From positions 124,001 through 188,000 of the IMG/VR virus record IMGVR_UViG_3300020178_000002: a DNA stretch of 64,000 nucleotides; one strand, 5' to 3'. The notes under the pieces were generated by a model. It was not told the origin of the DNA and did not search any database. It saw only the letters and a program-made list of their open reading frames with translations. The position numbers and the translations under genes are program-made. Below are positions 1 through 64,000 of the stretch, piece by piece. Numbering within the stretch: position 1 is the stretch's first letter; each line of letters begins with the position of its first letter.

Positions 1-184
1 TTTCCTTTTTTTCTTTTGAAGTAAAAGTAAGTCTTTCTTCTTCTCAAGATACTCTAAGTTCTCAATGTTCTTTTCAAGCTCCTCTGAAAAATGATCTTTG
101 AGTTTAATTAGGTTTTCAAGCAAATCGCCTACTTGAGTACCCTCAAAGTTGACCTTAGTGCCCTCTGTCTGATTCCATTTATTC

Positions 185-3100
185 TCACTCATCTATGTCC
201 TCCAAAGCTTTTATGTCTGGGCTTGCCAGATCTATTCGAGAGAGCTTTTGTAAAGTACCCTCTACAGTATTAGTCCTTACCTTAATCCACCTGTTTCTCT
301 TCTCTCTAGCTTCCATAATAGAAAGACCAGAATTAAACAGTGAAGGCATACCTGTCACTAAAGTATGACCCTCATTAAGCATTTGAGGGTCTTCTACTAG
401 CAATCTTCTGTCTGGAACAGACAACATATCATCACTGAATGGGAATGAACCATCTCCAAGTATTGTCGAAATCAACAAATCATTTGAAGGGTGGGTGTTA
501 TCATTAACCCCTACCTTATCAATCAAATCTTCTGCTTCATATAAAGCCCAAGTTTGTCTTTCTAAAGGTATAGAGTTAAATTGCCTAATCTTATCAGCCC
601 AAGATAAGGTTCTCTCTCTAAAGAAGAAAACAAGAGCTGCTAAAGAATCATTAAGATAGGTCTTCCTCTTGTATATCTTGTAAGAGAATGGATGAATTGA
701 ATTAGGGTTAGCTGTGTAAGTTCCATTTTCAATACCAGATGTCACCCTTAGTTCATTTGAACTCACACCATTAACCAATGGTAAGAAATAATCTTCTGGA
801 TTATCATCTCCTGCATAAAACTCAACAGATATAGAGTTAGCTGTAAATGAAGTGATCTTATAAACACCTCTATTGTCATCCAAAGGACTAGGGCTACCAA
901 ACACCCCCTGTGAGTCATCACCTAAAGGTGGCTGACCATACTCATCTAAAGTGTTCGGAAGCAAACCTTGAGGATCTATGATCAAGTAATATAACTCTTG
1001 ATCATCTGCATTTAAGAGAAGATTGAAATCTACATTGGTGTCTGTTAGCTCATTTACTTGGTCTACACTTATCCCATCTACAGGCTCTGATGAATACACC
1101 TCTTCAAAGCCATGTGAGATGAACTTCTCAAAAGACTGTATTTCAGGTACTAAACTATCCCTAACCTCTACTTTAAAGTAAGAATGCAGGTCTGAAAGAG
1201 AACCCGAAACGACCTTACCTAATAAGTAGGTGTCGTCTACCTCTGAAACTCTAAACTTAAGAGTTTCATTGTCCTCTTCATCAAAACACCTTACTATATC
1301 TCCGATAGATACTGTGTCTGTAAAGAGACCTATGTTAGTACCCTGACCACTATAATCAAAGTAGTCCTCAACAGAAGCTAACCTTATTAAATCTCCCACT
1401 CTGTCTATCTGGCTAACAATCCCATATCTTTCATCATAAAGGAATCTAAAGCCTGTTAAAGTAGTATGAAGCCTTGTAAATAATTCACTAAATCTTCTAA
1501 GCCTACGAACTACAAAACCTACTTCTTCATAACCTACCCAACCTGTAGTGCCACTCACTGTGTAATCAGAAAAAGTCTTAACTTGTGAAGTAGGGTCACC
1601 CAATAAAACAGGCTCTGTACCTCTGTAATCTCTCCATAATTCTGGGAAAGAATTGTCTAAGTAAATACCCCTATAACTATTCACTGTGAATGTTATAATG
1701 TCCTCTGGTGTTATAAAGGCTTCACCATAGTCATTCCCTGCACCATCTAAGATGGAAGCAAAAGAAGCAGACCATGAACCCCCAAAAAGAACCCTCAAAG
1801 TATAAAGACCTGAAACTATAAAACCATCATATATGCTTGAAAGAGAACTTGAAGTACCTGTTAAACCACCAGCTACTTGTAAAGAGTAGTCAAAAGAACC
1901 CTCTACATCAACAATATGCAAAGAGCTGACTAAAGAAGTCTTAAGGGTATCAAATGAAAACTTATGAATACCAGCAATGGTCTGACCAGCACTGTCTAAA
2001 AGTGCTGGAAGCGAACTAAGAAGCAAAGATTGCCCATCTAAATACTCTGGGTCAGAACTTACCAAGAAAGAGCTTCCATCTAGGCTATCATATTCCAATC
2101 TCAATGCAGAAGTTGAGAAAGTCTGGTCATAAGCACCTAGAACCTCTGAACTTGGGGCAACAAGGTAATTGTCATTCAATAAGATTACAATCTCTCGATA
2201 GCCTGCATCATTGAAATGCAAACTTAGGTCTTCCATATCTGTCTCTATTCTGGCTACACCTAAGTCATAAGACACACTTGTTATGGTAGGGAATACAGCA
2301 CCTAATATAGAACTGTTTGTTAAAGATTCAGCAAAAGTTGATGAGTTATCTACCAACTCCACTGAACTTATTCTATGTGTTCCTGAGGCATGACCTTTAT
2401 CTAGATAAATTAAGTCTCCTATCTGAACATTCTCAAGGCTACCTAAATCTTCAGAAATCTCTCGAATGAAACCTCTAAAAGAAGAAAATGGAGCTAAAAC
2501 TGATGTGTATTTACCATACCTACCTGTACCTGATAAAATCTCACCAGACTCTTGTACCTCTGAGCCTACAAATAAAGATAAAGGAAGGTCAGACCTAGAT
2601 ATGTTGTGTAAAGATTTAAACCTAAGTCTATTTAAGTCAATGACCTCAATAAGCCCAGAATCAAACAGGTAAGGATCATAGCCCATCTTAGTGTTTGTAT
2701 TAATGTCTGACTCTATTAAAGTAAAACCACCACCCGACTCTTCTTTAACAAAAACACCAGAAGAAAGGATCTCAAAAACAGAGGTGACTTTCAGAGATGT
2801 CTGACCACCTCCTGCATCTAACAAGGTTTGTTCATTTGTGTTTGAATGTAAGGAGTTGAAATCGAAATCAGATATAAAATCAAGCCTGTTAGAATCAATA
2901 TAGTCAGAATTACTTAAGCCAAACTCAACATCAAGCCTGTAGTCTAAGTAGATTATAGGGTAATTATTGCCTAAGCCCATCTCTGCAACTCTTTCAGACC
3001 CTTGTCGAGTAAAGAATCTATATGCAATCACTGCACCCCAAAAATGAGATAAAGCTACTGAGTTGTAAAGCCAAGTTTCCCAAGCAGCATTAGATGGCCA

Positions 3101-6100
3101 ATTAACTTCCTCTGCCACAGTCAAGATGTTTGGTATCTGAGATTGTGTTATCTCTATGCTGTTAGCTGTATAGCCTGTCACTGATATGTTCTGTGCAAAA
3201 ACTTCTACACCATCATTGTTGACTGTTTTAATAAACCAACCAGCATCGTAAGTTAAAACAATCTGAAAAACAGAGTCTGGACCATAATAGTCATGGATCT
3301 TGATTGTTAAAGTACCACCATCAGTTGTTATCTTATCGAGTATTGAATCTATATTGTCATAGCCTGCAAATAAAATATCTGTAATTGAGCTATCCCAAGC
3401 AGATATTGAATTATTGTAGATCAACCTTTCTCTTACTGTCACACCTCTATCTAAATCTGATGCAAGCTCTACTGAAACATTTGTTAAAGAAAAAGAGTTT
3501 GCATCTGTGGGAGATTGGAAATGAGGCATTAGTAAATCCGTACCTTGTACCAAAGCCAACTCAGAGATCCCTGTAGCAGAACTACCTGCACCCAAAGACT
3601 CTGGCTTGATTAAGATCAAATCACCCTGTCTTGGACTTTGTAATGCATCTCCTGAAACAACAGAGAAATCTTCACTTGTAGTTAGGTAGCCAGATGCAAT
3701 CAGAGCACTGTTATCTCTTAAATCATCTGGGTAAACTGACTCTAAAACTCCATTATTACTTGCTTCAAGGAGAACTCTAGGGATTAACTTTTGGTTTTCA
3801 GCTAGTACATCTCTCTCGGAAAGACTCTTGAGATAAGGCAAGCTATAATCCCCTGCATCATTTACAGGCAATCCTTGTAAAGCTGGATATATAAAAGGGT
3901 CTACTGAATTATATACAAAGCTAGCCTTGCCCTCTAAAGCTGTAAGACCCTTTGGTACATTCTGATCTTCTATCTCTTTCCAAGGAAAGCTAGGGTCTTC
4001 AAAGCTAGGTAGAGAGATGTCTATGATTTCACCTGTGTTATACTTCAAGCCCACATCTGAACCGACTCTGTAAACATTCAGATTCTCCTCACTATCCAAG
4101 TCTTGATCTATGTTTTCAGATAAAGTGTCTCCAAGAACTATCTCTGCATCTGAAAGACTAACACCAGCCACCTCTAAAGTTCCTGAATTGCCATCTAAAA
4201 CAACCAAACACCCCGAAAGAAGCTTTGAGACTTTAGCTAATCTAGGCTTAGGTGGTACATCAAGACCAAACACAGAATCTAGCCTTGAAATATCACTAAC
4301 ATCAAGTATAGGCTGCATAAAATCTCCTACACTTAAAGAAAGATGTGTGCCTATACTCAAACCTTGAAAAACAAAGTCTGGGTTTCCTGTGGTAATGTCT
4401 GGTACAGAACCACCCTCTGAAATAAATCTAGCTGTATCTGGAAGCCCATTCAAATAAGGAAAATCATCAAGACTTACTGCTGATACAAGAAAAGTTGGCT
4501 GACCCTTAGATTGTAAATCAATCTCGGGAAAGCCATATGCAGAGTATGAAATAACCCTAAAGCGAGAAGGTCTTTTCTTTAATGTTAAAGAACTCAAGTT
4601 TGTTATCTGGCCTAGAGACAAGTTCTCTGCAAAAGCTATTACACTACCATTCGTGGTCTTGGCATCTCTGTCAGAATAAAGATCACCTGGAACAGTCACT
4701 GTTTGAATTTCTGTTTCAGTGGGAAATAGCCTACTGAAAATAGATGGCTCATAAGATTGCTGGTATTGAGGCAAATGACCATACCTCAAATGAGGATAAG
4801 GCAAAGTAATGTCTGTCTCTAAGCTTCTAGCCCAAGAGGTCATTACATAATCATCCATCTCATTCATGATAAGCTTCTTCTGATCCTCCATTAGACTCTT
4901 AAGAGTAGAAACATCTGGTGTCTTATCATCAACTTTAATTAAGTCAAATGCACTAGGATATAGATCAGAGTTTAAAGGATAAAGAAGCTCTTGTAGGACA
5001 TATCTAGGCTGAATCTCCCTTGTTAAAGGATCTTCTAAACCAGCACCGCCCCAATGACCTGCTTTCATTAAGTCAAACTTAAATCGACCATCTCTGTCTC
5101 CTACAACATCTCCTGTTGCCGTAGACATTATATCTTCAAGAGGTGAGACATATCCATCATAAAGCAGTACCCTAGATCGAGCCACCACATCTTCTGCAAG
5201 AATGTCATAGAAACTCAATGAACTACCATAGGTCACTGCACCATTTAATGTTCTCTTTGCACCATTCCCATTAGAGGATTGAACTCTCTTGATTAAATTG
5301 CCTGCAACTTCACCTGCATAAACATCCTCATCAACAACCCTTATGTTAAAGGTGTCTGGTGCATATACAAAACAACTAGTCTCTAAGTTTAAACCTTTAT
5401 ACTCAGAAGGCTGCTTAGAAGCCTTGTAGCTAATCTCATAACTTGGGTAACTTGCACGACCACCAGCTAAATAGATAGGGTTCAAACTTGTTAAAGCAGT
5501 ATGTAAGAAATAATAGCTTGTAGACTCTGAAACCCCTAAGCCTACGAGAATCACTAAACCTGTCTCTAAGTCTATCTTGTAGTCCTTGCCCTCTGATAAC
5601 TCGTAACCATAACCCTTCAAATGATCATATTTAATGAGGACATAAGGGTATTCAGAGATAACACCTGTTGAAACAGGCAAATTCTTCTCTCCCTCTTCCA
5701 ATATAGGTCTGTATGATACAATCAAAGAAGATGCGTCAGAAGTAAAACTGTGACCAAAACTAAATCCTTGTATAGTGATCAAGGTATAACCATCTTCGGT
5801 CAGTGTTGATTGTAGCACCTCATACAAAACACCCTCTACTCTCATCAGAGTTTGAGGCTTAAAGTAAGAAACAAAGTCTCCTTTGATTGTAAACTCTGGA
5901 CTCTTAGGCTTAGAGCGAAGCTCACAGCCCACTAAGGAAATAAATGCGTTTTGTCTGTCCACAGAGTCATAGGTCAATAGAGGTACTATAAACTTATAAA
6001 GCTTGCCTGCCTCTGTATTAGACCTACAAGGCAAAGTTGTTGTGATCTCGGATGATGAAACTGATGAAACCTCAAACCACTCAAGACCTACTTTGATCAA

Positions 6101-9100
6101 ATCCCCTGACTCAATCTCTCCTGTTAAGTCCACAGGTGTTAGGATTGTATTTGTGCCTTGGTCAATCTTAAACTTAGATGATAAAATCGAACCCGAAAGA
6201 CGAACCGCCTGTTCGCCCCCTATCGAACTTTTTACACCATAAGACACCTTGACCTTAGACTCAAGACTTACAGGCTCTCTAAAGGTAATCTGAGAGCCTG
6301 TAAAGGTGTATTCAAAACTTCTAAGCTTACGACTGTCTATATAAATAGATGGACTTAGATCAAACTCTACATCTCGACCCTCAGAATTGAATGTGTATCT
6401 CTTGTCTGATTGCCTAACGGCTTCCTCTCCCGAAACATAAAAAACCAATGTCTCAATCAAATCTTCACCATCAAGACTTGTATACAAAACCTCAAGACCA
6501 ATACCAGAATCCAAAGGCTCACTGAAACTTATAGAACCACTCGTTGGATTAAAGCTCACACCCAAAGTCTGAACCAAGAAAGAATCAAGACTTGCAAAAG
6601 GTGAACTAAGATCATCTCCAGATAAACTGACCTCTGCAATATCCTCTAAGTTTTCTCTAGGCTCTCTTATTAAGATTACATCTGATGTCACCCAATCTGA
6701 TTCAAACCAAGTCTCGCCATCCCACTCCTGAAAAACAAACCTGCCAGAGCTAGTAATAAACCTAAGATTGTCTACAGAAACTCCATCTCTATAATCAACA
6801 CCATCTACCCTAAGCCTATAAGAGTCTGACAATATATGAACGTCTTCTACATCATAATTGTAGTAAGGTGTCTTTTCCACATTCTCCTCTCGCAAAACCA
6901 CTAAAGGACAATCTTGCTCTCCACTCCTTATTAACAGCTTAGATTTAAAGTCTCTCACCTCGTCTAGTCTCAAAGTAGAGTAAACCTTATAAACCTCAAC
7001 ATCATCACTCGCTGAATAGGACTTCAAGACCTCTCCCGATAACCTAGTCAAGTCTGGTGTCTCTCCCTCAACTAAACCTTCCCTATAACCTCTCAAACAA
7101 GACCATATACCCTCTCCACTCACTAAGTCTGATGAACTTAAAGTAAACTGACCACCACCCATCACACTTTCTACTTTTACATAAAAGCTGCCCCAAGATA
7201 TAAAGTCACCTGCCCTAATTAAAGAAGAATCACCTAAAAGAGAATAAAGGCCAGAGCCTAAGTTTGTTAATGAATAACCTCGAGCTACCTCTGAACCAAG
7301 ATCTTTCTTTAATCTCAGAACTCCTTGCCTTATGTCATAGTCAACACCCTCTGTAAAAGTATCTTCTGTAAACCCTGCATCTCCAAAGTCACTCTTTACT
7401 TTTAAACTCGTACTGCCCTCAATTACACCATAGTCCAAGTTGATTGTAGATAAAGGCTCTCTTACTGAACCTCTCAAAGAACCTGAACCTATCCAATCAA
7501 AACCTAAACTGTTTACTCGATAGTCCTCTCCCTCTATTAACTTGTTCTCACCAGCCTTGTAATAACCACCATCACTATAACCACCTAAGTCTTGTCTAGG
7601 TCGGAAATTCAAAAACTGCTGCGTAGATACATCATTCACAACACCAATAGACTCTGAATCATATCTCTCATAACCCTTAACTGTACTGCCTAGCAGGTTC
7701 ATATATAAACCATTATGGCCACCTGGCATTAAACCCAATCCCTTTAACAAAATACGCTCTGACTCTGTAGATGGATAAGATACCTCATAACCCTCTTTGA
7801 TTAAAATATGACCACCTATGAAATCAACCCCATCACTACCAACAACACCTGACCTAGTGAAATCACAAACATCACCATTTGTTAGCCTAAAACTACCACT
7901 CTCCACTAACCAATTCTTCTCACTTAATTGGCTGGCATAAACTCCACCTAAACAACCTACACGACCACCATATAACTTATGACCCTCTGTCGAGACTAAC
8001 TTAGACCAACTACTCGCTAAATATACCCGACTGCCTAATATATAACCCACATTCCTATCCAACACCTTAGGCAAATCTTTAACAAATAAACACTCCAATA
8101 ACTCAGAGCCTATACCCACCCAATAACGCTTCTCACTGTAAGATAAAACTAACCTACTACCATCACTCTCAAAACCACTAGGCTCTACACCACTAGGCTC
8201 TACACCACTACCATCAGGTACAAAATCTAATGGTATATCCACTGAACCTACCACCTGACCTAAATCATAACCCACTAAGTCCAAACCACTGTGACCCAAT
8301 ACTAAACCATCATAAGATAAACCCTCTGATTCTATTGCACCATAGCTTATTCGACCATCTTCCAATAACTCCACAACTCCCCTCTCTATCTCCTCACTAA
8401 AATCTAAAACCCGAATAACCTCCATATAACCCCTATCACCATCTCTCAATAAAGGTGTCTCTATCACCGAAGGACAAGGAGATAAATATGAACCTCGACT
8501 TACCAAACTACCCTTTTCCTCTAAACCCTCTTGCCTTAAGTAAATCACTTCCTCTCCTAAATGACCCACTACTCCCAACTCTCCAGAGGGTGTATATACC
8601 ACCCCCTCTACTCCCTCTGGAATCTCACCACCATCACTTATTAAAGGGATCTCTAAACCACCTATCTCATAACTCTCTCCACCTAAAATTAATCGACCCT
8701 CTAAGCCCACAACCCCCAAATCATCACCAACTACTCCTATACTCTCTCCCTCTGTTCCCATCAATAATGACCAACTACTCCCTGACCAATAATACCTAGA
8801 ACGCTCTATGTCATTTCTAGTCCACCAAAAACCTAAACCCACTAAACCTAAACCAACATCTAAATCTGATCTGTCACTCTCTACTACTGTACCCCTATAC
8901 AATAACCTTAAACTACTACCCAAATCATCAAACACTTCCGATACAAGACCATCCCTCAAACCCGTACCATAATAATGCTTCTCTCCAACTGCATAAAGAT
9001 ATGTAAAAGATATATCCCGACTCTCTACCCCTATCTCCCCATCTCCTGCACTTATATATAAAATGTCTCCTAAATCTCCACCTATGAAATAATCCTCTCG

Positions 9101-9208
9101 ACCCTTTAATAAACCATCCTTATATGAATTGTCTAAACTCCTTAAAGCCAGAGAAGTTGAAGGACTATTGTCGTCACCACTGCGTACATCTAATATGATC
9201 TTGCTCAT
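185..9208 (-). CDS. Very large (3007 aa) putative virion structural protein (baseplate/tail-associated)
   Basis: 9 kb uninterrupted ORF, rich in G/S/D/V/L, with repeated beta-type segments (e.g. LIEGEDYRV, FTEGVDYDI, LSEGKDYKID); phage context. No enzyme motif recognised. Confidence 0.55.
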   Translation of the reverse strand: MSKIILDVRSGDDNSPSTSLALRSLDNSYKDGLLKGREDYFIGGDLGDILYISAGDGEIGVESRDISFTYLYAVGEKHYYGTGLRDGLVSEVFDDLGSSLRLLYRGTVVESDRSDLDVGLGLVGLGFWWTRNDIERSRYYWSGSSWSLLMGTEGESIGVVGDDLGVVGLEGRLILGGESYEIGGLEIPLISDGGEIPEGVEGVVYTPSGELGVVGHLGEEVIYLRQEGLEEKGSLVSRGSYLSPCPSVIETPLLRDGDRGYMEVIRVLDFSEEIERGVVELLEDGRISYGAIESEGLSYDGLVLGHSGLDLVGYDLGQVVGSVDIPLDFVPDGSGVEPSGVEPSGFESDGSRLVLSYSEKRYWVGIGSELLECLFVKDLPKVLDRNVGYILGSRVYLASSWSKLVSTEGHKLYGGRVGCLGGVYASQLSEKNWLVESGSFRLTNGDVCDFTRSGVVGSDGVDFIGGHILIKEGYEVSYPSTESERILLKGLGLMPGGHNGLYMNLLGSTVKGYERYDSESIGVVNDVSTQQFLNFRPRQDLGGYSDGGYYKAGENKLIEGEDYRVNSLGFDWIGSGSLRGSVREPLSTINLDYGVIEGSTSLKVKSDFGDAGFTEDTFTEGVDYDIRQGVLRLKKDLGSEVARGYSLTNLGSGLYSLLGDSSLIRAGDFISWGSFYVKVESVMGGGQFTLSSSDLVSGEGIWSCLRGYREGLVEGETPDLTRLSGEVLKSYSASDDVEVYKVYSTLRLDEVRDFKSKLLIRSGEQDCPLVVLREENVEKTPYYNYDVEDVHILSDSYRLRVDGVDYRDGVSVDNLRFITSSGRFVFQEWDGETWFESDWVTSDVILIREPRENLEDIAEVSLSGDDLSSPFASLDSFLVQTLGVSFNPTSGSISFSEPLDSGIGLEVLYTSLDGEDLIETLVFYVSGEEAVRQSDKRYTFNSEGRDVEFDLSPSIYIDSRKLRSFEYTFTGSQITFREPVSLESKVKVSYGVKSSIGGEQAVRLSGSILSSKFKIDQGTNTILTPVDLTGEIESGDLIKVGLEWFEVSSVSSSEITTTLPCRSNTEAGKLYKFIVPLLTYDSVDRQNAFISLVGCELRSKPKSPEFTIKGDFVSYFKPQTLMRVEGVLYEVLQSTLTEDGYTLITIQGFSFGHSFTSDASSLIVSYRPILEEGEKNLPVSTGVISEYPYVLIKYDHLKGYGYELSEGKDYKIDLETGLVILVGLGVSESTSYYFLHTALTSLNPIYLAGGRASYPSYEISYKASKQPSEYKGLNLETSCFVYAPDTFNIRVVDEDVYAGEVAGNLIKRVQSSNGNGAKRTLNGAVTYGSSLSFYDILAEDVVARSRVLLYDGYVSPLEDIMSTATGDVVGDRDGRFKFDLMKAGHWGGAGLEDPLTREIQPRYVLQELLYPLNSDLYPSAFDLIKVDDKTPDVSTLKSLMEDQKKLIMNEMDDYVMTSWARSLETDITLPYPHLRYGHLPQYQQSYEPSIFSRLFPTETEIQTVTVPGDLYSDRDAKTTNGSVIAFAENLSLGQITNLSSLTLKKRPSRFRVISYSAYGFPEIDLQSKGQPTFLVSAVSLDDFPYLNGLPDTARFISEGGSVPDITTGNPDFVFQGLSIGTHLSLSVGDFMQPILDVSDISRLDSVFGLDVPPKPRLAKVSKLLSGCLVVLDGNSGTLEVAGVSLSDAEIVLGDTLSENIDQDLDSEENLNVYRVGSDVGLKYNTGEIIDISLPSFEDPSFPWKEIEDQNVPKGLTALEGKASFVYNSVDPFIYPALQGLPVNDAGDYSLPYLKSLSERDVLAENQKLIPRVLLEASNNGVLESVYPDDLRDNSALIASGYLTTSEDFSVVSGDALQSPRQGDLILIKPESLGAGSSATGISELALVQGTDLLMPHFQSPTDANSFSLTNVSVELASDLDRGVTVRERLIYNNSISAWDSSITDILFAGYDNIDSILDKITTDGGTLTIKIHDYYGPDSVFQIVLTYDAGWFIKTVNNDGVEVFAQNISVTGYTANSIEITQSQIPNILTVAEEVNWPSNAAWETWLYNSVALSHFWGAVIAYRFFTRQGSERVAEMGLGNNYPIIYLDYRLDVEFGLSNSDYIDSNRLDFISDFDFNSLHSNTNEQTLLDAGGGQTSLKVTSVFEILSSGVFVKEESGGGFTLIESDINTNTKMGYDPYLFDSGLIEVIDLNRLRFKSLHNISRSDLPLSLFVGSEVQESGEILSGTGRYGKYTSVLAPFSSFRGFIREISEDLGSLENVQIGDLIYLDKGHASGTHRISSVELVDNSSTFAESLTNSSILGAVFPTITSVSYDLGVARIETDMEDLSLHFNDAGYREIVILLNDNYLVAPSSEVLGAYDQTFSTSALRLEYDSLDGSSFLVSSDPEYLDGQSLLLSSLPALLDSAGQTIAGIHKFSFDTLKTSLVSSLHIVDVEGSFDYSLQVAGGLTGTSSSLSSIYDGFIVSGLYTLRVLFGGSWSASFASILDGAGNDYGEAFITPEDIITFTVNSYRGIYLDNSFPELWRDYRGTEPVLLGDPTSQVKTFSDYTVSGTTGWVGYEEVGFVVRRLRRFSELFTRLHTTLTGFRFLYDERYGIVSQIDRVGDLIRLASVEDYFDYSGQGTNIGLFTDTVSIGDIVRCFDEEDNETLKFRVSEVDDTYLLGKVVSGSLSDLHSYFKVEVRDSLVPEIQSFEKFISHGFEEVYSSEPVDGISVDQVNELTDTNVDFNLLLNADDQELYYLIIDPQGLLPNTLDEYGQPPLGDDSQGVFGSPSPLDDNRGVYKITSFTANSISVEFYAGDDNPEDYFLPLVNGVSSNELRVTSGIENGTYTANPNSIHPFSYKIYKRKTYLNDSLAALVFFFRERTLSWADKIRQFNSIPLERQTWALYEAEDLIDKVGVNDNTHPSNDLLISTILGDGSFPFSDDMLSVPDRRLLVEDPQMLNEGHTLVTGMPSLFNSGLSIMEAREKRNRWIKVRTNTVEGTLQKLSRIDLASPDIKALEDIDE

Positions 9209-9217
9209 TATGTTTTC

Positions 9218-9793
9218 CTAATAAAGTAAAGCCTGTATCGGTAAAGAAGCTGGAGAAGATGGCTGACTCGGTACTCCTATTACCACTCCCGATAATACCT
9301 GACCAAGCTTCAGTAAGCTGTAGATACCTTGAGCTATACCAAAACAAATCTTCTCAGAGAAAATTATACCCTCTCCCTTTAACGAACTATTTAACAAAAC
9401 TTGCAAACTCCCTAAGTCGCAAACTAAGTTTAAACCCGTTCCTGTAAATGCCCCTACTCCCAAACCTGAAGATATACCACCAAGACTATAAGAACCCTTT
9501 ATACCCATTGTTAAAGATAAAGCTAAGTCCTTGGCCAATACTCCCTGTATACCATTACTCACAAAGCTACCTATCACAACATCTAGGCTTAAAGGTACTA
9601 TAAACTGACCCTGTATAGTTCCACTTAAACCCACTAAACCCTCTCCCTTTGTAGCTAACACCACTGTCTTAAGCCAACTCGAATAACCCAGAGAGATTCC
9701 TGTACTGACCATCTTCTGAAATTCAAAAGATGAAAGCCCTTTGACAGGATAACCATTAAAGCTACTCAAGCTTATGTCCAATATGCTTTTCAA
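9218..9793 (-). CDS. Gly-rich hypothetical protein, possibly baseplate/spike-associated
   Basis: 191-aa ORF co-oriented with, and 9 bp upstream of, the 3007-aa gene. TTG start is uncertain. Confidence 0.45.
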   Translation of the reverse strand: MKSILDISLSSFNGYPVKGLSSFEFQKMVSTGISLGYSSWLKTVVLATKGEGLVGLSGTIQGQFIVPLSLDVVIGSFVSNGIQGVLAKDLALSLTMGIKGSYSLGGISSGLGVGAFTGTGLNLVCDLGSLQVLLNSSLKGEGIIFSEKICFGIAQGIYSLLKLGQVLSGVVIGVPSQPSSPASLPIQALLY

Positions 9794-9967
9794 TGCTATA
9801 CCCTACCACTTTTTCAGTTGTCAATGCACCTTGTCTGTAAGACTCAGTGCAGGACACTGTTCTTTTTATAGCCTTAGTGCAGAATATAAATAAAGTACAA
9901 AATATATTAAACCCACAGAGAAAATGATCAAGGATTTTGATTTTTATTTTTGAACAGTTGCTAGGGC

Positions 9968-9992
9968 AAAAAAAAAGACCCCGAAGGGTCTT
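9968..9992 (-). terminator. Intrinsic terminator
   Basis: Minus strand reads AAGACCC-TTCG-GGGTCTT followed by a T run, just after the stop of 9999..10571. Confidence 0.9.
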
Positions 9993-9998
9993 GTAAGT

Positions 9999-10571
9999 CT
10001 ATATGAGTGTTACCTTTGAAATGGGTACTATACTAGACAAACCATAGTCATCAGCCCAATAAATAAATCCCATTGCGATACCATTAGGGTTAGTCTTCTC
10101 TTGTTGAAAAGGTCTCATAATATGGCCTATTGAGTTTGGTACATCTGTATGTTGTACTAAGGCATCTTTTGTATATAGGTTTATCGAGTCTGAGTGGGTA
10201 ATAGAAACAGCATTCTTTAGCAGGTCAGCTTGACCAGGTGCTGGTATAACAGGTTTCAATGTATCAGTTTTCTGTAATTTGAGATCACCTGTTTCGAGGC
10301 ATTGTATTCTAGTGAAGTTATCTTTGATCAGAGTAACGAAGTAAGTTTTGTTAACAAAGCAAAAGGTAGAGATTTCTTTTGGAGTATTTTGGGTTCTCCA
10401 TTCTCTTAGGAATTTGTTTACTTCTCTCTCATCAATGAGTTCTTTTACTAGTTCTGGATCAATGCCCCTGAAGGGGGCATGAGATGCATCTTTATATGGT
10501 TTGTGCTCTGGTTCTGTGCCATGAATGGCTTTGTATGTATTCAGAGCTTGTTCATATAGTAGAGTTTGCAT
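9999..10571 (-). CDS. Hypothetical protein, paralog of 10552..11238 (shared ~60-aa N-terminal module)
   Basis: N-terminus LYEQALNTYKAIHGTEPEHKPYKDASHAPFRGIDPELVKELIDEREVNKFLREW is nearly identical to the neighbour's. Confidence 0.8.
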   Translation of the reverse strand: MQTLLYEQALNTYKAIHGTEPEHKPYKDASHAPFRGIDPELVKELIDEREVNKFLREWRTQNTPKEISTFCFVNKTYFVTLIKDNFTRIQCLETGDLKLQKTDTLKPVIPAPGQADLLKNAVSITHSDSINLYTKDALVQHTDVPNSIGHIMRPFQQEKTNPNGIAMGFIYWADDYGLSSIVPISKVTLI

Positions 10572-11238
10572 CAGTAGAGATTTCCCCGATAAGGCAATGT
10601 TTAGAGTGATATGAGAACCATATTTTCACTATACCGTTTTCAAAAGGCTGTTTATAATCAATGCTGTGATATTGCATAGAAAGAATCCCTTTTCCTCTAT
10701 AAAAGAGTGTTGGTTGTTCTATGTGTTTAAAATGATTTTGATGGTAGTCTTTGCAAAAGATTTCCATAACACCTTTTTTTGGATAAAAGTATTTTTCAAC
10801 CAGATCTTTTTCTGAGGGTAGGAAGATTCGGCTTCTTAGAGAGCTTGCCTTTTCATAGCTAGTAAGCTGACCTACTGTATTAAAATCTTCGTTATAATCA
10901 GGGTCAGAGACTTTTTCATGGTAGGCTAGTAAGTCAATGGTTTTTACATGCACCTGGGATGTCTCTTGATTTGGCAAGCAAATGGAAGATGGCCGCCTTC
11001 GACTTTTAAAAGGTACAAAGTCATTGCTGGCATGGGCAAAGTCAATTTCTTGAGGTTTGTTTTCTTTCTTCCATTCTCTTAGGAACTTTTTTACTTCTCT
11101 TTCATCCACAAGTTCTTTTACTAGTTCAGGATCAATGCCCCTGAAGGGGGTATGAGAAGCATCTTTATATGGAAGATGGTCAGGTTCTGTGCCATGAATA
11201 GCTTTGTATGTGCTTAGAGCTTGGTTGTATAGGTTCAT
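10552..11238 (-). CDS. Hypothetical protein, paralog of 9999..10571
   Basis: Start moved to ATG 11238 (MNLYNQAL): TAATG overlap with the upstream stop, GGAG SD, and alignment with the paralog. Confidence 0.8.
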   Translation of the reverse strand: MNLYNQALSTYKAIHGTEPDHLPYKDASHTPFRGIDPELVKELVDEREVKKFLREWKKENKPQEIDFAHASNDFVPFKSRRRPSSICLPNQETSQVHVKTIDLLAYHEKVSDPDYNEDFNTVGQLTSYEKASSLRSRIFLPSEKDLVEKYFYPKKGVMEIFCKDYHQNHFKHIEQPTLFYRGKGILSMQYHSIDYKQPFENGIVKIWFSYHSKHCLIGEISTDANSTI

Positions 11239-11795
11239 TATTTTCTCCATTCGATAAGTATTGGTGTGCAATCAGGATGGACAATGCCCCATCCTTTATA
11301 ATGAGCCATTTGTTCACCGACTTTAATAGTTTTGCCTGTCAAGATGCATGAGATATCAGACTTACATTCATATAGTTTAAAGGAGTCCATTTTAATTTTC
11401 TTGGAAACCTTTAAGCCTTTGAATGAGAAGCCAGCCTTAACAGCTTTTTCTTCAAGAGCTGCTTTCTTAGAGCGAGTTTCTTTTCTTGATGCATTGAGTA
11501 CAATCTTTTTCTCTTTGCACATATCACTGATCATGCAGTTTGCACATTCAGAATTTTTTGGGCTATATTTTGAGAAGCATTTTGTCTCTTCTTTCATAAT
11601 GCTAATTGCAAAGTCTTTTTGGTAAAGGTATTCTTCAGCATCAATAACAGGCACAGGTGTTTCTTTTTGTAGTGTCAATTCAACCAAGTTAAAGTCTGGG
11701 TAAAAAGAATTGACTGTACAATTGACAGGTGTTGGAAGACCTTTAAATTCATCATTTAAGATCTTTGAGCTTTCAATTAGGTTTAAGATAGTCAT
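11238..11795 (-). CDS. Cys-rich putative zinc-binding protein
   Basis: CF-x8-ECANC-x5-C cluster and a C-terminal C..C..HxxC cluster; AAGGAG SD. Confidence 0.65.
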   Translation of the reverse strand: MTILNLIESSKILNDEFKGLPTPVNCTVNSFYPDFNLVELTLQKETPVPVIDAEEYLYQKDFAISIMKEETKCFSKYSPKNSECANCMISDMCKEKKIVLNASRKETRSKKAALEEKAVKAGFSFKGLKVSKKIKMDSFKLYECKSDISCILTGKTIKVGEQMAHYKGWGIVHPDCTPILIEWRK

Positions 11796-11806
11796 AGCAA
11801 GTCTCC

Positions 11807-12982
11807 TTATAGGTCAATAGGACACTTGTTTTGATCTCCACCATTATCTTGAGTAGTCTCATCTTCCTTTGTGACTAAGAATACTTTTACAGCAGTCTCT
11901 AATACGCTTCGAGTATCCTTATCAAAACAGTGACCTGTCAGAAAGTCTAGTGTTTCTAGTGCTGCTTCATTGAATTCCATGTCATAAATTGACATGAAGT
12001 CTTCAATATGACCCAACCATGCTAGTCCTTGTCGGATTGAGCAATCTAGTGCTAGGTATTCTTCTCGAACAGCTTTTCGTAATGCTCTAGAGCATTGAAC
12101 AATAGTTTTAATATTGTCATTATGAACCTCTGGGAAGCTTGCTTGTAAGATGTTTTCTTCAAACTTAGCACTAGGGTGTGGGATATAGATAGCACTCATA
12201 CGATTGCTCATAGAGGTATCTTTTGATTGGTAATTCATACCACGACCACCATCACCATCAACACCAGAGTTTGATGTAAAGATAAAGCGAGTGCCTTTTA
12301 GGACTTTGAACATTTCACCTGTCAATGGACAAGTAAGCATTTCTTTACCTAGCTCACAGGCTTGGCGAAGTGCTTCAATTTGCTCTGAACCAGCTCTGTC
12401 ATAGTCCGAGATAAGTATAATGGCTGGGATTTGAATAATTGCGATTACTTTGTTCTCTGTTCTCTTATCTAGATGTACAGTCCACCCCTCATTTTCCATT
12501 TCAGCCACTACATCTTGGATAGCTTGTTCATCTAGCTGATCACCGCCCTCTAAAAGTAGGCTTAGATCTCGTTTGATGGTAATTCCTTGACTAGCATGTC
12601 GAAGCATACCAGAAATTTCTTCTGTTACAGTAGCTCCATTTTCCTCTTTCATAGTCATTCGGTTGATCCAACCGCTAGCATCACCATTTGTGTTAAAGTT
12701 AAACTGTGCAAATGGCAGATTCTTTCTTGCTGCAAGGTTAATAACAAACTCGTCTTTTCCTGTACCTGTCTCACCATTGATAATGAGGTGTTGCTTTTTG
12801 CTAAAAATGACAGCTTTTTGGAATGGGTTCAGTCGAGTATCATCTTCAACGTAGTTCTTTGTGGCTTTTGCCTGTTGGAAACCTGCTTTTTCAAACTCTT
12901 CTGGGAAGATTGGTGAAACAACTTGAGGAACACCAAAAAAGTTGAGTTTCTTAATAGTATTTGTTGATGCTTTGCTACGCAT
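11807..12982 (-). CDS. MoxR/CbbQ/CobS-type AAA+ ATPase
   Basis: Walker A GETGTGKD, Walker B-like ILISDYDRA, sensor FIFTSN, arginine finger SNRM, C-terminal SIRQ; next to a VWA gene. Confidence 0.85.
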   Translation of the reverse strand: MRSKASTNTIKKLNFFGVPQVVSPIFPEEFEKAGFQQAKATKNYVEDDTRLNPFQKAVIFSKKQHLIINGETGTGKDEFVINLAARKNLPFAQFNFNTNGDASGWINRMTMKEENGATVTEEISGMLRHASQGITIKRDLSLLLEGGDQLDEQAIQDVVAEMENEGWTVHLDKRTENKVIAIIQIPAIILISDYDRAGSEQIEALRQACELGKEMLTCPLTGEMFKVLKGTRFIFTSNSGVDGDGGRGMNYQSKDTSMSNRMSAIYIPHPSAKFEENILQASFPEVHNDNIKTIVQCSRALRKAVREEYLALDCSIRQGLAWLGHIEDFMSIYDMEFNEAALETLDFLTGHCFDKDTRSVLETAVKVFLVTKEDETTQDNGGDQNKCPIDL

Positions 12983-13012
12983 ATTTAAATTCCTTTTCTT
13001 TAAAGTTTTAAC

Positions 13013-13103
13013 TACCTCTACTTATCAAATAGGGAGTAGGGGGTATTAAAAAAGTTTGTTAAAAAAATCATGCCCCCTCAGGCTCATTTGATAAGTAGAG
13101 GTA
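13013..13103. promoter_or_regulatory. Divergent promoter pair (CCCCC-N9-TTTGATAA on each strand) forming an 18-bp inverted repeat
   Basis: TACCTCTACTTATCAAAT (13013-13030) is the exact reverse complement of ATTTGATAAGTAGAGGTA (13086-13103); each copy has a C5 run 9 nt upstream of TTTGATAA; located between divergent genes. Confidence 0.7.
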
Positions 13104-13121
13104 TAGACGAAAGGAAATTAA

Positions 13122-14339
13122 ATGAAACGTAATCCATATGAACAAAAACACCCCTATTCCAACATTCGAGGGGCTTTTTACTCGGTATTAAGCCAGATGC
13201 CTCAAGATGTGAACACATCAGTGACTCATTCGGGTCAAACGTTTGCAATAAGTGGCACTTTTAAGTGGCTAGACTTTAGTAGATTCATTACTGATTGTCA
13301 CAAAGACCATGTATATTCTACTTTAATTAACAGAAGAATCGTGAAGAAAGATGTGACTCTTTATATTGCATCAGAGTTTGTGCTAAATGTGTGTGGTCTT
13401 TCTCAAAGTGAGGCAATTGCAGCAGGCTTACATGAAGGTGGACATGCTTTATGTGATATGGCTGGTTCAGACTACCCTAGTAGACAAGAATTCGACCAAC
13501 ATATCCTGCCTTACATCACTAATGAGCCAAGAGTATATTCAAATTCAGATCTAGGTAAATGGGTTAATGTACTCGCTGATGGTCGCCTTGAAAATGGAAT
13601 CAGCTTACAGTTTCCAGATGTTGAGAGGTACTTTTATGCAATTCAAAATTGGGTACACCGATTAGAAGCAGAGAATAGAGGTCAAGAGGCATCAAGTGAC
13701 TTTATGATGGCTCTTCGAGATGCTGTCAAAGGTTGGGATAATGAATCAGCGAGAGAGGTCTGGGAAGAATACTTGCCAGAAGCAAGAGATCTTGTAGAGA
13801 AACTAAAGCCAATTTGGTCAAAGGTTCTTCCAAAGAACACTAATTGGAATGAAACAGCTCATTTGCCACTCCAAGCAGCCTTAGAGATCGTCAATGCGAT
13901 CAAAGATGAGTTTGAAAATGAAAGCAAAAACCAACAGGGTCAAGATTCTCAAGATTCTGGTGGTCAAGGTTCTGGAGATCAAGATTCTGGTGGTCAAGGT
14001 TCTGATGATCAAGATTCTGATGATCAAGGCTCTGATGATCAAGATTCTGAAAGCCAAGATTCTGAAAGCCAAGATTCTGAAAGCCAAGATTCTGATGATC
14101 AAGGTCAACAAGGTCAAGACCAACAAGGTCAACAGGGTCAAGGTTCTCAAGATTCTCAAGGTTCAAGCAAAAAAGGCACACTTGAGATGTTAGAAGACCT
14201 CCTAAATGGAGAGGGCAAAGCCTTAGACCCAAATTCAGGTATGGCTGAAAACATGAGGCAAGTAGAAGAAAAACTTGGTCACAAGATTTATGTGCCAAAC
14301 AACAAACCAATAACAGAAGAAAAAAGAAGATTAAAATGA
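13122..14339 (+). CDS. CobT-N-like / HExxH metallopeptidase-like partner of the AAA+ ATPase, with acidic linker
   Basis: LHEGGH (HExxH) and NVLADGRLE motifs typical of VWA-associated N-terminal domains; QDS/QGS low-complexity tail. Confidence 0.7.
   Translation: MKRNPYEQKHPYSNIRGAFYSVLSQMPQDVNTSVTHSGQTFAISGTFKWLDFSRFITDCHKDHVYSTLINRRIVKKDVTLYIASEFVLNVCGLSQSEAIAAGLHEGGHALCDMAGSDYPSRQEFDQHILPYITNEPRVYSNSDLGKWVNVLADGRLENGISLQFPDVERYFYAIQNWVHRLEAENRGQEASSDFMMALRDAVKGWDNESAREVWEEYLPEARDLVEKLKPIWSKVLPKNTNWNETAHLPLQAALEIVNAIKDEFENESKNQQGQDSQDSGGQGSGDQDSGGQGSDDQDSDDQGSDDQDSESQDSESQDSESQDSDDQGQQGQDQQGQQGQGSQDSQGSSKKGTLEMLEDLLNGEGKALDPNSGMAENMRQVEEKLGHKIYVPNNKPITEEKRRLK
13941..14166 (+). repeat. Coding 15-bp tandem repeats (QDSDD/QDSES/QGSDD)
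   Basis: Units such as CAAGATTCTGAAAGC x3 and CAAGATTCTGATGAT. Confidence 0.9.
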
Positions 14340-15106
14340 GCAGCAGTATTGAATTAAAGGAAGTTAAAAAGAACCTATTAAAAGGCTCAAACCAAGTAAG
14401 AAGAGCATTAGAAGATTATGCTCGTGACCACACCACATATAAAGAGGGTGTGACTTTTAACAATAATAGAATGGTGTCTGGAGTAGCCAAGTCTAAACGA
14501 GGCTTAATCGACAACAAATTGTACAACACAAGAAAAAATGTAATCAAAGTGCAAGCAGGATTTAGTTTTGCCAGCGACCATAGTTCATCACTTAATTGGC
14601 ATGGCGATTGGGGTCAGATTTGTAAGCTAATTGGAGGTCTGCATGACCTCTCTGACAAGCTAAACATCAAGTCTCAATCAGCTCTAGTTAGGTTTGATTA
14701 TGATTGGGACATAGAGGGTTGTTCATCTCGGGCTATACCTCACATGGTTAGATTATTAGACCATAATCAAAAGTGGAAAGACTCATATCTTCCTCAAATC
14801 AAGAATATCCGCCCAAAAGGTGGCACAAGCCTTATCTCCTATGCAGAAGCTGCACTTAGATTAGCTAGGGAGATCCCTGATTGTACTCACAGAGTAGCTT
14901 TTTTCCTCACAGATGGAGAGTGTTCAGAAAAGGTCTACTTAGAGAGCTTGCGTCAATCTGCAGCAGCAGAGGGCATCCATCTAGTAGGTATTGGGCTAGG
15001 TGTAAAAGGTAAGGGATTACCTAATGGCATTGATGGAAGAAGTGCCGAAGAAATCAGTTTAAAGATGTGCAAGATTTTAACAGAAGTAATAAAAGGAAAG
15101 AAATAA
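14336..15106 (+). CDS. von Willebrand factor A (VWA) domain protein, CobT-C-like
   Basis: MIDAS elements DHSSS, GGT and FLTDGE, plus HLVGIGLG; ATGA overlap with the upstream gene. Confidence 0.85.
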   Translation: MSSSIELKEVKKNLLKGSNQVRRALEDYARDHTTYKEGVTFNNNRMVSGVAKSKRGLIDNKLYNTRKNVIKVQAGFSFASDHSSSLNWHGDWGQICKLIGGLHDLSDKLNIKSQSALVRFDYDWDIEGCSSRAIPHMVRLLDHNQKWKDSYLPQIKNIRPKGGTSLISYAEAALRLAREIPDCTHRVAFFLTDGECSEKVYLESLRQSAAAEGIHLVGIGLGVKGKGLPNGIDGRSAEEISLKMCKILTEVIKGKK

Positions 15107-15627
15107 TGAACCACCCACAAGTAGAATGTAGAAACAACAATTTAAATTACTTATTCACACTCAACCTCAAAGCTAGCTATAAAGACATCTTACAGCGTAG
15201 ACTAGCTATTCTGGAAGCTTGGGCTAGCAACCATAGCTTAGAGTCAGCCACAGAGCTAATCAATAACTCTATGAATGGCTACAGGGCAAAGCCAAAAGAG
15301 GTACAAAAAGCAATCTTTGGAACAAGAGGGATGATTACTTCAATCCGAAACTCTTTAAGTCGTCAAGGAAACTCTTACAATCCTTACCGACAAGTAAAGT
15401 TGGTTCGTAAAGAAGGTACTCCTTTCCTTGAAGAGCTAGGTACAAACCAACTCTGGATTCGAGGTGAGGTTATTAAAGGTCAAGCTCCACAGAAGAAAGT
15501 AAGTAATGTGCTGACTGCCATTAGACAGTGTGTAGAAAGCAACTTAAACCTACCTCTCTATATCCGCCATAAGATTGTAGAACATGATGAGACAGTTTGC
15601 CGAGATGCAAATGGAAACCCAGTATAA
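15106..15627 (+). CDS. Hypothetical protein
   Basis: Start moved to ATG 15106 (TAATG overlap with the VWA stop, AAAGGA SD). Confidence 0.7.
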   Translation: MNHPQVECRNNNLNYLFTLNLKASYKDILQRRLAILEAWASNHSLESATELINNSMNGYRAKPKEVQKAIFGTRGMITSIRNSLSRQGNSYNPYRQVKLVRKEGTPFLEELGTNQLWIRGEVIKGQAPQKKVSNVLTAIRQCVESNLNLPLYIRHKIVEHDETVCRDANGNPV

Positions 15628-15641
15628 AAGGAGATTAAACA

Positions 15642-16439
15642 ATGACTAGTTACTACAAAACAGTAAAAACAAATACATTCCTGATCCTAAATGAAAAAGG
15701 TCTGGCCATGACTAAGAAAGATATTGTAGCTGAATATCTAAGTCGTGATAGTTCACCAGAACACAACCAGGACAAGAAGCTATACAATAACATCAGTCAA
15801 GCTCTTAACAAGTTTAAGAAGCAAGGGTATATCATTAGCCCTGCTCGGGCTACCTATCAAATCAAAGAGGTTATTACAGACCTACAAACACTTGTAGACA
15901 GCAACAAAGACTTAGTGGCCACCAGCTTTGTTAGTCACAACCCTCAACCTACTACAACTACAGTAGTAGAGGAAGAAGCTACCACTACAGAGGAAGTACT
16001 CTATGTAGAGATCCCAGACCCTATTATTGAAGATCCTTTCTATATGGAGGAAGAAACAGTCATTCTTCCAGAGTGCGTATATTCCCCTCTGTCGCTAGAA
16101 GTTAGTCTGACTAATGGTAAGACCCTCACAGGAACTTATGAAGTGGCTAGACATGAAAATAACTTGCTTATTAAGAGTGGAGACAGAGTAGCGATTGTAT
16201 CTATGGAAGTAGAAGCCAATTCAGAGCATGATGCTATTAACACCTTTGTTGAGAAGGTAGTTGAAGACTTTCACCATGCACCTAATGATGTATATGGGGC
16301 TGAGAGATTCTGCAAAGTTCTTATGGTATGTGTTGACGCTCACAAGCATGACAGCCCATTAGGGGGGCTTGCTGATGACTGTCAAGACTCACTATGTCCT
16401 ATTCATAGCATTTGGTCTGATAAAGTAAAGATTGTCTAG
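15642..16439 (+). CDS. Protein with probable N-terminal winged-helix domain and C-terminal Cys/His cluster
   Basis: MTKKDIV...YNNISQALNKFKKQGYIISPARATYQI fits a wHTH pattern; C-terminal CVDAH...CQDSLCPIH; AAGGAG SD. Confidence 0.55.
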   Translation: MTSYYKTVKTNTFLILNEKGLAMTKKDIVAEYLSRDSSPEHNQDKKLYNNISQALNKFKKQGYIISPARATYQIKEVITDLQTLVDSNKDLVATSFVSHNPQPTTTTVVEEEATTTEEVLYVEIPDPIIEDPFYMEEETVILPECVYSPLSLEVSLTNGKTLTGTYEVARHENNLLIKSGDRVAIVSMEVEANSEHDAINTFVEKVVEDFHHAPNDVYGAERFCKVLMVCVDAHKHDSPLGGLADDCQDSLCPIHSIWSDKVKIV

Positions 16440-16448
16440 GAGGTTAAT

Positions 16449-16868
16449 ATGGAAGTTTTATATTGGGGTAAAGGAAGAGTTCGCTGCTTTGTAAATAGCA
16501 ACAGGAGCATCATTGTTCATTGGGGAAGAAAATCTGAACCTACTATAGAGATTAAAGGGGCTGAGATTCAGAGTGAAACAAAAGACTATATCTTATTGAG
16601 TGAACTGTCTTCTTCTGGAAGAGTCTCTGTGTCAGGTGCATCCTTTAGCTGGATGCCCGATGGCGATAGGACTCTTTTTGTCGATAACACAGGCCGAAAG
16701 CTATGGGCTAACTCTGTTGAGGTAGTAGAGGAAGAATACTTGACAGAAGAAGAAAAGCTGCAAGGGCTTAAGAAGCAACAGTTGAAAGCAAGATCTAATA
16801 GAGGTTCTCTTGTCGTTTCTTTCTGTATGCTTGCTCTTGTCGCTTACTTGCTAAGAGGATGTTTCTAA
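16449..16868 (+). CDS. Hypothetical protein with C-terminal membrane anchor
   Basis: AGGAGG SD; hydrophobic LVVSFCMLALVAYLL at the C-terminus. Confidence 0.7.
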   Translation: MEVLYWGKGRVRCFVNSNRSIIVHWGRKSEPTIEIKGAEIQSETKDYILLSELSSSGRVSVSGASFSWMPDGDRTLFVDNTGRKLWANSVEVVEEEYLTEEEKLQGLKKQQLKARSNRGSLVVSFCMLALVAYLLRGCF

Positions 16869-16869
16869 G

Positions 16870-16891
16870 CCCCCCCTGTTCTCTTTGATAA
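16870..16891 (+). promoter_or_regulatory. CCCCC-N9-TTTGATAA promoter-like motif
   Basis: Same motif as 13073-13094; 30 nt upstream of ATG 16921. Confidence 0.6.
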
Positions 16892-16920
16892 GGAGTGGTG
16901 AACATAGAAAGGATTTTATT

Positions 16921-17361
16921 ATGGTATACGATATGATTATGAACACGTTAGAGTCGCCCTTACTTTTGGGCACTGCTGCTTTCCTAGTGCTGACTGCTCT
17001 AGTGAAGCTACTAAGACCCAGCTCTGTTGAAGCACAGTTTAGAGATATGGTTGATCTCGATCTTTCCTCTCATGTTAGAGAGAAGATTCTTGAGATTCAG
17101 GAGAAGCACCCAGAGAGCTGTCGCTCTTGTTATGCCACTGCTACTAACCCTCTGTTCTTGACTGATGATTCCGAAGAGGAAGAGTGTCCTGATTGCTATG
17201 CGATTGGGCTTGACCCTTATGATACGGATAAGAAGCTGAAGAAGCAGGGTCAGTATATGGTGTCTACCCTGTATGGTGTAGATCCTCTTTACCGAGGGTA
17301 CTCGCTGCCAGGTGGTAAGCTACTTGCCATGATCGAAGATGATATGTCTGAAGATGATTGA
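16921..17361 (+). CDS. Membrane-anchored protein with two CxxC motifs
   Basis: Start moved to ATG 16921 (AAAGGA SD); N-terminal hydrophobic helix; CRSC and CPDC. Confidence 0.7.
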   Translation: MVYDMIMNTLESPLLLGTAAFLVLTALVKLLRPSSVEAQFRDMVDLDLSSHVREKILEIQEKHPESCRSCYATATNPLFLTDDSEEEECPDCYAIGLDPYDTDKKLKKQGQYMVSTLYGVDPLYRGYSLPGGKLLAMIEDDMSEDD

Positions 17362-17496
17362 GTCTCGCTTGAGTCTCGATCTCTCAGAACCCGAACAAAA
17401 AAACAATGGGCGGTTTGGGACTCCCCAAATAGCCATATTGAAAACGTATTGAAAATGACAGGTCGAATTTGAAACCATGTTTAAACGATGGTTTCC

Positions 17497-17534
17497 ATGC
17501 CCCTTTGAGCCGATGGCTCTGGGGGCATTTTTTT
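17497..17534 (+). terminator. Intrinsic terminator
   Basis: ATGCCCCT..GAGCC-GAT-GGCTC.GGGGGCAT followed by a T run. Confidence 0.8.
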
Positions 17535-17550
17535 ATAGAGAGGATTTATT

Positions 17551-17904
17551 ATGAAAGATAGAGAGTACACAGAGATTGTTAATGGCAAGAGAGTAGCTCA
17601 CCAAGAATTGATTTTATATTATTATCGTGAAGATCGCAAAGTGGTCATAAGCAAAGTGCTTAAAGAGTTGAATTTCGTAGAGGTTGAGGGCTTAGTATCT
17701 AATGATGTGTATTTCATTAACTCTAAGGACTGTGATCTTAGAGTTAAATGGACATTTCCTACTCAACTAGAAATTGGATTTTGTAGTATTGAGAAGGAAG
17801 TTTGGTTTGATGATGAAGAAGATTCTTATAGAGACTTCAAATTTGTGAAAAGGTTTATTGAGGCAGTTAGGCAATGTTGGGAGGGTGTAGAAGATGTTGG
17901 GTGA
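17551..17904 (+). CDS. YTExVNGKR...IRxxW family small protein
   Basis: YTEIVNGKRV, VLKELNF, VRQCW. Confidence 0.8.
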   Translation: MKDREYTEIVNGKRVAHQELILYYYREDRKVVISKVLKELNFVEVEGLVSNDVYFINSKDCDLRVKWTFPTQLEIGFCSIEKEVWFDDEEDSYRDFKFVKRFIEAVRQCWEGVEDVG

Positions 17905-18035
17905 TTATACGGAAGTAGTTAATGGTAAGAGAGTCCCTTTAAAGCATTTAAAGGGTGAGATACCATCGTATGTATCTTTATGACATAGTGAGTTGTATCC
18001 TTAGAGACATAAGAGCAGCTTGGGAAAAGGGTTAG
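17894..18035 (+). pseudogene. Internally deleted, frameshifted member of the YTExVNGKR...IRxxW family
   Basis: ATG 17894 gives MLGDYTEVVNGKRVPL... with a stop at 17983; the +1 frame reads ...ILRDIRAAWEKG-stop 18035. Confidence 0.7.
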
Positions 18036-18143
18036 TCTCTCAGGAGGGGGGGGTCTTATATATGAGCGTTTTTGGAAAAGCGGTGTTGAAGAAGTGGTCT
18101 CATATATTATTTGGGTTTGTGGATTTTGGGTTTGATTTTGAAA

Positions 18144-18196
18144 GGGGGTTTTAGATTTTTCTAAGCCCCCTTTTTTGTTTTGATAATAAGGGTAAA
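18144..18196 (+). promoter_or_regulatory. Terminator-like hairpin fused to the CCCC-N8/9-TTTGATAA promoter motif (copy 1)
   Basis: GGGGG..TTAG/CTAA.CCCCC hairpin plus T run; 18167-18196 is identical to 18982-19011 (30 bp). Confidence 0.65.
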
Positions 18197-18214
18197 CATA
18201 AGAAAGGATTTAAG

Positions 18215-18613
18215 ATGGTATTTATTTACAGCAACAATTTCGGACATCTTGCACATAAGAGATTTTTTGATGTCTTGGAAGTGAATGGGGGAGAGGTATT
18301 AGCAAAGCTTGACAGTGGTGAGGATTTGCTAGTTTGCTTTGATGGTTTCTTAACAGAATTAGCAAATGGTCATGTGGTTTATGATGTGGGAGTATTTGAC
18401 CCAGAGAAGAGTTATGAGGATCTGGACAAGTACTATGGTTTGATAGTGGGGGATGTCTTACATATCAGCAAGTCATTCTCTGAGATAGAGAATAAGGCTT
18501 TTGATATGGGAGAGGGTCTTAACTTGGACAAGGCTGGTTCAGAGTTGGACAAGATAGAGGATTTGGAATCAGAATTGAAGTTGAAGAAAGAGAGGCTTGG
18601 TTATGTTAGGTGA
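18215..18613 (+). CDS. Hypothetical protein
   Basis: 132-aa ORF with AAAGGA SD, downstream of the promoter motif. Confidence 0.75.
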   Translation: MVFIYSNNFGHLAHKRFFDVLEVNGGEVLAKLDSGEDLLVCFDGFLTELANGHVVYDVGVFDPEKSYEDLDKYYGLIVGDVLHISKSFSEIENKAFDMGEGLNLDKAGSELDKIEDLESELKLKKERLGYVR

Positions 18614-18941
18614 TTTTACTCAAGTGGTTGATGGTAAGAGGGTAGCTCTTGAGAGTTTGAAGAATGAGTTCTTTTCAGATGATATTTTTGATCTTCAATT
18701 TACTTTATTCAAAGAGCTTAATTTTATATTTGTTGGTGAGGAGTCTGGTCTTAGTACCTACAGACATGCAGTGGACTCGTCATTAGAGATAGTTTATGAA
18801 TATGATAACACTTTTGCTTTTAAGTATAAGGATAGTTTTTTAAGGATTGAGCTTAAGAATGGTATTTGTGTTTATGATGGTGTTGAGACTTTTCTATCGA
18901 GTATAAGATCTGTTTGGGCTAAGGGAAAAGACTCACATTAA
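18603..18941 (+). CDS. YTExVNGKR...IRxxW family small protein
   Basis: ATG 18603; FTQVVDGKRV, LFKELNF, IRSVW. Confidence 0.8.
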   Translation: MLGDFTQVVDGKRVALESLKNEFFSDDIFDLQFTLFKELNFIFVGEESGLSTYRHAVDSSLEIVYEYDNTFAFKYKDSFLRIELKNGICVYDGVETFLSSIRSVWAKGKDSH

Positions 18942-18959
18942 GTTTGTGGTTTTGGGAGT

Positions 18960-19011
18960 GGGGGGGTTTAGAAAAAACTAACCCCTTTTTTGTTTTGATA
19001 ATAAGGGTAAA
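18960..19011 (+). promoter_or_regulatory. Terminator-like hairpin fused to the promoter motif (copy 2)
   Basis: GGGGTTTAG-A6-CTAACCCC plus T run plus TTTGATAATAAGGGTAAA. Confidence 0.65.
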
Positions 19012-19037
19012 TGGAACGATTAAAGGAGATTAAGATT

Positions 19038-19283
19038 ATGGATAGATTTTTAAGTTTAGTATCTTTGTTCTTTTTCCTCTTGGGTATATCTTGTTTTGGC
19101 AATTTGCCTATGCCTTACAAGGGTGGTTCAACAGGATATATTTGTGAGGGTTACGAGGGTATTCAGTTAGTAGAGATGATGACAACGAACAGTAGAAAGT
19201 TTTTTGGAGAAGACAAGGTGCTGTCTTATGCCTATATATATAAGACATGTGAGATAGTGGAGTTACCGACAAATGGGAATTAA
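19038..19283 (+). CDS. Putative small lipoprotein
   Basis: Start moved to ATG 19038 (AAGGAG SD); hydrophobic signal ending LGISC (lipobox-like). Confidence 0.6.
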   Translation: MDRFLSLVSLFFFLLGISCFGNLPMPYKGGSTGYICEGYEGIQLVEMMTTNSRKFFGEDKVLSYAYIYKTCEIVELPTNGN

Positions 19284-19452
19284 GATAATTTACACAGTAT
19301 TAGCTTTTGTATTTGGTTACTTGGCATTGGGTTTCTTTTTAGAGAGGTCAATAAATAAGAATGGTTTTTGGAGTATGGCGAACTTGAAGTTGATCTTTTA
19401 TTTCAATGTTGTATTTGCTGGTTTGTTTTACTACTTGAGGTATTGGCTATGA
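19273..19452 (+). CDS. 59-aa two-helix membrane protein (not in the ORF track)
   Basis: Manual translation MGIKIIYTVLAFVFGYLALGFFLERSINKNGFWSMANLKLIFYFNVVFAGLFYYLRYWL; fills the gap, GGAG SD, ATGA overlap with the next gene. Confidence 0.65.
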   Translation: MGIKIIYTVLAFVFGYLALGFFLERSINKNGFWSMANLKLIFYFNVVFAGLFYYLRYWL

Positions 19453-19799
19453 GATACACAAAGGTAGAGAATGGCCAGAGGGTTTGGTCTTCAGATTCCG
19501 CAGCTATGACTTTATATCAAGATGCACGAATGGATGCAGGTGGTTTAGGTTCAAGTTATTTTAATGTTATGCTTAAACATGCTTTATTGGAGTGTGGTTT
19601 TAAAGAGCTTGCGGAGAATACTCTGATATATGTGCTTGGTGATCCTCCATTGGGTTCACCTCTTCTTGGAGGTCGTGTGCAGATAATGACTTACAATAAT
19701 TTGTATAGGAAGAAGATATCTGTAGCGAGTGAAAAAGGTTTGGAAGAGGTTAAGGACATATTGCAGTTATTTGATTTAATAAGGAGTCATTGGAAATGA
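19449..19799 (+). CDS. YTExVNGKR...IRxxW family small protein
   Basis: Start moved to ATG 19449 (GAGGT SD); YTKVENGQRVW, ALLECGF, IRSHWK. Confidence 0.8.
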   Translation: MRYTKVENGQRVWSSDSAAMTLYQDARMDAGGLGSSYFNVMLKHALLECGFKELAENTLIYVLGDPPLGSPLLGGRVQIMTYNNLYRKKISVASEKGLEEVKDILQLFDLIRSHWK

Positions 19800-20116
19800 G
19801 TTTAACAGAGGTAGTTAATGGTAAGAGGGATTGGGCTGAAGTGTTTTTGCCAGCATATCTAAACAGGACACTTATGGCATCTAATTTGGATATGCATATG
19901 ATAGGTGAGGTTTTAGAGGAGTGTGGCTTCTCGAAAGAGTATGGCAAAGAGCTTTGGTTTCTGGGAGAGCCTTTTTGTGATCATATGAGGGGTCAGATAG
20001 AAATACTCTCATCTGGTCAGGGTCAGGGGATTTCTATAAGGTCATCAGAGCACATGGAAACGATCACAGATTTTAATTTATTTTTTGAGAAGATTAGGGA
20101 ACATTGGGAGTTATGA
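19796..20116 (+). CDS. YTExVNGKR...IRxxW family small protein
   Basis: ATG 19796 (ATGA overlap); LTEVVNGKRDW, VLEECGF, IREHW. Confidence 0.8.
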   Translation: MSLTEVVNGKRDWAEVFLPAYLNRTLMASNLDMHMIGEVLEECGFSKEYGKELWFLGEPFCDHMRGQIEILSSGQGQGISIRSSEHMETITDFNLFFEKIREHWEL

Positions 20117-20454
20117 GTTTAACAGAGGTAGTTAATGGCAAGAGGGATTGGACAGATCTTAATTCAGTGGCAGGTAGGTATAAGGCTGCTCTTGAGTATG
20201 TTGATGCCACTAGTGATTTTAATGAAATACTTAAAGGAGCTTTGCTTGAGTGTGGTTTTAAGGAGGCAGAGAACAGGTATGTTTACAAACTTGGAGAGCC
20301 TATTAGTGAGGATCATGGTCATGCTCGAGTTATGGTTTATACTTATATGAGTTTGAAAACTTTTGGTTTTATTAAGGTGACGAGTAGAAATGGTATAGAA
20401 GAGGTTAATGATATATCAGAGTTATTTAATTTAATAAGGAGACATTGGAAATGA
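20113..20454 (+). CDS. YTExVNGKR...IRxxW family small protein
   Basis: ATG 20113 (ATGA overlap); LTEVVNGKRDW, ALLECGF, IRRHWK. Confidence 0.8.
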   Translation: MSLTEVVNGKRDWTDLNSVAGRYKAALEYVDATSDFNEILKGALLECGFKEAENRYVYKLGEPISEDHGHARVMVYTYMSLKTFGFIKVTSRNGIEEVNDISELFNLIRRHWK

Positions 20455-20828
20455 GTTTAACAGAGATTGTTAATGGTAAGAGAGATTGGACAAAAGAGGG
20501 TAAGCAGGTTATCCAGAACATTTTGAGTTGGGGCATGGACAAGGGCAACTATATGATGTTAGAGGACATTCTAACATTGGAGCTTGAGAAGACAGATTTC
20601 TCAAAAAAGGTATTGTGTGGAGATGGTAAGCGTAAGGCAATATGGGAGTCAGAGTGGGGTTGTTTGATTTACCTTGACTTGGACATGGAGACAGAGGTGG
20701 ATTCAACTTTCCATGTGAGCCTATTAAACTACAGGGGTTTTGATTCTACTAACATTCTGGATTTATGGGGTTTGATCAGACAAACTTGGGTTTGGAAGCA
20801 AAAGAACGATGCATGGGAAAACAGGTAA
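20451..20828 (+). CDS. YTExVNGKR...IRxxW family small protein
   Basis: ATG 20451 (ATGA overlap); LTEIVNGKRDW, LEKTDF, IRQTW. Confidence 0.8.
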   Translation: MSLTEIVNGKRDWTKEGKQVIQNILSWGMDKGNYMMLEDILTLELEKTDFSKKVLCGDGKRKAIWESEWGCLIYLDLDMETEVDSTFHVSLLNYRGFDSTNILDLWGLIRQTWVWKQKNDAWENR

Positions 20829-20921
20829 GCTTTTTCGATATCTTGTACCCCCCTCTTTCTTTCGATTCTTCAAAGTAATACCGATCAGGCAAGAGTTTGG
20901 TGTTTAAGTCCTTGAGTTTAG

Positions 20922-20950
20922 AAGCAGGCCATTAGGTCTGCTTTTTTTTT
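20922..20950 (+). terminator. Intrinsic terminator
   Basis: AAGCAGGCC-ATTA-GGTCTGCTT plus T run. Confidence 0.85.
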
Positions 20951-21023
20951 GTCTGGAGCTTGCCAATTTATAAGTCTGTGTGAAAGGATATAAGTATCCC
21001 ACTTTTTCAAAGGAGCATGAGTC

Positions 21024-21176
21024 ATGGAAATCATAATAACAGATAAGATGCTTGAAGACTTAAAGAGAGAGTCGGAGAGACCTTTTTTGCAACTACCCCT
21101 ACCAGAGCCAGACTTTAAAAAGAAGAAAGAGGCTAAGAAAAAAGAACCTAAGAGGGTGATAATTATAGACATTTAA
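21024..21176 (+). CDS. 50-aa hypothetical protein (not in the ORF track)
   Basis: AAGGAG SD; MEIIITDKMLEDLKRESERPFLQLPLPEPDFKKKKEAKKKEPKRVIIIDI. More credible than the antisense ORF 20918..21172. Confidence 0.65.
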   Translation: MEIIITDKMLEDLKRESERPFLQLPLPEPDFKKKKEAKKKEPKRVIIIDI

Positions 21177-21253
21177 TAAAGTTTTTTCGACCTTATTAAA
21201 AAAATTCTATAATAGATATCGTAGTTTTAATATTTTTAAAAGGTTGTTAAAAA

Positions 21254-21688
21254 ATGGTTTTAGATGAAATGAGTTTGTTTGATCACTTCTTCCAAACGTT
21301 ATACAGTTTGGGAGTCTCGACAGACAATGAGTTATATTACAGTGAGTCAGAAGATTGTATTGAGGGTAAATACCTTCTTGTGGACTTTAAGATTCCAGAT
21401 ATGGTGTGTCACCACAAAGCTTACTTAGAGGGTGGTGAGATTAAAGAGAAGACAGTTTACTATAGACCTCAAGAGGTTAGGATTTTAAACCTTCTGCGAT
21501 CTTCTTACCCTGACATTGAGTTTGAAGTATCTTTAAGAGAAGAGCATTTTTCAAGAATTAACCTTGAAGCTGACTTTGATGATGATCTGAATGACTTCTT
21601 CAATACCTTAGACATTAAGGGAGTGGAAGTTCCTACTTTTGGTAAACCTCTAAGTTATGTGAATATTGTGATTGATGGAAGAGATTGA
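21254..21688 (+). CDS. Acidic hypothetical protein
   Basis: 144-aa ORF with AAAGG SD. Confidence 0.7.
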   Translation: MVLDEMSLFDHFFQTLYSLGVSTDNELYYSESEDCIEGKYLLVDFKIPDMVCHHKAYLEGGEIKEKTVYYRPQEVRILNLLRSSYPDIEFEVSLREEHFSRINLEADFDDDLNDFFNTLDIKGVEVPTFGKPLSYVNIVIDGRD

Positions 21689-22088
21689 AGTTTCAGTTAG
21701 TTTAACAAAGCTTGAGGGGGATCAGGTTGTCTGGTTGCAACCTTCTTATAAAGCGTTGCCTTTTGACATGATTGCCCTTGAGGTAGCTTGTTATTTCGAC
21801 AGACATATAAAAAGCCCTGCCTTCCATGTTTTTGAGACAGATTACTCAGATTTCACTTTTAGGGTAGAGGTCTCTTTAGCGGATTGTTGGACAGTTTGCT
21901 TCAAGAAGAAGAAAAATAGGGAAAGTCTTAATTTCAAGGTTTGGGGAGCGATATATGGTTTCGACTTAGTATCAGAAGAAGAGTCAAAGACTTGGGCTTA
22001 CCCTTTTTTCTTTTCAGAAATCACAGAAGAAAGTTTCTGGGTTCACTTAGAAAATTTCAGTGGGAAGAAGTTAAGATGGAAGGGTTGA
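21672..22088 (+). CDS. Hypothetical protein, possible distant member of the YTExVNGKR family
   Basis: SLTKLEGDQVVW resembles SLTEVVNGKRDW, but the C-terminal IRxxW is absent. Confidence 0.6.
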   Translation: MMEEIEVSVSLTKLEGDQVVWLQPSYKALPFDMIALEVACYFDRHIKSPAFHVFETDYSDFTFRVEVSLADCWTVCFKKKKNRESLNFKVWGAIYGFDLVSEEESKTWAYPFFFSEITEESFWVHLENFSGKKLRWKG

Positions 22089-22133
22089 TTTACTTAACCT
22101 TATTTATAAGTTTTTTAATAGGGTTGTTTATTT

Positions 22134-22169
22134 AGGCAGGTTCTCATATGAGGCTCTGCCTTTTTTTTT
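22134..22169 (+). terminator. Intrinsic terminator
   Basis: AGGCAG..CTCA-TA-TGAG..CTGCCT plus T run. Confidence 0.8.
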
Positions 22170-22212
22170 GTTTATAGTCTCCATGCATTATTAATGTGAA
22201 AGGCATGGAACT

Positions 22213-23049
22213 ATGAACAAAATACAGAGATTAGAAGCAAGAGTAGCTAGGCTTGAAAAAGAGTCTTTTATTTCGGCTCAAAAAGTATGGGATACAGCAA
22301 ACAGCATACTCCCTCAATTAAACAGGCTTAAGGGTGCTGCGAAAGAGCTGATTAGACTAGTGACAGGTGCTATACGCAGTGTTTGGGCAGAGTTGAATTT
22401 AATAGTTCGCAAGAAGAACAAGAAGAAGATACTTGGTTATTTGGAAGCTTCTTTTGAAGAAACTATAAAGAATGCTTTCCAGCCATTTGTCTCGGTGTCA
22501 GAGCCACCAGAGCTTGTGGCATTCTTGCCAGGCAATCTATTAGGTTCTACTTTTAGGTTCAAGAATAGGAAGTATCAGCTTAAAGAGTTATTAAGGCATG
22601 ATGCTGTGACAGGTCAAGGTGCTTACAATGCATATAATGAGTGGGTCACAGAGTATGGGTTATACTTGGACTATATGATGGATAAGTACCCAAGACCAGA
22701 CAGCAAAGTGGGCAAGAAGGTTGTTTATCAGATGATGGAGAACCTGAAAATAGGGAGACTTAGCAAACTTGCTTGGAAGTTTTTTAACATTTGGATAAAG
22801 GTAAGTTCCCAGATTGGTTTAGTGGTTGGTTTAGCGACAGCTTTATCTGCACTTTCTTTAGCTGTGGGTGTGAGAGGGGCAGTGAAAACATTTACTACTC
22901 TCCTTAATAATAAGATAGACAAGGAGATAGGTAAGACAGACTTAGCTAGTAATCCTTTGTTTGACCCTAACAAGACAGCCTCTCAAAGGAAGCTTTCATC
23001 TTTAGCTTTAGTGACCTTAGTGTTAGAGGACATTCACTATTCTTATTAG
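22213..23049 (+). CDS. Leader-tagged protein, distant member of the 27.8-32.7 kb hydrophobic paralog family
   Basis: Leader MNKIQRLEARVARLEKES; AYNEWVTEY matches AYxSWxxDY; hydrophobic stretch; KTAS before a short C-terminal tail. Confidence 0.75.
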   Translation: MNKIQRLEARVARLEKESFISAQKVWDTANSILPQLNRLKGAAKELIRLVTGAIRSVWAELNLIVRKKNKKKILGYLEASFEETIKNAFQPFVSVSEPPELVAFLPGNLLGSTFRFKNRKYQLKELLRHDAVTGQGAYNAYNEWVTEYGLYLDYMMDKYPRPDSKVGKKVVYQMMENLKIGRLSKLAWKFFNIWIKVSSQIGLVVGLATALSALSLAVGVRGAVKTFTTLLNNKIDKEIGKTDLASNPLFDPNKTASQRKLSSLALVTLVLEDIHYSY

Positions 23050-23095
23050 TTTTTTTATTGTTGCCAATAGGCAGAATAAACTAAGGACAAGAGCC

Positions 23096-23431
23096 ATGAC
23101 ATCAGAGAACCAGAATAAAATGATAGAGTTGATATTCAAGATTTTGAGTGTCCTCGTAATTCCGTTTGGGGCATATATAATTTCAATGTCAACAGACATT
23201 AAGTTATTAGAGCAGAAGCTTCAATCTCAAGAAGAGAAAGTTTCCCAGATTATTTTAAAAGTAGAGAAGCTAGATAAAGATGTTGCAGAGGGTTGGAGCA
23301 ACATTAAGCTTAATACTCAAGAAGTACGACAGATGAAAGAGATGATCACAAATCAGTCTCAGATGGTTAGAGAAGTGTATGAGTATGTGCTGAGACAACA
23401 GGGGGGGAGAAGACAAGGCAGAGGAAACTAA
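23096..23431 (+). CDS. Membrane-anchored coiled-coil protein (possible lysis accessory)
   Basis: N-terminal TM (LIFKILSVLVIPFGAYII) followed by a heptad pattern. Confidence 0.6.
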   Translation: MTSENQNKMIELIFKILSVLVIPFGAYIISMSTDIKLLEQKLQSQEEKVSQIILKVEKLDKDVAEGWSNIKLNTQEVRQMKEMITNQSQMVREVYEYVLRQQGGRRQGRGN

Positions 23432-23432
23432 A

Positions 23433-23768
23433 ATGAAAAAGTTCCTCATATTGTCTCTTAGTCTAACTTTATTAATGTGCATTGCTGGTTTAAAAGCTCA
23501 GAGAGTAGAAAAAAAAGAAATTAAGTTGCTTGAATCTCAGGTTGAGGTGGTAGATATAAAGAAGAACCGAGAGGTTGAATCTTTAATGTATGAAACCCAA
23601 GCATTGATGAAAGAAACTTGTAAGCTTCATCAACTGCTTATAAAGGAAAAGACCAATGAGCAACGAAAGTCAAACACCAGTAGAACCACAGAGCGTAGGC
23701 ACACTCACAGAGGAAGAAATGGGTATGATTGCCCAGCTTCGTCAAGCAGCCACCCAACTTCTAAATAA
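23433..23768 (+). CDS. Protein with N-terminal signal/anchor sequence
   Basis: MKKFLILSLSLTLLMCIAG; 3' part overlaps the next gene by about 110 nt. Confidence 0.55.
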   Translation: MKKFLILSLSLTLLMCIAGLKAQRVEKKEIKLLESQVEVVDIKKNREVESLMYETQALMKETCKLHQLLIKEKTNEQRKSNTSRTTERRHTHRGRNGYDCPASSSSHPTSK

Positions 23769-23961
23769 TCTTGGTCAGCTTGAGCTTCGTAAGAGCCAGA
23801 TTGTAGCTCAACTTCAGAGAAATGAGGGGCAAGCCCAACAAATTCTTGTTGATGCTAAGAATCGTTTAGGTATTCCAGAGGGTGCTGCTTGGCAAGTACA
23901 AGAGAATGGTGAAGTTCTCGCTGTGATGCCTTCTGAAGAGGAGACTAGCACAGAGGGCTAA
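23656..23961 (+). CDS. Small coiled-coil hypothetical protein
   Basis: 101 aa, AAGGA SD, followed by a terminator. Confidence 0.75.
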   Translation: MSNESQTPVEPQSVGTLTEEEMGMIAQLRQAATQLLNNLGQLELRKSQIVAQLQRNEGQAQQILVDAKNRLGIPEGAAWQVQENGEVLAVMPSEEETSTEG

Positions 23962-23992
23962 TACTTTAATTGACCCTTTTATCTAGTGTTTT

Positions 23993-24035
23993 AAGAGCTC
24001 TATTGCCATCATGTTGGTAGTAGAGCTTTTTTTTT
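23993..24035 (+). terminator. Intrinsic terminator
   Basis: AAGAGCTCTATTGCCA / TGGTAGTAGAGCTTTT stem plus T run. Confidence 0.85.
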
Positions 24036-24072
24036 GTTTATTGATAGCCTTCTTATAAGATAAAGAAAGGCT

Positions 24073-24597
24073 ATGGTAATGAAAAAAGAGATTGAAAAAT
24101 TAAAAGAAAAGGCAGACCTTAGTTTGCATAGGAAAAGTAATATCTCTGTTCTCATAGAAGAGTTTAAAGAGATTACCATGACCTTAGCAGCAGATGTTCA
24201 TACTGAGAGGAATATGTTTGAGTTAAGGCAGTATCAGCATTTGATTGATCTGCTCAATAGCATTAGAAAAAGAAACTCTCTGATAGAAAGGCAAACCAAA
24301 CTACCTTTCTACAATCTGGTTCAAGCATACCATCTATCTTTATACTTCACTTCATTAAGATATGTCCTAAAAGATAACAAGTCTCCAGAATTTGAGAAAA
24401 TAGACGAGATCATGGAAGATGTGGACTTTATTTTAGAAGAAGGAAAAAAAGTCATTTCAAAGTTCCATCACCAGATGCTTGAAAGAAAAGCAAATGAAAC
24501 AAAGCAAGCAATCATAAAAAGGCTTTCCAGAATAGACCGATTATTAAATAGGTTTATGAGAAAGAAAGCAGCAGAACTGTCTAACTCAAAGCTGTAG
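24073..24597 (+). CDS. Helical hypothetical protein
   Basis: 174-aa ORF; C-terminal KKAA motif. Confidence 0.7.
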   Translation: MVMKKEIEKLKEKADLSLHRKSNISVLIEEFKEITMTLAADVHTERNMFELRQYQHLIDLLNSIRKRNSLIERQTKLPFYNLVQAYHLSLYFTSLRYVLKDNKSPEFEKIDEIMEDVDFILEEGKKVISKFHHQMLERKANETKQAIIKRLSRIDRLLNRFMRKKAAELSNSKL

Positions 24598-24606
24598 GGT
24601 ATTAGT

Positions 24607-25977
24607 ATGTCGCATGGTTGGTACAATAGTAGAAGTCCTTGGCCTCTACCACCTAAAAACACAGTAGCTGTTTCTCCTTTTAAAAAAGGAGAGATTGATG
24701 TCAGGTGGGATAACCCATCTCTCCTTCATGGTAACGAGGGCTGGATTATAAGAGGTGTAAATATATACCGCTCTAGTAACTCTGATAGAGGGATGTATCG
24801 GAGAGTTAATGTAGTTCCTGTTGGTGGTGGTCTATATAGAGATCAAATGCATACATGGACAGTACATGAAGAAGTGGTTGAGGGTTCTGCATGGATTAGT
24901 TTTGGAGATCAAGCAGAAGACCCTTATAGGTTTCAAACTAAGTTCCCTATAGCCAAACTTAATGGTGTGCATGAAGCAGGTGATTGCTCTAAAGATGTTG
25001 TAGTCACAATAGATGGAGAGGTAGTTCCTGTTTCTATGGTTCTTGGAGAGCTAAGACAAGTCATCTTGTATTATCTAGGTGTAGAGACTGACAATGCTAT
25101 TACTTTGAGAAAAGAAGCGAAGCTTGAGATAACAGAGAACTCTGTTGTTAAAGTAAGTTATCTTGCATATGACCCTAGCAGCAGGCTGGGTGTGGGTGTA
25201 GACAGAAGAGACTTCTATCGACTAACTACAGTTGCAGAAGATCCCCTAACAGGCAGACTTCACGAAACACCTTTAGATCAGTGTCAGCCTTTCTCAGATA
25301 GAGAGGTTGAAAAGATAGACTATATGTGGAGAGAAGGTATCCGAAGAAACAATTGGATATTAGAGCAAGGTGGTGAGAGAGTAAAGCTCTTTACTAGAAA
25401 GCAAGTAGGAGAGCCTTGTTTCTGTACTGCTTTCAACAGGGAAACCTTAGCTTACTCAAAGCAACCAGACAGTCTTTGCAAGATTTGTTTCGGTGTTGGT
25501 ATCAAGGGTGGCTATGAAGGTCCTTATGATATAATCATAGCTACAGATGAGACAGAGAAAAGAATTGTTCAGGAAGACAAGGGTCGGAGAAAAGAACACA
25601 GCTATGAGGTCTGGATAGGGCCTAGTCCTATTGTTTCTCAGAAAGACTTCATTGTTAAAGTGAACAATGACAGATACTCTATTGGTGCTGTGAGATACCC
25701 ATCTAACAGGGGTAATATTCTACAACAGCATTTTAACATAGCTTATTTAGACAGTGGAGACATTAGATATAACTTCCCTATAGAGGGAGTGCCTGTCTAT
25801 TGGGCAAAGACTCAATATGGCTATTGGCCTCAAAGAGATACTTACACAGCTCGTTCTGATGCAAAGTATCCTTTGGTTCAAGACACAGCTTACCCTACGG
25901 GGTCAAACAGACCAGATGTTGCTGACGCTTTGGAGAATAAAGGCAGGACAGCGACATGGGAAAATCAAAACTATTAG
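24607..25977 (+). CDS. Putative neck/head-closure protein with N-terminal FN3-like region
   Basis: IDVRWDNP...GVNIYRS and FYRLTTV (FN3-like); CFC...CKICFGVGIKGGY motif that I associate with large-myovirus neck proteins. Confidence 0.5.
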   Translation: MSHGWYNSRSPWPLPPKNTVAVSPFKKGEIDVRWDNPSLLHGNEGWIIRGVNIYRSSNSDRGMYRRVNVVPVGGGLYRDQMHTWTVHEEVVEGSAWISFGDQAEDPYRFQTKFPIAKLNGVHEAGDCSKDVVVTIDGEVVPVSMVLGELRQVILYYLGVETDNAITLRKEAKLEITENSVVKVSYLAYDPSSRLGVGVDRRDFYRLTTVAEDPLTGRLHETPLDQCQPFSDREVEKIDYMWREGIRRNNWILEQGGERVKLFTRKQVGEPCFCTAFNRETLAYSKQPDSLCKICFGVGIKGGYEGPYDIIIATDETEKRIVQEDKGRRKEHSYEVWIGPSPIVSQKDFIVKVNNDRYSIGAVRYPSNRGNILQQHFNIAYLDSGDIRYNFPIEGVPVYWAKTQYGYWPQRDTYTARSDAKYPLVQDTAYPTGSNRPDVADALENKGRTATWENQNY

Positions 25978-25986
25978 GAGAATAAA

Positions 25987-26799
25987 ATGAAAAGAACAAT
26001 AAGAGAACTTGAATCTAGGATTGCTAGACTCGAGAAACATTCATCAAAGAAAACTGCTATGAAGATAATTCACAGAGAGTTGATAGAATACCTGAAAAAG
26101 AAAAATCTTAAGAATGTGGGTAAGAGTGAGCCACTAGAATATGGTGGGCTATCGAGAAAAATAGGATTTGAATTTACGCTTATCCTTAACGACAATGAAT
26201 ACGAGGAGATGACTAAGTTCTTCAATAAGAATAAAAAATATAATAATGAGATAGTCATCAACGATGATGCTGTTGACGACATTATTGAACACCATTTAGA
26301 TGAAGACGAATACTTTGCACCTAGTAATGCTAGATACTCAGGGGGTAGTCCTTTTTGCATTCTTTCCCTATATAAAAATGGGTTGTTTACTCTTACAGTC
26401 GAAATGACTGTTCATAAGAAAAAAACTCCAAAGATTCCTACACCCCTTCAAAAGATTAACTTAGGGATAGGGAAAACTGTTTTTGATATCAAGAAATTGA
26501 CAACAGACTTGTGGATGCTTTTAAAAGACCAAATTGCATTCAAGCTAGAATCAATGGGTAGGGAAGAAGAAGAGCTAGAAGACCTTGCAAATCAGTATAT
26601 GATGAAAGTCCGTTTAGTTATGGATGCTGATGGGTTCTATTTTTTAAGGGTTAAGTCAGGAAGAAATCACTATATTCTTGACATGGAAGACACAGAAAAA
26701 CATGAGATTACAAACTCCAGAGGAAGATACACACAGAAAGCTCTAGAAAGACACCTAGACTTAAACTATGACGACTACACAAGATGGAAAGTAAAATGA
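25987..26799 (+). CDS. Leader-tagged hypothetical protein
   Basis: MKRTIRELESRIARLEKHSSKKTA leader; AGGAG SD. Confidence 0.8.
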   Translation: MKRTIRELESRIARLEKHSSKKTAMKIIHRELIEYLKKKNLKNVGKSEPLEYGGLSRKIGFEFTLILNDNEYEEMTKFFNKNKKYNNEIVINDDAVDDIIEHHLDEDEYFAPSNARYSGGSPFCILSLYKNGLFTLTVEMTVHKKKTPKIPTPLQKINLGIGKTVFDIKKLTTDLWMLLKDQIAFKLESMGREEEELEDLANQYMMKVRLVMDADGFYFLRVKSGRNHYILDMEDTEKHEITNSRGRYTQKALERHLDLNYDDYTRWKVK

Positions 26800-27230
26800 A
26801 AAGAACAGCACATGAAATAATTAGAAGTCTTGAACTTAGAGTAGCTAGACTTGAGAAGCAATCATCACATACAACATATAAGTTAAGTCCAGTTAGACCT
26901 GGACTTAAGAAGTACTTAGAAAATAAACTTAAGAGCATCCTTAGCGAAAGTGGCTATGGTGAAGATTCTTTTGAGGGGGTTGACAGAGTATTTCTTCAGT
27001 GGGATTTAGGAAATAGCTGGGGTGCAGATAACTACTTTGCAATTGGAGTAGACTCAGGTGCAGATACCTTTAGACTTATTTTGGATGATCATAAACCCAG
27101 TGACTTTGGAGATATAGATCCTTATGATGGAGATCCCAGAGGGCCTATTGATTGGACTCCTAAAAAAGTAAACCAAACTAAGCTAATGGATGCACTAGAA
27201 GAATACGATAATGATCTTTGGGAGATCTGA
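26796..27230 (+). CDS. Leader-tagged hypothetical protein
   Basis: Start moved to ATG 26796 (ATGA overlap); MKRTAHEIIRSLELRVARLEKQSS. Confidence 0.8.
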   Translation: MKRTAHEIIRSLELRVARLEKQSSHTTYKLSPVRPGLKKYLENKLKSILSESGYGEDSFEGVDRVFLQWDLGNSWGADNYFAIGVDSGADTFRLILDDHKPSDFGDIDPYDGDPRGPIDWTPKKVNQTKLMDALEEYDNDLWEI

Positions 27231-27790
27231 TGGTTTTTGATTTAAGAAAAGTTAAAAGAAAACCTGAGAGTAATCTTTTAAGTGACAAGAACAAATGGGA
27301 CTTGAGAACTTATAAGGTAAGACGAAATGTTTTTCCTAATGCAAAAGCTCTGGGTGAAAAAGGGATAGATAAAGAGATCATTAAGATCTTTGGGGAAGAG
27401 TTTGTTAAAGCTATTGTAGAAGAAGCAAAGAAAGCTTCTTCTAAAGGTGCGTCTATCCCTAAGTCAGAGGATTTTTATAACTCTTTCAGTTATGAGATAA
27501 CAAAGGGTGGGAAGATAAAGATACATAGCACATGGAAGTGGGTTAATAAGTACCTTCAAGCTAAGTCACCTTATGAGATGAACATCTATAGAAGAAGAGG
27601 TGAAAGCAAAGTAATTCCCTTAAGGACAAAAGATGGTGGTGTTGTTTTCAGGCAAGCACCTCTTATAGGTTCTAAAGGTTGGATTCACCCTGCAATCTTG
27701 AAATATAATTTCATTGAAGTAGGTCTCAAGAAAGGTGAGGAGAGAGCCATTCGAAGGGCTTTAACTTATATACAGACATCCAGATCTTAA
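27230..27790 (+). CDS. Basic protein, possible neck/tail-completion component
   Basis: Start moved to ATG 27230 (GGAG SD); C-terminal WIHPA...FIE pattern; morphogenesis context. Confidence 0.45.
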   Translation: MVFDLRKVKRKPESNLLSDKNKWDLRTYKVRRNVFPNAKALGEKGIDKEIIKIFGEEFVKAIVEEAKKASSKGASIPKSEDFYNSFSYEITKGGKIKIHSTWKWVNKYLQAKSPYEMNIYRRRGESKVIPLRTKDGGVVFRQAPLIGSKGWIHPAILKYNFIEVGLKKGEERAIRRALTYIQTSRS

Positions 27791-27846
27791 TATTCCATTT
27801 ATATCACCCTTAGCTTGTAAAAAGTGTAATCAGCGAGGGTTATATA

Positions 27847-28947
27847 ATGAATAAAGTATCTGCACAGCAAATCAGATCTCTTGAGGTCAGAATAGCTAGG
27901 CTTGAAAAAGAAGCTGGCTTTCAAGAGTTTATGGAAAGTGTCTCTAGTACATTTAAAAGCATAGTTAACATTCCTAAAAACATGGTGATTAGGATAATAA
28001 ATGCTTTTAAAGAAATTTTTACAACTGTAGAACTGTCATTAGAAGACGAAGAAAAAACAATTGAAAATGCACTTGGCTTTTTATTGGGTTCTCGCATCTT
28101 TAGAGCAATGGCTGGAGTCATAACAACAACAGATGATTTGCCTACGATTGTTAAATTCAATAGGAAGCAGCCTTTAAAGTCTACATTCACGGGTGGGCTT
28201 GCAGGAAAGGCTAAGGTTCAATTAAAGAACCTTATTAAGCGTTATAATGAAACAAACCAGACAAGAATGAAGTCTGCCTATCTTTCATGGTATTCAGATT
28301 TCAAGCACATCCTAAACCCAAAAATTAAAGAAGTTGAGGGTGTTGAATTTGCACTTCGAGAAATCAAGAAGGTCTCAAAGTTAGCATATAGGTTCTTGTC
28401 TTCAATCATCTCTGTATTAGGTGGTGTTGTTGCTATTAAAGGGACAGTGATCTCAACTCTGCTATTTATACTAGGTAGGATCTTTTTGCAGAAGTATGGT
28501 TTTCCAGTAGGAAGACCTAGTGAATGGACTCAAAATGAAGTTGTTTTTTCAAAGGTCACTGTTGAACCCGTAAATGCTACTATACATAGGAATGTAATAG
28601 ACGTTACCAGAGATAGATATAGTGATTATAAGAAACTTTCTCCTATACAAAAGCAGATTTTTGTTGAAAAAATACATGCTAAGGTAGAACAACACCCAAT
28701 GAAAAATTGGCAACCAGATTCAGCAGCTAACCTTCAAGATGTTAAGGATTGGATTAGATGGAAGCCTATTCAGTTTACCACAGCAATCTTGACACCTATT
28801 TTAGCACTCATTGAAACAATTATGTACAAGTGGGTGATTAAGACAGACGAATATGATGAAATGGTAAAAGAGCTAGAATCAAGAAATAAGAAAGCTTCTC
28901 AATACCCAACACTCTCTTATTTAACTCAGATTTTAGAAGGCAGGTGA
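27847..28947 (+). CDS. Leader-tagged hydrophobic paralog 1
   Basis: MNKVSAQQIRSLEVRIARLEKEAG; STFTGG; two hydrophobic segments; KKASQYP tail. Confidence 0.85.
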   Translation: MNKVSAQQIRSLEVRIARLEKEAGFQEFMESVSSTFKSIVNIPKNMVIRIINAFKEIFTTVELSLEDEEKTIENALGFLLGSRIFRAMAGVITTTDDLPTIVKFNRKQPLKSTFTGGLAGKAKVQLKNLIKRYNETNQTRMKSAYLSWYSDFKHILNPKIKEVEGVEFALREIKKVSKLAYRFLSSIISVLGGVVAIKGTVISTLLFILGRIFLQKYGFPVGRPSEWTQNEVVFSKVTVEPVNATIHRNVIDVTRDRYSDYKKLSPIQKQIFVEKIHAKVEQHPMKNWQPDSAANLQDVKDWIRWKPIQFTTAILTPILALIETIMYKWVIKTDEYDEMVKELESRNKKASQYPTLSYLTQILEGR

Positions 28948-28950
28948 GAC

Positions 28951-30051
28951 ATGAATAAGGTATCAGCACAACAAATTAGATCTCTTGAGCTTAGGATAGC
29001 TAGGCTTGAAAAAGAGGCTGGCTTTATAGATGATATGGTAGGTGTCTTTAAAAAGACACTCAACATACCTAAGAATATGTTCTTAAAGATACTTTATGCC
29101 TTCAAAGAAGTTTATGATGATGTTGTTGTATGGAACACAGAATCAGAATCTAAGGCTATGGATTCATTAGGTGCATTATTGGGCATAAGAATATTTAGAT
29201 CTTTAGCTGGTGTTATAACTACAAGTGAGGGTTTACCTAAAATTGTCAAGTTCAACTACTCTGACCCTTTAAGCTCAACCTTCACAGGTGGACTTGCAAT
29301 GAAGTCTAATATCCCTCTTAAGAAGCTTATCAATATGTATGAGGGTGAGAACCAGACCAGAATGAAGAGAGCTTACACTTCATGGTATGCAGACTATAAA
29401 GAAATCATAAACCCTTCTGTCTCTGATAGAGAAGCGATTGATATTTTCTTAGATCTTTGTAAAAGAGGTGGGAAGTGGCTCTATCGCTTAATGACTGCCC
29501 TTATAGGTTTGGTTGGTATAGCGACTCTTAAGTCCACAGTCATATTCAACATCATTATTATGGTTGTACAGAGATATGTGCAGATAGGGATGTTTGATTT
29601 TCGAAATATGGATAAGAGAATTCTGGACTTCCAAGAAACAACAGTAAAGTATATAGACATAAAATCTGTTAAGTATCTTGAAGCAGAGGGTGTTATTGAA
29701 AACACTCACAAATTCATATCTGATGTTCTGGTTGGTGGGAGAGGGTATGTTCCTCGAAAAGAAGTAAAGGAATTTACTCTCGCTATTGTTGAAAAGCCCT
29801 TGCAGAAATACCAACCTATTGATTTTGTGTCTTGGAAAAAAGTTAGAGAGTACATGACACAAAACTACACTACCTTTATTGGTGTTTTCCTAACAGGATT
29901 CTTAGCTCTACTTGAGAAAGCACTTTATAAATGGGTCTTTAAAACAGAAGACTATGAAAAGATGAAAGCTGAAAGTGATGCAATGGGCAAGACAGCTTCT
30001 AAATACCCTGCAATTGCTTATATGGCTAGAAAGCTAGAAAGCTATTTATGA
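28951..30051 (+). CDS. Leader-tagged hydrophobic paralog 2
   Basis: Same leader; STFTGG; KTASKYP tail. Confidence 0.85.
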   Translation: MNKVSAQQIRSLELRIARLEKEAGFIDDMVGVFKKTLNIPKNMFLKILYAFKEVYDDVVVWNTESESKAMDSLGALLGIRIFRSLAGVITTSEGLPKIVKFNYSDPLSSTFTGGLAMKSNIPLKKLINMYEGENQTRMKRAYTSWYADYKEIINPSVSDREAIDIFLDLCKRGGKWLYRLMTALIGLVGIATLKSTVIFNIIIMVVQRYVQIGMFDFRNMDKRILDFQETTVKYIDIKSVKYLEAEGVIENTHKFISDVLVGGRGYVPRKEVKEFTLAIVEKPLQKYQPIDFVSWKKVREYMTQNYTTFIGVFLTGFLALLEKALYKWVFKTEDYEKMKAESDAMGKTASKYPAIAYMARKLESYL

Positions 30052-30632
30052 TATACTCGCTTCAATGTACCTACTCAAATGGCATAAGAATAAACTCTTT
30101 AAATATATCACTTGCTAATGGACAGTCTTTCGATTGCCCAAAGCAAACATATGATACTAATAAAGAAATCCAAGCTCTGGTGTCCTCTGGTATGTTGAAG
30201 CTAAAAGTAAAAGAACACAAGTCTGGCCTTAGAGCGAACTCTAATAAACGAGTTTTACGAAGCAACCCGACTAATGAGAGAGTTGTAGAGAGAGTTGTAG
30301 AGAGAGTTGTTGAATCCCCAATAGACATGGATGCAATCACTAGGAATGTAGTTGAGCAAATAGGTGCTGTACTATCTCCTGAGATATTGGCTCAAGCAAT
30401 TGCAGCACAACTCCCTACTGTCCAAGCTAATTACCCACAGAAAAATGAGGGTAATAGTTCTTTTATGTCTTCTAGTGAAGACAATCTAATGTTTATCCCC
30501 TCTACTATTGTAGATAGAAATACTGTTGCTTCTAAATCCTCTGCCTCTGAAAGCATATCGGAAGACTCTGATGGTCTTGCTGATGCTATGGCTGCTTTAA
30601 AAGCAATGAAAAAGAAGAAAGGTCAAACCTAA
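30048..30632 (+). CDS. Hypothetical protein with ERVV x3 repeat
   Basis: 194 aa, overlapping both neighbours; 12-bp coding repeat GAGAGAGTTGTA. Confidence 0.75.
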   Translation: MIYSLQCTYSNGIRINSLNISLANGQSFDCPKQTYDTNKEIQALVSSGMLKLKVKEHKSGLRANSNKRVLRSNPTNERVVERVVERVVESPIDMDAITRNVVEQIGAVLSPEILAQAIAAQLPTVQANYPQKNEGNSSFMSSSEDNLMFIPSTIVDRNTVASKSSASESISEDSDGLADAMAALKAMKKKKGQT

Positions 30633-31564
30633 TGAATAAAGTATCTGCACAGCAAATCAGATCTCTTGAAATGAGAATTGCCAGACTCGAAAGAGAGGCT
30701 GGTCTTAAAGAAATCTTTGATGACATCTCTGGATTTGTTAAAGGTGTTGTTAACATTCCTAAAAACTTCATCAAGAAAATCATCAATGTTTTCAAAGATG
30801 TTGGAAACAACCTAACTGTCCTTCTTTCAAAACAAGAAGATAGGATTGTTAGAGCCCTTAAATCTGCATTGGGAATCCGAGTAGCTGCGACTCTTGAAGG
30901 CTTTGTTATAGATACTAGAGATCTTCCTATCATTGTAGACTTTAATCTTATGAATCCTATTAAGTCTACTTTCACAGGTGGCAATGCAGGATCTTCAAAA
31001 GTATCTTTGGACAAGTTGGCATCTCTCTATGATGGAGAAGAAGCTAGAAGAATTAAGTCAGCTTTCCTTTCATGGAAATCAGACTACCTTCCTTCTTTAA
31101 ATGCATTACAAGGAAAAGATGATGTTGGAGTTATTAAGGGCTTTCTAAAACTGATACAAAGGTCATCTAAACTGCTTTACAGATTCTTGAAGATTGCTCT
31201 AAGCATATTCAGCATTGCCCAGCTTATTGCAGCACCTTGGGGATCTTGGGTTTTAGGTTTAGCTATGGTCTTCATAGGGAATCATAATATGTTGCCTATA
31301 TCAGCCGACTATACTCTTCTAACAGATAAGAGTCTAGCTAATATTATGGATGCCAAAGACTTCTTACCTCGTAATGAAGTTCCATTGTTGAAATCTTTTG
31401 GTCCTGCTATTATCACTACTGTTCTTAAGATTCTTGAAAAAGCATTCTATCGCTATGGTGTTAATGTTGATGCCTTTGACGAGGAATCTATGGGTAGAAC
31501 AGCTTCTCAATTCCCAAGAGTTGCTTCTGTAACTAGAAGACTCGAACACTACGCTTACGCTTAA
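30632..31564 (+). CDS. Leader-tagged hydrophobic paralog 3
   Basis: Same leader; STFTGG; RTASQFPRVAS tail. Confidence 0.85.
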   Translation: MNKVSAQQIRSLEMRIARLEREAGLKEIFDDISGFVKGVVNIPKNFIKKIINVFKDVGNNLTVLLSKQEDRIVRALKSALGIRVAATLEGFVIDTRDLPIIVDFNLMNPIKSTFTGGNAGSSKVSLDKLASLYDGEEARRIKSAFLSWKSDYLPSLNALQGKDDVGVIKGFLKLIQRSSKLLYRFLKIALSIFSIAQLIAAPWGSWVLGLAMVFIGNHNMLPISADYTLLTDKSLANIMDAKDFLPRNEVPLLKSFGPAIITTVLKILEKAFYRYGVNVDAFDEESMGRTASQFPRVASVTRRLEHYAYA

Positions 31565-31615
31565 TATCTTATTTATCATTAGCTTCCTGTGAAAAAAACA
31601 CAGGGGGCTGATGAT

Positions 31616-31747
31616 ATGACAAGATACCAGATGAAAAGATTAGAGATGAGGATTTCCAGAAAACTCGAAAGGAAGTCCAAACTTCAACTTCAGCGTATCT
31701 ATCAGAGATTAGCTTCTTTAGAAAAAGAGGTTAAATCCAATGAATAA
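31616..31747 (+). CDS. 43-aa peptide made of two leader-like motifs (not in the ORF track)
   Basis: MTRYQMKRLEMRISRKLERKSKLQLQRIYQRLASLEKEVKSNE; AGGGGG SD; own TA-N5-TTTAT motif. Confidence 0.65.
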   Translation: MTRYQMKRLEMRISRKLERKSKLQLQRIYQRLASLEKEVKSNE

Positions 31748-32669
31748 AGTATCTGCACAGCAAATCAGATCTCTTGAAATGAGAATAGCTAGACTTGAAA
31801 GAGAAGCTAGCTTTCAAGATGTTTTGGATGACATCAGTGGTTTTGTTAAAGGTGTTGTTAATATCCCTAAGAACTTTATTAAAAACATCATCAATGTTTT
31901 GAAGGATGTAGGTAACAACCTTAAAGCAACTTTTGCTGAACAGCGTGAAGTTATTTGTGAAGCCCTAGAGTCTGCATTGGGAATCCGAGTAGCTGCTACT
32001 CTACAAAACTTTATTGTAGATACCAGAGACATGCCTGTTATCGTTGAGCTCAATGTAATGAACCCAATCAAGTCGATATTCACAGGTGGTAAAGCTGGTT
32101 CTTCAAAGTATGCTCTTGATAAGCTGGCATCTCTTTATGACCGTGAAAGGTCTAAAAGAATCAAGTCTGCATACCTCTCTTGGAAGTCAGACTACTCTTC
32201 TCAAATAGATATTCTTCAAGGAAAATTTGATGAGTCTAACTCTGTTAAAAGATTAATGAAGTTTCTTCAAAGAAGCTCTAAGGTTGCTTATAGATTTTTC
32301 AAAGTTCTTTTCAGCATAGTCTCTATGACAGAGGTTATTGCAGCACCTTGGGGCTCTTGGATTATTGACCTAGCAACAATTACAGTAGGGTCACTTGATC
32401 TAATACCATTTTTACCAAAAGAGTCATGGACTCTTAGTAAAGTTGAAAGTATCACTGGTTTATCTTTCACTACCAATACCCTGAGTAAAAGTGTGGTCAA
32501 GACAATCCCTGCTACAATAGTCACCTCTGTTCTTAAGCTTCTTGAAAAAGCATTCTATCGCTATGGTGTTAATGTTGACGCTTTTGACGAGGAATCTATG
32601 GGTAGAACAGCTTCTCAATTCCCAAGAGTTGCTTCTATAACTAGAAGACTTGAAAACTATATCCTTTAG
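31740..32669 (+). CDS. Leader-tagged hydrophobic paralog 4
   Basis: Same leader; close paralog of 30632..31564 with a near-identical 3' end. Confidence 0.85.
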   Translation: MNKVSAQQIRSLEMRIARLEREASFQDVLDDISGFVKGVVNIPKNFIKNIINVLKDVGNNLKATFAEQREVICEALESALGIRVAATLQNFIVDTRDMPVIVELNVMNPIKSIFTGGKAGSSKYALDKLASLYDRERSKRIKSAYLSWKSDYSSQIDILQGKFDESNSVKRLMKFLQRSSKVAYRFFKVLFSIVSMTEVIAAPWGSWIIDLATITVGSLDLIPFLPKESWTLSKVESITGLSFTTNTLSKSVVKTIPATIVTSVLKLLEKAFYRYGVNVDAFDEESMGRTASQFPRVASITRRLENYIL

Positions 32670-32683
32670 AAAGGCTCGAAAGA

Positions 32684-33091
32684 ATGAATAAAGTATCTGC
32701 ACAGCAAATCAGATCTCTTGAAATGAGAATAGCTAGACTCGAAAGAGAGGCTGGTCTTATAGACCATTTCTATAAATCTCCATACAAAGAAAAACTAAGC
32801 CCTGAAGATATAATAAAAGGCTTTATTAAAGTTTTTAATCGTGCTTGTAGACATGGAAGTGTTATGTCTATCTACTCAGACCCATATGAAAATGATTTCA
32901 TCCTTACCTTGAGACTTAACATCGGGATTGTAAAAATAAAAGTTTCTATAGATGGGGAATTGATAGAGGTCTATAAAAATGATGGTGCTGTATACACAAG
33001 GCTTATGGCATCTTTTGAATACAAAGATATTAAAAAGGGAATGGTCAAGGTTGTTAAAGCCCTTGAAGCTAAATCTATTTACTATGTATAA
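32684..33091 (+). CDS. Leader-tagged hypothetical protein with unrelated body
   Basis: Identical MNKVSAQQIRSLEMRIARLEREAG leader, then no visible similarity to paralogs 1-4. Confidence 0.8.
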   Translation: MNKVSAQQIRSLEMRIARLEREAGLIDHFYKSPYKEKLSPEDIIKGFIKVFNRACRHGSVMSIYSDPYENDFILTLRLNIGIVKIKVSIDGELIEVYKNDGAVYTRLMASFEYKDIKKGMVKVVKALEAKSIYYV

Positions 33092-33151
33092 AGCTTTTAT
33101 TGTTTAGAGGTATAATAATAACAAACCCCTAAAGAATAAGGAGACTCTATC

Positions 33152-34144
33152 ATGAGTAAAGGTGTAGGATTAGATATTGGAACTATGAACCTTGTTTCAT
33201 CAAGAATGAATAAGAAAGAAGTTTCAATCAGAAGAATGAGAGACTTGTTTATTGACCTGCCTGCTTCTGCAAAGAAAATGCTTAAGTTAGGTTCGGTTTC
33301 ATATATTGAGTCTGACGAGCATTTATTGGTTCTTGGCGATGAAGCTATGGAAGTTGCAAATATGTTCGGCAGAGAGGGTCGTAGACCCCTTAAAGCAGGT
33401 CTTGTCTCTCCAGACGAGATTGACTCCCTCACAGTTCTTGGTCACATGGTTAAAGATGTGCTTGGAGAGCCTTCACATGAGGGTGAGCATTGCTACTTCT
33501 CTATCCCAGCAGCACCTGTTGATGTTCAAATGGATGTTGTTTACCACAAGGGAGTATTTACTCGCATTGTTCAAGAATGTGGATATACCCCTCACCCAGC
33601 AAATGAAGCTATGGCTATTGTATTTGCAGAGACAGCTAAAGAGGGCTTCTCAGGCATTGGCATTAGTTTTGGTTCAGGTATGACCAACATTGCTCTTGCA
33701 ATTAACACCATTGAGGGTCTCAGCTTCTCAGTTGCTAGAGGTGGGGATTGGATTGACCAAGGTGCTGCAAGATCAGTTGGTGGTACAGCCTCTAAGATGT
33801 GTGCTGTCAAAGAGAAAGGCATTGACCTTAATGCACCTAAGAATAGAGAAGAAGAAGCAATCTCCTTTTACTATAAGGCTTTGATTGAACATGCTCTTGA
33901 TAACATTGCTCAACAGTTTGTAATGAAGGGTGGACACCTTACTCTCAACAAGCCTATTCCAATTGTAGTAGGTGGTGGAACAAGTCTAGCTGGTGGGTTC
34001 ATGGATTTCTTTAGAGAGGTCTTTGAAACTAAGCGTAAGCGTTTCCCTATCGAGATCTCTGAGGTACGTCATGCTTCTGACCCATTCCATGCAGTTAGCA
34101 AGGGTATGTTAGTTCTTGCCCAACAAGAGTATGACGAGGATTGA
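33152..34144 (+). CDS. Actin-fold (MreB/FtsA/ParM superfamily) ATPase
   Basis: Phosphate-1 GLDIGTMN, connect NEAMA, phosphate-2 GISFGSGMTNI, adenosine VVGGGTSL; AAGGAG SD. Confidence 0.85.
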   Translation: MSKGVGLDIGTMNLVSSRMNKKEVSIRRMRDLFIDLPASAKKMLKLGSVSYIESDEHLLVLGDEAMEVANMFGREGRRPLKAGLVSPDEIDSLTVLGHMVKDVLGEPSHEGEHCYFSIPAAPVDVQMDVVYHKGVFTRIVQECGYTPHPANEAMAIVFAETAKEGFSGIGISFGSGMTNIALAINTIEGLSFSVARGGDWIDQGAARSVGGTASKMCAVKEKGIDLNAPKNREEEAISFYYKALIEHALDNIAQQFVMKGGHLTLNKPIPIVVGGGTSLAGGFMDFFREVFETKRKRFPIEISEVRHASDPFHAVSKGMLVLAQQEYDED

Positions 34145-34150
34145 TTAAAC

Positions 34151-34196
34151 AAAAAAAGAAGCCCCACTCCCCAATTAAGGGAAGCAGGGCTTCTTT
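34151..34196. terminator. Bidirectional terminator between convergent genes
   Basis: A7-GAAGCCC..TCCC / GGGA..GGGCTTC-TTT. Confidence 0.75.
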
Positions 34197-34229
34197 AATA
34201 AAAATCGTAGGGCTTAATCCAAGTGGATG

Positions 34230-34523
34230 TTAGATAAGTTCAATGCCTTCAGAATCATATATATGATGACCCATTCTCTCGGAGAGAAGATGAAGAAGTA
34301 CCTTATCTGCTGGTAATGTTATAGTTTCAGAGTCACCATTTGAAAAATGGACTTTTCGGTTTCTTGAGTCAAACTCTATGAAACCGATATTACTTCCATC
34401 ATGGGAATCTTTTTCAACATGTCTTTGAAGTAAGTCAAAGTTGATCTTTACCGCAGCTTCTTTTTCGAGTCTAGCGATTCTCATTTCTAGTTCAGAAATA
34501 ATTTTTTGAGCTGATTTGTTCAT
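34230..34523 (-). CDS. Leader-tagged small hypothetical protein
   Basis: MNKSAQKIISELEMRIARLEKEAA; AAGGAG SD; TA-N5-TTTAT at 34562-34575 on the minus strand. Confidence 0.8.
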   Translation of the reverse strand: MNKSAQKIISELEMRIARLEKEAAVKINFDLLQRHVEKDSHDGSNIGFIEFDSRNRKVHFSNGDSETITLPADKVLLHLLSERMGHHIYDSEGIELI

Positions 34524-34577
34524 CAGTATCTCCTTATTGTTTGTTATGTTATGTAGTTTATATAAATAGATTATTAA

Positions 34578-35516
34578 TTAGAAGTTGAAGATACAATCCT
34601 CAGGAAGTTTATCTTCTCTCCAACGCTCTAAGATAGGGTGACGAATAGCACCTGTCGGGTACTGTCCATACCCTTTAATTTCAGCAACACGACCTACGAA
34701 CTTTTCCATTTGGTCTCGAGGTCCTGTCTCTCCAAGAGAACCTACAACACGAAGATTGCCTTCTTTGTCATAGAATCCATAGTTGAGTCCTACATAACCT
34801 TTTGACCAAGGATCTGTGTGAAGACCCTCTGGGTAGAGTTTGCCATCAGTGCCAACCTCTCCAGGTCGGACTCTCCACTCGCTTGGCTTTGCATTAGCGT
34901 CTACAATCACAACGTCATAGTTGTCAGTAAACTTTAACTTAGCCCAAGAAGAACGGCTATTTGCTTTGTAAGGTGCGTTCACATCTTTTAGCATAATACC
35001 CTCATGTCCTCGCTCTAAAGCGATTTGCATGAGATCCTCAGTGTTATTCTCTCCCATGCTGTAAATCTCTGAAAGACAAAGATTTGAGAATGAAGAATCG
35101 AAAACACTTTCAAGGATAGCTCTACGCTCTTTCCATGAGAGGTCTCCTACATATTGTCCGTTGTGATAAACAATATCGAAAGCTGAAAAAACAAGGCTCT
35201 CTGGAGACTCGGCTCTAAGGTTGGAAACTCGGTCAGAACCCTCTGCACCTTCTCTGGGGATAATCTCTCCATCAAGAAGTGTTCCTGCTGGAACTTCTGC
35301 TTGAGCATGACTTAGACACTTAATGTCTTTTCCGATTCGTGACCATGCCACGTTATTTGAAATAAGACATCGGTGTCCATCGAGCTTCATTTCAGCAATG
35401 TAGTCTGATGACCCATTAACTTTATCCACCAACTTTTCTTTTGCAGTCTTCGCAAGTTGGGGGCGAAGAAACTTATAAACACCACAAGGTGAACTTACAT
35501 CAATTTTCTTTGGCAT
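34578..35516 (-). CDS. lig: ATP-dependent DNA ligase
   Basis: Motif I EMKLDGHR (KxDG), III LDGEI, IIIa FDIV, IV EGIMLK, V KLK, and OB-fold IRHP...WREDK. Confidence 0.92.
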   Translation of the reverse strand: MPKKIDVSSPCGVYKFLRPQLAKTAKEKLVDKVNGSSDYIAEMKLDGHRCLISNNVAWSRIGKDIKCLSHAQAEVPAGTLLDGEIIPREGAEGSDRVSNLRAESPESLVFSAFDIVYHNGQYVGDLSWKERRAILESVFDSSFSNLCLSEIYSMGENNTEDLMQIALERGHEGIMLKDVNAPYKANSRSSWAKLKFTDNYDVVIVDANAKPSEWRVRPGEVGTDGKLYPEGLHTDPWSKGYVGLNYGFYDKEGNLRVVGSLGETGPRDQMEKFVGRVAEIKGYGQYPTGAIRHPILERWREDKLPEDCIFNF

Positions 35517-35552
35517 ATCTGATTTCCTTTTCTATCTGTTTGTTAATATTAC

Positions 35553-35574
35553 TTATCAAATAGATAGGTGGGGG
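35553..35574 (-). promoter_or_regulatory. CCCCC-N9-TTTGATAA promoter-like motif upstream of the ligase
   Basis: Reverse complement reads CCCCC-ACCTATCTA-TTTGATAA. Confidence 0.65.
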
Positions 35575-35583
35575 TCAGATATA

Positions 35584-36393
35584 TTAGATGTAAGGAACAG
35601 ATTTTGGTCTCTTGTCTACAATGCGATATTCGTTACCGAATTTATCTTTAACATAGAGACTTTTTAAGTCACTAGAAACTCTAAGCTTTCTCTTGTATTT
35701 CTTCATAGTTTCTACATTAATGAGTTCTACACTTTGATTCCTTTTGTAGTACTTATTAATCATGTAGACATTTGGGTGACTATCGCTTACAAGGAAAGCT
35801 CCTATGATGCCAATGCTTGTGTATTTACTATCTTTGAATCCCTCAAGCTGCTCAGGTGTAACATTTTTATTCTTATTTGCACGAACACCACTCATGTCAG
35901 TATTCATAAATATAGCATCTTTAAAACTATTATTAATAATAGTAGATCTTTCTAGGCTTGCCTCTCGAAAAGAGACTCCATTCAAATTATTATGCATAAA
36001 ACTTGAGTTGTCTAGTGAAGCAATGTTGAAATATGCCCCTGTAAGATTACTTTCGTCAAAGGTAGACCTCTGAAGGTCACAGCCCGAGAACTCTGCATAT
36101 ATAGCTTTACATTTGAAAAGATGAACATTACCTTTGCTTAATTGTAACTGTGTAGTTAGCATTGTGCAATTTATAAATTTGGTATCTTTAAAACTACATC
36201 GCCCTAAGTTTGCACCACTAAGGATACAATTTTTAAAAGTAGTGCCATGAAGTTTTGTCTCTGAAAGATTTGCACTTGTGAAATCCACACCTGTGAATGT
36301 CTTATTAGAGAGATCTATTTCTTCAAGACTTGCGTGTTGTAAGTTCTTATTTCCAGCCATTAGTTGGTCTACAGAAAATTGATGTGCTGACAT
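35584..36393 (-). CDS. Pentapeptide-repeat protein
   Basis: A[DN][LF]xx periodicity (ASLEE IDLSN...VDFTS ANLSE...ANLGR...SNLTG AYFNI ASLDN). Confidence 0.9.
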   Translation of the reverse strand: MSAHQFSVDQLMAGNKNLQHASLEEIDLSNKTFTGVDFTSANLSETKLHGTTFKNCILSGANLGRCSFKDTKFINCTMLTTQLQLSKGNVHLFKCKAIYAEFSGCDLQRSTFDESNLTGAYFNIASLDNSSFMHNNLNGVSFREASLERSTIINNSFKDAIFMNTDMSGVRANKNKNVTPEQLEGFKDSKYTSIGIIGAFLVSDSHPNVYMINKYYKRNQSVELINVETMKKYKRKLRVSSDLKSLYVKDKFGNEYRIVDKRPKSVPYI

Positions 36394-36459
36394 TTTTCAT
36401 TTCCTTTGTCTGTTTTGTATAGTGGGTAATAGATAGGTTATAAAATAGAGGTGTTCTTC

Positions 36460-36921
36460 ATGTGGAAAACAGGGTCTAACAGGAAAGTTATTTTCTCAGA
36501 CATACTTTCCTTTATAAGCAATTCTCTAAAGTACGAGAGCAGAGTAGTAGTAGGTACAGATAGCCAGCCTCACAGAGAAGGCTCTCTTTTCGTAACTGCC
36601 ATTACAGTAATGTCGGTTTCGGTAGACTATGATTGTAGATACTTCTACCTCAAACACCCACCAAAAGTAGCTCATGGTTTATTTGACAGATTGTTTAGTG
36701 AGACACAACACTCTTTAGATATTGCTTCTGAAATAAGAGAGAGCATACCCTCAGTGAGTATTGAGATTCACTTAGATATAAGTCCATCTGATTCCAAAAG
36801 CAGAACTTCTCAATATGCAAACTCTCTTGTATCTCTGGTTCATGGTTATGGTTATAATCAGGTTAAAGTTAAACCAGAGGCATGGTGTGCTAGTGCCATA
36901 GCAGATTTCCACTCTAAATAG
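36460..36921 (+). CDS. Ribonuclease H-like YkuK family protein
   Basis: VGTDSQ, RLFSETQHS, EIHLDI, KPEAWCASAIAD. Confidence 0.8.
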   Translation: MWKTGSNRKVIFSDILSFISNSLKYESRVVVGTDSQPHREGSLFVTAITVMSVSVDYDCRYFYLKHPPKVAHGLFDRLFSETQHSLDIASEIRESIPSVSIEIHLDISPSDSKSRTSQYANSLVSLVHGYGYNQVKVKPEAWCASAIADFHSK

Positions 36922-36960
36922 TCTAGGATTCATATAAGTCCTCTTAAAAGGAGACTTATA

Positions 36961-37332
36961 TTGAAATACACCGAAATAAAAAATGGCCTTAGAGTGCTTA
37001 CTGTGGATGCTATTGGGATAATCAATGAAGCAAAGTTCCAGGCTGAAGAAGAAAAGGCAATAGAAGTAGTTGTAGCTGCTTTAGAAGAAGCAGGGTTCAA
37101 AAAGAAAGATGAGTCCCAACCAGATCGTGTTTTGATTATGGTACATAATTCAGAAAGCTTCCCTATTGAGATTTACTTTTTCTTGCCAGCATACACAGGA
37201 GGTTTTGTTCTTCAAAGTGGCTGGGAGATTATAGGTTGGCATAATAATAGTCAAAGCATAAATGAGATGAAGAACATCTTCAGCCATATAAGATCTTGCT
37301 GGAAGCAACAGTTTAAGAAGGATTCTTTATAA
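36961..37332 (+). CDS. Dispersed member of the YTExVNGKR...IRxxW family
   Basis: YTEIKNGLRV, ALEEAGF, IRSCWK; AAGGAG SD. Confidence 0.75.
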   Translation: MKYTEIKNGLRVLTVDAIGIINEAKFQAEEEKAIEVVVAALEEAGFKKKDESQPDRVLIMVHNSESFPIEIYFFLPAYTGGFVLQSGWEIIGWHNNSQSINEMKNIFSHIRSCWKQQFKKDSL

Positions 37333-37681
37333 ACACATAGTGAAGATATACAGAGGACAGCAAGTAATAGCTTTCACTCTTATGTCTTTTAGACTTTGCT
37401 TTTGTTAAGAAGCCATCTGGGTCAAGTTCTAAAAACTTATACTTCTTTGCTATTCTCTTAAAAGTAGATACCATTCTTCTAATGACAGCTTTTCTTTCTG
37501 GAGTCGCAAGATAGCCATCAAAAGTAGTAAAGGTCTTAGAGGTTTCAAAAGCAAAGGGTCTGATTGAGATGCTGTATAAAACACCCTCTTCACGAATTCT
37601 TTCCAGCTTGAAAGTCACTTGTACTTTGTACTTTAAAGAAGATTTAAGCTCTTCTATGAACTCTTGAAGATAGTCTTCCAT
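37313..37681 (-). CDS. Hypothetical protein
   Basis: 122-aa ORF in a minus-strand operon. Confidence 0.7.
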   Translation of the reverse strand: MEDYLQEFIEELKSSLKYKVQVTFKLERIREEGVLYSISIRPFAFETSKTFTTFDGYLATPERKAVIRRMVSTFKRIAKKYKFLELDPDGFLTKAKSKRHKSESYYLLSSVYLHYVFIKNPS

Positions 37682-37684
37682 ACT

Positions 37685-38044
37685 TTATCTCCATGCAGTG
37701 CAGATTGTCTTGTAGGATTGTGCTTGTCGCTGTTGCTGTCTCTGTTGTTCCTGCTGCTGTTGTTCCTGTGGATGAGGTAAACGATAAGGAACTTTTACCT
37801 CATCTGGGTAAAGCGACAGCACATCTAGTTGCTCTGTTTTGAAATCTTTCTTGACCACCTTCTTAAACCTTAGATGGCACATAGGGTCTGGATCATAAAC
37901 TTCCACGAGAGTGTATGGCATTGCATGCCCACCACATTGTGGCAGGTGTCCACAGTGGGAGTGTTCTGGTCTGAATACATACTCAGGCAAAAGGTAAGTA
38001 CAAGAAGATAGTAGAGTAAAAAGCAAGATGTGTATCAGTCTCAT
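37685..38044 (-). CDS. Putative lipoprotein with Gln-rich stretch
   Basis: MRLIHILLFTLLSSC lipobox; HSHCGHLPQC; poly-Q region. Confidence 0.65.
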   Translation of the reverse strand: MRLIHILLFTLLSSCTYLLPEYVFRPEHSHCGHLPQCGGHAMPYTLVEVYDPDPMCHLRFKKVVKKDFKTEQLDVLSLYPDEVKVPYRLPHPQEQQQQEQQRQQQRQAQSYKTICTAWR

Positions 38045-38047
38045 ATT

Positions 38048-39163
38048 TTAGCCTTCCCACTCATCAAATTCCATGATGTCAACTTCAAGTTTTTCTATGG
38101 GTGTAAATTTTAGTTTAATCTTACCGAGAATCTTCTCAAGCTCATTTTGTGTATTTGCTCTGACTCTAGCTCTATTTGGTTTTAAGAACTCAACAGTGAT
38201 TCTATCTCCTGTACCCCATTCAAGAGTTCTGTCTCTACCAGCCATTTCTGTGACTCTAAAGAAAGCAAAGCCTGGTTTATCCTCATCATTTATAACAAGA
38301 GGATCACCATATTGGGTATCTAAGTAAACTTTGTAGCCCATATCTTTTAGTTTGTTATAAACATCTTCTGCTTTAGGTACATTTGTCTCATCATAGATAG
38401 CAAGTCCAAGACCTAGAACTTCGCTTATAAAGTATGCCAGATCCCAATTATCACTTGAGAACTTCATCTTTGGGTGGAAGATGTTTGTGATCACAGGTGT
38501 TGTTCCAACATGCTTTAGCTTCCTATCAATACCTAGATTTTCAAAGTTCCAATCTCGGTCATTCTTATTTTCATGGAATCCTTCAATTAGCTCTAACTTA
38601 TCTTCTAAAGTCTTCCCAGATGAGTTAATGGCTTTAGAAACTTCTCGAGTGTCTCGATCTCTCATGTCTTTAGAGATATCAACAACGACCTCTTTCAAAT
38701 CTTCCATGTCATTAACATCAACTTCACTCTCAAGCATTTCCTTGATTCTGTTTTTAACATTTGATGAAAGGGGGGTGTTTGCAGCCTTCATGTTCTCAAG
38801 TCTTGCAATCCTATTGCTTAACTCTTGAATCTTACTTTGTGAAGATAGACTTGAAACTCTCAGTTTGAGGTATTTCTTAAGAGTCATACCAGGCTCTTCT
38901 TGCCTAGAAGATAAAGAAAGTGGGAATTGATATGAGGGCAGGAAGCCTGACTTGAACTGTCCTGTATATAAACCACCTTCACCATCTATGTGTAAGACTA
39001 CTCTTTTAGTATATCCACTTTCTGAAGAAACTTCCAAATCCTGTGTGAGGTAAGGGTGGTCTTTATCTACACTTGGTCTACCCACAGGTTTTACAAAGTA
39101 CCCTGATGTTTCAAGGTGGTTGTTTAATGACATGATTGCAGGTACAAGATATTTCGTGATCAT
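38048..39163 (-). CDS. Two-part protein with an internal leader-like motif
   Basis: Internal SKIQELSNRIARLENMKAA at about residue 110-130. Confidence 0.75.
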   Translation of the reverse strand: MITKYLVPAIMSLNNHLETSGYFVKPVGRPSVDKDHPYLTQDLEVSSESGYTKRVVLHIDGEGGLYTGQFKSGFLPSYQFPLSLSSRQEEPGMTLKKYLKLRVSSLSSQSKIQELSNRIARLENMKAANTPLSSNVKNRIKEMLESEVDVNDMEDLKEVVVDISKDMRDRDTREVSKAINSSGKTLEDKLELIEGFHENKNDRDWNFENLGIDRKLKHVGTTPVITNIFHPKMKFSSDNWDLAYFISEVLGLGLAIYDETNVPKAEDVYNKLKDMGYKVYLDTQYGDPLVINDEDKPGFAFFRVTEMAGRDRTLEWGTGDRITVEFLKPNRARVRANTQNELEKILGKIKLKFTPIEKLEVDIMEFDEWEG

Positions 39164-39292
39164 AATTTCTTCCTTATCTTTTTATTTTAAAGACTCTAAC
39201 CATAAATAAGATACAAATCCTAGTTATTAGCACTCTTTCCTTATCCTATAGTTTATTTATTGTATAAGATAAGAAAAAAATAGGAGAAGAAA

Positions 39293-40195
39293 ATGAAAGT
39301 CAACTTCAAAGGAAGAGAGGTCTCTCTAACAACCGTTGAAAACTACGCTTCAGACAAGAGACATCCCGACCACAAAGACGCAGTTTCGTTCTTAAAGAAG
39401 AGTGAGAACGAAAAAAAGCCCTCACAGCAGAAGAAGCAGGTTGGATTCGACAACTACAAAAGACAGGGTGTTTCCGAATTGAGAGACCCTAAGAAGCTCC
39501 AAGAAATAGAGAGCCTCGCAAAGAAGCTAAAAGTGAAGCCAAATGCAGACGATGCTCATATGTCAGAAAGTTTGGTGCGTTCTGAAGGAGTTTTCAACGA
39601 CTACTCTTTGCAAAATGCAGGGGCTGAGAAGATATTTGAACCAGAGATGGAGGGAGAACTTCAAGATCTCCTTTATCCTGATGAAGCCCAAGTACATGAC
39701 TATGATGTGTACCACTTCGGAAAGATCAAAGTCCCCACTTTAAAAGAGCTTGAGTCTGCATATGAGGCAGATCTAGAAGCTGGTAAGTACGACAATGTTT
39801 ATGAAAAAGACCACGAAGCGGTGATCAAATATGTTAGGAAGAATTTTGAAGACATTAAAGCAGCCTTCGAGAAACAAAACCAAATTCGTGAGTTAAGGCA
39901 GCAGATCGAATCTGAAAAGAATGATGTACAAGAACGAGCCGAGACAAGATCAGACCAGCTAAAGAAGTTGATCGAGGTTTCTGAAAGCCTTGAAGACCTA
40001 AAGATGTTTGAGGATGAGATAGTAGAGTTGTCAAAGACTTATCTGGAAGGCGAGTCTCTTCTATCAGACAAGTCACTTGAAAAAACATTCAAGAAAAAGA
40101 GGAAAGGTCTTAAAAAGAATGCCTCTTTGAAGATAGCTTCCTATGTTCTCTCTCATATTAAAGAAGAGATAAAGAGCCTTAAGACCACCTTGTAA
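39293..40195 (+). CDS. Charged helical protein, probable head-internal protein
   Basis: K/E-rich; C-terminal KNASLKIAS tail; TA-N5-TTTAT upstream. Confidence 0.6.
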   Translation: MKVNFKGREVSLTTVENYASDKRHPDHKDAVSFLKKSENEKKPSQQKKQVGFDNYKRQGVSELRDPKKLQEIESLAKKLKVKPNADDAHMSESLVRSEGVFNDYSLQNAGAEKIFEPEMEGELQDLLYPDEAQVHDYDVYHFGKIKVPTLKELESAYEADLEAGKYDNVYEKDHEAVIKYVRKNFEDIKAAFEKQNQIRELRQQIESEKNDVQERAETRSDQLKKLIEVSESLEDLKMFEDEIVELSKTYLEGESLLSDKSLEKTFKKKRKGLKKNASLKIASYVLSHIKEEIKSLKTTL

Positions 40196-40270
40196 ATCTC
40201 CACTCTCTTTTAGATGATAGACTCTTTATAATTCACCTGAAGCGACAAACACAGCTAAGGAGGATTAAAG

Positions 40271-41374
40271 ATGTTTCATCATTTAACAATGGCCGTAAGA
40301 GATAGGATGATTAAAGAGTTAAAGACATACTGGCAAGATCACCCTAGATATGAAACCCTTGCTAAAAACATACAGGGGAAATATGCTTTTGATGAAAGGC
40401 CACAGTTTGGAATGGTAGTTAAAACTTCTGGAGCAAGCAATGTGGTATTGAGCCCAGATAACTTTATAGGTCACATAAAAGGCTTTACTACTCTTGCAAA
40501 AGTTAAGGGTAAAAAGAGTGTCTCTATTGAGTGGGTCAAGGAAGACAGAAACACAAAAGCTCAAGAGGGTATCTACCACATACAAGTACAAAAAGACTCT
40601 ATGGTTGAAGATCCTAATGCATATCTTTTTGTGATTCAAAGATATGTTTCACGAAAAGAGTCTGCACCTTTGTTTACAGATCCAAGCACAATAGAACTAA
40701 ACTATGTTCCTTTTGCTGACTCTTTAAGAATAAGAGAAGCCCCTTCTGGGAGGGTTTTAGGGGCTTCTGAGTATGCTATTAATGGTTCTACTATTACATT
40801 ACTAGAAGAAGTGCAAAGAGGCTTATCTTTAAGTGTGGAGTATACTAGCAAAGATGATTTCTTAGAAGGCCCTTTCAGTGTTTGTCCAGACCATGTTTAC
40901 AGGAACATCATTCCAGGCATAATGATTTCAGTAGGCAGGTGGATAGAAGCAGGGGATGAGCAGATAATAGTTGTGACAGAAAACTTAGAGCTTATTGCAA
41001 GAGAATATGGTGGCAGGTGGGATATAAGTGTAGACATAGACTTAGTTGCAAGAGATGTTCATTCTCAGGCAGACATATCTGATAGAACTGTTGTTTGGCT
41101 TTGGTCAACTTTAAGACCGAAGCTTGCTAATATGGGTCTTGAGATGTCGGATGTGAGTTTGGGTGGCGAGGGTGAAGAAGTATATGATGAGAATGGTGAT
41201 GATTACTTCTACACCGCTAGTATAAGCTTAAGCATACAAGCGGATTGGTTTATTCATTTCCCAGTTCTTATACCTATTAGAGGGGGTGCTGTGGACAGCA
41301 TTGCAGTAGAACAAATAGACTCACCTGTTGTTGGACTTGGGAACACCAACAGCTTCATTCAGAGGTTGATGTAA
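40271..41374 (+). CDS. Putative tail terminator/completion-like structural protein
   Basis: Just upstream of the sheath; C-terminal ISVDIDLVARD...YFYTASISLSIQADW pattern; AAGGAGG SD. Confidence 0.45.
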   Translation: MFHHLTMAVRDRMIKELKTYWQDHPRYETLAKNIQGKYAFDERPQFGMVVKTSGASNVVLSPDNFIGHIKGFTTLAKVKGKKSVSIEWVKEDRNTKAQEGIYHIQVQKDSMVEDPNAYLFVIQRYVSRKESAPLFTDPSTIELNYVPFADSLRIREAPSGRVLGASEYAINGSTITLLEEVQRGLSLSVEYTSKDDFLEGPFSVCPDHVYRNIIPGIMISVGRWIEAGDEQIIVVTENLELIAREYGGRWDISVDIDLVARDVHSQADISDRTVVWLWSTLRPKLANMGLEMSDVSLGGEGEEVYDENGDDYFYTASISLSIQADWFIHFPVLIPIRGGAVDSIAVEQIDSPVVGLGNTNSFIQRLM

Positions 41375-41647
41375 AAAATCTAAGAGTTTTTCTTTATCCT
41401 CTAATGAAACAAAGATTGGAGCTTTCTCTCCAACATAAGCTCCTTGTGTATTAAATTCAAAGTGATCTTCAGCCTCGAGATAAGCTTCTTCCTTAGAGAG
41501 AGTATTTGGGTTTCTCTTTAAAAACTCTTCTGCCCAATATTTAATAAGCTTATCTTTGTCATAAACAACTGCAAAAGGTTGATATGAGAGTCCGATAATC
41601 ATGTTGTTAAAAATATCTCTTGGTTCAAGTAAGATAAGTTTTTCCAT
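41321..41647 (-). CDS. Conserved small phage hypothetical protein
   Basis: AVVYD...EAEDHFEFNTQGAYVGEKAPIF motif recalled from other phage proteins; AAGGAG SD. Confidence 0.7.
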   Translation of the reverse strand: MEKLILLEPRDIFNNMIIGLSYQPFAVVYDKDKLIKYWAEEFLKRNPNTLSKEEAYLEAEDHFEFNTQGAYVGEKAPIFVSLEDKEKLLDFLHQPLNEAVGVPKSNNR

Positions 41648-41747
41648 ACCACTCTCCTTTGATTCATTTCTTTAACATACCATAGGGCTATCAATAGTTT
41701 ATTTATCTTATCACTACATAAGTGAACATCTTATAAGCTGGGTGGTT

Positions 41748-42182
41748 ATGCCAATACTAAAGTTTCAATGTCAATCTTGTGGTCTACTTCAAAGAAAAAG
41801 AGTTCCTACACAGAAAGAGTCTATAGACTGTTCATGTGGAGAGAAAGCTTTTTTAGAAGGAAGTACACCTAATTCTTCCGTTGGGTTTTCTGCTGATGTG
41901 GAAGGCACAATGAGGGTACAGACTTCAGGTATTGAATCTTTTGACCTAAACTTTGATAGAGTCATAGGCGAAGAATCGAAGCAAAGATGGGATACTATTT
42001 ATCAAAGAAGAAAAGATAAGTGGGACATAATCCATAGCAATGAAGGCACTAACGGCTATGACATCATGAGACTACCTGACGGACATTATGAGTCCTTGCC
42101 TAAGCAAGCTAAGATGTTCCGAGATGCCCGTGAGGAAAATATGAGCAAACTTAAATCTCAAAATAAATCAGTGAAGGAGTAG
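41748..42182 (+). CDS. FmdB-like zinc-ribbon protein
   Basis: MPILKFQCQSCG...CSCG. Confidence 0.7.
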   Translation: MPILKFQCQSCGLLQRKRVPTQKESIDCSCGEKAFLEGSTPNSSVGFSADVEGTMRVQTSGIESFDLNFDRVIGEESKQRWDTIYQRRKDKWDIIHSNEGTNGYDIMRLPDGHYESLPKQAKMFRDAREENMSKLKSQNKSVKE

Positions 42183-42186
42183 TCTA

Positions 42187-45100
42187 ATGGCTATCGAAGG
42201 AAGCAGCTATCTGCCACCTGGTGTCTATACCAACACCATTTTTGAAACACAAAACCAGAATCAAGCTCTGGTACAAGGTCGTGTGCCTACACTTATAGGT
42301 ACAGGTCGTGAAACAGTTATTAGTACAGGAAATATTCTTGTCAGAGGTTCATCTTCAACAGTAGATCAACGTATTGTAGAAGAAGACCCTACTGGAAGAA
42401 TGGTCTCTGGTGTAGATGGGAATGGAAATTACATCTACACTGATTATAGTGAGGGTGCTAACCAACTACAAGTTAGACACTTTCCTATTGTATCAGGAGA
42501 TGGTTCTGGAAGTACAACTAATGTCCCTAGCTCTGTAACAGTTTCTATTAATGGAACAAACACAGTCATTATCTCTTTAGATGGTGCAAATGGTTTGATC
42601 ACTTTAGCAGAAGCACCTAAAGAGGGTGATGATGTAAGAGTCTCTTACTTCTTTAATAGAACAGACACTTTGGTAGAGGGTGAAAACCTTTCAAGCCAAG
42701 TATCTCCTCAAGACACAGAGCTTTTGGGTAGCAACTCTAACTTTGTTATTGATGCAAGCTCAAATACTCTTATCCTTACTGTGGATGGCGAGACTGGTGT
42801 TATCACTCTCCCTAATGGAGCCGCTGGTGATAGAGCCAACTCTCTACAAAGAGTTATTGCTACTCTTAATGGTGCTGGTCTAGCAACCCTCGAAGCAGAC
42901 TCTTACACTGATGCAGAAGGCAATGACAATCTTATCCTTACTGCAAAAGGTTCTATTCTTGTAGGTAATGGTACAGCGAATTTCTCTGTTGGTGTTTATA
43001 ACAACCAAACAGGAACAGCTCGTAATCGTACTTTCTACACTCAATATGGACCTATTGTAGATGGAAGCAATGGTGGTGTGGTCACTACCGACACATCACT
43101 TGTCACTATCCGAGTTAATGGTGTTGAAGTGACACCTGCTTCTGTCGATGGTGCAAATGGATCTATTACTTTAGCTCTAGCTCCTGTAGTAGACTCAAGC
43201 ATTGAGGTTGATTACTACCACAATACATTCCAAGATCAGTTTGATTACATTCCAGGCAGAGACATTACCTCTATCGACAGAGTTTCTTTAGTTGCTTCTG
43301 GTGGTGGTGGACCATCTTTGTTTGTTCAAGATGTTGACTTTGTTCTTTCAGAGGATCGAATTGTCTGGGGATCTGCTTCTGTGGTATCTGCTGGTTCAAT
43401 TCAAGAGGGTGAAGTTGCTTTCGGAAGCAATCAAATCAGTTCTTCTTTAAGAGATGAGAAAGCATATCTTGTTGAATGTTCTTCTGTTTCAACAACAACT
43501 ATCCCACCTCGAGTTCTCTCAAATACTTTCAAGCTTCCTTTCCAACCTGTAGATGGTTCAGGTTTAGGTAAACCAACTAGAAGAACAGATCTCGTTGAAG
43601 TAAGAACTGGGGTTTCTTTAGCAGATGCTTTGGAGAGAAGTCCTGCCACAGTTGTTAAAGTAGACCCTGTAAATTCACAAGTGGTTCTATCCTCAGCAGT
43701 TCCAACAAACCATAAGGTTTTTGCAAGCTTCTACTACTCAAACATCCAAGACAGCTTTGGCACTTCAGCTTATGTTGTGGAGGTAGAGAGTGTTGGTGCT
43801 TCTGGCATTGGTACATATTCTCTTTCATCTCCTACTAGAACCTTCTATAGTGTTGATTTGGAGAGTAAGGGTGTAGATCTTCAAGAAGTTACTTTAACAT
43901 TCCCTTCTGGATCTGAAGCAAGATCTGGTGCTAGGATTGCTGATGGAACTCCTGTTTCAGAGAATGTGACTGTTGAAATCAGAAACTATGATGAAACACC
44001 TGCATTTTTCTTCTCTGAAGGCTTTGGTGACTACTTCCTAATTCAAGGTTCTTCTGACACCTTAGCGATGGAAATTGATCTTCAAGCAACTACTGTTGAT
44101 TTTTCTGCCCCAATGGGTGCTGGTAGAAATGGTAATATTACAACAGTTGTCGGTGGGGTTCTTCCTTATGATGCTGCATCTAACAATACCAACTATGGTG
44201 CAACAGCTTTAACAAGAGCTATGACTCTTACTGTTGATGGTATTACATTTGCAGAGGCTTCAATTAATGGTGTTGGTGATGATGTAGAAGATTGGGTTTC
44301 TGCAATCAATACTGTTGCTGATGCAGAAGCACCTGTTTACACTTCAATGTCAGCATTTGGTGCTTGGGAAGCTAAAGCCAACACCTATGCCTCTTTCAAG
44401 TTCAGATATGTAGGTGATAGCAATGGTTCAAGTGTTGCTACTGCTACTATCCAAGCTGCTGTGTATTTAAGTCAAACAGATCTTGCTAATGCTGTATCTA
44501 CAGCTATCACGAATGCAATCGCAAATGATATTGTAAATGCAAATGCAGACTTCACAGGGTTAAGCTTAACCTGTGGTGTAGATAGCTTGAGTAGATTGAC
44601 TTTCTCATTGGACTCGCTTCCTAATCTGAATGATACTTATGGCTTCATTGAGTTTATTTCAGATACAGATACCTCGTTCTTAACAATTGCTGGTATTGAC
44701 TATGATACTGAAAATAACACTACAAATGGAAATGGTACTCAGACTAAGTTCGGATATCTTCCTGTAGCAGCTTTCTCAAGAACAACCCTTACCTCTGGAG
44801 AGCTTAGAGATAGACTCATCCTTAAGGGCAGAACTGTGGTTGGTAATTCTTACTATCCTGTTTCTGACCTTGGTGTTTCAATTGATCAAGGTACAAGAGT
44901 AGAGGATGCTGGTTTTGAAGTTGGAACAGTAGTTCCTTCAGTAAGAACATCAGTAGTAGATGCTCCAAGTATTCTTTTGAGACTCGGTTGGTCAGAAGTT
45001 GATGGCGATGGTATACCTGCAAAGACTCTTTACAGCACAGGCAATGACCAGAACAACACTCTATCTTTAGAGATTGATGGTCAGACTATCAACATCACTC

Positions 45101-46998
45101 TAAATGATGCTACTGCTCAAGGTAATCTGACTTCAATTACAGATATCCTAACAGACATTTCTGGAGACTTGGCTGGAAGTGCTACTGCACATATTGAGGG
45201 TGCTGGTATTCGCATTGTAAATGCTAATGCAAACATCAGCTCTTACATTAAAGTTGGTGCAGGCACAGGGAACAGTGCATTTGGTGTCACAGAGGGAGAT
45301 TCTGTCTCTGCTGTGGGTGTAAGTGCTAAAGCTGTTGTTTCTTCTCTTATGAGTCATTCTGAAGCTAAAGCTAATTTCTCTACCTCTTTGTTCTCAACAG
45401 AGCCACAAGCAAATGCTGCTGTTGGTTATTATGCAGACAAAGCTGTTGCATATGTGTTCAAGAATCAAGTTGGCAGAGAGTATGTTGGATTTGAGAGTCT
45501 TTCTACAGGAAATTCATCTATCCTTGAAGTCACTGGTGGAAGAATTGCAACAACTAAGGGCAATGGTCTTAAGCTTGTTGTAGGCTCTGGTGCAGTAGGT
45601 GAGGAAGCATATCAAGGATTTGTTGTTACTTCAGACAATGCACAAGGTTCTGGTTCTGCAAACACCTCTCGACTAAATGATGCTGTTGGTGCAGATGGTA
45701 TCATTGGTCAAACATATATAGATGAAGTGACAGGCTTAACCTTTACTTTACTTGAGAGAGAAGGTGGTATTGATTATCCTACAGGTGCAGATGCACAGAT
45801 TAGTTTCAAGGTAGGTACTGTCTTCACATCTAATGCGAATATCCCGACTCCAGCTATTCCAGGTGTTTCATTGATTGTATCTAACACTTTAGATACTTCT
45901 ATTGGTGATACTGCATTGGTTGAAGTTTTTAATAAAGAAGGTAATGAGCCAAACTTAGGTCAGGTTTATTATGTTGACTTTACTAGAATTCGTACTGAGT
46001 TTAATACTCGTACCTTCTCTAGTCTTGCAGATGTCATTTCAACCTATGGTGAGATCAGCCCAAATAACTCTTTGAGTCTTGGTGCTTTGTTAGCTTTCTC
46101 AAATGGTGCAACTGCAATAGCCTGTAAGCAAGTTCAACTTGAAGCAGGAGAGTCAAGCTTAAGTGAAGATCAAGTGGTTCAAGCAATCCAAGACCTTGAG
46201 GGTGAGATTGTTCCAGGATTGACACCATCTGTTATTGTTCCTTTGTACCCAGCCACTACAGCGATTGTTTCTGCAATCTCTAACCACTGTGACATTCAGT
46301 CCTCTTTGCGTTATCGTTCAGAGCGTAGAGCTGTTTTGGGTGTAAGAGCTGGAACACAACCTAGAGAAGTACAGTCTCTAGCACAATCTGCAAACAACAC
46401 AAGAATCTGTATTGTCTATCCAGACCTTGCAAACGTTTCTTATGTAGATGGAAATGGTATCACTCAAACAATTCTTGTCGGTGGTGAGTATGTTGCTGTT
46501 GCAACAGCTTTAGCAACAAGCAATCCTTCTATTGATAGTGCTACTCCTTGGACAGGTCGTTCTATTGCAGGTATTTCTTCACTTGCTCGTCTACTTGACG
46601 AGGTAGATGCAAATGCAACTGCAAATGCAGGTGTTACAGTTCTTTCTCAAAGAGCTGATGGCATTAAGGTAAGACATGGCTTAACTACAAACATGACTTC
46701 TGTTCTTACAAAGACTCCTACTGTTATCCAGATTGCAGATGACGTTCAGATTCGCTCTAGGAACTTACTTTCACGCTATGTAGGGGTTAAGTTCGTACCT
46801 CAAGTGATTCAGCAAATAGAGGGTAGATTAAACGCTTTCTTTAAGCAACTTGTAAGAGATCAAATCATTTCAACTTACACAGGTCTTTCAGTGTCGAGAG
46901 ATGCAACTGACCCAACTCAGTTGAATGTTGAAGTTTTCTACAAGCCTGTTTACCCACTTCTATATATCCAATTTACTTTCACAGTACAGGGTAGCTAA
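42187..46998 (+). CDS. Contractile tail sheath protein (1603 aa, large insertions)
   Basis: N-terminal YLPPGVYT; C-terminal sheath domain (HCDIQSSLRYRSERRAV, VRHGLTT, YVGVKF, VEVFYKPVYPLLYIQFTFTV). Confidence 0.9.
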   Translation: MAIEGSSYLPPGVYTNTIFETQNQNQALVQGRVPTLIGTGRETVISTGNILVRGSSSTVDQRIVEEDPTGRMVSGVDGNGNYIYTDYSEGANQLQVRHFPIVSGDGSGSTTNVPSSVTVSINGTNTVIISLDGANGLITLAEAPKEGDDVRVSYFFNRTDTLVEGENLSSQVSPQDTELLGSNSNFVIDASSNTLILTVDGETGVITLPNGAAGDRANSLQRVIATLNGAGLATLEADSYTDAEGNDNLILTAKGSILVGNGTANFSVGVYNNQTGTARNRTFYTQYGPIVDGSNGGVVTTDTSLVTIRVNGVEVTPASVDGANGSITLALAPVVDSSIEVDYYHNTFQDQFDYIPGRDITSIDRVSLVASGGGGPSLFVQDVDFVLSEDRIVWGSASVVSAGSIQEGEVAFGSNQISSSLRDEKAYLVECSSVSTTTIPPRVLSNTFKLPFQPVDGSGLGKPTRRTDLVEVRTGVSLADALERSPATVVKVDPVNSQVVLSSAVPTNHKVFASFYYSNIQDSFGTSAYVVEVESVGASGIGTYSLSSPTRTFYSVDLESKGVDLQEVTLTFPSGSEARSGARIADGTPVSENVTVEIRNYDETPAFFFSEGFGDYFLIQGSSDTLAMEIDLQATTVDFSAPMGAGRNGNITTVVGGVLPYDAASNNTNYGATALTRAMTLTVDGITFAEASINGVGDDVEDWVSAINTVADAEAPVYTSMSAFGAWEAKANTYASFKFRYVGDSNGSSVATATIQAAVYLSQTDLANAVSTAITNAIANDIVNANADFTGLSLTCGVDSLSRLTFSLDSLPNLNDTYGFIEFISDTDTSFLTIAGIDYDTENNTTNGNGTQTKFGYLPVAAFSRTTLTSGELRDRLILKGRTVVGNSYYPVSDLGVSIDQGTRVEDAGFEVGTVVPSVRTSVVDAPSILLRLGWSEVDGDGIPAKTLYSTGNDQNNTLSLEIDGQTINITLNDATAQGNLTSITDILTDISGDLAGSATAHIEGAGIRIVNANANISSYIKVGAGTGNSAFGVTEGDSVSAVGVSAKAVVSSLMSHSEAKANFSTSLFSTEPQANAAVGYYADKAVAYVFKNQVGREYVGFESLSTGNSSILEVTGGRIATTKGNGLKLVVGSGAVGEEAYQGFVVTSDNAQGSGSANTSRLNDAVGADGIIGQTYIDEVTGLTFTLLEREGGIDYPTGADAQISFKVGTVFTSNANIPTPAIPGVSLIVSNTLDTSIGDTALVEVFNKEGNEPNLGQVYYVDFTRIRTEFNTRTFSSLADVISTYGEISPNNSLSLGALLAFSNGATAIACKQVQLEAGESSLSEDQVVQAIQDLEGEIVPGLTPSVIVPLYPATTAIVSAISNHCDIQSSLRYRSERRAVLGVRAGTQPREVQSLAQSANNTRICIVYPDLANVSYVDGNGITQTILVGGEYVAVATALATSNPSIDSATPWTGRSIAGISSLARLLDEVDANATANAGVTVLSQRADGIKVRHGLTTNMTSVLTKTPTVIQIADDVQIRSRNLLSRYVGVKFVPQVIQQIEGRLNAFFKQLVRDQIISTYTGLSVSRDATDPTQLNVEVFYKPVYPLLYIQFTFTVQGS

Positions 46999-47051
46999 TA
47001 CTTTCTTTATTAAAGGATCATTCTTAGTTTAAGATTAACTAGGAGTGATCC
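46997..47051 (+). promoter_or_regulatory. TA-N5-TTTAT motif followed by a 15-bp hairpin occluding the SD
   Basis: GGATCATTCTTAGTT (47015-47029) pairs with AACTAGGAGTGATCC (47037-47051), which contains AGGAG. Confidence 0.7.
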
Positions 47052-47054
47052 AAA

Positions 47055-47525
47055 ATGTTAGAAAGAAAATTAAGAAACCTTTTTCTGAGGGTTGCTAAAT
47101 TAGAAGCAGCTTCAGAAGAATCTGCATTCTTTGATAACCCTCTTAAAAAGAACGTTAGAGAGTTCGCAGAGTCAGAAGCTATCTCTAACGATCTGGAAGT
47201 TGCTCAGAATGCAACTCATGATGTAGGGCCTAAATCTCCCTTACTTATGAGAAGCGAAGCTCTTGTCGCTCCACCAACTCCTTCCGAGATAAAGAAGAAG
47301 CCAGGTGGGTCAGAGTTCTCTACTTTAAATCAATTGGTTATTGAGACAGAAGAAAAAGTACCTGTTCAAAAACCAAAAGGTTCAGAACCACCACCAGCAT
47401 CTTTGGCCGAAGGTAAGGAAAAAGATCTTGTTGAAAAGGCTAATGAGAGAGAAGAAGTCTCCAAAAGAGAGAAACTCAAGGCCATCAAAGAAGTAATGAA
47501 AAAGAAGTCTAAGTATAGGAGATAA
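47055..47525 (+). CDS. Leader-tagged low-complexity protein
   Basis: MLERKLRNLFLRVAKLEAAS. Confidence 0.75.
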   Translation: MLERKLRNLFLRVAKLEAASEESAFFDNPLKKNVREFAESEAISNDLEVAQNATHDVGPKSPLLMRSEALVAPPTPSEIKKKPGGSEFSTLNQLVIETEEKVPVQKPKGSEPPPASLAEGKEKDLVEKANEREEVSKREKLKAIKEVMKKKSKYRR

Positions 47526-47528
47526 GTC

Positions 47529-48089
47529 ATGTCTAACGAATTAAATATCACATCAGAAGATCTTCAAGTAATGAAACATGGAGATAGAAGCCCTGTGACA
47601 GCAGGTGCTTCATTAAGAAACACAGGTTGGAAAGCAGGTGTCTGGGTTAAATATGTCGAAGAAGAAAATACAGCATCTGAATATACAGTAGCTCTTTCTG
47701 ATGGTGTGTATGCTACTGGATTCCTCATGTATGGCAGTGAAGACTATTCAAATGCTAGACAAAGCACATATAGAAACTTTACCTCATATCAGCAAACAGG
47801 GCCTCTAGCTTCTGCTTCTGGTGCTGCTGTCCTAACAATGGTTATGGGTGGGGGTAGATTCTTATTTACCCAATATGAAAGATTCAATCTTGATGGTCAA
47901 GGTAATAGAACCATTCCTGCGAACTACCAACTTAATGAAAACTTAAAGGTTTCAGAAAATGGTCTGCTTTGTAATGATGGAGATGTTGCTCTATTAGCTA
48001 AAACAGGTGGAGCTATCTCTCTTCTAGTTGGAGTTTGCTGTAAGACTCCTAATACAGATGGGAAACTAGGCTTAGACCTTAAGTATTAG
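47529..48089 (+). CDS. Putative virion structural protein (decoration-like)
   Basis: 186 aa, Gly-rich beta type. Its C-terminal NENLKVSENGLLCND...VGV parallels GESLFASVNGYLTND...IGV in 55964..56545. Confidence 0.5.
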   Translation: MSNELNITSEDLQVMKHGDRSPVTAGASLRNTGWKAGVWVKYVEEENTASEYTVALSDGVYATGFLMYGSEDYSNARQSTYRNFTSYQQTGPLASASGAAVLTMVMGGGRFLFTQYERFNLDGQGNRTIPANYQLNENLKVSENGLLCNDGDVALLAKTGGAISLLVGVCCKTPNTDGKLGLDLKY

Positions 48090-48098
48090 GAGAGAATC

Positions 48099-48638
48099 AT
48101 GTTAAAGCTTTCATCTTTTGCACAGAAAATATTAGAAGAAGTAGAAAAAAGAGAAGCAGAACTAGAGAACCTTGTTAGAAGGTCTGCTATTCTTGAAGAC
48201 CAGAGATGGTTCTATCCTCTTTTGGCAGGCCACTTTGAAGAAGCGATTCAAAAAGCAAGTGACCCTAAAGTCAAAGATATAATAGAAGAGATAAGATCTA
48301 ATGTAGATGAGGGCTTAGATCCGATAGATGACTTTACATGGTTTATCTCTGTCCACCATAAGAAACTTCGTAAGAGAAACCTAAGAAAGAACATGGGCTT
48401 TTTAGACTTTATAAAGTCTATGAAGAAACTTGCTTCTGATATTAAGAAGAAAGGTCTTAGAGTAAAGTTTAATACTACCTACACACCTAATGGGTTTTCT
48501 TTATCTGGATTCATGGTTTCAGAAACTGATATGGATGACAAAGGTGTGTTCGATGTTAATGTTAAAGGGAACGCATACTCTAAGTCTGAAGTAGAAGACT
48601 TGCTTGAAGTTATTTTCCAAAGAGTAAGCTTCAACTAA
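48099..48638 (+). CDS. Hypothetical protein with weakly leader-like N-terminus
   Basis: AQKILEEVEKREAELENLVRRSA; internal KKLAS; AGGAG SD. Confidence 0.7.
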   Translation: MLKLSSFAQKILEEVEKREAELENLVRRSAILEDQRWFYPLLAGHFEEAIQKASDPKVKDIIEEIRSNVDEGLDPIDDFTWFISVHHKKLRKRNLRKNMGFLDFIKSMKKLASDIKKKGLRVKFNTTYTPNGFSLSGFMVSETDMDDKGVFDVNVKGNAYSKSEVEDLLEVIFQRVSFN

Positions 48639-49285
48639 GTCTCTGACCACTTAAAGAATCTGTCATTCTCTTTGTGAGTTATACCCTTACGCTTCACTTT
48701 ACCTGCTTTCTTCCCACGCACATATCTTTCAAAGTCGGTGAAGTGTTTCTTCTCTAAGGGTGTAAGGTCTTCCTTTTCTATCCCACCCTCAATGAATAAC
48801 CAAAATCTGGCAGAGGCTCTAGCAACCCAGAAAGCATCTGCTTGGTGATTGTTCCATCTTTTAGCACCTTGGCCTTCAGTAGCCTTCTTTGCAGCATCTA
48901 CCATATCTGCTTTACCCATTTTCCAGCCTTTTGGTCGATTGAGGAAATCTGCAGCATGGGCTTTAACTTGATTGGGTGAGAGATAAACTGTGTCTACCTT
49001 TTCAAGCATAAGGGCTTCATTGCTGTATAAAAACAATCCATACATACCCTCTGAATACAAGTCATTAAAGATTGGAGACTCTATCCCTACTCTTAATGTT
49101 TCTGTAGGGTGATTGCTTCTGAGTGTTTTAATAATCTCCATTAAACCATCTCTTAAATCTATATATCTTTTAACAAACAGTGTTGAGGTATCTGTTTTCA
49201 TAGTTCCTTTGTCCATGAACGCACCCTCATCAGAAATAAGAGTCCAGCCAAAGTTTCTTAGTGATGGGTCTAGTCCTAGAATCAT
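48635..49285 (-). CDS. ruvC: RuvC-like Holliday junction resolvase
   Basis: ILGLDPSLRNFGW (catalytic D), GIESP (E), PNQVK, KADMV, HQADAF. Confidence 0.85.
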   Translation of the reverse strand: MILGLDPSLRNFGWTLISDEGAFMDKGTMKTDTSTLFVKRYIDLRDGLMEIIKTLRSNHPTETLRVGIESPIFNDLYSEGMYGLFLYSNEALMLEKVDTVYLSPNQVKAHAADFLNRPKGWKMGKADMVDAAKKATEGQGAKRWNNHQADAFWVARASARFWLFIEGGIEKEDLTPLEKKHFTDFERYVRGKKAGKVKRKGITHKENDRFFKWSET

Positions 49286-49364
49286 ATCTTATTCTCCTTT
49301 GTTTACTTGGTTAGTATATTTATATTTTGTTTATATCTAAACCAAGAAAAAAAGGAGGTGGTCA

Positions 49365-49985
49365 ATGAGTAATGAGAAAGATATGGGTTTGTTGCCTATC
49401 ATGAGTCCCTTATACAATCTAAGGGAGATTACTAAACAAATGGCTCTACTAGAAGACCATTTGAACCACCCTCGAAAAAGATGTCCTGACTGTATCCGAA
49501 AACATTTTTTAACAATAGAAGCTCTTTTTGAAGAAGCAGTCTCCTTAGACAAAACATTTGAATATGGTGAATACTTGGATGGCAAAGCCCAGACTATGAG
49601 AGATATGCAAGCTCATTGGTTAGATAATGATGGTGATGATAGCTATCTAGAGCTTGCACAAGGACTCAGGGCAATCCGAAAAGACTTTGCCCCTATTTGT
49701 TTTGATGTTAGAAAAATGGCAAGTACAAGAAGTCACATCTGTTCTGTCTATAAAGGTCGGCTTTTTTTTTCAACAAAAACCACAACAGAGGTTGAGGAAG
49801 AGAAAATAGAGTCTCTTGTTAGAAAAAACCCTACAAAAAAGCCACCTCGAAAAGACCTTCGAAAAAATAGGTATGAAATGCCAGATCAAGATTTAGAGGG
49901 TACAGGCAGAGGCGATGGTGGAGACAGGGATTTGTCTCGCAGAGACCATAAGATGGCTAGGAACATTCTTAAAAGATGGTGTTGA
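49365..49985 (+). CDS. Two-part hypothetical protein with H/CxxC/H metal-binding N-domain
   Basis: NLREITKQMALLEDHL...RCPDCIRKHFLTIE; RKMAS linker; basic C-terminal part. Confidence 0.75.
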   Translation: MSNEKDMGLLPIMSPLYNLREITKQMALLEDHLNHPRKRCPDCIRKHFLTIEALFEEAVSLDKTFEYGEYLDGKAQTMRDMQAHWLDNDGDDSYLELAQGLRAIRKDFAPICFDVRKMASTRSHICSVYKGRLFFSTKTTTEVEEEKIESLVRKNPTKKPPRKDLRKNRYEMPDQDLEGTGRGDGGDRDLSRRDHKMARNILKRWC

Positions 49986-49986
49986 T

Positions 49987-52743
49987 ATGTTTGATCATAT
50001 ACTAAAAGAGCTAAGAGTCTCTAAAACTTTGCTGGATAAAACATCTGAAGCTCTTAGAAAGAGAGCTGAAGATAAAGAAATTCTTCAAAAAGCTAGAGAG
50101 TCCTTAAAGGATAAAAAATATAAAGACCCCGAGAACAATAAGGAGATCTCTTTTAGTACTGCATACAATAGGAAAGTACCTCAAGCCCAACAAGACCTCC
50201 AGAAAGCCCTCTCCAAAGTCAGGTCTGAAGGTCAAGAAGAAGGTTCAGTGGATACTAGTGGCCTAAATGAAGAACAAGTAGATCTTCTTGAAAGAATAGC
50301 GAAAGGTAAAAAGACCAGCGATATGTCTCTGGTTGAGCAGAGAACCTTAAGAGAGTCTTTGGCCTTACTTTTTGATGCTCAGGACACATTGAAAAAAGAT
50401 GGAGTTGAAGAACCTTTAAAGACAGCAGAGCCTAAGAAGAAAAAACAGTATGCTAAAAAGGTAAAAAAGAAAGTAGTCGAGAAGGGTGAGAAAGTTGTCA
50501 AAAGTCTTAAAAAAGAGAAAGATTTACCAGAAGACACTACCATAGAAGATATTGTAGATGTAGACACCCTAGCTGAAACACATTCTGAAGATGCAAATGC
50601 CATAGATACTACTTTAAAGAAGCAAGAGAGCAGCAGGAAAGATAAGCTTAAGAAGAGGTTTCAAGAGCAAGAACAGAAAGCAGACAAAGATAAAGGTGCA
50701 ATCTTAAAGAGTCTGGAGAAATCCATAGACTCTTTTTCTCAGAAAGCTATTGAAGACCTTGAGGATAAGATAAAAGATGTTAAAGAGTCTTTGCAAAACA
50801 AATCCCATTCTAAAGACAAGCTTGATGATCTTGAAGAACAGCTTGAAGATCTTGAGTACCAGAAAGACATAAGAGAGCTAAATGCAAAAAATACCCAAGC
50901 GAAGTATCAAAAATCATTAAAAGATGCATTGGAAAACATACCTGATTTTGATGATGAACAAACAAAGAAGCTTTCCGAGTCCTATGCTAAAATGGGTGGT
51001 GATCTAGTAAGGAAACTAGAGGATATAGAAGATCTCAAGAGCTTTGTAGATGATAACCTATCAGAGTTAGAAAACTTAGATGAGTCTAGTGAGGAGTATG
51101 CAGAAAATGTAGGTAAACTAATGGCTCTTAAAACAATGAAAGAGGAAGTTATTAGTGACCCTACATTTGGCTTTTCTCCACCAGCTAAGAATTCAAGTCC
51201 AGAATTCTTAGAGGAATACAAAGAGTTTTTAGGGGAAGAACAAAGAAAGAAGTTCAATTCTTTCACCCCCGAAGAAAGAAATTCTGCTAGTTCAAAGCTT
51301 GCGTATGAAAAAGAAGACTTAATGGACATAATAGATGACGCAAGTACTTCACCAGAAAAAAGAGAGGAAGCCCAAAGGAGACTTTTCTTAGTTAAAGAAA
51401 CCGAATCAGCTCTCAACACCTCTCGAATACTGAATGGAGAAGACCCTATAGATGGTTATTACTATGTGGATGAGAATCTTTTAAATATAGCTAAGACTGA
51501 TGATGGTGAATATAATGAAAGTCTAGTCAAAGCTATCTCTGTTATTTCAAAGACAGATGTTTCAAATGAAGAGATGAGAAGCATTGTAGATACTGCTCTA
51601 AAAGATATGCCATTAGAACAGTGGGAGTCCATAGTTGGAGATTCTGAAATATACAATAGTATGAAAGGTCCTTTAGATCCTCTTTACTGTCCCATACACC
51701 CAGACAATATAGCAAAGGGTGTTAGTGGAGAAACAGTAAACAGAAAAGAAGATTGTCCTAGACCTGTTAGTGAGGACATGATCAACACTATCAAAGACAC
51801 TATCAACAAATCCTATTTAGATATACAGACCTCATTTAAAGCTCAATCTAAGAAGAAGTCTCTAACAACTCGTAAGAACAAAAACCTATCTAAGTTTCTA
51901 CATGAAAACCAAGATGATTTTATGGAGAAGCTAGTAAGTGGGGTAGGAAAAGATGGCAATCCAATAACAGACGAAGAAAAGGAAGACTTCATGAATTTCT
52001 TCTTCATGAAGATAAGAGGACTCAGTGTTTTGAATCTTGACCTGCAAGGTGAAAAGATCACAGGTGTTCGAGACATTATGAAGCAACTAAATCGTGTTCG
52101 AAAATTGGATGGGGCAGAGAAGATAAGAGCAACAGAAGAGCTTAAGAAGGTTTTTCTTGATTTAATGGAGAAAGATCCTATCGAAAAGCAGTCTTCTTTT
52201 AATAATCTATTTATTGACTATACTAATACCTATGGAGGTGTATTCATGCACAAAAAATCAACAACATACCAAGACTACCAGAAAAGAAGTAAAGACTTCA
52301 AAGTAGGTATGAAAGTATATTACTTTTGGGAGGGCAACAGTAGCCAACCTGGAGTAGTTGTTGCTGTCTACCCTTCTATTGGTATGGTAGATGTCGAATA
52401 CCCTCATGGCAGTCAAAGAATCCCTGTCGAAGAACTTATCGTTGATGCTTCAGGAGATGTCAAGGCATTGCCTGAGTCAACGATTCCAGGTGGCAGGGGG
52501 GTTGTTCCTGTAAGTGCGAGAGTAGCAAATAACTACTTGAAAAAAGCTATTTATTGGAGAAATATAAATAGAAGATACAAGCTATGTAAAGGTGAAGACC
52601 CCAACAAGCCAAACTGCCCAAAGTGTAAAACCCAAATGGGTAAAACAGTTTATAAGAGAAGAGACTCACAGAGCGAAAGACTATTTGCCTGCCCTAGTTG
52701 TCTCTTTGTTATCAAGTCCTCTGATATTGAAGGAGCAAACTAA
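49987..52743 (+). CDS. Large charged coiled-coil head-region protein with C-terminal SH3-like and zinc-ribbon domains
   Basis: Start moved to ATG 49987; K/E/D-rich; C-terminal FKVGMKV...PGVVVAV and CPKC...CPSC; probable in-frame internal start at 52246. Confidence 0.7.
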   Translation: MFDHILKELRVSKTLLDKTSEALRKRAEDKEILQKARESLKDKKYKDPENNKEISFSTAYNRKVPQAQQDLQKALSKVRSEGQEEGSVDTSGLNEEQVDLLERIAKGKKTSDMSLVEQRTLRESLALLFDAQDTLKKDGVEEPLKTAEPKKKKQYAKKVKKKVVEKGEKVVKSLKKEKDLPEDTTIEDIVDVDTLAETHSEDANAIDTTLKKQESSRKDKLKKRFQEQEQKADKDKGAILKSLEKSIDSFSQKAIEDLEDKIKDVKESLQNKSHSKDKLDDLEEQLEDLEYQKDIRELNAKNTQAKYQKSLKDALENIPDFDDEQTKKLSESYAKMGGDLVRKLEDIEDLKSFVDDNLSELENLDESSEEYAENVGKLMALKTMKEEVISDPTFGFSPPAKNSSPEFLEEYKEFLGEEQRKKFNSFTPEERNSASSKLAYEKEDLMDIIDDASTSPEKREEAQRRLFLVKETESALNTSRILNGEDPIDGYYYVDENLLNIAKTDDGEYNESLVKAISVISKTDVSNEEMRSIVDTALKDMPLEQWESIVGDSEIYNSMKGPLDPLYCPIHPDNIAKGVSGETVNRKEDCPRPVSEDMINTIKDTINKSYLDIQTSFKAQSKKKSLTTRKNKNLSKFLHENQDDFMEKLVSGVGKDGNPITDEEKEDFMNFFFMKIRGLSVLNLDLQGEKITGVRDIMKQLNRVRKLDGAEKIRATEELKKVFLDLMEKDPIEKQSSFNNLFIDYTNTYGGVFMHKKSTTYQDYQKRSKDFKVGMKVYYFWEGNSSQPGVVVAVYPSIGMVDVEYPHGSQRIPVEELIVDASGDVKALPESTIPGGRGVVPVSARVANNYLKKAIYWRNINRRYKLCKGEDPNKPNCPKCKTQMGKTVYKRRDSQSERLFACPSCLFVIKSSDIEGAN

Positions 52744-52744
52744 G

Positions 52745-54133
52745 ATGGCATTTTTAAGGTACGCAAAAGCTAATGTAGTTCGCCCTCAAGTACACGGGCT
52801 AGATTGGGACAAAGTAAGAGTTGCTTCTGGTAATAGGCAACTAAACCAATCTTTAAAGAAAAAAGCTGAAGATATTCTAGGGGAGGCATTTACCCCAGAT
52901 AGATTTCTTTTAACACATGCTACTATCGTATGTTCTGTAGATTCTGTAACGCCTCCAAATACAAAAACAGGATCTATTAAAGAAGGTGGCTTTACTATAA
53001 ACAGAAAGTATTCTGATTACAGAATCTCAAAGGAGACTGACAAGTATATTAATAATAACCTAGACTCATGGTCTAGAGGTGTTATTAAAAGATCTTATCA
53101 GACTTTCATAGGTTCTCATAACTTTGTAGAGCATGTTCAAGTAGAAGAGCTTTCTAAGGGCAAAATCATTGATGCTGTTTTAAGAGACATTGGTGAAAGC
53201 CTCTATGTAGATATTCTAGTAGCTACTGATAGGAAACACAAAGACCTTGTAGAGCAGATTCTCTCTGGCCAGATGAACTCTATGTCTATGGGTTGTTCAG
53301 TCGATTTTACTATTTGTACTAAATGTGGTCACGTTGCAGCAGACGAAACTGAAATGTGTTCACATGTGAAGTATGAAAAAGGAAATACATTCTTTGATGA
53401 CCAAGGCAATAAGCACAGAGTTGCTGAGTTATGTGGTCACGAAGATGTGGGTGAGACTGCTGGTGTTACTTTTATTGAGGCTTCTTGGGTTGCAACTCCT
53501 GCTTTTCCAGGTGCGGTTGCTAGAAATACCATTGAAATACCCTCTTCTGATAACCCCTCAGAAGTTCCTTCAAAATGGGTAGATAAATCTGCAAGCCTTT
53601 CTTTAACTTCTGCTTTTGGAATGGAAGAAGAAGAAGAATCTGAAGAAGGTGGAGATAAAGAACCAGCAGACGAGTCTCTCCTTAAGAAGCTAGATTCAGT
53701 ATATGAGCAAGCTATCATAGACAGATTCAAGAATAAGCTTGAAACTGAGATGAAGAAAGAGAAAGCTCAAGAGAAACTCTATCCTCCCACAAGTCAATCT
53801 TCTGTAGCCCAGAACGACACTGTGATTAAAGAAGGAAAGAAAGTCTCAACCAGAGAGTATACTAAAGCATTAGATATTTCTGTAAAGACAGCTTCTAATT
53901 TAGAAGAAGCACTCTTTAACATTGCTTTAGTAAACAATCACTTTGGTGTCAGCATCCCTTCTCACCTTTATAAGATAGCCAGTAAGCTAGGAAGCACTTC
54001 TAAATATGCATCTGTTCAAGATTATATTGAGAAAGCTGTAAGCCTACATGGTAAAGCATTATCGGAGAAAGATTCTTTCATCTTAATTCGGTTAGCAAAA
54101 ATAACATCCCTTAACAACTTCGGGCAGAAATAA
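52745..54133 (+). CDS. Prohead maturation protease (HK97/herpes assemblin-like) with Zn-binding insertion
   Basis: Start moved to ATG 52745 (AAGGAG SD); NFVEH, GKIIDA, SMSMGC, CTKCGH...CSH, FIEASWVATPAFPGA; upstream of scaffold and capsid genes. Confidence 0.8.
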   Translation: MAFLRYAKANVVRPQVHGLDWDKVRVASGNRQLNQSLKKKAEDILGEAFTPDRFLLTHATIVCSVDSVTPPNTKTGSIKEGGFTINRKYSDYRISKETDKYINNNLDSWSRGVIKRSYQTFIGSHNFVEHVQVEELSKGKIIDAVLRDIGESLYVDILVATDRKHKDLVEQILSGQMNSMSMGCSVDFTICTKCGHVAADETEMCSHVKYEKGNTFFDDQGNKHRVAELCGHEDVGETAGVTFIEASWVATPAFPGAVARNTIEIPSSDNPSEVPSKWVDKSASLSLTSAFGMEEEEESEEGGDKEPADESLLKKLDSVYEQAIIDRFKNKLETEMKKEKAQEKLYPPTSQSSVAQNDTVIKEGKKVSTREYTKALDISVKTASNLEEALFNIALVNNHFGVSIPSHLYKIASKLGSTSKYASVQDYIEKAVSLHGKALSEKDSFILIRLAKITSLNNFGQK

Positions 54134-54169
54134 AGTCTTGCCCTCTACGATATGAAAGGACTATGCCTT

Positions 54170-55819
54170 ATGTCTAGGTATTCCCGTTCTAAGTCTCGCA
54201 TGACTTCAGCTCGAAAAAGTCGTGTTCGCAAAGCAACCTCATCAGTTCCAGGTTATGATAATCTAGGTTGGGATCACTTCGGTCACCCTGCTTCAGCAGA
54301 ACAACCAGATCTTGAAGAATATGGTATTGATTCTGATTTCGGTGAAGGTGTTCGCAAAGGTCCTTATGAGGACAGCCCTGCACCTGCTTCTTACTCATGG
54401 GAGCCTGATCACCCTGCACACTCAAAGAAAGCTCTAAAGAGTGCTATGGAGCGTAAAGCTGCTAAGTGCATTCGTATTGCTGAGTCTCGTCTTGGTAAGT
54501 TTGCTTCTCAACGTGAGATCGAAGATCTTGCACTTCGCTTCATGGATCTTCCTAACAGTGTAATCAACTCAAGAGTTGCTAGCATTGAAGACCCAATGGC
54601 TGAAGAAATTGATGCTATGCATGATATGTATGCAGAAGACATTGATCCAATGGCTGAAGAAGTCGAAGGTATGATGTACGCAGAAGACCCTATGGCTGAA
54701 GAGGTTGAAGGCATGATGTATGCTGAAGACCCTATGGCTGACCTTATGTATGACGACATGGATGACGACATGGGTATGATGGCAGACCTTATGGATGACT
54801 CTATGGATGATTCTATGGATATGATGGCAGACCTTATGGATGACTCTATGGATGATTCTATGGATATGATGGCAGACCTTATGGATGATTCTATTGATGA
54901 CGACATGGATATGATGGCTGACCTTATGGATGATGACATGGGTGATTCTATTGATGACGACATGGGTATGATGGCTGAAAGTCTTTTCGCTATGGAGCAT
55001 GACGCTATGGAGCATGACGCTATGGAGCATGGCATGTTTGCAAGCATTGATGAGCCTGTAGCAGACGACATGGGCGACATCATGGCAGACTTGTTTGGAG
55101 AAGAAACTGAGAGTGAAGCTGATATCCTAGCTGACGAAGTTGCTAGTCTTAAAGCTGCAAATGCCAGACTAGCTCGCAAAGTAAGAAATCTTAGCAGAAC
55201 TGTAAACGCTTCTAAAGCAGAGGAAGTAAAAGCAGAAGAGACTGAGGCAGAAGAAACTGAAAGCACCGAAGAGAAAGTAGCTCGTATCGAGAGACTTGCA
55301 AACGCTTTAGCTGACTACATGGCTGAGATGGAGCGTACTGCTGCTGAAGAGGAAGAAGCTAAAGAGGAAGAAGCTCCTAAAGAAGAAGCTAAAGAAGAAG
55401 CTCCTAAAGAGGAAGCTAAAGAAGAAGCTCCTGCTGAGAAGAAAGCTTATAACTCAATGGCAGATATTCTTGCAGAGCTTGAAGTAGAGAGTGAAGAAGT
55501 TGATCCTATGGCAGAAGAGCTTGAGCCTGTAGCTGAAGACCCAATGGGACTAGACAGTGTGGCTGACATGCAAATTGATGCTCGTCTTGCTTCTATCTTC
55601 ACTGCTGGTGAAGAAGGTGAAGTTGCAGAAGAAACTGAAGCAGAAGAAACTGAAGCAGAAGAAACTGATGCTGGTAAGAAAGCTTCATATCGCCCAAGCA
55701 CTCAAGCTCGTCAAGCATCTGTAAAGACTCTTGGAAACATCAGTCGTGAAGCTTCAAGCTCTGATGAACTCAGCAAGCTTTGGGAATCTGCTCCAGACGT
55801 AAGCAAATTCTTCGGTTAA
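54170..55819 (+). CDS. Capsid scaffold-like acidic protein with Met/Asp repeats
   Basis: Start moved to ATG 54170; highly acidic, low complexity, coiled coil; between protease and capsid genes. Confidence 0.75.
   Translation: MSRYSRSKSRMTSARKSRVRKATSSVPGYDNLGWDHFGHPASAEQPDLEEYGIDSDFGEGVRKGPYEDSPAPASYSWEPDHPAHSKKALKSAMERKAAKCIRIAESRLGKFASQREIEDLALRFMDLPNSVINSRVASIEDPMAEEIDAMHDMYAEDIDPMAEEVEGMMYAEDPMAEEVEGMMYAEDPMADLMYDDMDDDMGMMADLMDDSMDDSMDMMADLMDDSMDDSMDMMADLMDDSIDDDMDMMADLMDDDMGDSIDDDMGMMAESLFAMEHDAMEHDAMEHGMFASIDEPVADDMGDIMADLFGEETESEADILADEVASLKAANARLARKVRNLSRTVNASKAEEVKAEETEAEETESTEEKVARIERLANALADYMAEMERTAAEEEEAKEEEAPKEEAKEEAPKEEAKEEAPAEKKAYNSMADILAELEVESEEVDPMAEELEPVAEDPMGLDSVADMQIDARLASIFTAGEEGEVAEETEAEETEAEETDAGKKASYRPSTQARQASVKTLGNISREASSSDELSKLWESAPDVSKFFG
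54590..55030 (+). repeat. Coding tandem repeats (EDPMAEEVEGMMYA; 45-bp MADLMDDSMDDSMDM; 15-bp AMEHD)
   Basis: Exact 45-bp units at 54779-54823 and 54824-54868, plus degenerate copies. Confidence 0.9.
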
Positions 55820-55963
55820 TCCGAGAATTGTTTAATAGTTTGTTTATAGCAAACGCATAACTAATGGAACTATTGGGGTTGGGTTTTGACCCACCTCTTC
55901 TTTTATTAACACACTACTCACTTGATTACAGTGAGTATGAGCAAATCACATAGGAGATTAACT

Positions 55964-56545
55964 ATGGCTCTACTTGGACAAGCAAGTGGTGGGTTCACTG
56001 AGAGCAGCTCTGCTCTTCGTATTTTGCACGTTGGTGTTCGTAACACTGTCGGTCAACTTACAGAAGACAGCTTCACTCAGACCAACCCCCCAATCGAAAC
56101 TACTGCTGCTAGAGTAAGTACTTCAGCAGGTCTTTTAACCAACGCTCTTGGTATTCTTTCAGGCTCTATTGCATTCGCAAGACCTGACGAGGGTGCTAAC
56201 TATCATGGTGGTCCTTCTGCAAGAGTTGCTGCTAGCGACCGTGTTCTTGGTGTTTTCATCAACAATGCTTCTGGCAATGCTTTTGAGAACCAACCTGGTG
56301 TAGCAAGCAACAGAGGACCTTATGTTTCAGCACAAGGTACTTATGCTAACCGTCTTTATGAGACATCACAAACAGGTGCTGATGTTGCTCTCACTTACAC
56401 CATTGGTGAATCACTATTTGCTTCTGTAAATGGTTACTTAACTAATGACACAAATGAGAGAGCTTTTGATGAGACTGTTATCGGTGTTCTTAAAATCTCT
56501 CCGGACTCTAGCTCAGACGAGTTGGTTTACGATCAACGCATCTGA
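55964..56545 (+). CDS. Putative capsid decoration/cement protein
   Basis: Start moved to ATG 55964 (AGGAG SD); immediately upstream of the major capsid gene; Gly/Ser/Ala-rich. Confidence 0.6.
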   Translation: MALLGQASGGFTESSSALRILHVGVRNTVGQLTEDSFTQTNPPIETTAARVSTSAGLLTNALGILSGSIAFARPDEGANYHGGPSARVAASDRVLGVFINNASGNAFENQPGVASNRGPYVSAQGTYANRLYETSQTGADVALTYTIGESLFASVNGYLTNDTNERAFDETVIGVLKISPDSSSDELVYDQRI

Positions 56546-56563
56546 TAGGAAAGGAAGTATATT

Positions 56564-57442
56564 ATGAGTAATACAGTTGATAATTCAGTAAAACAAAAGA
56601 TCATTAGCGACTACATCAAGACCCCTCAAGGTCGTGCAAAGCTAGCTGCTTCAATGACTCAACCTCTTCGTCTTCGCCGTGACTATACAAGCGTTGGTCG
56701 TAAGACCTTCCTTGTTGAGCAACTTCCTGATGGTGCGTTGCCTATTTACGACAAAGACCCAGACGTAACAGCTTTCGTAGTTGGTGAAGAAGGCGAGAAC
56801 ATTCTTGCTATCACCAAGCCTCGTCGTGTTATCTTCCCTCTCTTTGAGATTGCTTCTAACCCTGAGATTCCTTTAACTCAGATCAAGGAAAGACGCTTCG
56901 ATCTTATCGAGAGAGCACAGGATCTTGCTAGAGCACAAATTCAGGCTGCTGAAGACGAGCGTGTATTCGCTATTCTTGACGCAGTTGCAGCTAATGGTTT
57001 CGACAGCGTTTCTGGTCAAACCAATGCTGACATTCCTGTTATCGCTCCTCTTAATGGTGCTGTTCTTGCTGACGCATACAGCCTAATTGAGAGACATGAC
57101 CTTAGAGTTGCCCGTGTATTTATGAATGCTAGAGACTATGCTGACATTCGTAAGTTCGGTCGTGACATTCTCGATATCGAGAGTCAAGCAGCCCTTCTCA
57201 AGACAGGTCTACAAGCAACTCTTTGGGGTGCTCAAATCATCACAAGTCGTCTTGTTCCTGTTGGTACAGTTTATGTTTGTTGTGAGCCAGAAATGTTCGG
57301 TCGTATCCCTGTTCGTACAGAGTTGACTGTTCTTTCTGCTGACGATCCAAAAGCTCGTACAATCGGCTTCTCTTGCTTCGAGAATCTAGGTATCGGTGCT
57401 TATAACCCTCGTGGTCTTGCTAGACTTACTGTTACTCGCTAA
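56564..57442 (+). CDS. Major capsid protein (HK97 fold)
   Basis: 292 aa; PLFEIASNPEI...RRFDLIERAQ...IQAAEDERVF, VFMNARDYADIRK, LWGAQIITSRLVPVG; strongly biased codons; terminator follows. Confidence 0.88.
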   Translation: MSNTVDNSVKQKIISDYIKTPQGRAKLAASMTQPLRLRRDYTSVGRKTFLVEQLPDGALPIYDKDPDVTAFVVGEEGENILAITKPRRVIFPLFEIASNPEIPLTQIKERRFDLIERAQDLARAQIQAAEDERVFAILDAVAANGFDSVSGQTNADIPVIAPLNGAVLADAYSLIERHDLRVARVFMNARDYADIRKFGRDILDIESQAALLKTGLQATLWGAQIITSRLVPVGTVYVCCEPEMFGRIPVRTELTVLSADDPKARTIGFSCFENLGIGAYNPRGLARLTVTR

Positions 57443-57492
57443 TCATTAGCTAAGTAAATGACCTAGAGTCTAGGTCAAGGGTTATCGAAATT

Positions 57493-57527
57493 AAACCTCA
57501 ACTTCTTCTGGGAGTTGGGGTTTTTTT
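57493..57527 (+). terminator. Intrinsic terminator of the capsid operon
   Basis: AAACCTCAACTTC / GGAGTTGGGGTTT stem plus T run. Confidence 0.85.
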
Positions 57528-57628
57528 ATTTATAGTCCTCCTTAGCTTTGATACTACTTAAAACTTGATCATTCCAAACCCTAGTATTTCGTTTATAGCT
57601 CCCATAGACAAAACAAGGAGTAAAAAAA

Positions 57629-58231
57629 ATGAAGCTGTTCAATACAAAAAGAAGCCTAGCAATACATCCAGGTAGTCTTAGACTAAACCACACCAAGTTC
57701 TTAAACGATTGGTCTAGAAGTAAAGCAGGACCTAAAGATTTTGTTATCTTCTTTAAAGGTGGAAAGTACCTTAAAGTCTCTTTCAACCAGAACTCTCCTC
57801 ACTATAAGAGATCTGTACCGAAGTTTGACAGAAATAAGGTGTTTGGTCTTGCTACTAAAATTCCAAGAGATGGGAAATGGCAATTTGTAGCTTATGTTTA
57901 TGACAATGAACATAATCTGAGACAACTAACTGTCACAGGAGAAACCACTGCCAGAAAAGCTCTCAAAAAAGGTATTCTTGAAATGAGAGAGTATTATGTT
58001 CGCATAAACGGACTCCTTTTAAGAAGTCCAGAAAAAAAACTAGAAGATGCCCTCAAGTCACATGATTGGTGGCACATGATGAGCGATGACCATAGAGTAT
58101 GGAGAGCTGGTGAGAGTAGTATGGAGAAAATCAAGAGCCTGTTAGATAAAGTGGACGATGCCACAGGTAAAGAACTTTGGTTAAAGTATGCACCAGATCA
58201 GTTTAAAGGTTATTATAGTAACAACTCTTAA
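57629..58231 (+). CDS. Hypothetical protein with C-terminal HDW...SDD motif
   Basis: LKSHDWWHMMSDDHRVWRAG; AAGGAG SD; TA-N5-TTTAT upstream. Confidence 0.7.
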   Translation: MKLFNTKRSLAIHPGSLRLNHTKFLNDWSRSKAGPKDFVIFFKGGKYLKVSFNQNSPHYKRSVPKFDRNKVFGLATKIPRDGKWQFVAYVYDNEHNLRQLTVTGETTARKALKKGILEMREYYVRINGLLLRSPEKKLEDALKSHDWWHMMSDDHRVWRAGESSMEKIKSLLDKVDDATGKELWLKYAPDQFKGYYSNNS

Positions 58232-58249
58232 CTTTAAGGAGATGACTCA

Positions 58250-58786
58250 ATGAGGATCTTTCTGTTTTTACTATTCTTGACCCTTCCCTTATCTGCTCAT
58301 GCAGAAGAAGAACCTATACATAGACCTTGGGAAGCTAGTCTTGGTAATACCCAAATGTTTATTGGCTGGTATAAAAAGGGTTCTTACCCTGTACCAACTT
58401 CTTCTGCCACTTTAATTCTTTCAAGAGAAGTGGTTTTTGACTTCTCATTGTGGGCTGTATTCAATCTCCCTCTTAATTCTAACAGAAGAGTTACAGAAGA
58501 GGGTTTACTTGTAGAGAGCCAAACACCACCTACTTTTATGTTAGGTCTTAGTTATGAGTTTATCAGGTATGGAATGAGTGAGGGTAGGAGTCTAGGTCTT
58601 GATGCAGGATTTTCTGTAGGTAGACCTCTAACTCTTGAGGGTCAACTCTTTCCTGTAGGTGCGTTTAGATTAAAACTCCTTACAAAACAAGATAGCTCTA
58701 TGTATGCTGGAATAACAACCTCACCTTATAACCCAGAGGGTGATTTGGTTTGGGGCTTGATCTCTGGCATGGGATATAAGTTTTAA
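58250..58786 (+). CDS. Secreted, probable outer-membrane beta-barrel protein
   Basis: Signal peptide ending AHA; alternating amphipathic strands; C-terminal GMGYKF. Confidence 0.6.
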   Translation: MRIFLFLLFLTLPLSAHAEEEPIHRPWEASLGNTQMFIGWYKKGSYPVPTSSATLILSREVVFDFSLWAVFNLPLNSNRRVTEEGLLVESQTPPTFMLGLSYEFIRYGMSEGRSLGLDAGFSVGRPLTLEGQLFPVGAFRLKLLTKQDSSMYAGITTSPYNPEGDLVWGLISGMGYKF

Positions 58787-58852
58787 AAAAAAGTACCCCC
58801 CTTTAATTAATCAGATAACAATAAGTATCTATTTTATTAAAGGAGAAAAATT

Positions 58853-59113
58853 ATGAATGAGAAGATTGTATTAAGTATTTTGTTTGTTCTAGGTATTGCA
58901 GCACTTGTCTATGGTCTTAATAGAGAGAGCCTTGAAAGTGCTGTAGGTGAGGACAAGACATACAGCATTAGCTGTGAAACCCCAAAGGGTTGGGTAGAGT
59001 ACAAGACCCACAGAAAACCTTTTGAAGCAAGTTGGAGGCGAGGTGGGGTTTGGTATTTTGAAACCCTAGAGGGTAAGAACATTACCTCTACCAAGTGTCA
59101 CAGCGAAGAATAA
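58853..59113 (+). CDS. Small membrane-anchored protein
   Basis: N-terminal TM; two Cys; AAGGAG SD; variant CCCCCC-N9-TCAGATAA upstream (58796-58818). Confidence 0.7.
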   Translation: MNEKIVLSILFVLGIAALVYGLNRESLESAVGEDKTYSISCETPKGWVEYKTHRKPFEASWRRGGVWYFETLEGKNITSTKCHSEE

Positions 59114-59198
59114 TAAGTTATCTCTCTAAAATAAGAAACCCCATAGGTTTTTTTGATAATAGGCTTATTAGCAGTCATTAATCAAAGGAGTGTAAAAG

Positions 59199-59765
59199 AT
59201 GAAGAAATCTGCAAATGAAATTATTCAAAATCTTGAAACCAGAGTAGCCCAGCTTGAAAAGAAGTCTGCTCGAAAGTTCTCCCTATCCGCAGACTACCAT
59301 TATGTGTTTAAGCGTAGTTATTATGCTAAGTCTGTAGAGCGAGTAGACCATTCTAAGGTTCTCTTTGAGGGCCCTAAAAAGAAGTTTATTCCTCAAGGTT
59401 GGTCATATGGAGTTGATGAGATCAATTCTTTTGTTGAGAGAGATTTGATTCAGGAGATTGGTAAGATCCAAAAAGAGATCGAGGAAGTTTTTTATGCAAG
59501 TGGAGTTGACCCAACAGAGTTAAGGGAAGATTTCGAGGACTCTGGCAACAAGTTTGAGTGGGTGTTGGTTGCTCAAGGTCGTGCGTATGAGGGAGAGGTT
59601 TTGAAACTCGCCTATGTACGCATTAAAGATAAGACCTACAACTTCTATGTAGCACCCTCAATCGAAATTAAGGTTCTCAACACAAAAGGCAGGGCTGTTA
59701 AGGCAAACTACATCCTTAATACCCTAGCATCCGAGCTAGGTATGAGAACTGTCCGTATCGGTTAA
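59199..59765 (+). CDS. Leader-tagged hypothetical protein
   Basis: MKKSANEIIQNLETRVAQLEKKSA; AAGGAG SD. Confidence 0.8.
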   Translation: MKKSANEIIQNLETRVAQLEKKSARKFSLSADYHYVFKRSYYAKSVERVDHSKVLFEGPKKKFIPQGWSYGVDEINSFVERDLIQEIGKIQKEIEEVFYASGVDPTELREDFEDSGNKFEWVLVAQGRAYEGEVLKLAYVRIKDKTYNFYVAPSIEIKVLNTKGRAVKANYILNTLASELGMRTVRIG

Positions 59766-59808
59766 GAACGTCTAGTAGGTTTGGACTATGAAAGTGGTCA
59801 GCTAAATT

Positions 59809-59847
59809 AAGCCCTGCTACCCTTATTGGGTGGTGGGGGTTTTTTTT
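59809..59847 (+). terminator. Intrinsic terminator (direct-repeat copy 1)
   Basis: AAGCCCTGCTACCC-TTATT-GGGTGGTGGGGGTTT plus T run. Confidence 0.85.
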
Positions 59848-59902
59848 GTTTGTTTATAGTCCTAGGTGTCGTGTACCCTCACCAATACCATAAGGATTAG
59901 CT

Positions 59903-60802
59903 ATGAGAAGAATAGCATCAGAAATACTCAGAGAATTAGAGATAAGAGTAGCCCATTTAGAGGGTATGAGCCAAGATGACATGAGAAAGTCTATTGAGGT
60001 TGTGATAGAAAAAACTCCATCAAAGGTAAGAATAGATTATGTTGAGTTCCCTAAAACCCAAGAAGAGTTTTTAGAGATAGAAGCAAAGAACTTACCTGTT
60101 GTTTTTTATAATTGCCCTCTTGGAACAGAGATGGCAAGCCGATTAGATTTATTTAAGTCAGGCTTTAATCCTGTTGTGCAAGCAAGGCTTGCAGACAGAA
60201 AAAGCAAAGATATTGGTGAGGAAGTAGATATTAATCTCAAAGACCTTTTAAGGTCAAATTTTAACAATGGTACTCGATATGTAGGAAAACAACGTCTTAT
60301 GAAAGTAGGTTTGAAAAAACTGTTGGGTGTCAATCTTTATGAGAGAGGTCAGATTCTAGATGGGATGGAGGTGAGTTCTGCAAATATGTGGTGTGGGCCT
60401 AAAGGTTGTATTACACCATTACACCTCGACACAATTAACAACTTAGCATGGAACATATACGGACAAAAAACATGGTTTTTAGTGAGCCCAGAAGATATGT
60501 ACCACAATGCTTACTTAGAGCCATTCAAAGAGCCTTATGAAGAAGACTACAAAGGTGATTGGGATAGGAATGATAATAAAAGATCCCCTACTTTTTCAAA
60601 GATGACAGGGAATCCTTTAAAAAGCTTCGATAAGTTCCCGAAAGCTAGGGATATAAAATACCACAAGGTTGTTTTTCGGGAAAATGAGATACTGTATCTT
60701 CCTGCCTATTGGGGGCATTATGTTAAGACCGACTCTGACTCTTTGATGATTAACCACTGGTATGATGAAGTGCCAATTATTCTTAGATCTGAAAGAAAAT
60801 AA
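59903..60802 (+). CDS. Leader-tagged JmjC/cupin Fe(II)-2-oxoglutarate oxygenase
   Basis: NMWCG...TPLHLD (HxD), GQKTW, ILYLPAYWGHYV (distal H), INHW; leader MRRIASEILRELEIRVAHLEG. Confidence 0.88.
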   Translation: MRRIASEILRELEIRVAHLEGMSQDDMRKSIEVVIEKTPSKVRIDYVEFPKTQEEFLEIEAKNLPVVFYNCPLGTEMASRLDLFKSGFNPVVQARLADRKSKDIGEEVDINLKDLLRSNFNNGTRYVGKQRLMKVGLKKLLGVNLYERGQILDGMEVSSANMWCGPKGCITPLHLDTINNLAWNIYGQKTWFLVSPEDMYHNAYLEPFKEPYEEDYKGDWDRNDNKRSPTFSKMTGNPLKSFDKFPKARDIKYHKVVFRENEILYLPAYWGHYVKTDSDSLMINHWYDEVPIILRSERK

Positions 60803-60810
60803 ATTAGAAG

Positions 60811-60850
60811 AAGCCCTGCTACCCTTATTGGGTGGTAGGGGTTTTTTTTT
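60811..60850 (+). terminator. Intrinsic terminator (direct-repeat copy 2)
   Basis: AAGCCCTGCTACCC-TTATT-GGGTGGTAGGGGTTT plus T run; one mismatch to copy 1. Confidence 0.85.
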
Positions 60851-60899
60851 GTTTATTAACTTGTGTTATAAGTAAAGAGAATAACACAAGGGGATAATC

Positions 60900-62267
60900 A
60901 TGGAAGCTCCAGAAATAGACAAAAGAACTTTAAACTTCAAAGACAGGTCTTTGTCAGAGTTTCAAAAGTTAATCAAGTCTCTAAAAAAGTACTCTGATCA
61001 GATTAAATCAGAAATAGATGAGGACACCAAGAGACTTAGAGAACTGAAGATTCTTTTAGAGAGCCTTCCTCAAGTTAGAAACTATATTAGAAAGTTTGTA
61101 GGTCCTCTTAGAGAAGATACGTTTAAGTCAAAGAGGAATAAGACCCTGAAGCTATTAGCTGAGAACCTGTTAGGTCTGAAAACTTTAGAAGAGGTCTTGG
61201 CTGAAAAGGAAAAGATTGCTCTCAAGTCTAGGAGAGACATTCAACTTTATAAAGGTCAGAAAGAATACTTGAAGATCATACCTAAAGAGATAAGGGTATT
61301 CTTGCCAGATACTATCACAATAGATGTAGATTCAGAGGGTAGGGTAAAGAGAATAGGTGAGTTGTTTGCGAACAAGACTTATACGCTCACAGAAAAGCTC
61401 TCTAATCAACGAAAACTCTTAGAGAGGTATAGTGACATAAGTTCCTCACTAAAAAGCGGTCTAAGCTCAAATAAAGAGCAGGAGAGGATTTCATCACTTA
61501 TTAGCTTAATAATATTAGAGACAGGTATTCGACCAGGTAGAAAAGGAAACAGAATCTTAAAAGATGAAGATGAGATTCAGACATTTGGTGCAACTACTCT
61601 AAGAAGAAGCCATGTTAAGTTTTTGAGTGATGGTACAGCCCAGCTTACTTTTAAAGGTAAGAAAGGTGCAACAAACAAAGCCATTGTTAGAGACTCTGAT
61701 GTGGTTTCAGAGTTAAAAAGAATCTCAAAGAGTTGTAAGGGGGAAGACTGTCTCTTTAAGTATGAAGATGGTTCAGATTACACTTACTCCCACCTCAAAG
61801 ATTTCTTTAACAAAAACTTTGAGGGTCTAAAGATCACAGACTTTAGAAAGTTAAGAGCAACAGAAGAAGTATTTAACTTACTCAAAGAAGAAAGAAACAA
61901 CTTACTTTCAAAAATAAAATCCTATTCTGACTTAGAAGCAGCAGAGGCAGAGAAGAAGACTGTAGCTGAAATCTGTAAGGTTTTAACTAAAGCCCATGAG
62001 CAGGCACAGATAGCCCTGTCACATGATTCTTCTAGGACTACAAAACAATCTTACATAAACCCAGAAGTCATTCTTCACTTCTTAAGCACGGCAAACTTGA
62101 AAGGGTCTTTAAAAGACACTATTCTAAAAGGAAAGACGAAACTACACTTTGATCCTCAAATGTTTTTAAGGCAGTCTCAAAGAGTAGCTTCGTCTTTTAA
62201 ATTTTCTGGTGAAGTATCAGGGTTCACCCTACATAACATGGTAGAATTGTTAGAACACATTATTTAA
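60900..62267 (+). CDS. DNA topoisomerase IB (poxvirus/bacterial type)
   Basis: Catalytic pentad visible in GIRPG, FKGKKG, DFRKLRAT, LSH and KQSYINP; FGATTL motif. Confidence 0.88.
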   Translation: MEAPEIDKRTLNFKDRSLSEFQKLIKSLKKYSDQIKSEIDEDTKRLRELKILLESLPQVRNYIRKFVGPLREDTFKSKRNKTLKLLAENLLGLKTLEEVLAEKEKIALKSRRDIQLYKGQKEYLKIIPKEIRVFLPDTITIDVDSEGRVKRIGELFANKTYTLTEKLSNQRKLLERYSDISSSLKSGLSSNKEQERISSLISLIILETGIRPGRKGNRILKDEDEIQTFGATTLRRSHVKFLSDGTAQLTFKGKKGATNKAIVRDSDVVSELKRISKSCKGEDCLFKYEDGSDYTYSHLKDFFNKNFEGLKITDFRKLRATEEVFNLLKEERNNLLSKIKSYSDLEAAEAEKKTVAEICKVLTKAHEQAQIALSHDSSRTTKQSYINPEVILHFLSTANLKGSLKDTILKGKTKLHFDPQMFLRQSQRVASSFKFSGEVSGFTLHNMVELLEHII

Positions 62268-62277
62268 GGGGTTTTTT

Positions 62278-62838
62278 ATGAGTAATGACTTTGGTGGGGG
62301 TAATGAAAGATCTCTCTATATTCCAATGAGTGAAATAGAGATGGAGTTTATCCATAGACTTGTAGAGGCAAAAGAAATCTATGTAGAGATACATGGCTGG
62401 GGTCACATCAACCAACCAACTATTACCTTTGGAGATAAGAATCTTCATGTTGGTTTTAAGATGTTCTTTGACAGACCAAACTTTCCAATGCCTGTTTACT
62501 TCTTTGATATGGAACTTAAGACTAGATCAAACATTACTCTTTTTAGGGAGAAGATGTCTGCCATGTATGGGGGAGAGCCTTTGAGTGTAATGGAGGGCTT
62601 AGAGCTTGATATGGTCTGGGATATATCTATCAAATACATAGACCCTAAACTAATAAAAGCCTTGATGCCAAACACTTTAGGTTTAACAACAAGGCTTCAA
62701 GATACTGCCACTCATGATATTACAGTGACAGGTAATATGTCTCTGAATCGAGACTTAAAAGAAAAGGCTTACCATTTAGATCAAATGGAAAAACTAATAA
62801 AGGCCGATAACATGCGAAAGATAAAGACTAACTCTTAA
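62278..62838 (+). CDS. Hypothetical protein
   Basis: 186-aa ORF co-oriented with topoisomerase IB. Confidence 0.7.
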   Translation: MSNDFGGGNERSLYIPMSEIEMEFIHRLVEAKEIYVEIHGWGHINQPTITFGDKNLHVGFKMFFDRPNFPMPVYFFDMELKTRSNITLFREKMSAMYGGEPLSVMEGLELDMVWDISIKYIDPKLIKALMPNTLGLTTRLQDTATHDITVTGNMSLNRDLKEKAYHLDQMEKLIKADNMRKIKTNS

Positions 62839-64000
62839 AGAGACTTGGATAGTACAGTACTAACTGTCTCCCATACTTTCTTAGGGTAGACCAAACATAC
62901 TTTTGAAGATCCACATCGTTTTCAAGTAGTCCACTAATACGAATATGTCTCATATTGTGAGAGTCTGGCTTATTGAAACCAACATTATCTTTCAAGGAAG
63001 CACCATCGCAACGCTCTAGCATTAGATTTAATGCGTCAAAAATATCTTGAGCTTGCTGAGAGTCTGGTGTAGGCAATAGCTTCGAATCGCCAAGAGATTT
63101 CTTAATAGATTTAACTTTCAATGAAGCTTGAGCTTTCATGAGCTTATCAGAAGCTCTTTTAATTGCTTTTTCTCGAGCTTTCATTCTAGCTTCTCTATCT
63201 AAAACACTCTCTTCTTTGATTTGAGAACTAAGGCCATTCTGGTTGCTATTTGGTGTATATTCAATAGAGCCTTCTGCATCAATTGCAGCGTGGATCATTT
63301 TAGCCTTACTATCTAAGATGTTGTATAAGTGAACATCAAGAGAGCAGTTGCTTACTAATCTGATATATTGAAGATTAGAAGCAGTCTGACCGATACGACA
63401 AATTCGATCTTCAGCTTGTAGATTAAGAGCAGGATTCCACTCTAGGTCTACAAAAATCATCTTACTTGCATTTGTAAGAGTAAGACCAACACCACCAGCT
63501 TTGATTGTTAAGGCAATGCCTTTTAGAAATCCATCTTGAAATTTATGAACAAGGTTATTTCTTTCTACAAGACTAGTATCAGATGTAATCACACCCCATC
63601 CATCTCTGACAGAAAGAGCTTCTACAGGTGCTTTATGTGCAGAGAAAACAACTAGAGGTTCATCAGCTTCTTCAAAACTCTCAACAAGATTTAACAAAGC
63701 TGGGATCTTATCTTTAGCAAGCTTTGCCCTTGCTTCTGAGAACTCTTGGAAGTCTGGCAAGCTATCTTGGACTCGAACATCTTTAATCTTCTCATATGCA
63801 ATCTCTAGCATCTGGAAAAGACTTTGATCTTTCACTTCTACAAGCATATCTTGATATTGCTTAGGTGGCAAGTCAGTTAAAACATCAGACTTGAGTCTGC
63901 GTTTCATAACTTTCTTTAACAATAAAGGAACTTCATTAGTAGGTGTTCCAAATTTCCAGCCATACATTCCTTTAGAAGCATTCATGCTAGAGGTGAAGTG
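62828..64000 (-). CDS. SNF2/HARP-like helicase, C-terminal part (5' end outside the window)
   Basis: RRLKSDVLTDLPPK, LVVFSAH, AGGVGLTLT, WNPALNLQAEDRICRIGQ; the frame stays open to position 64000. Confidence 0.9.
   Translation of the reverse strand, partial: HFTSSMNASKGMYGWKFGTPTNEVPLLLKKVMKRRLKSDVLTDLPPKQYQDMLVEVKDQSLFQMLEIAYEKIKDVRVQDSLPDFQEFSEARAKLAKDKIPALLNLVESFEEADEPLVVFSAHKAPVEALSVRDGWGVITSDTSLVERNNLVHKFQDGFLKGIALTIKAGGVGLTLTNASKMIFVDLEWNPALNLQAEDRICRIGQTASNLQYIRLVSNCSLDVHLYNILDSKAKMIHAAIDAEGSIEYTPNSNQNGLSSQIKEESVLDREARMKAREKAIKRASDKLMKAQASLKVKSIKKSLGDSKLLPTPDSQQAQDIFDALNLMLERCDGASLKDNVGFNKPDSHNMRHIRISGLLENDVDLQKYVWSTLRKYGRQLVLYYPSLFKS

What the first reader, a model, noticed from the sequence alone, without database searches (positions are those of the whole stretch)
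59809..60856. Tagged JmjC oxygenase cassette bounded by ~40-bp direct repeats
Seen: the same terminator-plus-GTTTAT unit (one stem mismatch) lies on both sides of the JmjC gene, which has an intact HxD...H triad and the N-terminal tag but no clear [KR]xA site right after it. Established: JmjC-only enzymes hydroxylate proteins or tRNA bases. Inference: a recently inserted or excisable moron that gained the tag, giving a virion-delivered enzyme that modifies a host protein or nucleic acid at entry.
Basis: partly seen in the sequence, partly recalled or inferred. Interest (0 to 1): 0.65.

Follow-up and report, generated by a model that had tools for sequence, protein, structure and literature searches.

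The report
Mobile tagged JmjC hydroxylase gene cassette
A marine jumbo phage carries an intact JmjC-type hydroxylase gene, fused to a short N-terminal tag shared by about 28 of its proteins, as a 1-kb cassette between two copies of a terminator; nearly identical wild phages lack exactly this cassette and close relatives carry it at other sites, so it is a gene caught moving, by a route already known from T4-type phages.

Summary
Two terminator units (59809-59856 and 60811-60858) flank a 299-aa JmjC/Cupin_8 gene. They share 26 exact nt, one mismatch, then 12 exact nt, and both fold as strong hairpins. The gene has H174/D176/H272, the 2OG lysine K189, and an N-terminal helix tag.

The proposed empty-site test came out positive. 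Three independently assembled contigs and one Logan contig, 99.7-99.9% identical in the flanks, join tag59199 directly to TopoIB through a single terminator, missing exactly 1002 bp.

Relatives at 96%, 92% and lower identity hold the same gene at four or more other sites. In the close relatives it always sits behind a terminator + T-run + [AG]TTTATAG unit. This matches shuffling at composite terminator/promoter units (PeSL-like, moron-like).

The gene is not a fresh foreign import. Its GC is genome-typical, and every phage homolog down to 61% identity already has the tag. The nearest outside relatives (24-33% identity, bacterial contexts) lack the tag.

Virion delivery and the substrate remain untested inference. 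A prohead protease homolog and a shared upstream motif fit it; the tag's absence from a phage with an 89%-identical capsid protein complicates it.

Verdict: a real, dispensable mobile cassette; a new variant of a known kind.

The parts
59809..59856 (+). Repeat copy A: terminator hairpin (59812-59838), T-run, then GTTTGTTTA. It is the upstream boundary of the cassette.
59852..59902 (+). Conserved upstream motif GTTTATAG plus the 5' leader that travels with the JmjC gene in relatives (L024, L036, L037).
59903..60802 (+). JmjC-only (Cupin_8) 2OG/Fe(II) oxygenase gene, 299 aa, with H174, D176, H272 and K189.
59903..59965 (+). Tag coding part: residues 1-21 form an amphipathic helix (modelled helix 5-21), followed by a low-confidence linker at residues 21-29.
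60811..60858 (+). Repeat copy B: terminator hairpin (60814-60840), T-run, then GTTTAT. It is the downstream boundary, and the single copy left in empty-site genomes has its right-hand part.
59199..59765 (+). Left flanking gene: a tagged 188-aa protein. It is joined directly to TopoIB in the empty-site genomes.
60900..62267 (+). Right flanking gene: a type IB topoisomerase homolog (Topoisom_I, 3.6e-17).
57493..57539 (+). Terminator behind the major head protein gene plus ATTTATAGTCCT. This is the alternative docking site, where relatives L024 and L037 carry the JmjC leader and gene.
57629..58231 (+). 200-aa gene that fills the slot behind the head-gene terminator in this genome. L024 has JmjC in that slot.
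52592..54133 (+). Context: head maturation protease homolog (39% identity, 1e-56, to the annotated protease of Tunturi_5).
56564..57442 (+). Context: major head protein, a homolog of phage G gp27 and the Tunturi_5 major head protein.

Best explanation
The window lies in a complete 312-kb marine/salt-marsh jumbo phage whose head protein is related to that of Bacillus phage G. The finding is a one-gene accessory cassette: an upstream motif and leader, a tagged JmjC-only 2OG/Fe(II) hydroxylase gene, and a terminator. It sits between two copies of one terminator/T-run/GTTTAT unit.

Shown:
- Recombination across the 26-39-nt direct repeats removes or adds exactly 1002 bp. Both states co-circulate in genomes more than 99.6% identical.
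- In close relatives (90-96% nt) the same leader-plus-gene module is docked behind other terminators at the T-run/[AG]TTTATAG junction. In more distant relatives the gene sits in still other contexts. Composite terminator/promoter-like units thus serve as crossover points, as PeSLs do in T4-type phages.
- The leader-plus-tag part can be exchanged separately from the enzyme body (the L037 mosaic).
- The enzyme has the full metal and 2OG-binding set and a JMJD7/JMJD5/TYW5/FIH-like fold.

Inferred:
- It is an active hydroxylase, most likely of a protein side chain.
- It is expressed with other tagged and structural genes from the shared upstream motif.
- The helix tag brings it into a common assembly with the other ~27 tagged proteins. 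That assembly is most likely the prohead interior, which would let it be ejected into the next host (my estimate about 0.4).
- It is dispensable, and probably conditionally useful.
For: Repeats and hairpins.

Empty site: L029 (211 kb, JGI), L033 (JGI) and L032 (ENA) encode the identical left-flank protein followed directly by TopoIB. They have one terminator made of copy A's left flank and copy B's right part. Their flanks are 99.7% and 99.93% identical to the window. A Logan contig of a fourth, independent study joins 59808 to 60811 with no other differences. Filled contigs identical to the window come from several samples.

Other sites for the gene:
- L024: head gene, terminator, JmjC.
- L036: 86-aa gene, terminator, JmjC, tagged 185-aa gene, terminator, TopoIB.
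- L037: head-gene terminator, JmjC, copy-B terminator, TopoIB.
- L006 type: between a 124-aa gene and a membrane-protein gene. These two genes are adjacent in L016 and in the window's own genome.
- L039 type: yet another context.

Junction anatomy. L037 mosaic.

Enzyme: Pfam; PDB sequence matches to JMJD7, JMJD5 and FIH at about 1e-9; invariant H174, D176, H272, K189; model pLDDT 84.8; Foldseek top hits JMJD7, JMJD5, TYW5 and FIH.

Tag: 28 profile hits in the genome; protein-level conservation with synonymous codon variation; a separate helix plus flexible linker in the model; absent from the nearest non-phage homologs, two of which lie in bacterial gene contexts.

Upstream motif: 11 of 36 copies lie 20-110 nt before a gene start, against 1.7 expected (P 4e-7). 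Five of those genes are tagged.

A head maturation protease homolog lies in the same module.
Against: No RNA, proteome or raw-read data were available. Terminator and promoter activity, enzyme activity, tag cleavage and virion location are therefore all unmeasured.

The JmjC tag lacks the K-x-A/S stretch that follows most other tags. LR745208.1, whose head protein is 89% identical, has no such tags at all. This argues against a tag receptor on the conserved head protein.

The upstream motif is not a sigma-70 consensus, and its promoter role is only positional inference.

Polarity is unresolved. All outgroups carry the gene, which favours loss in the empty genomes. The two repeat copies are nearly identical, which also fits a recent duplication on insertion.

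The Logan evidence comes from contigs at about 4x depth.
Confidence: 0.72

Rival explanations
1. Insertion polarity. The empty site is the ancestral state of this sub-lineage. The window lineage recently acquired the cassette at this spot, either by a crossover with a co-infecting relative at the T-run/TTTATAG junction or by integration of a circular cassette carrying one terminator copy. Either route would duplicate the terminator.
For: The two repeat copies are far more alike than the two terminators that flank JmjC plus the tagged gene in L036. L024 at 92% identity also has a single terminator before TopoIB. Copy A's extra GTTT looks like a hybrid joint. Mosaics such as L037 show that such crossovers between relatives do happen.
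Against: Every outgroup examined in this region carries JmjC. Deletion between direct repeats needs only one intramolecular event. The empty genomes fall in at least two slightly different haplotypes.
Confidence: 0.4
2. The tag is not a capsid-loading signal. It is a short coiled-coil that assembles the tagged proteins with each other or with some other late structure. The JmjC would then act inside the producing cell, for example hydroxylating phage structural or tagged proteins, and would not be delivered to the next host.
For: The tag has a two-heptad a/d pattern. There is no defined cleavage stretch after the JmjC tag. A phage with an 89%-identical head protein has no tags. 2OG oxygenases need O2, Fe(II) and 2OG, which are available in the cytoplasm.
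Against: About 28 unrelated bodies share one N-terminal peptide. A prohead protease and a scaffold-like protein lie in the same module. This parallels the T4 capsid targeting sequences and the phiKZ/SPN3US head proteins (literature list).
Confidence: 0.35
3. The substrate is a nucleic acid base (TYW5-like tRNA hydroxylation) rather than a protein.
For: TYW5 is among the structural neighbours.
Against: JMJD7, JMJD5 and FIH, all protein hydroxylases, score better by sequence and by fold. One of the nearest bacterial homologs sits next to RimK-type ATP-grasp genes, a peptide-modification context.
Confidence: 0.1
4. The empty-site contigs are assembly collapses across the repeat, and the cassette is in fact fixed.
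For: Repeats can collapse in assemblies. The Logan contig has only about 4x depth.
Against: The longest exact shared run is 26 nt. That is shorter than the word lengths I take these assemblers to use: 31 for Logan and larger for the others (this is my knowledge, not a tool result). Three long contigs from different samples and pipelines, plus a fourth study, agree. The empty contigs also carry their own SNPs in the flanks.
Confidence: 0.03

Closest known systems
PeSLs, the promoter-early stem-loop cassettes of T4-type phages (Arbiol et al. 2010, PMC2839356; Comeau et al. 2014, PMC4122927)
   Same: Both are short composite terminator-plus-promoter-region units in variable regions. In both, the units bound the insertions, deletions and replacements that distinguish close relatives and act as crossover points. 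Accessory single genes sit between them (searches compared).
   Different: The phage lineage is different (phage G-like head, 312 kb). No sigma-70 consensus is present; instead there is a T-run plus [AG]TTTATAG motif shared with structural and tagged genes. The family is small, about 9 units rather than about 50. Mini-circles could not be looked for.
Morons of lambdoid/HK97-type phages (from my knowledge: Juhala, Hendrix and co-workers)
   Same: It is a single extra gene with its own terminator and a likely promoter. It lies between two genes that are adjacent in a close relative.
   Different: Its composition is not atypical. The phage looks lytic, so lysogenic-conversion expression does not apply. 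The gene relocates within the clade rather than arriving from outside.
JmjC-only hydroxylases JMJD7, JMJD5, FIH and TYW5
   Same: The fold and the HxD...H plus Lys 2OG site are shared, and the protein is a stand-alone catalytic domain.
   Different: Identity is only 16-21%. An N-terminal helix tag is added. The host is a phage and the substrate is unknown. PHROGs has no family for it, and no other phage record in the 50,697-record collection matches it.
T4 capsid targeting sequences, and the propeptides of phiKZ/SPN3US head and ejection proteins (papers listed; details from my knowledge)
   Same: A short N-terminal peptide is shared by many unrelated proteins of a large phage that also encodes a prohead protease.
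   Different: Packaging and cleavage are not shown here. The tag sequence is unrelated. It is restricted to a narrow clade and absent from a phage with a nearly identical head protein.

Membership tests
JmjC-only / Cupin_8 2OG-Fe(II) oxygenases | Double-stranded beta-helix fold of the JmjC type | tested here: met
   Cupin_8 matches at 80.3 bits against a cut-off of 27.4. The AF2 model has pLDDT 84.8. Foldseek finds JMJD7, JMJD5, TYW5 and FIH at E 1e-17 to 1e-13 with TM up to 0.77.
JmjC-only / Cupin_8 2OG-Fe(II) oxygenases | HxD/E...H metal triad and a 2OG-binding lysine | tested here: met
   H174, D176, H272 and K189 are invariant in 36 homologs. They align with the JMJD7 motifs.
JmjC-only / Cupin_8 2OG-Fe(II) oxygenases | 2OG-dependent hydroxylase activity | not testable with these tools
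   This needs purified protein.
Moron | Flanking genes are adjacent in a close relative | tested here: met
   L029, L032 and L033 show it, with flanks 99.7-99.9% identical.
Moron | Own terminator and own promoter | tested here: inconclusive
   The terminator hairpin plus T-run is predicted strongly. The promoter is inferred only from a positionally enriched motif. No sigma-70 site was found.
Moron | Composition unlike the surrounding genome | tested here: not met
   GC is 36.9% against a genome value of 38.4 +/- 2.2%.
PeSL-type mobile regulatory cassette | Indels between close relatives bounded by a repeated stem-loop/promoter unit | tested here: met
PeSL-type mobile regulatory cassette | Sigma-70-like early promoter within the unit | tested here: not met
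   There is no sigma-70-like site on the + strand between 59840 and 59903. A different motif is present.
PeSL-type mobile regulatory cassette | Excised mini-circles | not testable with these tools
   Only Logan contigs were served, not raw reads.
T4-like capsid targeting sequence system | One N-terminal peptide shared by many otherwise unrelated proteins | tested here: met
   28 profile hits in the genome. The bodies have no family in common.
T4-like capsid targeting sequence system | Presence in the head, and removal of the peptide by the prohead protease | not testable with these tools
   A protease homolog is present. There are no proteome data, and the JmjC tag lacks the stretch that follows other tags.
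Transposon / homing-endonuclease element | Encodes its own transposase, integrase or nuclease | tested here: not met
   The 1002-bp unit holds only the JmjC ORF.

The most novel reading that the evidence does not exclude
The helix tag is a general cargo-loading signal of one jumbo-phage clade with about 28 client proteins. Promoter-leader-tag modules and client bodies are shuffled at composite terminators, giving a natural plug-in system for capsid cargo. The JmjC would be a packaged, ejected hydroxylase that modifies a host protein, perhaps a translation factor or ribosomal protein, at the start of infection.
Probability: 0.3. Interest if true: 0.8.

Novelty: new variant of a known kind. Interest (0 to 1): 0.58.

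Why it matters
It gives a clean natural example of how large uncultured phages gain, lose and move accessory genes. Filled, empty and relocated states of one gene all exist in wild populations, and the junctions can be read to the base.

It extends terminator/promoter-mediated shuffling, so far described in T4-type phages, to an unrelated jumbo-phage lineage.

It also puts a JmjC-only hydroxylase into a phage. This enzyme class is best known from eukaryotic translation and hypoxia control. The PHROGs scan and a tblastn of 50,697 deposited phage records found no counterpart. Here the enzyme is joined to a tag shared by about 28 proteins.

If the tag is a packaging signal, it would be a compact, testable handle for loading proteins into large capsids.

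Tried and rejected
- Complex prediction of the JmjC tag (residues 1-32) against the helical part of the scaffold-like protein (residues 310-405 of ORF 54152-55819) gave no verdict. It is not evidence either way.
- PHROGs and Pfam gave nothing for the tagged bodies or the neighbouring genes.
- tblastn of the JmjC and of a tagged paralog against 50,697 phage records found nothing.
- An exact scan of IMG/VR for the repeat core found only a fragment of the same phage. The left-flank protein likewise had no IMG/VR relative beyond that fragment.
- Records behind L006, L007, L024, L029, L032 and L036 are not held, so I could not check whether the empty-site genomes carry JmjC elsewhere.
- A fuzzy-regex scan timed out and was replaced by blastn-short.
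- Only contigs, not raw reads, were available, so circles, junction frequencies and transcript ends could not be measured.
- Rejected: a transposon or homing element, because the unit has no such gene.
- Rejected: an RNA-level explanation of the tag, because of synonymous codon variation.
- Rejected: recent foreign origin, because composition is native and the tag is old in the family.
- A literature search for JmjC in phages returned nothing relevant.
No other genetic code was used.

Full report
**Setting.** The window is bases 124001-188000 of a complete 312,136-bp virus record with terminal repeats, at 38.5% GC. The stretch is held by salt-marsh, marine, seawater and plankton metagenomes from 16 studies.
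- ORF 56564-57442 is the major head protein. It is 89% identical to that of the 485-kb uncultured phage LR745208.1, 47% to Tunturiibacter phage Tunturi_5, and 38% to Bacillus phage G gp27.
- Upstream lie a head maturation protease homolog (52592-54133; 39% identity, 1e-56), an acidic Met-rich scaffold-like protein and a 207-aa protein.
- Downstream lie small genes, the finding itself, a type IB topoisomerase and an SNF2 helicase.

**The observation.** The two units lie at 59809-59856 and 60811-60858 and are 1002 nt apart.
- They share 26 exact nt, one G/A mismatch, and 12 more exact nt. Shuffles give no such pair.
- Each is an 11-pair hairpin plus T-run (-21.5 and -26.5 kcal/mol) followed by GTTTAT.
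- They belong to a genome-wide family of about nine terminator/T-run/(A/G)TTTAT units, but are much closer to each other than to the rest.
- The ORF between them is a Cupin_8/JmjC protein.
- H174, D176, H272, K189, N180 and Y126 are invariant in a 36-sequence alignment.
- By sequence it is nearest to JMJD7, JMJD5 and FIH. By fold it is nearest to JMJD7, JMJD5, TYW5 and FIH (model pLDDT 84.8).

**The tag.** Residues 1-21 form a helix that the model sets apart from the body by a low-confidence linker.
- A profile of eleven window N-termini finds 28 places in the genome, nearly all within the first 25 residues of an ORF.
- Conserved residues use varying synonymous codons, so selection acts on the peptide.
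- Related phages have the tag on other proteins too.
- LR745208.1 and Tunturi_5 have none.
- The JmjC tag ends in LEGMSQ rather than the usual LEK(E/Q)A-type stretch.

**The empty site.** The exact left-flank protein (ORF 59199-59765) is encoded on many contigs.
- On L029 (211 kb), L033 and L032 it is followed directly by the topoisomerase.
- The intergenic sequence there is copy A's left flank, the shared core, and copy B's right part.
- The flanks are 99.7% and 99.93% identical to the window, with their own SNPs.
- A Logan contig from a further study shows the same joint, 59808 to 60811, with 479 and 330 perfectly matching bases on either side.
- The longest exact shared run, 26 nt, is shorter than the assembler word lengths as I know them, so a collapse is unlikely.
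- Filled contigs identical to the window are more numerous: about 19 places against 5.

**Other sites.**
- L036 (96% nt): the order is 86-aa gene, terminator, leader-JmjC, ortholog of the tagged 188-aa gene, terminator, topoisomerase.
- L024 (92%): the leader-JmjC module follows the terminator behind the head gene, where the window has a 200-aa gene. A single terminator precedes the topoisomerase.
- L037/L038 and an X11 contig: the head-gene terminator is followed by JmjC and then by the copy-B terminator and the topoisomerase.
- The L037 gene is a mosaic. Leader and tag are L024-like and the body is 100% window-like, with the switch near the tag/body border.
- L005-L014 (78-80% aa): the gene lies between a 124-aa gene and a membrane-protein gene and is flanked there by a different 18-nt repeat. 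Those two genes are adjacent in L016 and in the window's own genome.
- Relatives at 63% identity: the tag and JmjC follow a 170-aa domain in one frame, in yet another context.
- LR745208.1 has no Cupin_8 gene at all.

**Junctions.** In the close relatives the 5' joint always lies at terminator, T-run, [AG]TTTATAG(TCCT), followed by a conserved leader of about 45 nt. The 3' joint lies right after the stop codon. [AG]TTTATAG is enriched 20-110 nt before gene starts: 11 of 36 copies against 1.7 expected (P 4e-7). Five of those genes are tagged. No sigma-70-like site precedes the gene.

**Origin.**
- GC is genome-typical.
- JmjC divergence roughly follows that of the flanks: 94.9% against 96%, and 89.9% against 92-95%.
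- All family members found carry the tag.
- In a search of 1.84 billion representatives, the next relatives fall to E about 1e-15 and 24-33% identity. They start where the tag ends and lack it. Two of them lie in bacterial gene neighbourhoods.
- The tag is therefore an old addition in the phage family, and the gene moves within the clade.

**Interpretation.** The data show a dispensable single-gene cassette that shuffles at composite terminator/promoter-like units. This parallels the PeSLs of T4-type phages and fits most, though not all, moron criteria. Whether the window gained the cassette or the empty genomes lost it is open; I lean 60:40 towards loss. Enzyme activity is likely from the intact site. 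Co-expression with tagged and structural genes, loading into the head through the tag, and action on a host target are inference only. A complex prediction for tag and scaffold gave no verdict.

Noticed in passing
whole genome G000; in the window e.g. 22213, 25987, 26784, 27847, 28951, 30632, 31740, 32684, 34523(-), 59199: About 28 ORFs begin with the same helix tag (L-E-x-R-I/V-A-x-L-E). None has a Pfam or PHROG family. The tag is absent from LR745208.1 although its head protein is 89% identical.
   Followed up: partly
window 57528, 57591, 59852, 55842, 22170 and elsewhere in G000: [AG]TTTATAG, usually after a T-rich stretch, is enriched 20-110 nt upstream of gene starts (11 of 36 against 1.7 expected). 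It is a candidate phage promoter or transcript-start motif.
   Followed up: partly
window 57629-58231 compared with L024 7859-8928: The slot behind the head-gene terminator holds a 200-aa gene here and JmjC in L024. Both are followed by the same ribosome-binding site of the 178-aa gene, so this is a replacement at one slot.
   Followed up: partly
L037 1-1012; X11 contig: This JmjC is a mosaic. Leader and tag resemble L024 and the body is identical to the window, with the switch near the tag/body border. In this arrangement the 200-, 178-, 86- and 188-aa genes are missing between the head-gene terminator and JmjC.
   Followed up: partly
P0006, P0007, P0011, P0012; G000 82815-83264(-) = L040: In relatives at 63% identity a 170-aa domain (weak DUF3140 match) stands in frame before the tag and JmjC, so the tag is internal. 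In the window's genome the same domain heads a 592-aa membrane protein.
   Followed up: partly
L039 6001-7386: On a 321-kb long-read contig the JmjC is split into two ORFs (304 and 138 aa). This is either a frameshifted pseudogene or a sequencing error.
   Followed up: no
L005-L013 around the JmjC gene (e.g. L006 5975-6003 and 6935-6963): In this lineage the gene is flanked by a different direct repeat of about 18 nt that covers the ribosome-binding site and start codon. L016 shows the unoccupied site.
   Followed up: partly
window 54152-55819: An acidic, Met-rich repetitive 555-aa protein lies between the protease homolog and the head gene and looks like a scaffold. It has two helices with tag-like wording (ARLARKV, VARIERLA).
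   Followed up: partly
window 60900-62267: A eukaryotic-type topoisomerase IB homolog sits in a phage and is conserved next to an SNF2 helicase in relatives.
   Followed up: no
window 185-9208(-) and 42187-46998(+): Two very long ORFs of 3007 and 1603 aa. The second has a tail-sheath C-terminal domain.
   Followed up: no
L035 5181-7774: One of the nearest untagged bacterial Cupin_8 homologs follows two RimK-type ATP-grasp genes. This hints at peptide modification as the ancestral role.
   Followed up: no

What the first reader, a model, noticed from the sequence alone, without database searches (positions are those of the whole stretch)
60852..62267. Topoisomerase IB with late-gene signals and a cleavable-looking tail
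Seen: full catalytic pentad, an upstream TTTAT plus SD-adjacent hairpin, and a C-terminal RVAS followed by a ~24-aa tail ending LHNMVELLEHII, similar to cargo tails (LTQILEGR, TRRLEHY, TLVLEDIHY). Established: type IB topoisomerases are uncommon in phages, and poxviruses package theirs in the virion core. Inference: a virion-packaged topoisomerase loaded through a C-terminal version of the tag.
Basis: partly seen in the sequence, partly recalled or inferred. Interest (0 to 1): 0.6.

Follow-up and report, generated by a model that had tools for sequence, protein, structure and literature searches.

The report
Phage topoisomerase IB with docking tail
A 312-kb marine or salt-marsh jumbo phage encodes a genuine type IB topoisomerase whose conserved, flexible C-terminal tail looks like a detachable docking peptide, possibly for loading the enzyme into the capsid, though packaging is not shown.

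Summary
Window 60900-62267 (+) encodes a 455-aa type IB topoisomerase. It matches Pfam Topoisom_I at E 3.6e-17. The pentad R211/K254/R316/H375/Y385 is invariant in 43 relatives. The AF2 core is confident, and its best structural matches are bacterial, human and poxvirus TopIB.

The RVAS motif and 24-aa tail are real. The tail is not lineage-specific. Most relatives have [KR]xA[SG], a variable linker and a short amphipathic helix at the C-terminus. A 41%-identical in-genome paralogue ends exactly at the Ala of that motif. In the model the tail is a disordered linker plus a low-confidence helix, so it looks like a tethered docking peptide.

[KR]xAS is about 2.3-fold over-represented in three related genomes. 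It is concentrated in the prohead protease, an acidic scaffold-like protein and the N-tagged proteins, so I infer it is the maturation-protease site. This fits a herpesvirus M-site-like loading-and-release tail.

Against this, unbiased profile and alignment tests find no significant similarity between the topoisomerase tail and the "cargo tails". Replication proteins of the same phage also carry acidic-hydrophobic tails. TTTAT is generic and the hairpin is lineage-specific.

Packaging is plausible (about 0.4) but unproven. Replisome docking is nearly as likely. A conserved 186-aa gene always follows the tailed copy.

The parts
60814..60849 (+). Intrinsic terminator of the upstream N-tagged JmjC/cupin gene: an 11-bp stem followed by a T-run. 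It is a 90% copy of the terminator at 59812-59848.
   Evidence: repeat D1
60850..60858 (+). Promoter-like TGTTTATTA, with TTTAT at 60852-56. It sits about 48 nt before the ATG, where TTTATA-type motifs lie upstream of many genes. It is the TTTATT variant, which is not the class linked to tagged genes.
60860..60890 (+). 5'-leader hairpin with a 10-bp perfect stem (60860-69 and 60881-90) and an 11-nt loop. Its 3' arm overlaps the SD. The last 52 nt of the leader are 100% identical in the orthologue L065 (87% identical in protein). The hairpin is absent in more distant orthologues.
   Evidence: (I10)
60888..60894 (+). Shine-Dalgarno AAGGGGA
60900..62267 (+). Type IB topoisomerase gene, 455 aa
60900..61289 (+). 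N-terminal all-helical domain (residues 1 to about 130). It is specific to this phage family and is not covered by Pfam or PDB matches.
61389..62192 (+). Catalytic core. Catalytic codons: R211 61530-32, K254 61659-61, R316 61845-47, H375 62022-24, Y385 62052-54.
62181..62192 (+). RVAS (residues 428-431), the junction motif [KR]xA[SG]. I infer it is a maturation-protease site (A|S). The tail-less paralogue ends at the aligned Ala.
62193..62228 (+). Variable, disordered linker (residues 432-443; pLDDT below 50 for 433-442)
62229..62264 (+). Tail helix (residues 444-455), amphipathic. L451 is kept in at least 90% of relatives. pLDDT is 55-59 and the helix is not packed on the core.
62278..62838 (+). 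p186, a conserved 186-aa protein with a beta-sandwich and a long C-terminal helix. Its SD overlaps the topoisomerase stop codon. It lies 10-218 nt downstream of the tailed topoisomerase gene in every locus that holds a p186 homologue. Function unknown.
59903..60802 (+). Context: JmjC/cupin protein with the N-terminal LExRVAxLE tag, immediately upstream
59199..59765 (+). Context: N-tagged 188-aa protein
52592..54133 (+). Context: prohead protease. It has 5 [KR]xAS motifs against 0.47 expected, at positions kept in G001 and G002. One lies just after the catalytic domain.
54152..55819 (+). Context: acidic repeat protein, scaffold-like. It has 6 [KR]xAS motifs against 0.53 expected. The last is 20 aa from a conserved C-terminal helix.
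56564..57442 (+). Context: major head protein
   Evidence: phrog_2522, E 8.5e-51

Best explanation
Shown:
- The gene encodes a catalytically intact type IB topoisomerase. It has a phage-specific helical N-domain and a TopIB core.
- The protein ends in a conserved three-part appendage: a [KR]xA[SG] junction (here RVAS), a variable disordered linker, and a short amphipathic helix with a near-invariant Leu.

Inferred mechanism (my commitment):
- The tail is a detachable docking peptide that recruits this copy of the enzyme into the assembling prohead.
- The helix binds the inner shell or the scaffold in the same way as the C-terminal end of the scaffold-like protein.
- The prohead protease then cuts at RVA|S and frees the enzyme inside the head. 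The freed C-terminus equals that of the tail-less paralogue.
- The enzyme would enter the host with the DNA and relax the incoming genome. The tail-less paralogue in the replication gene cluster would serve intracellular replication.
- This is the logic of the herpesvirus scaffold M-site (established knowledge): an A|S cut removes a roughly 25-aa capsid-binding tail.
For: Identity:
- PF01028 E 3.6e-17.
- PDB sequence hits to TopIB.
- Foldseek top hits 3m4a and 2f4q (D. radiodurans TopIB), human Topo I and variola topoisomerase.
- Pentad invariant.

Tail:
- It is present throughout the sister clade of the tail-less paralogues and in deeper branches.
- The junction motif is strict in 34/42 and nearly so in 6 more.
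- AF2 gives the linker pLDDT below 50 and the helix 55-59, not docked on the core.

Cleavage-site inference:
- [KR]xAS counts are 131 vs 57 expected (G000), 152 vs 60 (G001) and 118 vs 50 (G002).
- R/K, A and S are each specifically enriched at their own positions.
- The motif is concentrated in orthologous head-module proteins: protease 5 vs 0.47, with conserved positions flanking the catalytic domain; scaffold-like 6 vs 0.53; a 783-aa protein 9 vs 0.62; N-tagged proteins 20 vs 4.1.
- N-tags are followed at once by [KR]x[AS] in 23/26, 22/29 and 11/16 cases.
- The paralogue ends at the aligned Ala.
- The composite C-terminal format occurs in 9/334 proteins vs 0.14 in shuffles and 0/219 internal windows: six N-tagged proteins, the topoisomerase, a UvrD-like helicase and one unknown.

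Gene position:
- In G000 the order is head module, two N-tagged genes, topoisomerase, p186, all on one strand.
- In G001 the cassette lies about 3.5 kb from the head module.
- In L008, L014 and L019 it lies next to homologues of the two genes that follow the sheath gene.
- The tail-less paralogue lies near PolA and the DnaB-like helicase.
Against: - There is no virion, proteomic or timing data.
- Neither a profile HMM of the tails nor Smith-Waterman ranking links the topoisomerase tail to any other C-terminus.
- I wrote the composite pattern after seeing the sequences.
- K and A of the junction are also present in the tail-less paralogue, so they may be structural residues of the last core helix. 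One [KR]xAS in 455 aa is not unusual by itself.
- G001 keeps the topoisomerase tail although its N-tagged proteins lack such tails.
- Most related genomes have only the tailed copy, which must then also work inside the cell.
- Other replication proteins of the phage carry acidic-hydrophobic C-terminal tips: the DnaB-like helicase, an SNF2 ATPase and an SSB-like p251.
- The promoter variant is not the TTTATAG class linked to tagged genes.
- In G002 the gene is about 40 kb from the head module.
Confidence: 0.4

Rival explanations
1. Replisome or repair-hub docking. The tail is an acidic-hydrophobic C-terminal interaction peptide, like the SSB C-terminal tip, the T7 gp4 and gp2.5 tails, or a clamp-binding motif. 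It tethers the topoisomerase to a phage DNA-metabolism hub such as PolA, the beta-clamp-like protein or a partner of the SSB-like protein. It is never cleaved, and the enzyme works only inside the infected cell.
For: - Flexible linker plus a short helix is the typical architecture of such peptides.
- In most relatives the tail is strongly acidic with an L-E-x-h-F core at or near the C-terminus.
- The DnaB-like helicase, an SNF2 ATPase, the UvrD-like helicase and the SSB-like p251 end in similar tips in G000, G001 and G002.
- A tip pattern picks out the topoisomerase and p251 in both G000 and G001, among only 3-4 proteins per genome.
- The phage encodes a divergent beta-clamp-like protein and a PolA.
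- The cassette often lies next to an SNF2 helicase.
- G001 keeps the tail although its tagged proteins have no cargo tails.
Against: - The paralogue that sits among the replication genes is the one without the tail.
- The tip pattern was written after the fact, and Smith-Waterman ranking shows nothing above the null.
- The motif does not fit QL[SD]LF.
- p251 is not confirmed as an SSB.
- This model does not explain the conserved [KR]xA[SG] junction or the excess of [KR]xAS in the UvrD-like helicase.
Confidence: 0.33
2. The tail binds the product of the invariably adjacent gene, p186. Together they form a two-subunit topoisomerase or a regulated complex.
For: - p186 lies 10-218 nt downstream of a tailed copy in nine distinct lineages.
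- Tail-less copies lack this neighbour.
- p186 is more conserved than the topoisomerase.
- In the window its SD overlaps the topoisomerase stop codon.
Against: - Adjacency alone is weak evidence.
- Two tailed copies (L020 and the first copy in L025) lack an adjacent p186.
- p186 has no recognisable fold or family that would suggest a DNA role.
Confidence: 0.12
3. The tail is a degron, for the phage ClpP-like protease or for host proteases, or an auto-inhibitory element that folds back on the enzyme.
For: - The phage encodes a ClpP-like protein (judged by eye).
- C-terminal hydrophobic tails can act as degrons (general knowledge).
Against: - Between 0 and 9 residues follow the conserved helix, so no fixed C-terminal end is recognisable.
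- AF2 does not dock the tail on the core.
Confidence: 0.07

Closest known systems
Bacterial and poxvirus type IB topoisomerases (D. radiodurans TopIB, PDB 2f4q/3m4a; variola/vaccinia topoisomerase, PDB 2h7f)
   Same: They share the catalytic fold and the R-K-R-H-Y pentad.
   Different: Sequence identity is only 15-19%. This protein has an extra helical N-domain of about 130 aa in place of the small beta-sheet N-domain, and a C-terminal junction-linker-helix tail. Neither feature is described for those enzymes. No cleavable loading signal is known for the poxvirus enzyme.
Phage-specific topoisomerase I (tyrosine-recombinase-type catalytic domain) of jumbo phages Lu11, PaBG, phiRSL1, Motura and NCTB (PMC7824862)
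   Same: All are jumbo-phage TopIB-type enzymes. The prohead protease of this phage also finds Pseudomonas and Erwinia jumbo phages. phrog_23460 matches at E 7.8e-11.
   Different: tblastn of this protein against 50,697 phage records found nothing at E 1e-3, so it belongs to a different, metagenome-only lineage. No tail, paralogue pair or p186 cassette is described for the known ones.
Herpesvirus assemblin M-site and scaffold C-terminal tail (established knowledge)
   Same: In herpesviruses a maturation protease, of the fold family that includes phage prohead proteases, cuts at Ala|Ser about 25 aa from the C-terminus. This removes a short helix that binds the major capsid protein. Here RVA|S lies 25 aa from the end, and the scaffold-like protein has REA|S 21 aa from its end.
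   Different: The cleavage here is inferred from motif statistics only. The P3-like residue is K/R rather than V/L/I. The tail sits on an enzyme, not on a scaffold.
T4 capsid targeting sequence (internal proteins, cut by gp21) and phiKZ/SPN3US head-protein processing (PMC5694885, PMC7411985, PMC10052503)
   Same: In both, terminal peptides direct proteins into the prohead and are removed by the prohead protease, and many ejected proteins are packaged.
   Different: Those signals are N-terminal and cleavage follows Glu (LxE or S/A/G-x-E). Here the candidate is C-terminal with an A|S-type site. The topoisomerase lacks the N-terminal LExRIARLE tag of this phage.
Encapsulin cargo-loading peptides
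   Same: A short C-terminal peptide on a flexible linker binds the inside of an HK97-fold shell.
   Different: These peptides are not removed by proteolysis, have different sequence motifs and do not belong to a virus.
SSB C-terminal tip, T7 gp4/gp2.5 acidic tails, and clamp-binding peptides
   Same: They have an acidic-hydrophobic tip on a disordered linker at the extreme C-terminus of DNA-metabolism proteins.
   Different: The motif does not fit DDDIPF or QL[SD]LF. No partner was identified.

Membership tests
Type IB topoisomerase (Pfam PF01028 Topoisom_I) | Profile match above the curated cut-off | tested here: met
   62.9 bits against 23.7, residues 164-380. The genome scan gave 65.2 bits.
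Type IB topoisomerase (Pfam PF01028 Topoisom_I) | Catalytic Arg-Lys-Arg-His plus the nucleophilic Tyr | tested here: met
   R211, K254, R316, H375 and Y385 are invariant in 43 sequences. R, K, R and Y align to PDB 6z01.
Type IB topoisomerase (Pfam PF01028 Topoisom_I) | TopIB / tyrosine-recombinase catalytic fold | tested here: met
   The AF2 model has mean pLDDT 86.8. The Foldseek top 21 matches are all TopIB, E 4e-9 to 2e-6, and recombinases rank below them.
Type IB topoisomerase (Pfam PF01028 Topoisom_I) | ATP-independent relaxation through a 3'-phosphotyrosyl intermediate | not testable with these tools
   This needs an enzyme assay.
N-tagged protein set of this phage (N-terminal LExRIARLE-[KR]x[AS]) | The N-terminal tag within the first 45 residues | tested here: not met
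   The topoisomerase N-terminus has no tag. There are 26 tagged proteins in G000 and the topoisomerase is not among them.
Prohead-targeted, protease-trimmed internal head protein (T4 IP / phiKZ-type) | A terminal peptide shared with proven head-internal proteins | tested here: inconclusive
   The format is shared with six N-tagged proteins and resembles the C-terminal end of the scaffold-like protein. Profile and alignment tests are negative. None of the comparison proteins is a proven head protein.
Prohead-targeted, protease-trimmed internal head protein (T4 IP / phiKZ-type) | A cleavage site that matches the specificity of the prohead protease | tested here: inconclusive
   RVAS fits the over-represented [KR]xAS motif, which is concentrated in the head module. 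The specificity itself is inferred, not measured.
Prohead-targeted, protease-trimmed internal head protein (T4 IP / phiKZ-type) | Presence in virions and late expression | not testable with these tools
   Only metagenomic records exist. Metatranscriptome contigs touch the gene at low depth and give no timing. The promoter class is unresolved.
Beta-clamp client (clamp-binding motif) | A QL[SD]LF-type pentapeptide and a cognate clamp | tested here: inconclusive
   The family tail consensus L-E-x-h-F has different spacing. A divergent clamp-like protein exists (PF00712 E 0.0096; PDB DnaN E 0.006). Binding was not tested.

The most novel reading that the evidence does not exclude
This jumbo-phage lineage may use a herpesvirus-like 'M-site' logic for cargo. 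A C-terminal shell-binding helix, removed by an Ala|Ser-type cut, would load DNA enzymes into the capsid: the type IB topoisomerase and probably the UvrD-like helicase. This would work alongside more than 25 proteins that carry a conserved N-terminal LExRIARLE tag. The phage would then inject a poxvirus-like kit of DNA-handling enzymes with its genome.
Probability: 0.3. Interest if true: 0.8.

Novelty: new variant of a known kind. Interest (0 to 1): 0.55.

Why it matters
A virion-borne type IB topoisomerase has not, to my knowledge, been described for a phage. If the tail is a loading-and-release signal, this would be one, and it would parallel poxviruses.

It would also define a C-terminal, A|S-cleaved capsid-targeting peptide. 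That would extend the kinship between herpesvirus and tailed-phage assembly from fold to mechanism. Such a short peptide could be used to load foreign proteins into large capsids.

If the tail instead docks on the replisome, it marks a hub interaction in an uncultured clade of marine jumbo phages. In that case the conserved p186 partner gene is the next thing to explain.

Either way, the [KR]xAS motif and the N-tag system give concrete, testable predictions for the head proteome of a phage group known only from metagenomes.

Tried and rejected
- Complex prediction: the tail (residues 426-455) against p186 scored ipSAE 0.05 and 0.00. This is no verdict, neither for nor against binding.
- Profile HMM: a model built from 45 topoisomerase tails and searched against the proteomes of G000, G001 and G002 found only the topoisomerases. 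The next hits were an internal helix of a ClpP-like protein.
- Smith-Waterman ranking: the tail against all C-termini in three genomes gave nothing above the null from internal windows.
- Phage database searches: megablast and tblastn of the region and the protein against 50,697 phage records gave no match. tblastn of an N-tag also gave no match.
- p186: no Pfam or PHROG family. Foldseek PDB best E was 0.09, VIA Z was at most 4.3, and atlas TM was at most 0.39. The weak phage neck and adaptor hits were not used as evidence.
- Hairpin: there is no covariation, because it is identical in the only close orthologue and absent further out.
- TTTAT as a late-gene mark: rejected.
- Metatranscriptome contigs: they show fragments of all genes at low depth and give no starts or timing.
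- Clamp and SSB families: PF02768, PF02767, PF00705, PF02916, PF00436, PF10991 and PF08804 gave no hit in the genome. The SSB role of p251 therefore rests on its architecture and one atlas lead.
- N-tagged proteins: Pfam and PHROG scans of ten of them gave no family.
- Degron and auto-inhibition readings: set aside, for the reasons given under the rival explanations.
Full report
**What is there**

The window is bases 124001-188000 of a 312,136-bp virus record with direct terminal repeats. GC content is about 38%. The sequence is found nearly identically in salt-marsh, marine and seawater metagenomes from 17 studies.

The window carries a myovirus-type structural module:
- a sheath fusion protein at 42187-46998 (phrog_2839);
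- a prohead protease at 52592-54133 (phrog_18299; 42% identical to a 485-kb uncultured phage and 39% to Tunturiibacter phage Tunturi_5);
- an acidic repeat protein that I read as scaffold-like at 54152-55819;
- the major head protein at 56564-57442 (phrog_2522, E 8.5e-51).

The finding lies 3.5 kb downstream on the same strand. Two genes whose products start with a conserved N-terminal tag come before it.

**The enzyme**

ORF 60900-62267 encodes 455 aa. The evidence that it is a type IB topoisomerase:
- It matches Pfam Topoisom_I at E 3.6e-17, 62.9 bits against a cut-off of 23.7.
- It matches archaeal and Leishmania TopIB chains in the PDB by sequence.
- In an alignment of 43 relatives, R211, K254, R316, H375 and Y385 are invariant. 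I checked the codons in the DNA.
- An AF2 model built on that alignment has mean pLDDT 86.8.
- The best Foldseek matches are D. radiodurans TopIB, human Topo I and variola topoisomerase. Tyrosine recombinases rank well below.

Residues 1 to about 130 form a helical domain with no database match. The pentad claim is therefore correct, and the protein is very probably an active TopIB.

TopIB-type enzymes are already reported in some jumbo phages (PMC7824862). This lineage has no hit in 50,697 deposited phage genomes. It is known only from metagenomes: 45 cluster representatives, many on contigs of 177-375 kb.

**Two paralogues**

The genome holds a second TopIB at C1:84505-85851. It is 41% identical and ends ...EKLA, aligned to ...QRVA of the window copy. 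The 25 residues from S431 onward are therefore an extension.

The tail-less copy lies near PolA and a DnaB-like helicase. The tailed copy lies beside the head genes.

In a maximum-likelihood tree, the tail-less copies (this paralogue plus L016 and L017) form one supported clade. By inspection, the other 23 members of the surrounding group carry a tail, and so do several deeper branches. My automatic tail label was too strict, so I go by the printed tails.

The tail is thus old and family-wide.

**Anatomy of the tail**

Across the family the C-terminus reads, in order:
- FDPxxF..(K/R)x(A)(S/G);
- 8-17 variable residues;
- an amphipathic, usually acidic helix with a near-invariant Leu (L451 here) and often L-E-x-h-F;
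- 0-9 further residues.

The junction is strictly [KR]xA[SG] in 34 of 42 tailed sequences and close to it in six more. In the model the linker (433-442) has pLDDT below 50, and the helix (444-454) has 55-59 and does not pack on the core. This is the architecture of a tethered short docking motif.

**A candidate protease site**

After correcting each protein for its own composition, [KR]xAS occurs as follows:

| Genome | Observed | Expected |
|---|---|---|
| G000 (this genome) | 131 | 57 |
| G001 (375-kb relative) | 152 | 60 |
| G002 (297-kb relative) | 118 | 50 |

Position scans show that R/K, A and S are each specifically enriched at their own place in the motif.

The excess is concentrated in the same orthologous proteins in all three genomes:
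- the prohead protease (5 vs 0.47), with conserved positions before and just after the catalytic domain;
- the scaffold-like protein (6 vs 0.53), with the last site 20 aa from a conserved C-terminal helix;
- a 783-aa protein (9 vs 0.62);
- a UvrD-like helicase (6 vs 0.94; Pfam hits);
- the N-tagged proteins (20 vs 4.1).

The N-terminal tag..LExR(I/V)AxLE.., is carried by 26 proteins in G000, 29 in G001 and 16 in G002. It is followed at once by [KR]x[AS] in 23, 22 and 11 of them.

I infer that [KR]xA|S is the cleavage motif of the maturation protease. This is an inference from statistics and context. It is supported by analogy with herpesvirus assemblin, which cuts Ala|Ser and removes a capsid-binding scaffold tail of about 25 aa (established knowledge).

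On that reading, RVA|S in the topoisomerase is a release site. The trimmed enzyme would end where the paralogue ends.

**How strong is the link to the 'cargo tails'?**

They belong to N-tagged proteins that also end in [KR]xAS, a spacer, and h...LE near the C-terminus.

A composite pattern finds nine such proteins of 334, against 0.14 in shuffles and none in 219 internal windows. The nine are six N-tagged proteins, the topoisomerase, the UvrD-like helicase and one unknown. Two cautions apply: the six include tandem paralogues, and I wrote the pattern after seeing the sequences.

Unbiased tests fail. A profile of 45 topoisomerase tails finds no other protein. Smith-Waterman ranking of all C-termini gives nothing above the null. 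G001 keeps the topoisomerase and helicase tails, while its tagged proteins lack them.

The resemblance is therefore one of format, not demonstrable homology.

**The rival explanation**

The phage also encodes:
- a divergent beta-clamp-like protein;
- PolA;
- a DnaB-like helicase;
- an SNF2 ATPase;
- a 251-aa protein with SSB-like architecture (a folded body, a Gly/Ser linker and an acidic tip). One atlas lead points to gp32, and there is no Pfam support.

Several of these end in acidic-hydrophobic tips that resemble the tip of the topoisomerase tail. Docking to a replication or repair hub is thus a serious alternative.

Against it, the paralogue that sits in the replication cluster is the tail-less one, and this model leaves the junction motif unexplained.

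**A conserved cassette**

In every locus that holds a homologue of p186 (62278-62838), that gene follows a tailed copy of the topoisomerase gene at 10-218 nt. Tail-less copies never have this neighbour. Two tailed copies lack it.

p186 has 79 cluster representatives. It is a confidently modelled beta-sandwich with a long C-terminal helix (pLDDT 92). It has no informative match.

**Upstream signals**

- The intergenic region holds a strong terminator. It is a 90% copy of the one after the preceding gene.
- It then holds TGTTTATTA and a 10-bp hairpin that overlaps the SD.
- The last 52 nt are identical in an orthologue that is 87% identical in protein. More distant orthologues have no such hairpin.
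- TTTAT[AT] precedes about 30% of genes.
- The variant associated with tagged genes is TTTATAG (p 2e-4), and it also precedes three genes next to the head protein. The topoisomerase has TTTATT.
- RNA-library contigs touch the gene but give no timing.

'Late-gene signals' are therefore not established.

**Verdict**

- The enzyme is real but not unprecedented in jumbo phages.
- The tail is a conserved docking peptide with a plausible release site.
- Capsid loading is my preferred reading at about 0.4.
- Replisome docking stands at about 0.33, binding to p186 at about 0.12, and other readings share the rest.
- The larger discovery lies around the finding: an N-terminal tag on dozens of proteins, and a shared [KR]xA|S-type motif in the head module of an uncultured marine jumbo-phage clade.

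Noticed in passing
window 22213, 25987, 26784, 27847, 28951, 30632, 31740, 32684, 34523(-), 59199, 59903; genome-wide in G000, G001 (L031-L049), G002 (L050-L064): A highly conserved N-terminal tag (..LExR(I/V)AxLE-[KR]x[AS]; in G001 nearly invariant from the first Met) heads 26, 29 and 16 otherwise unrelated proteins in three related jumbo phages. One of them is a JmjC/cupin hydroxylase. Ten of the tagged proteins have no Pfam or PHROG family. tblastn finds no such tag in deposited phage genomes.
   Followed up: partly
window 52592-54133, 54152-55819; G000 C1:257191-259542, 201998-205123 and their orthologues in G001 and G002: The four-residue motif [KR]xAS is 2.3-2.5-fold over-represented. 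It piles up in the prohead protease, the acidic scaffold-like protein, a 783-aa unknown protein and a UvrD-like helicase, at conserved positions. It is probably the maturation-protease site (A|S type, as in herpesviruses).
   Followed up: partly
G000 C1:201998-205123 (L068:15998-19123): A UvrD-like helicase of 1041 aa carries six [KR]xAS motifs and a C-terminal 'site plus helix' tail like that of the topoisomerase. The G001 orthologue has the same format.
   Followed up: partly
G000 C1:84505-85851 (L002:973-2319): A second, tail-less TopIB paralogue with a very basic N-terminus lies in the replication gene cluster. Most related genomes have only the tailed copy.
   Followed up: yes
upstream regions genome-wide, e.g. 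window 22165-22180, 57585-57600, 59850-59860: There are promoter-like motifs 35-50 nt before start codons. One is a common TAATA-N5-7-TTTATA type. The other is a TTTATAG variant enriched before N-tagged genes (OR 9, p 2e-4) and present before three genes next to the head protein (window 49365, 55922, 57629).
   Followed up: partly
window 59812-59848 and 60814-60849: The same terminator (48-nt repeat, 90% identical) follows two consecutive genes, which suggests a duplicated terminator-promoter cassette.
   Followed up: yes
G000 C1:265506-266729 (L071:1273-2496); C1:93119-95719; C1:102155-103675; C1:73484-75088; C1:227271-228026; C1:97119-97850: The replication set comprises a divergent beta-clamp-like protein, PolA, a DnaB-like helicase, an SNF2 ATPase, an SSB-like protein with an acidic C-terminal tip (unconfirmed) and a ClpP-like protein. 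Several of them end in acidic-hydrophobic tails.
   Followed up: partly
window 54152-55819: An extremely acidic protein has tandem DPMAEE- and MADLMDD-type repeats between the protease and head-protein genes. Its last 30 or so residues are almost identical in all three genomes. I read it as a likely scaffold.
   Followed up: partly
window 185-9208 (-): A 3007-aa ORF has no Pfam or PHROG match.
   Followed up: no
L068:9104-9955 (-) = G000 C1:195104-195958, within a conserved block C1:193934-201081: A weak adenylate/guanylate-cyclase-like domain (PF00211, E 8e-6) lies in a block of about 15 genes that sits directly upstream of the topoisomerase cassette in several relatives. The block includes four proteins of 222-239 aa in tandem that may be paralogues.
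   Followed up: no
L018:8432-15205, L028:9836-12847, L030:623-4339: In other viral contigs the TopIB domain is fused into proteins of 1003-2257 aa.
   Followed up: no
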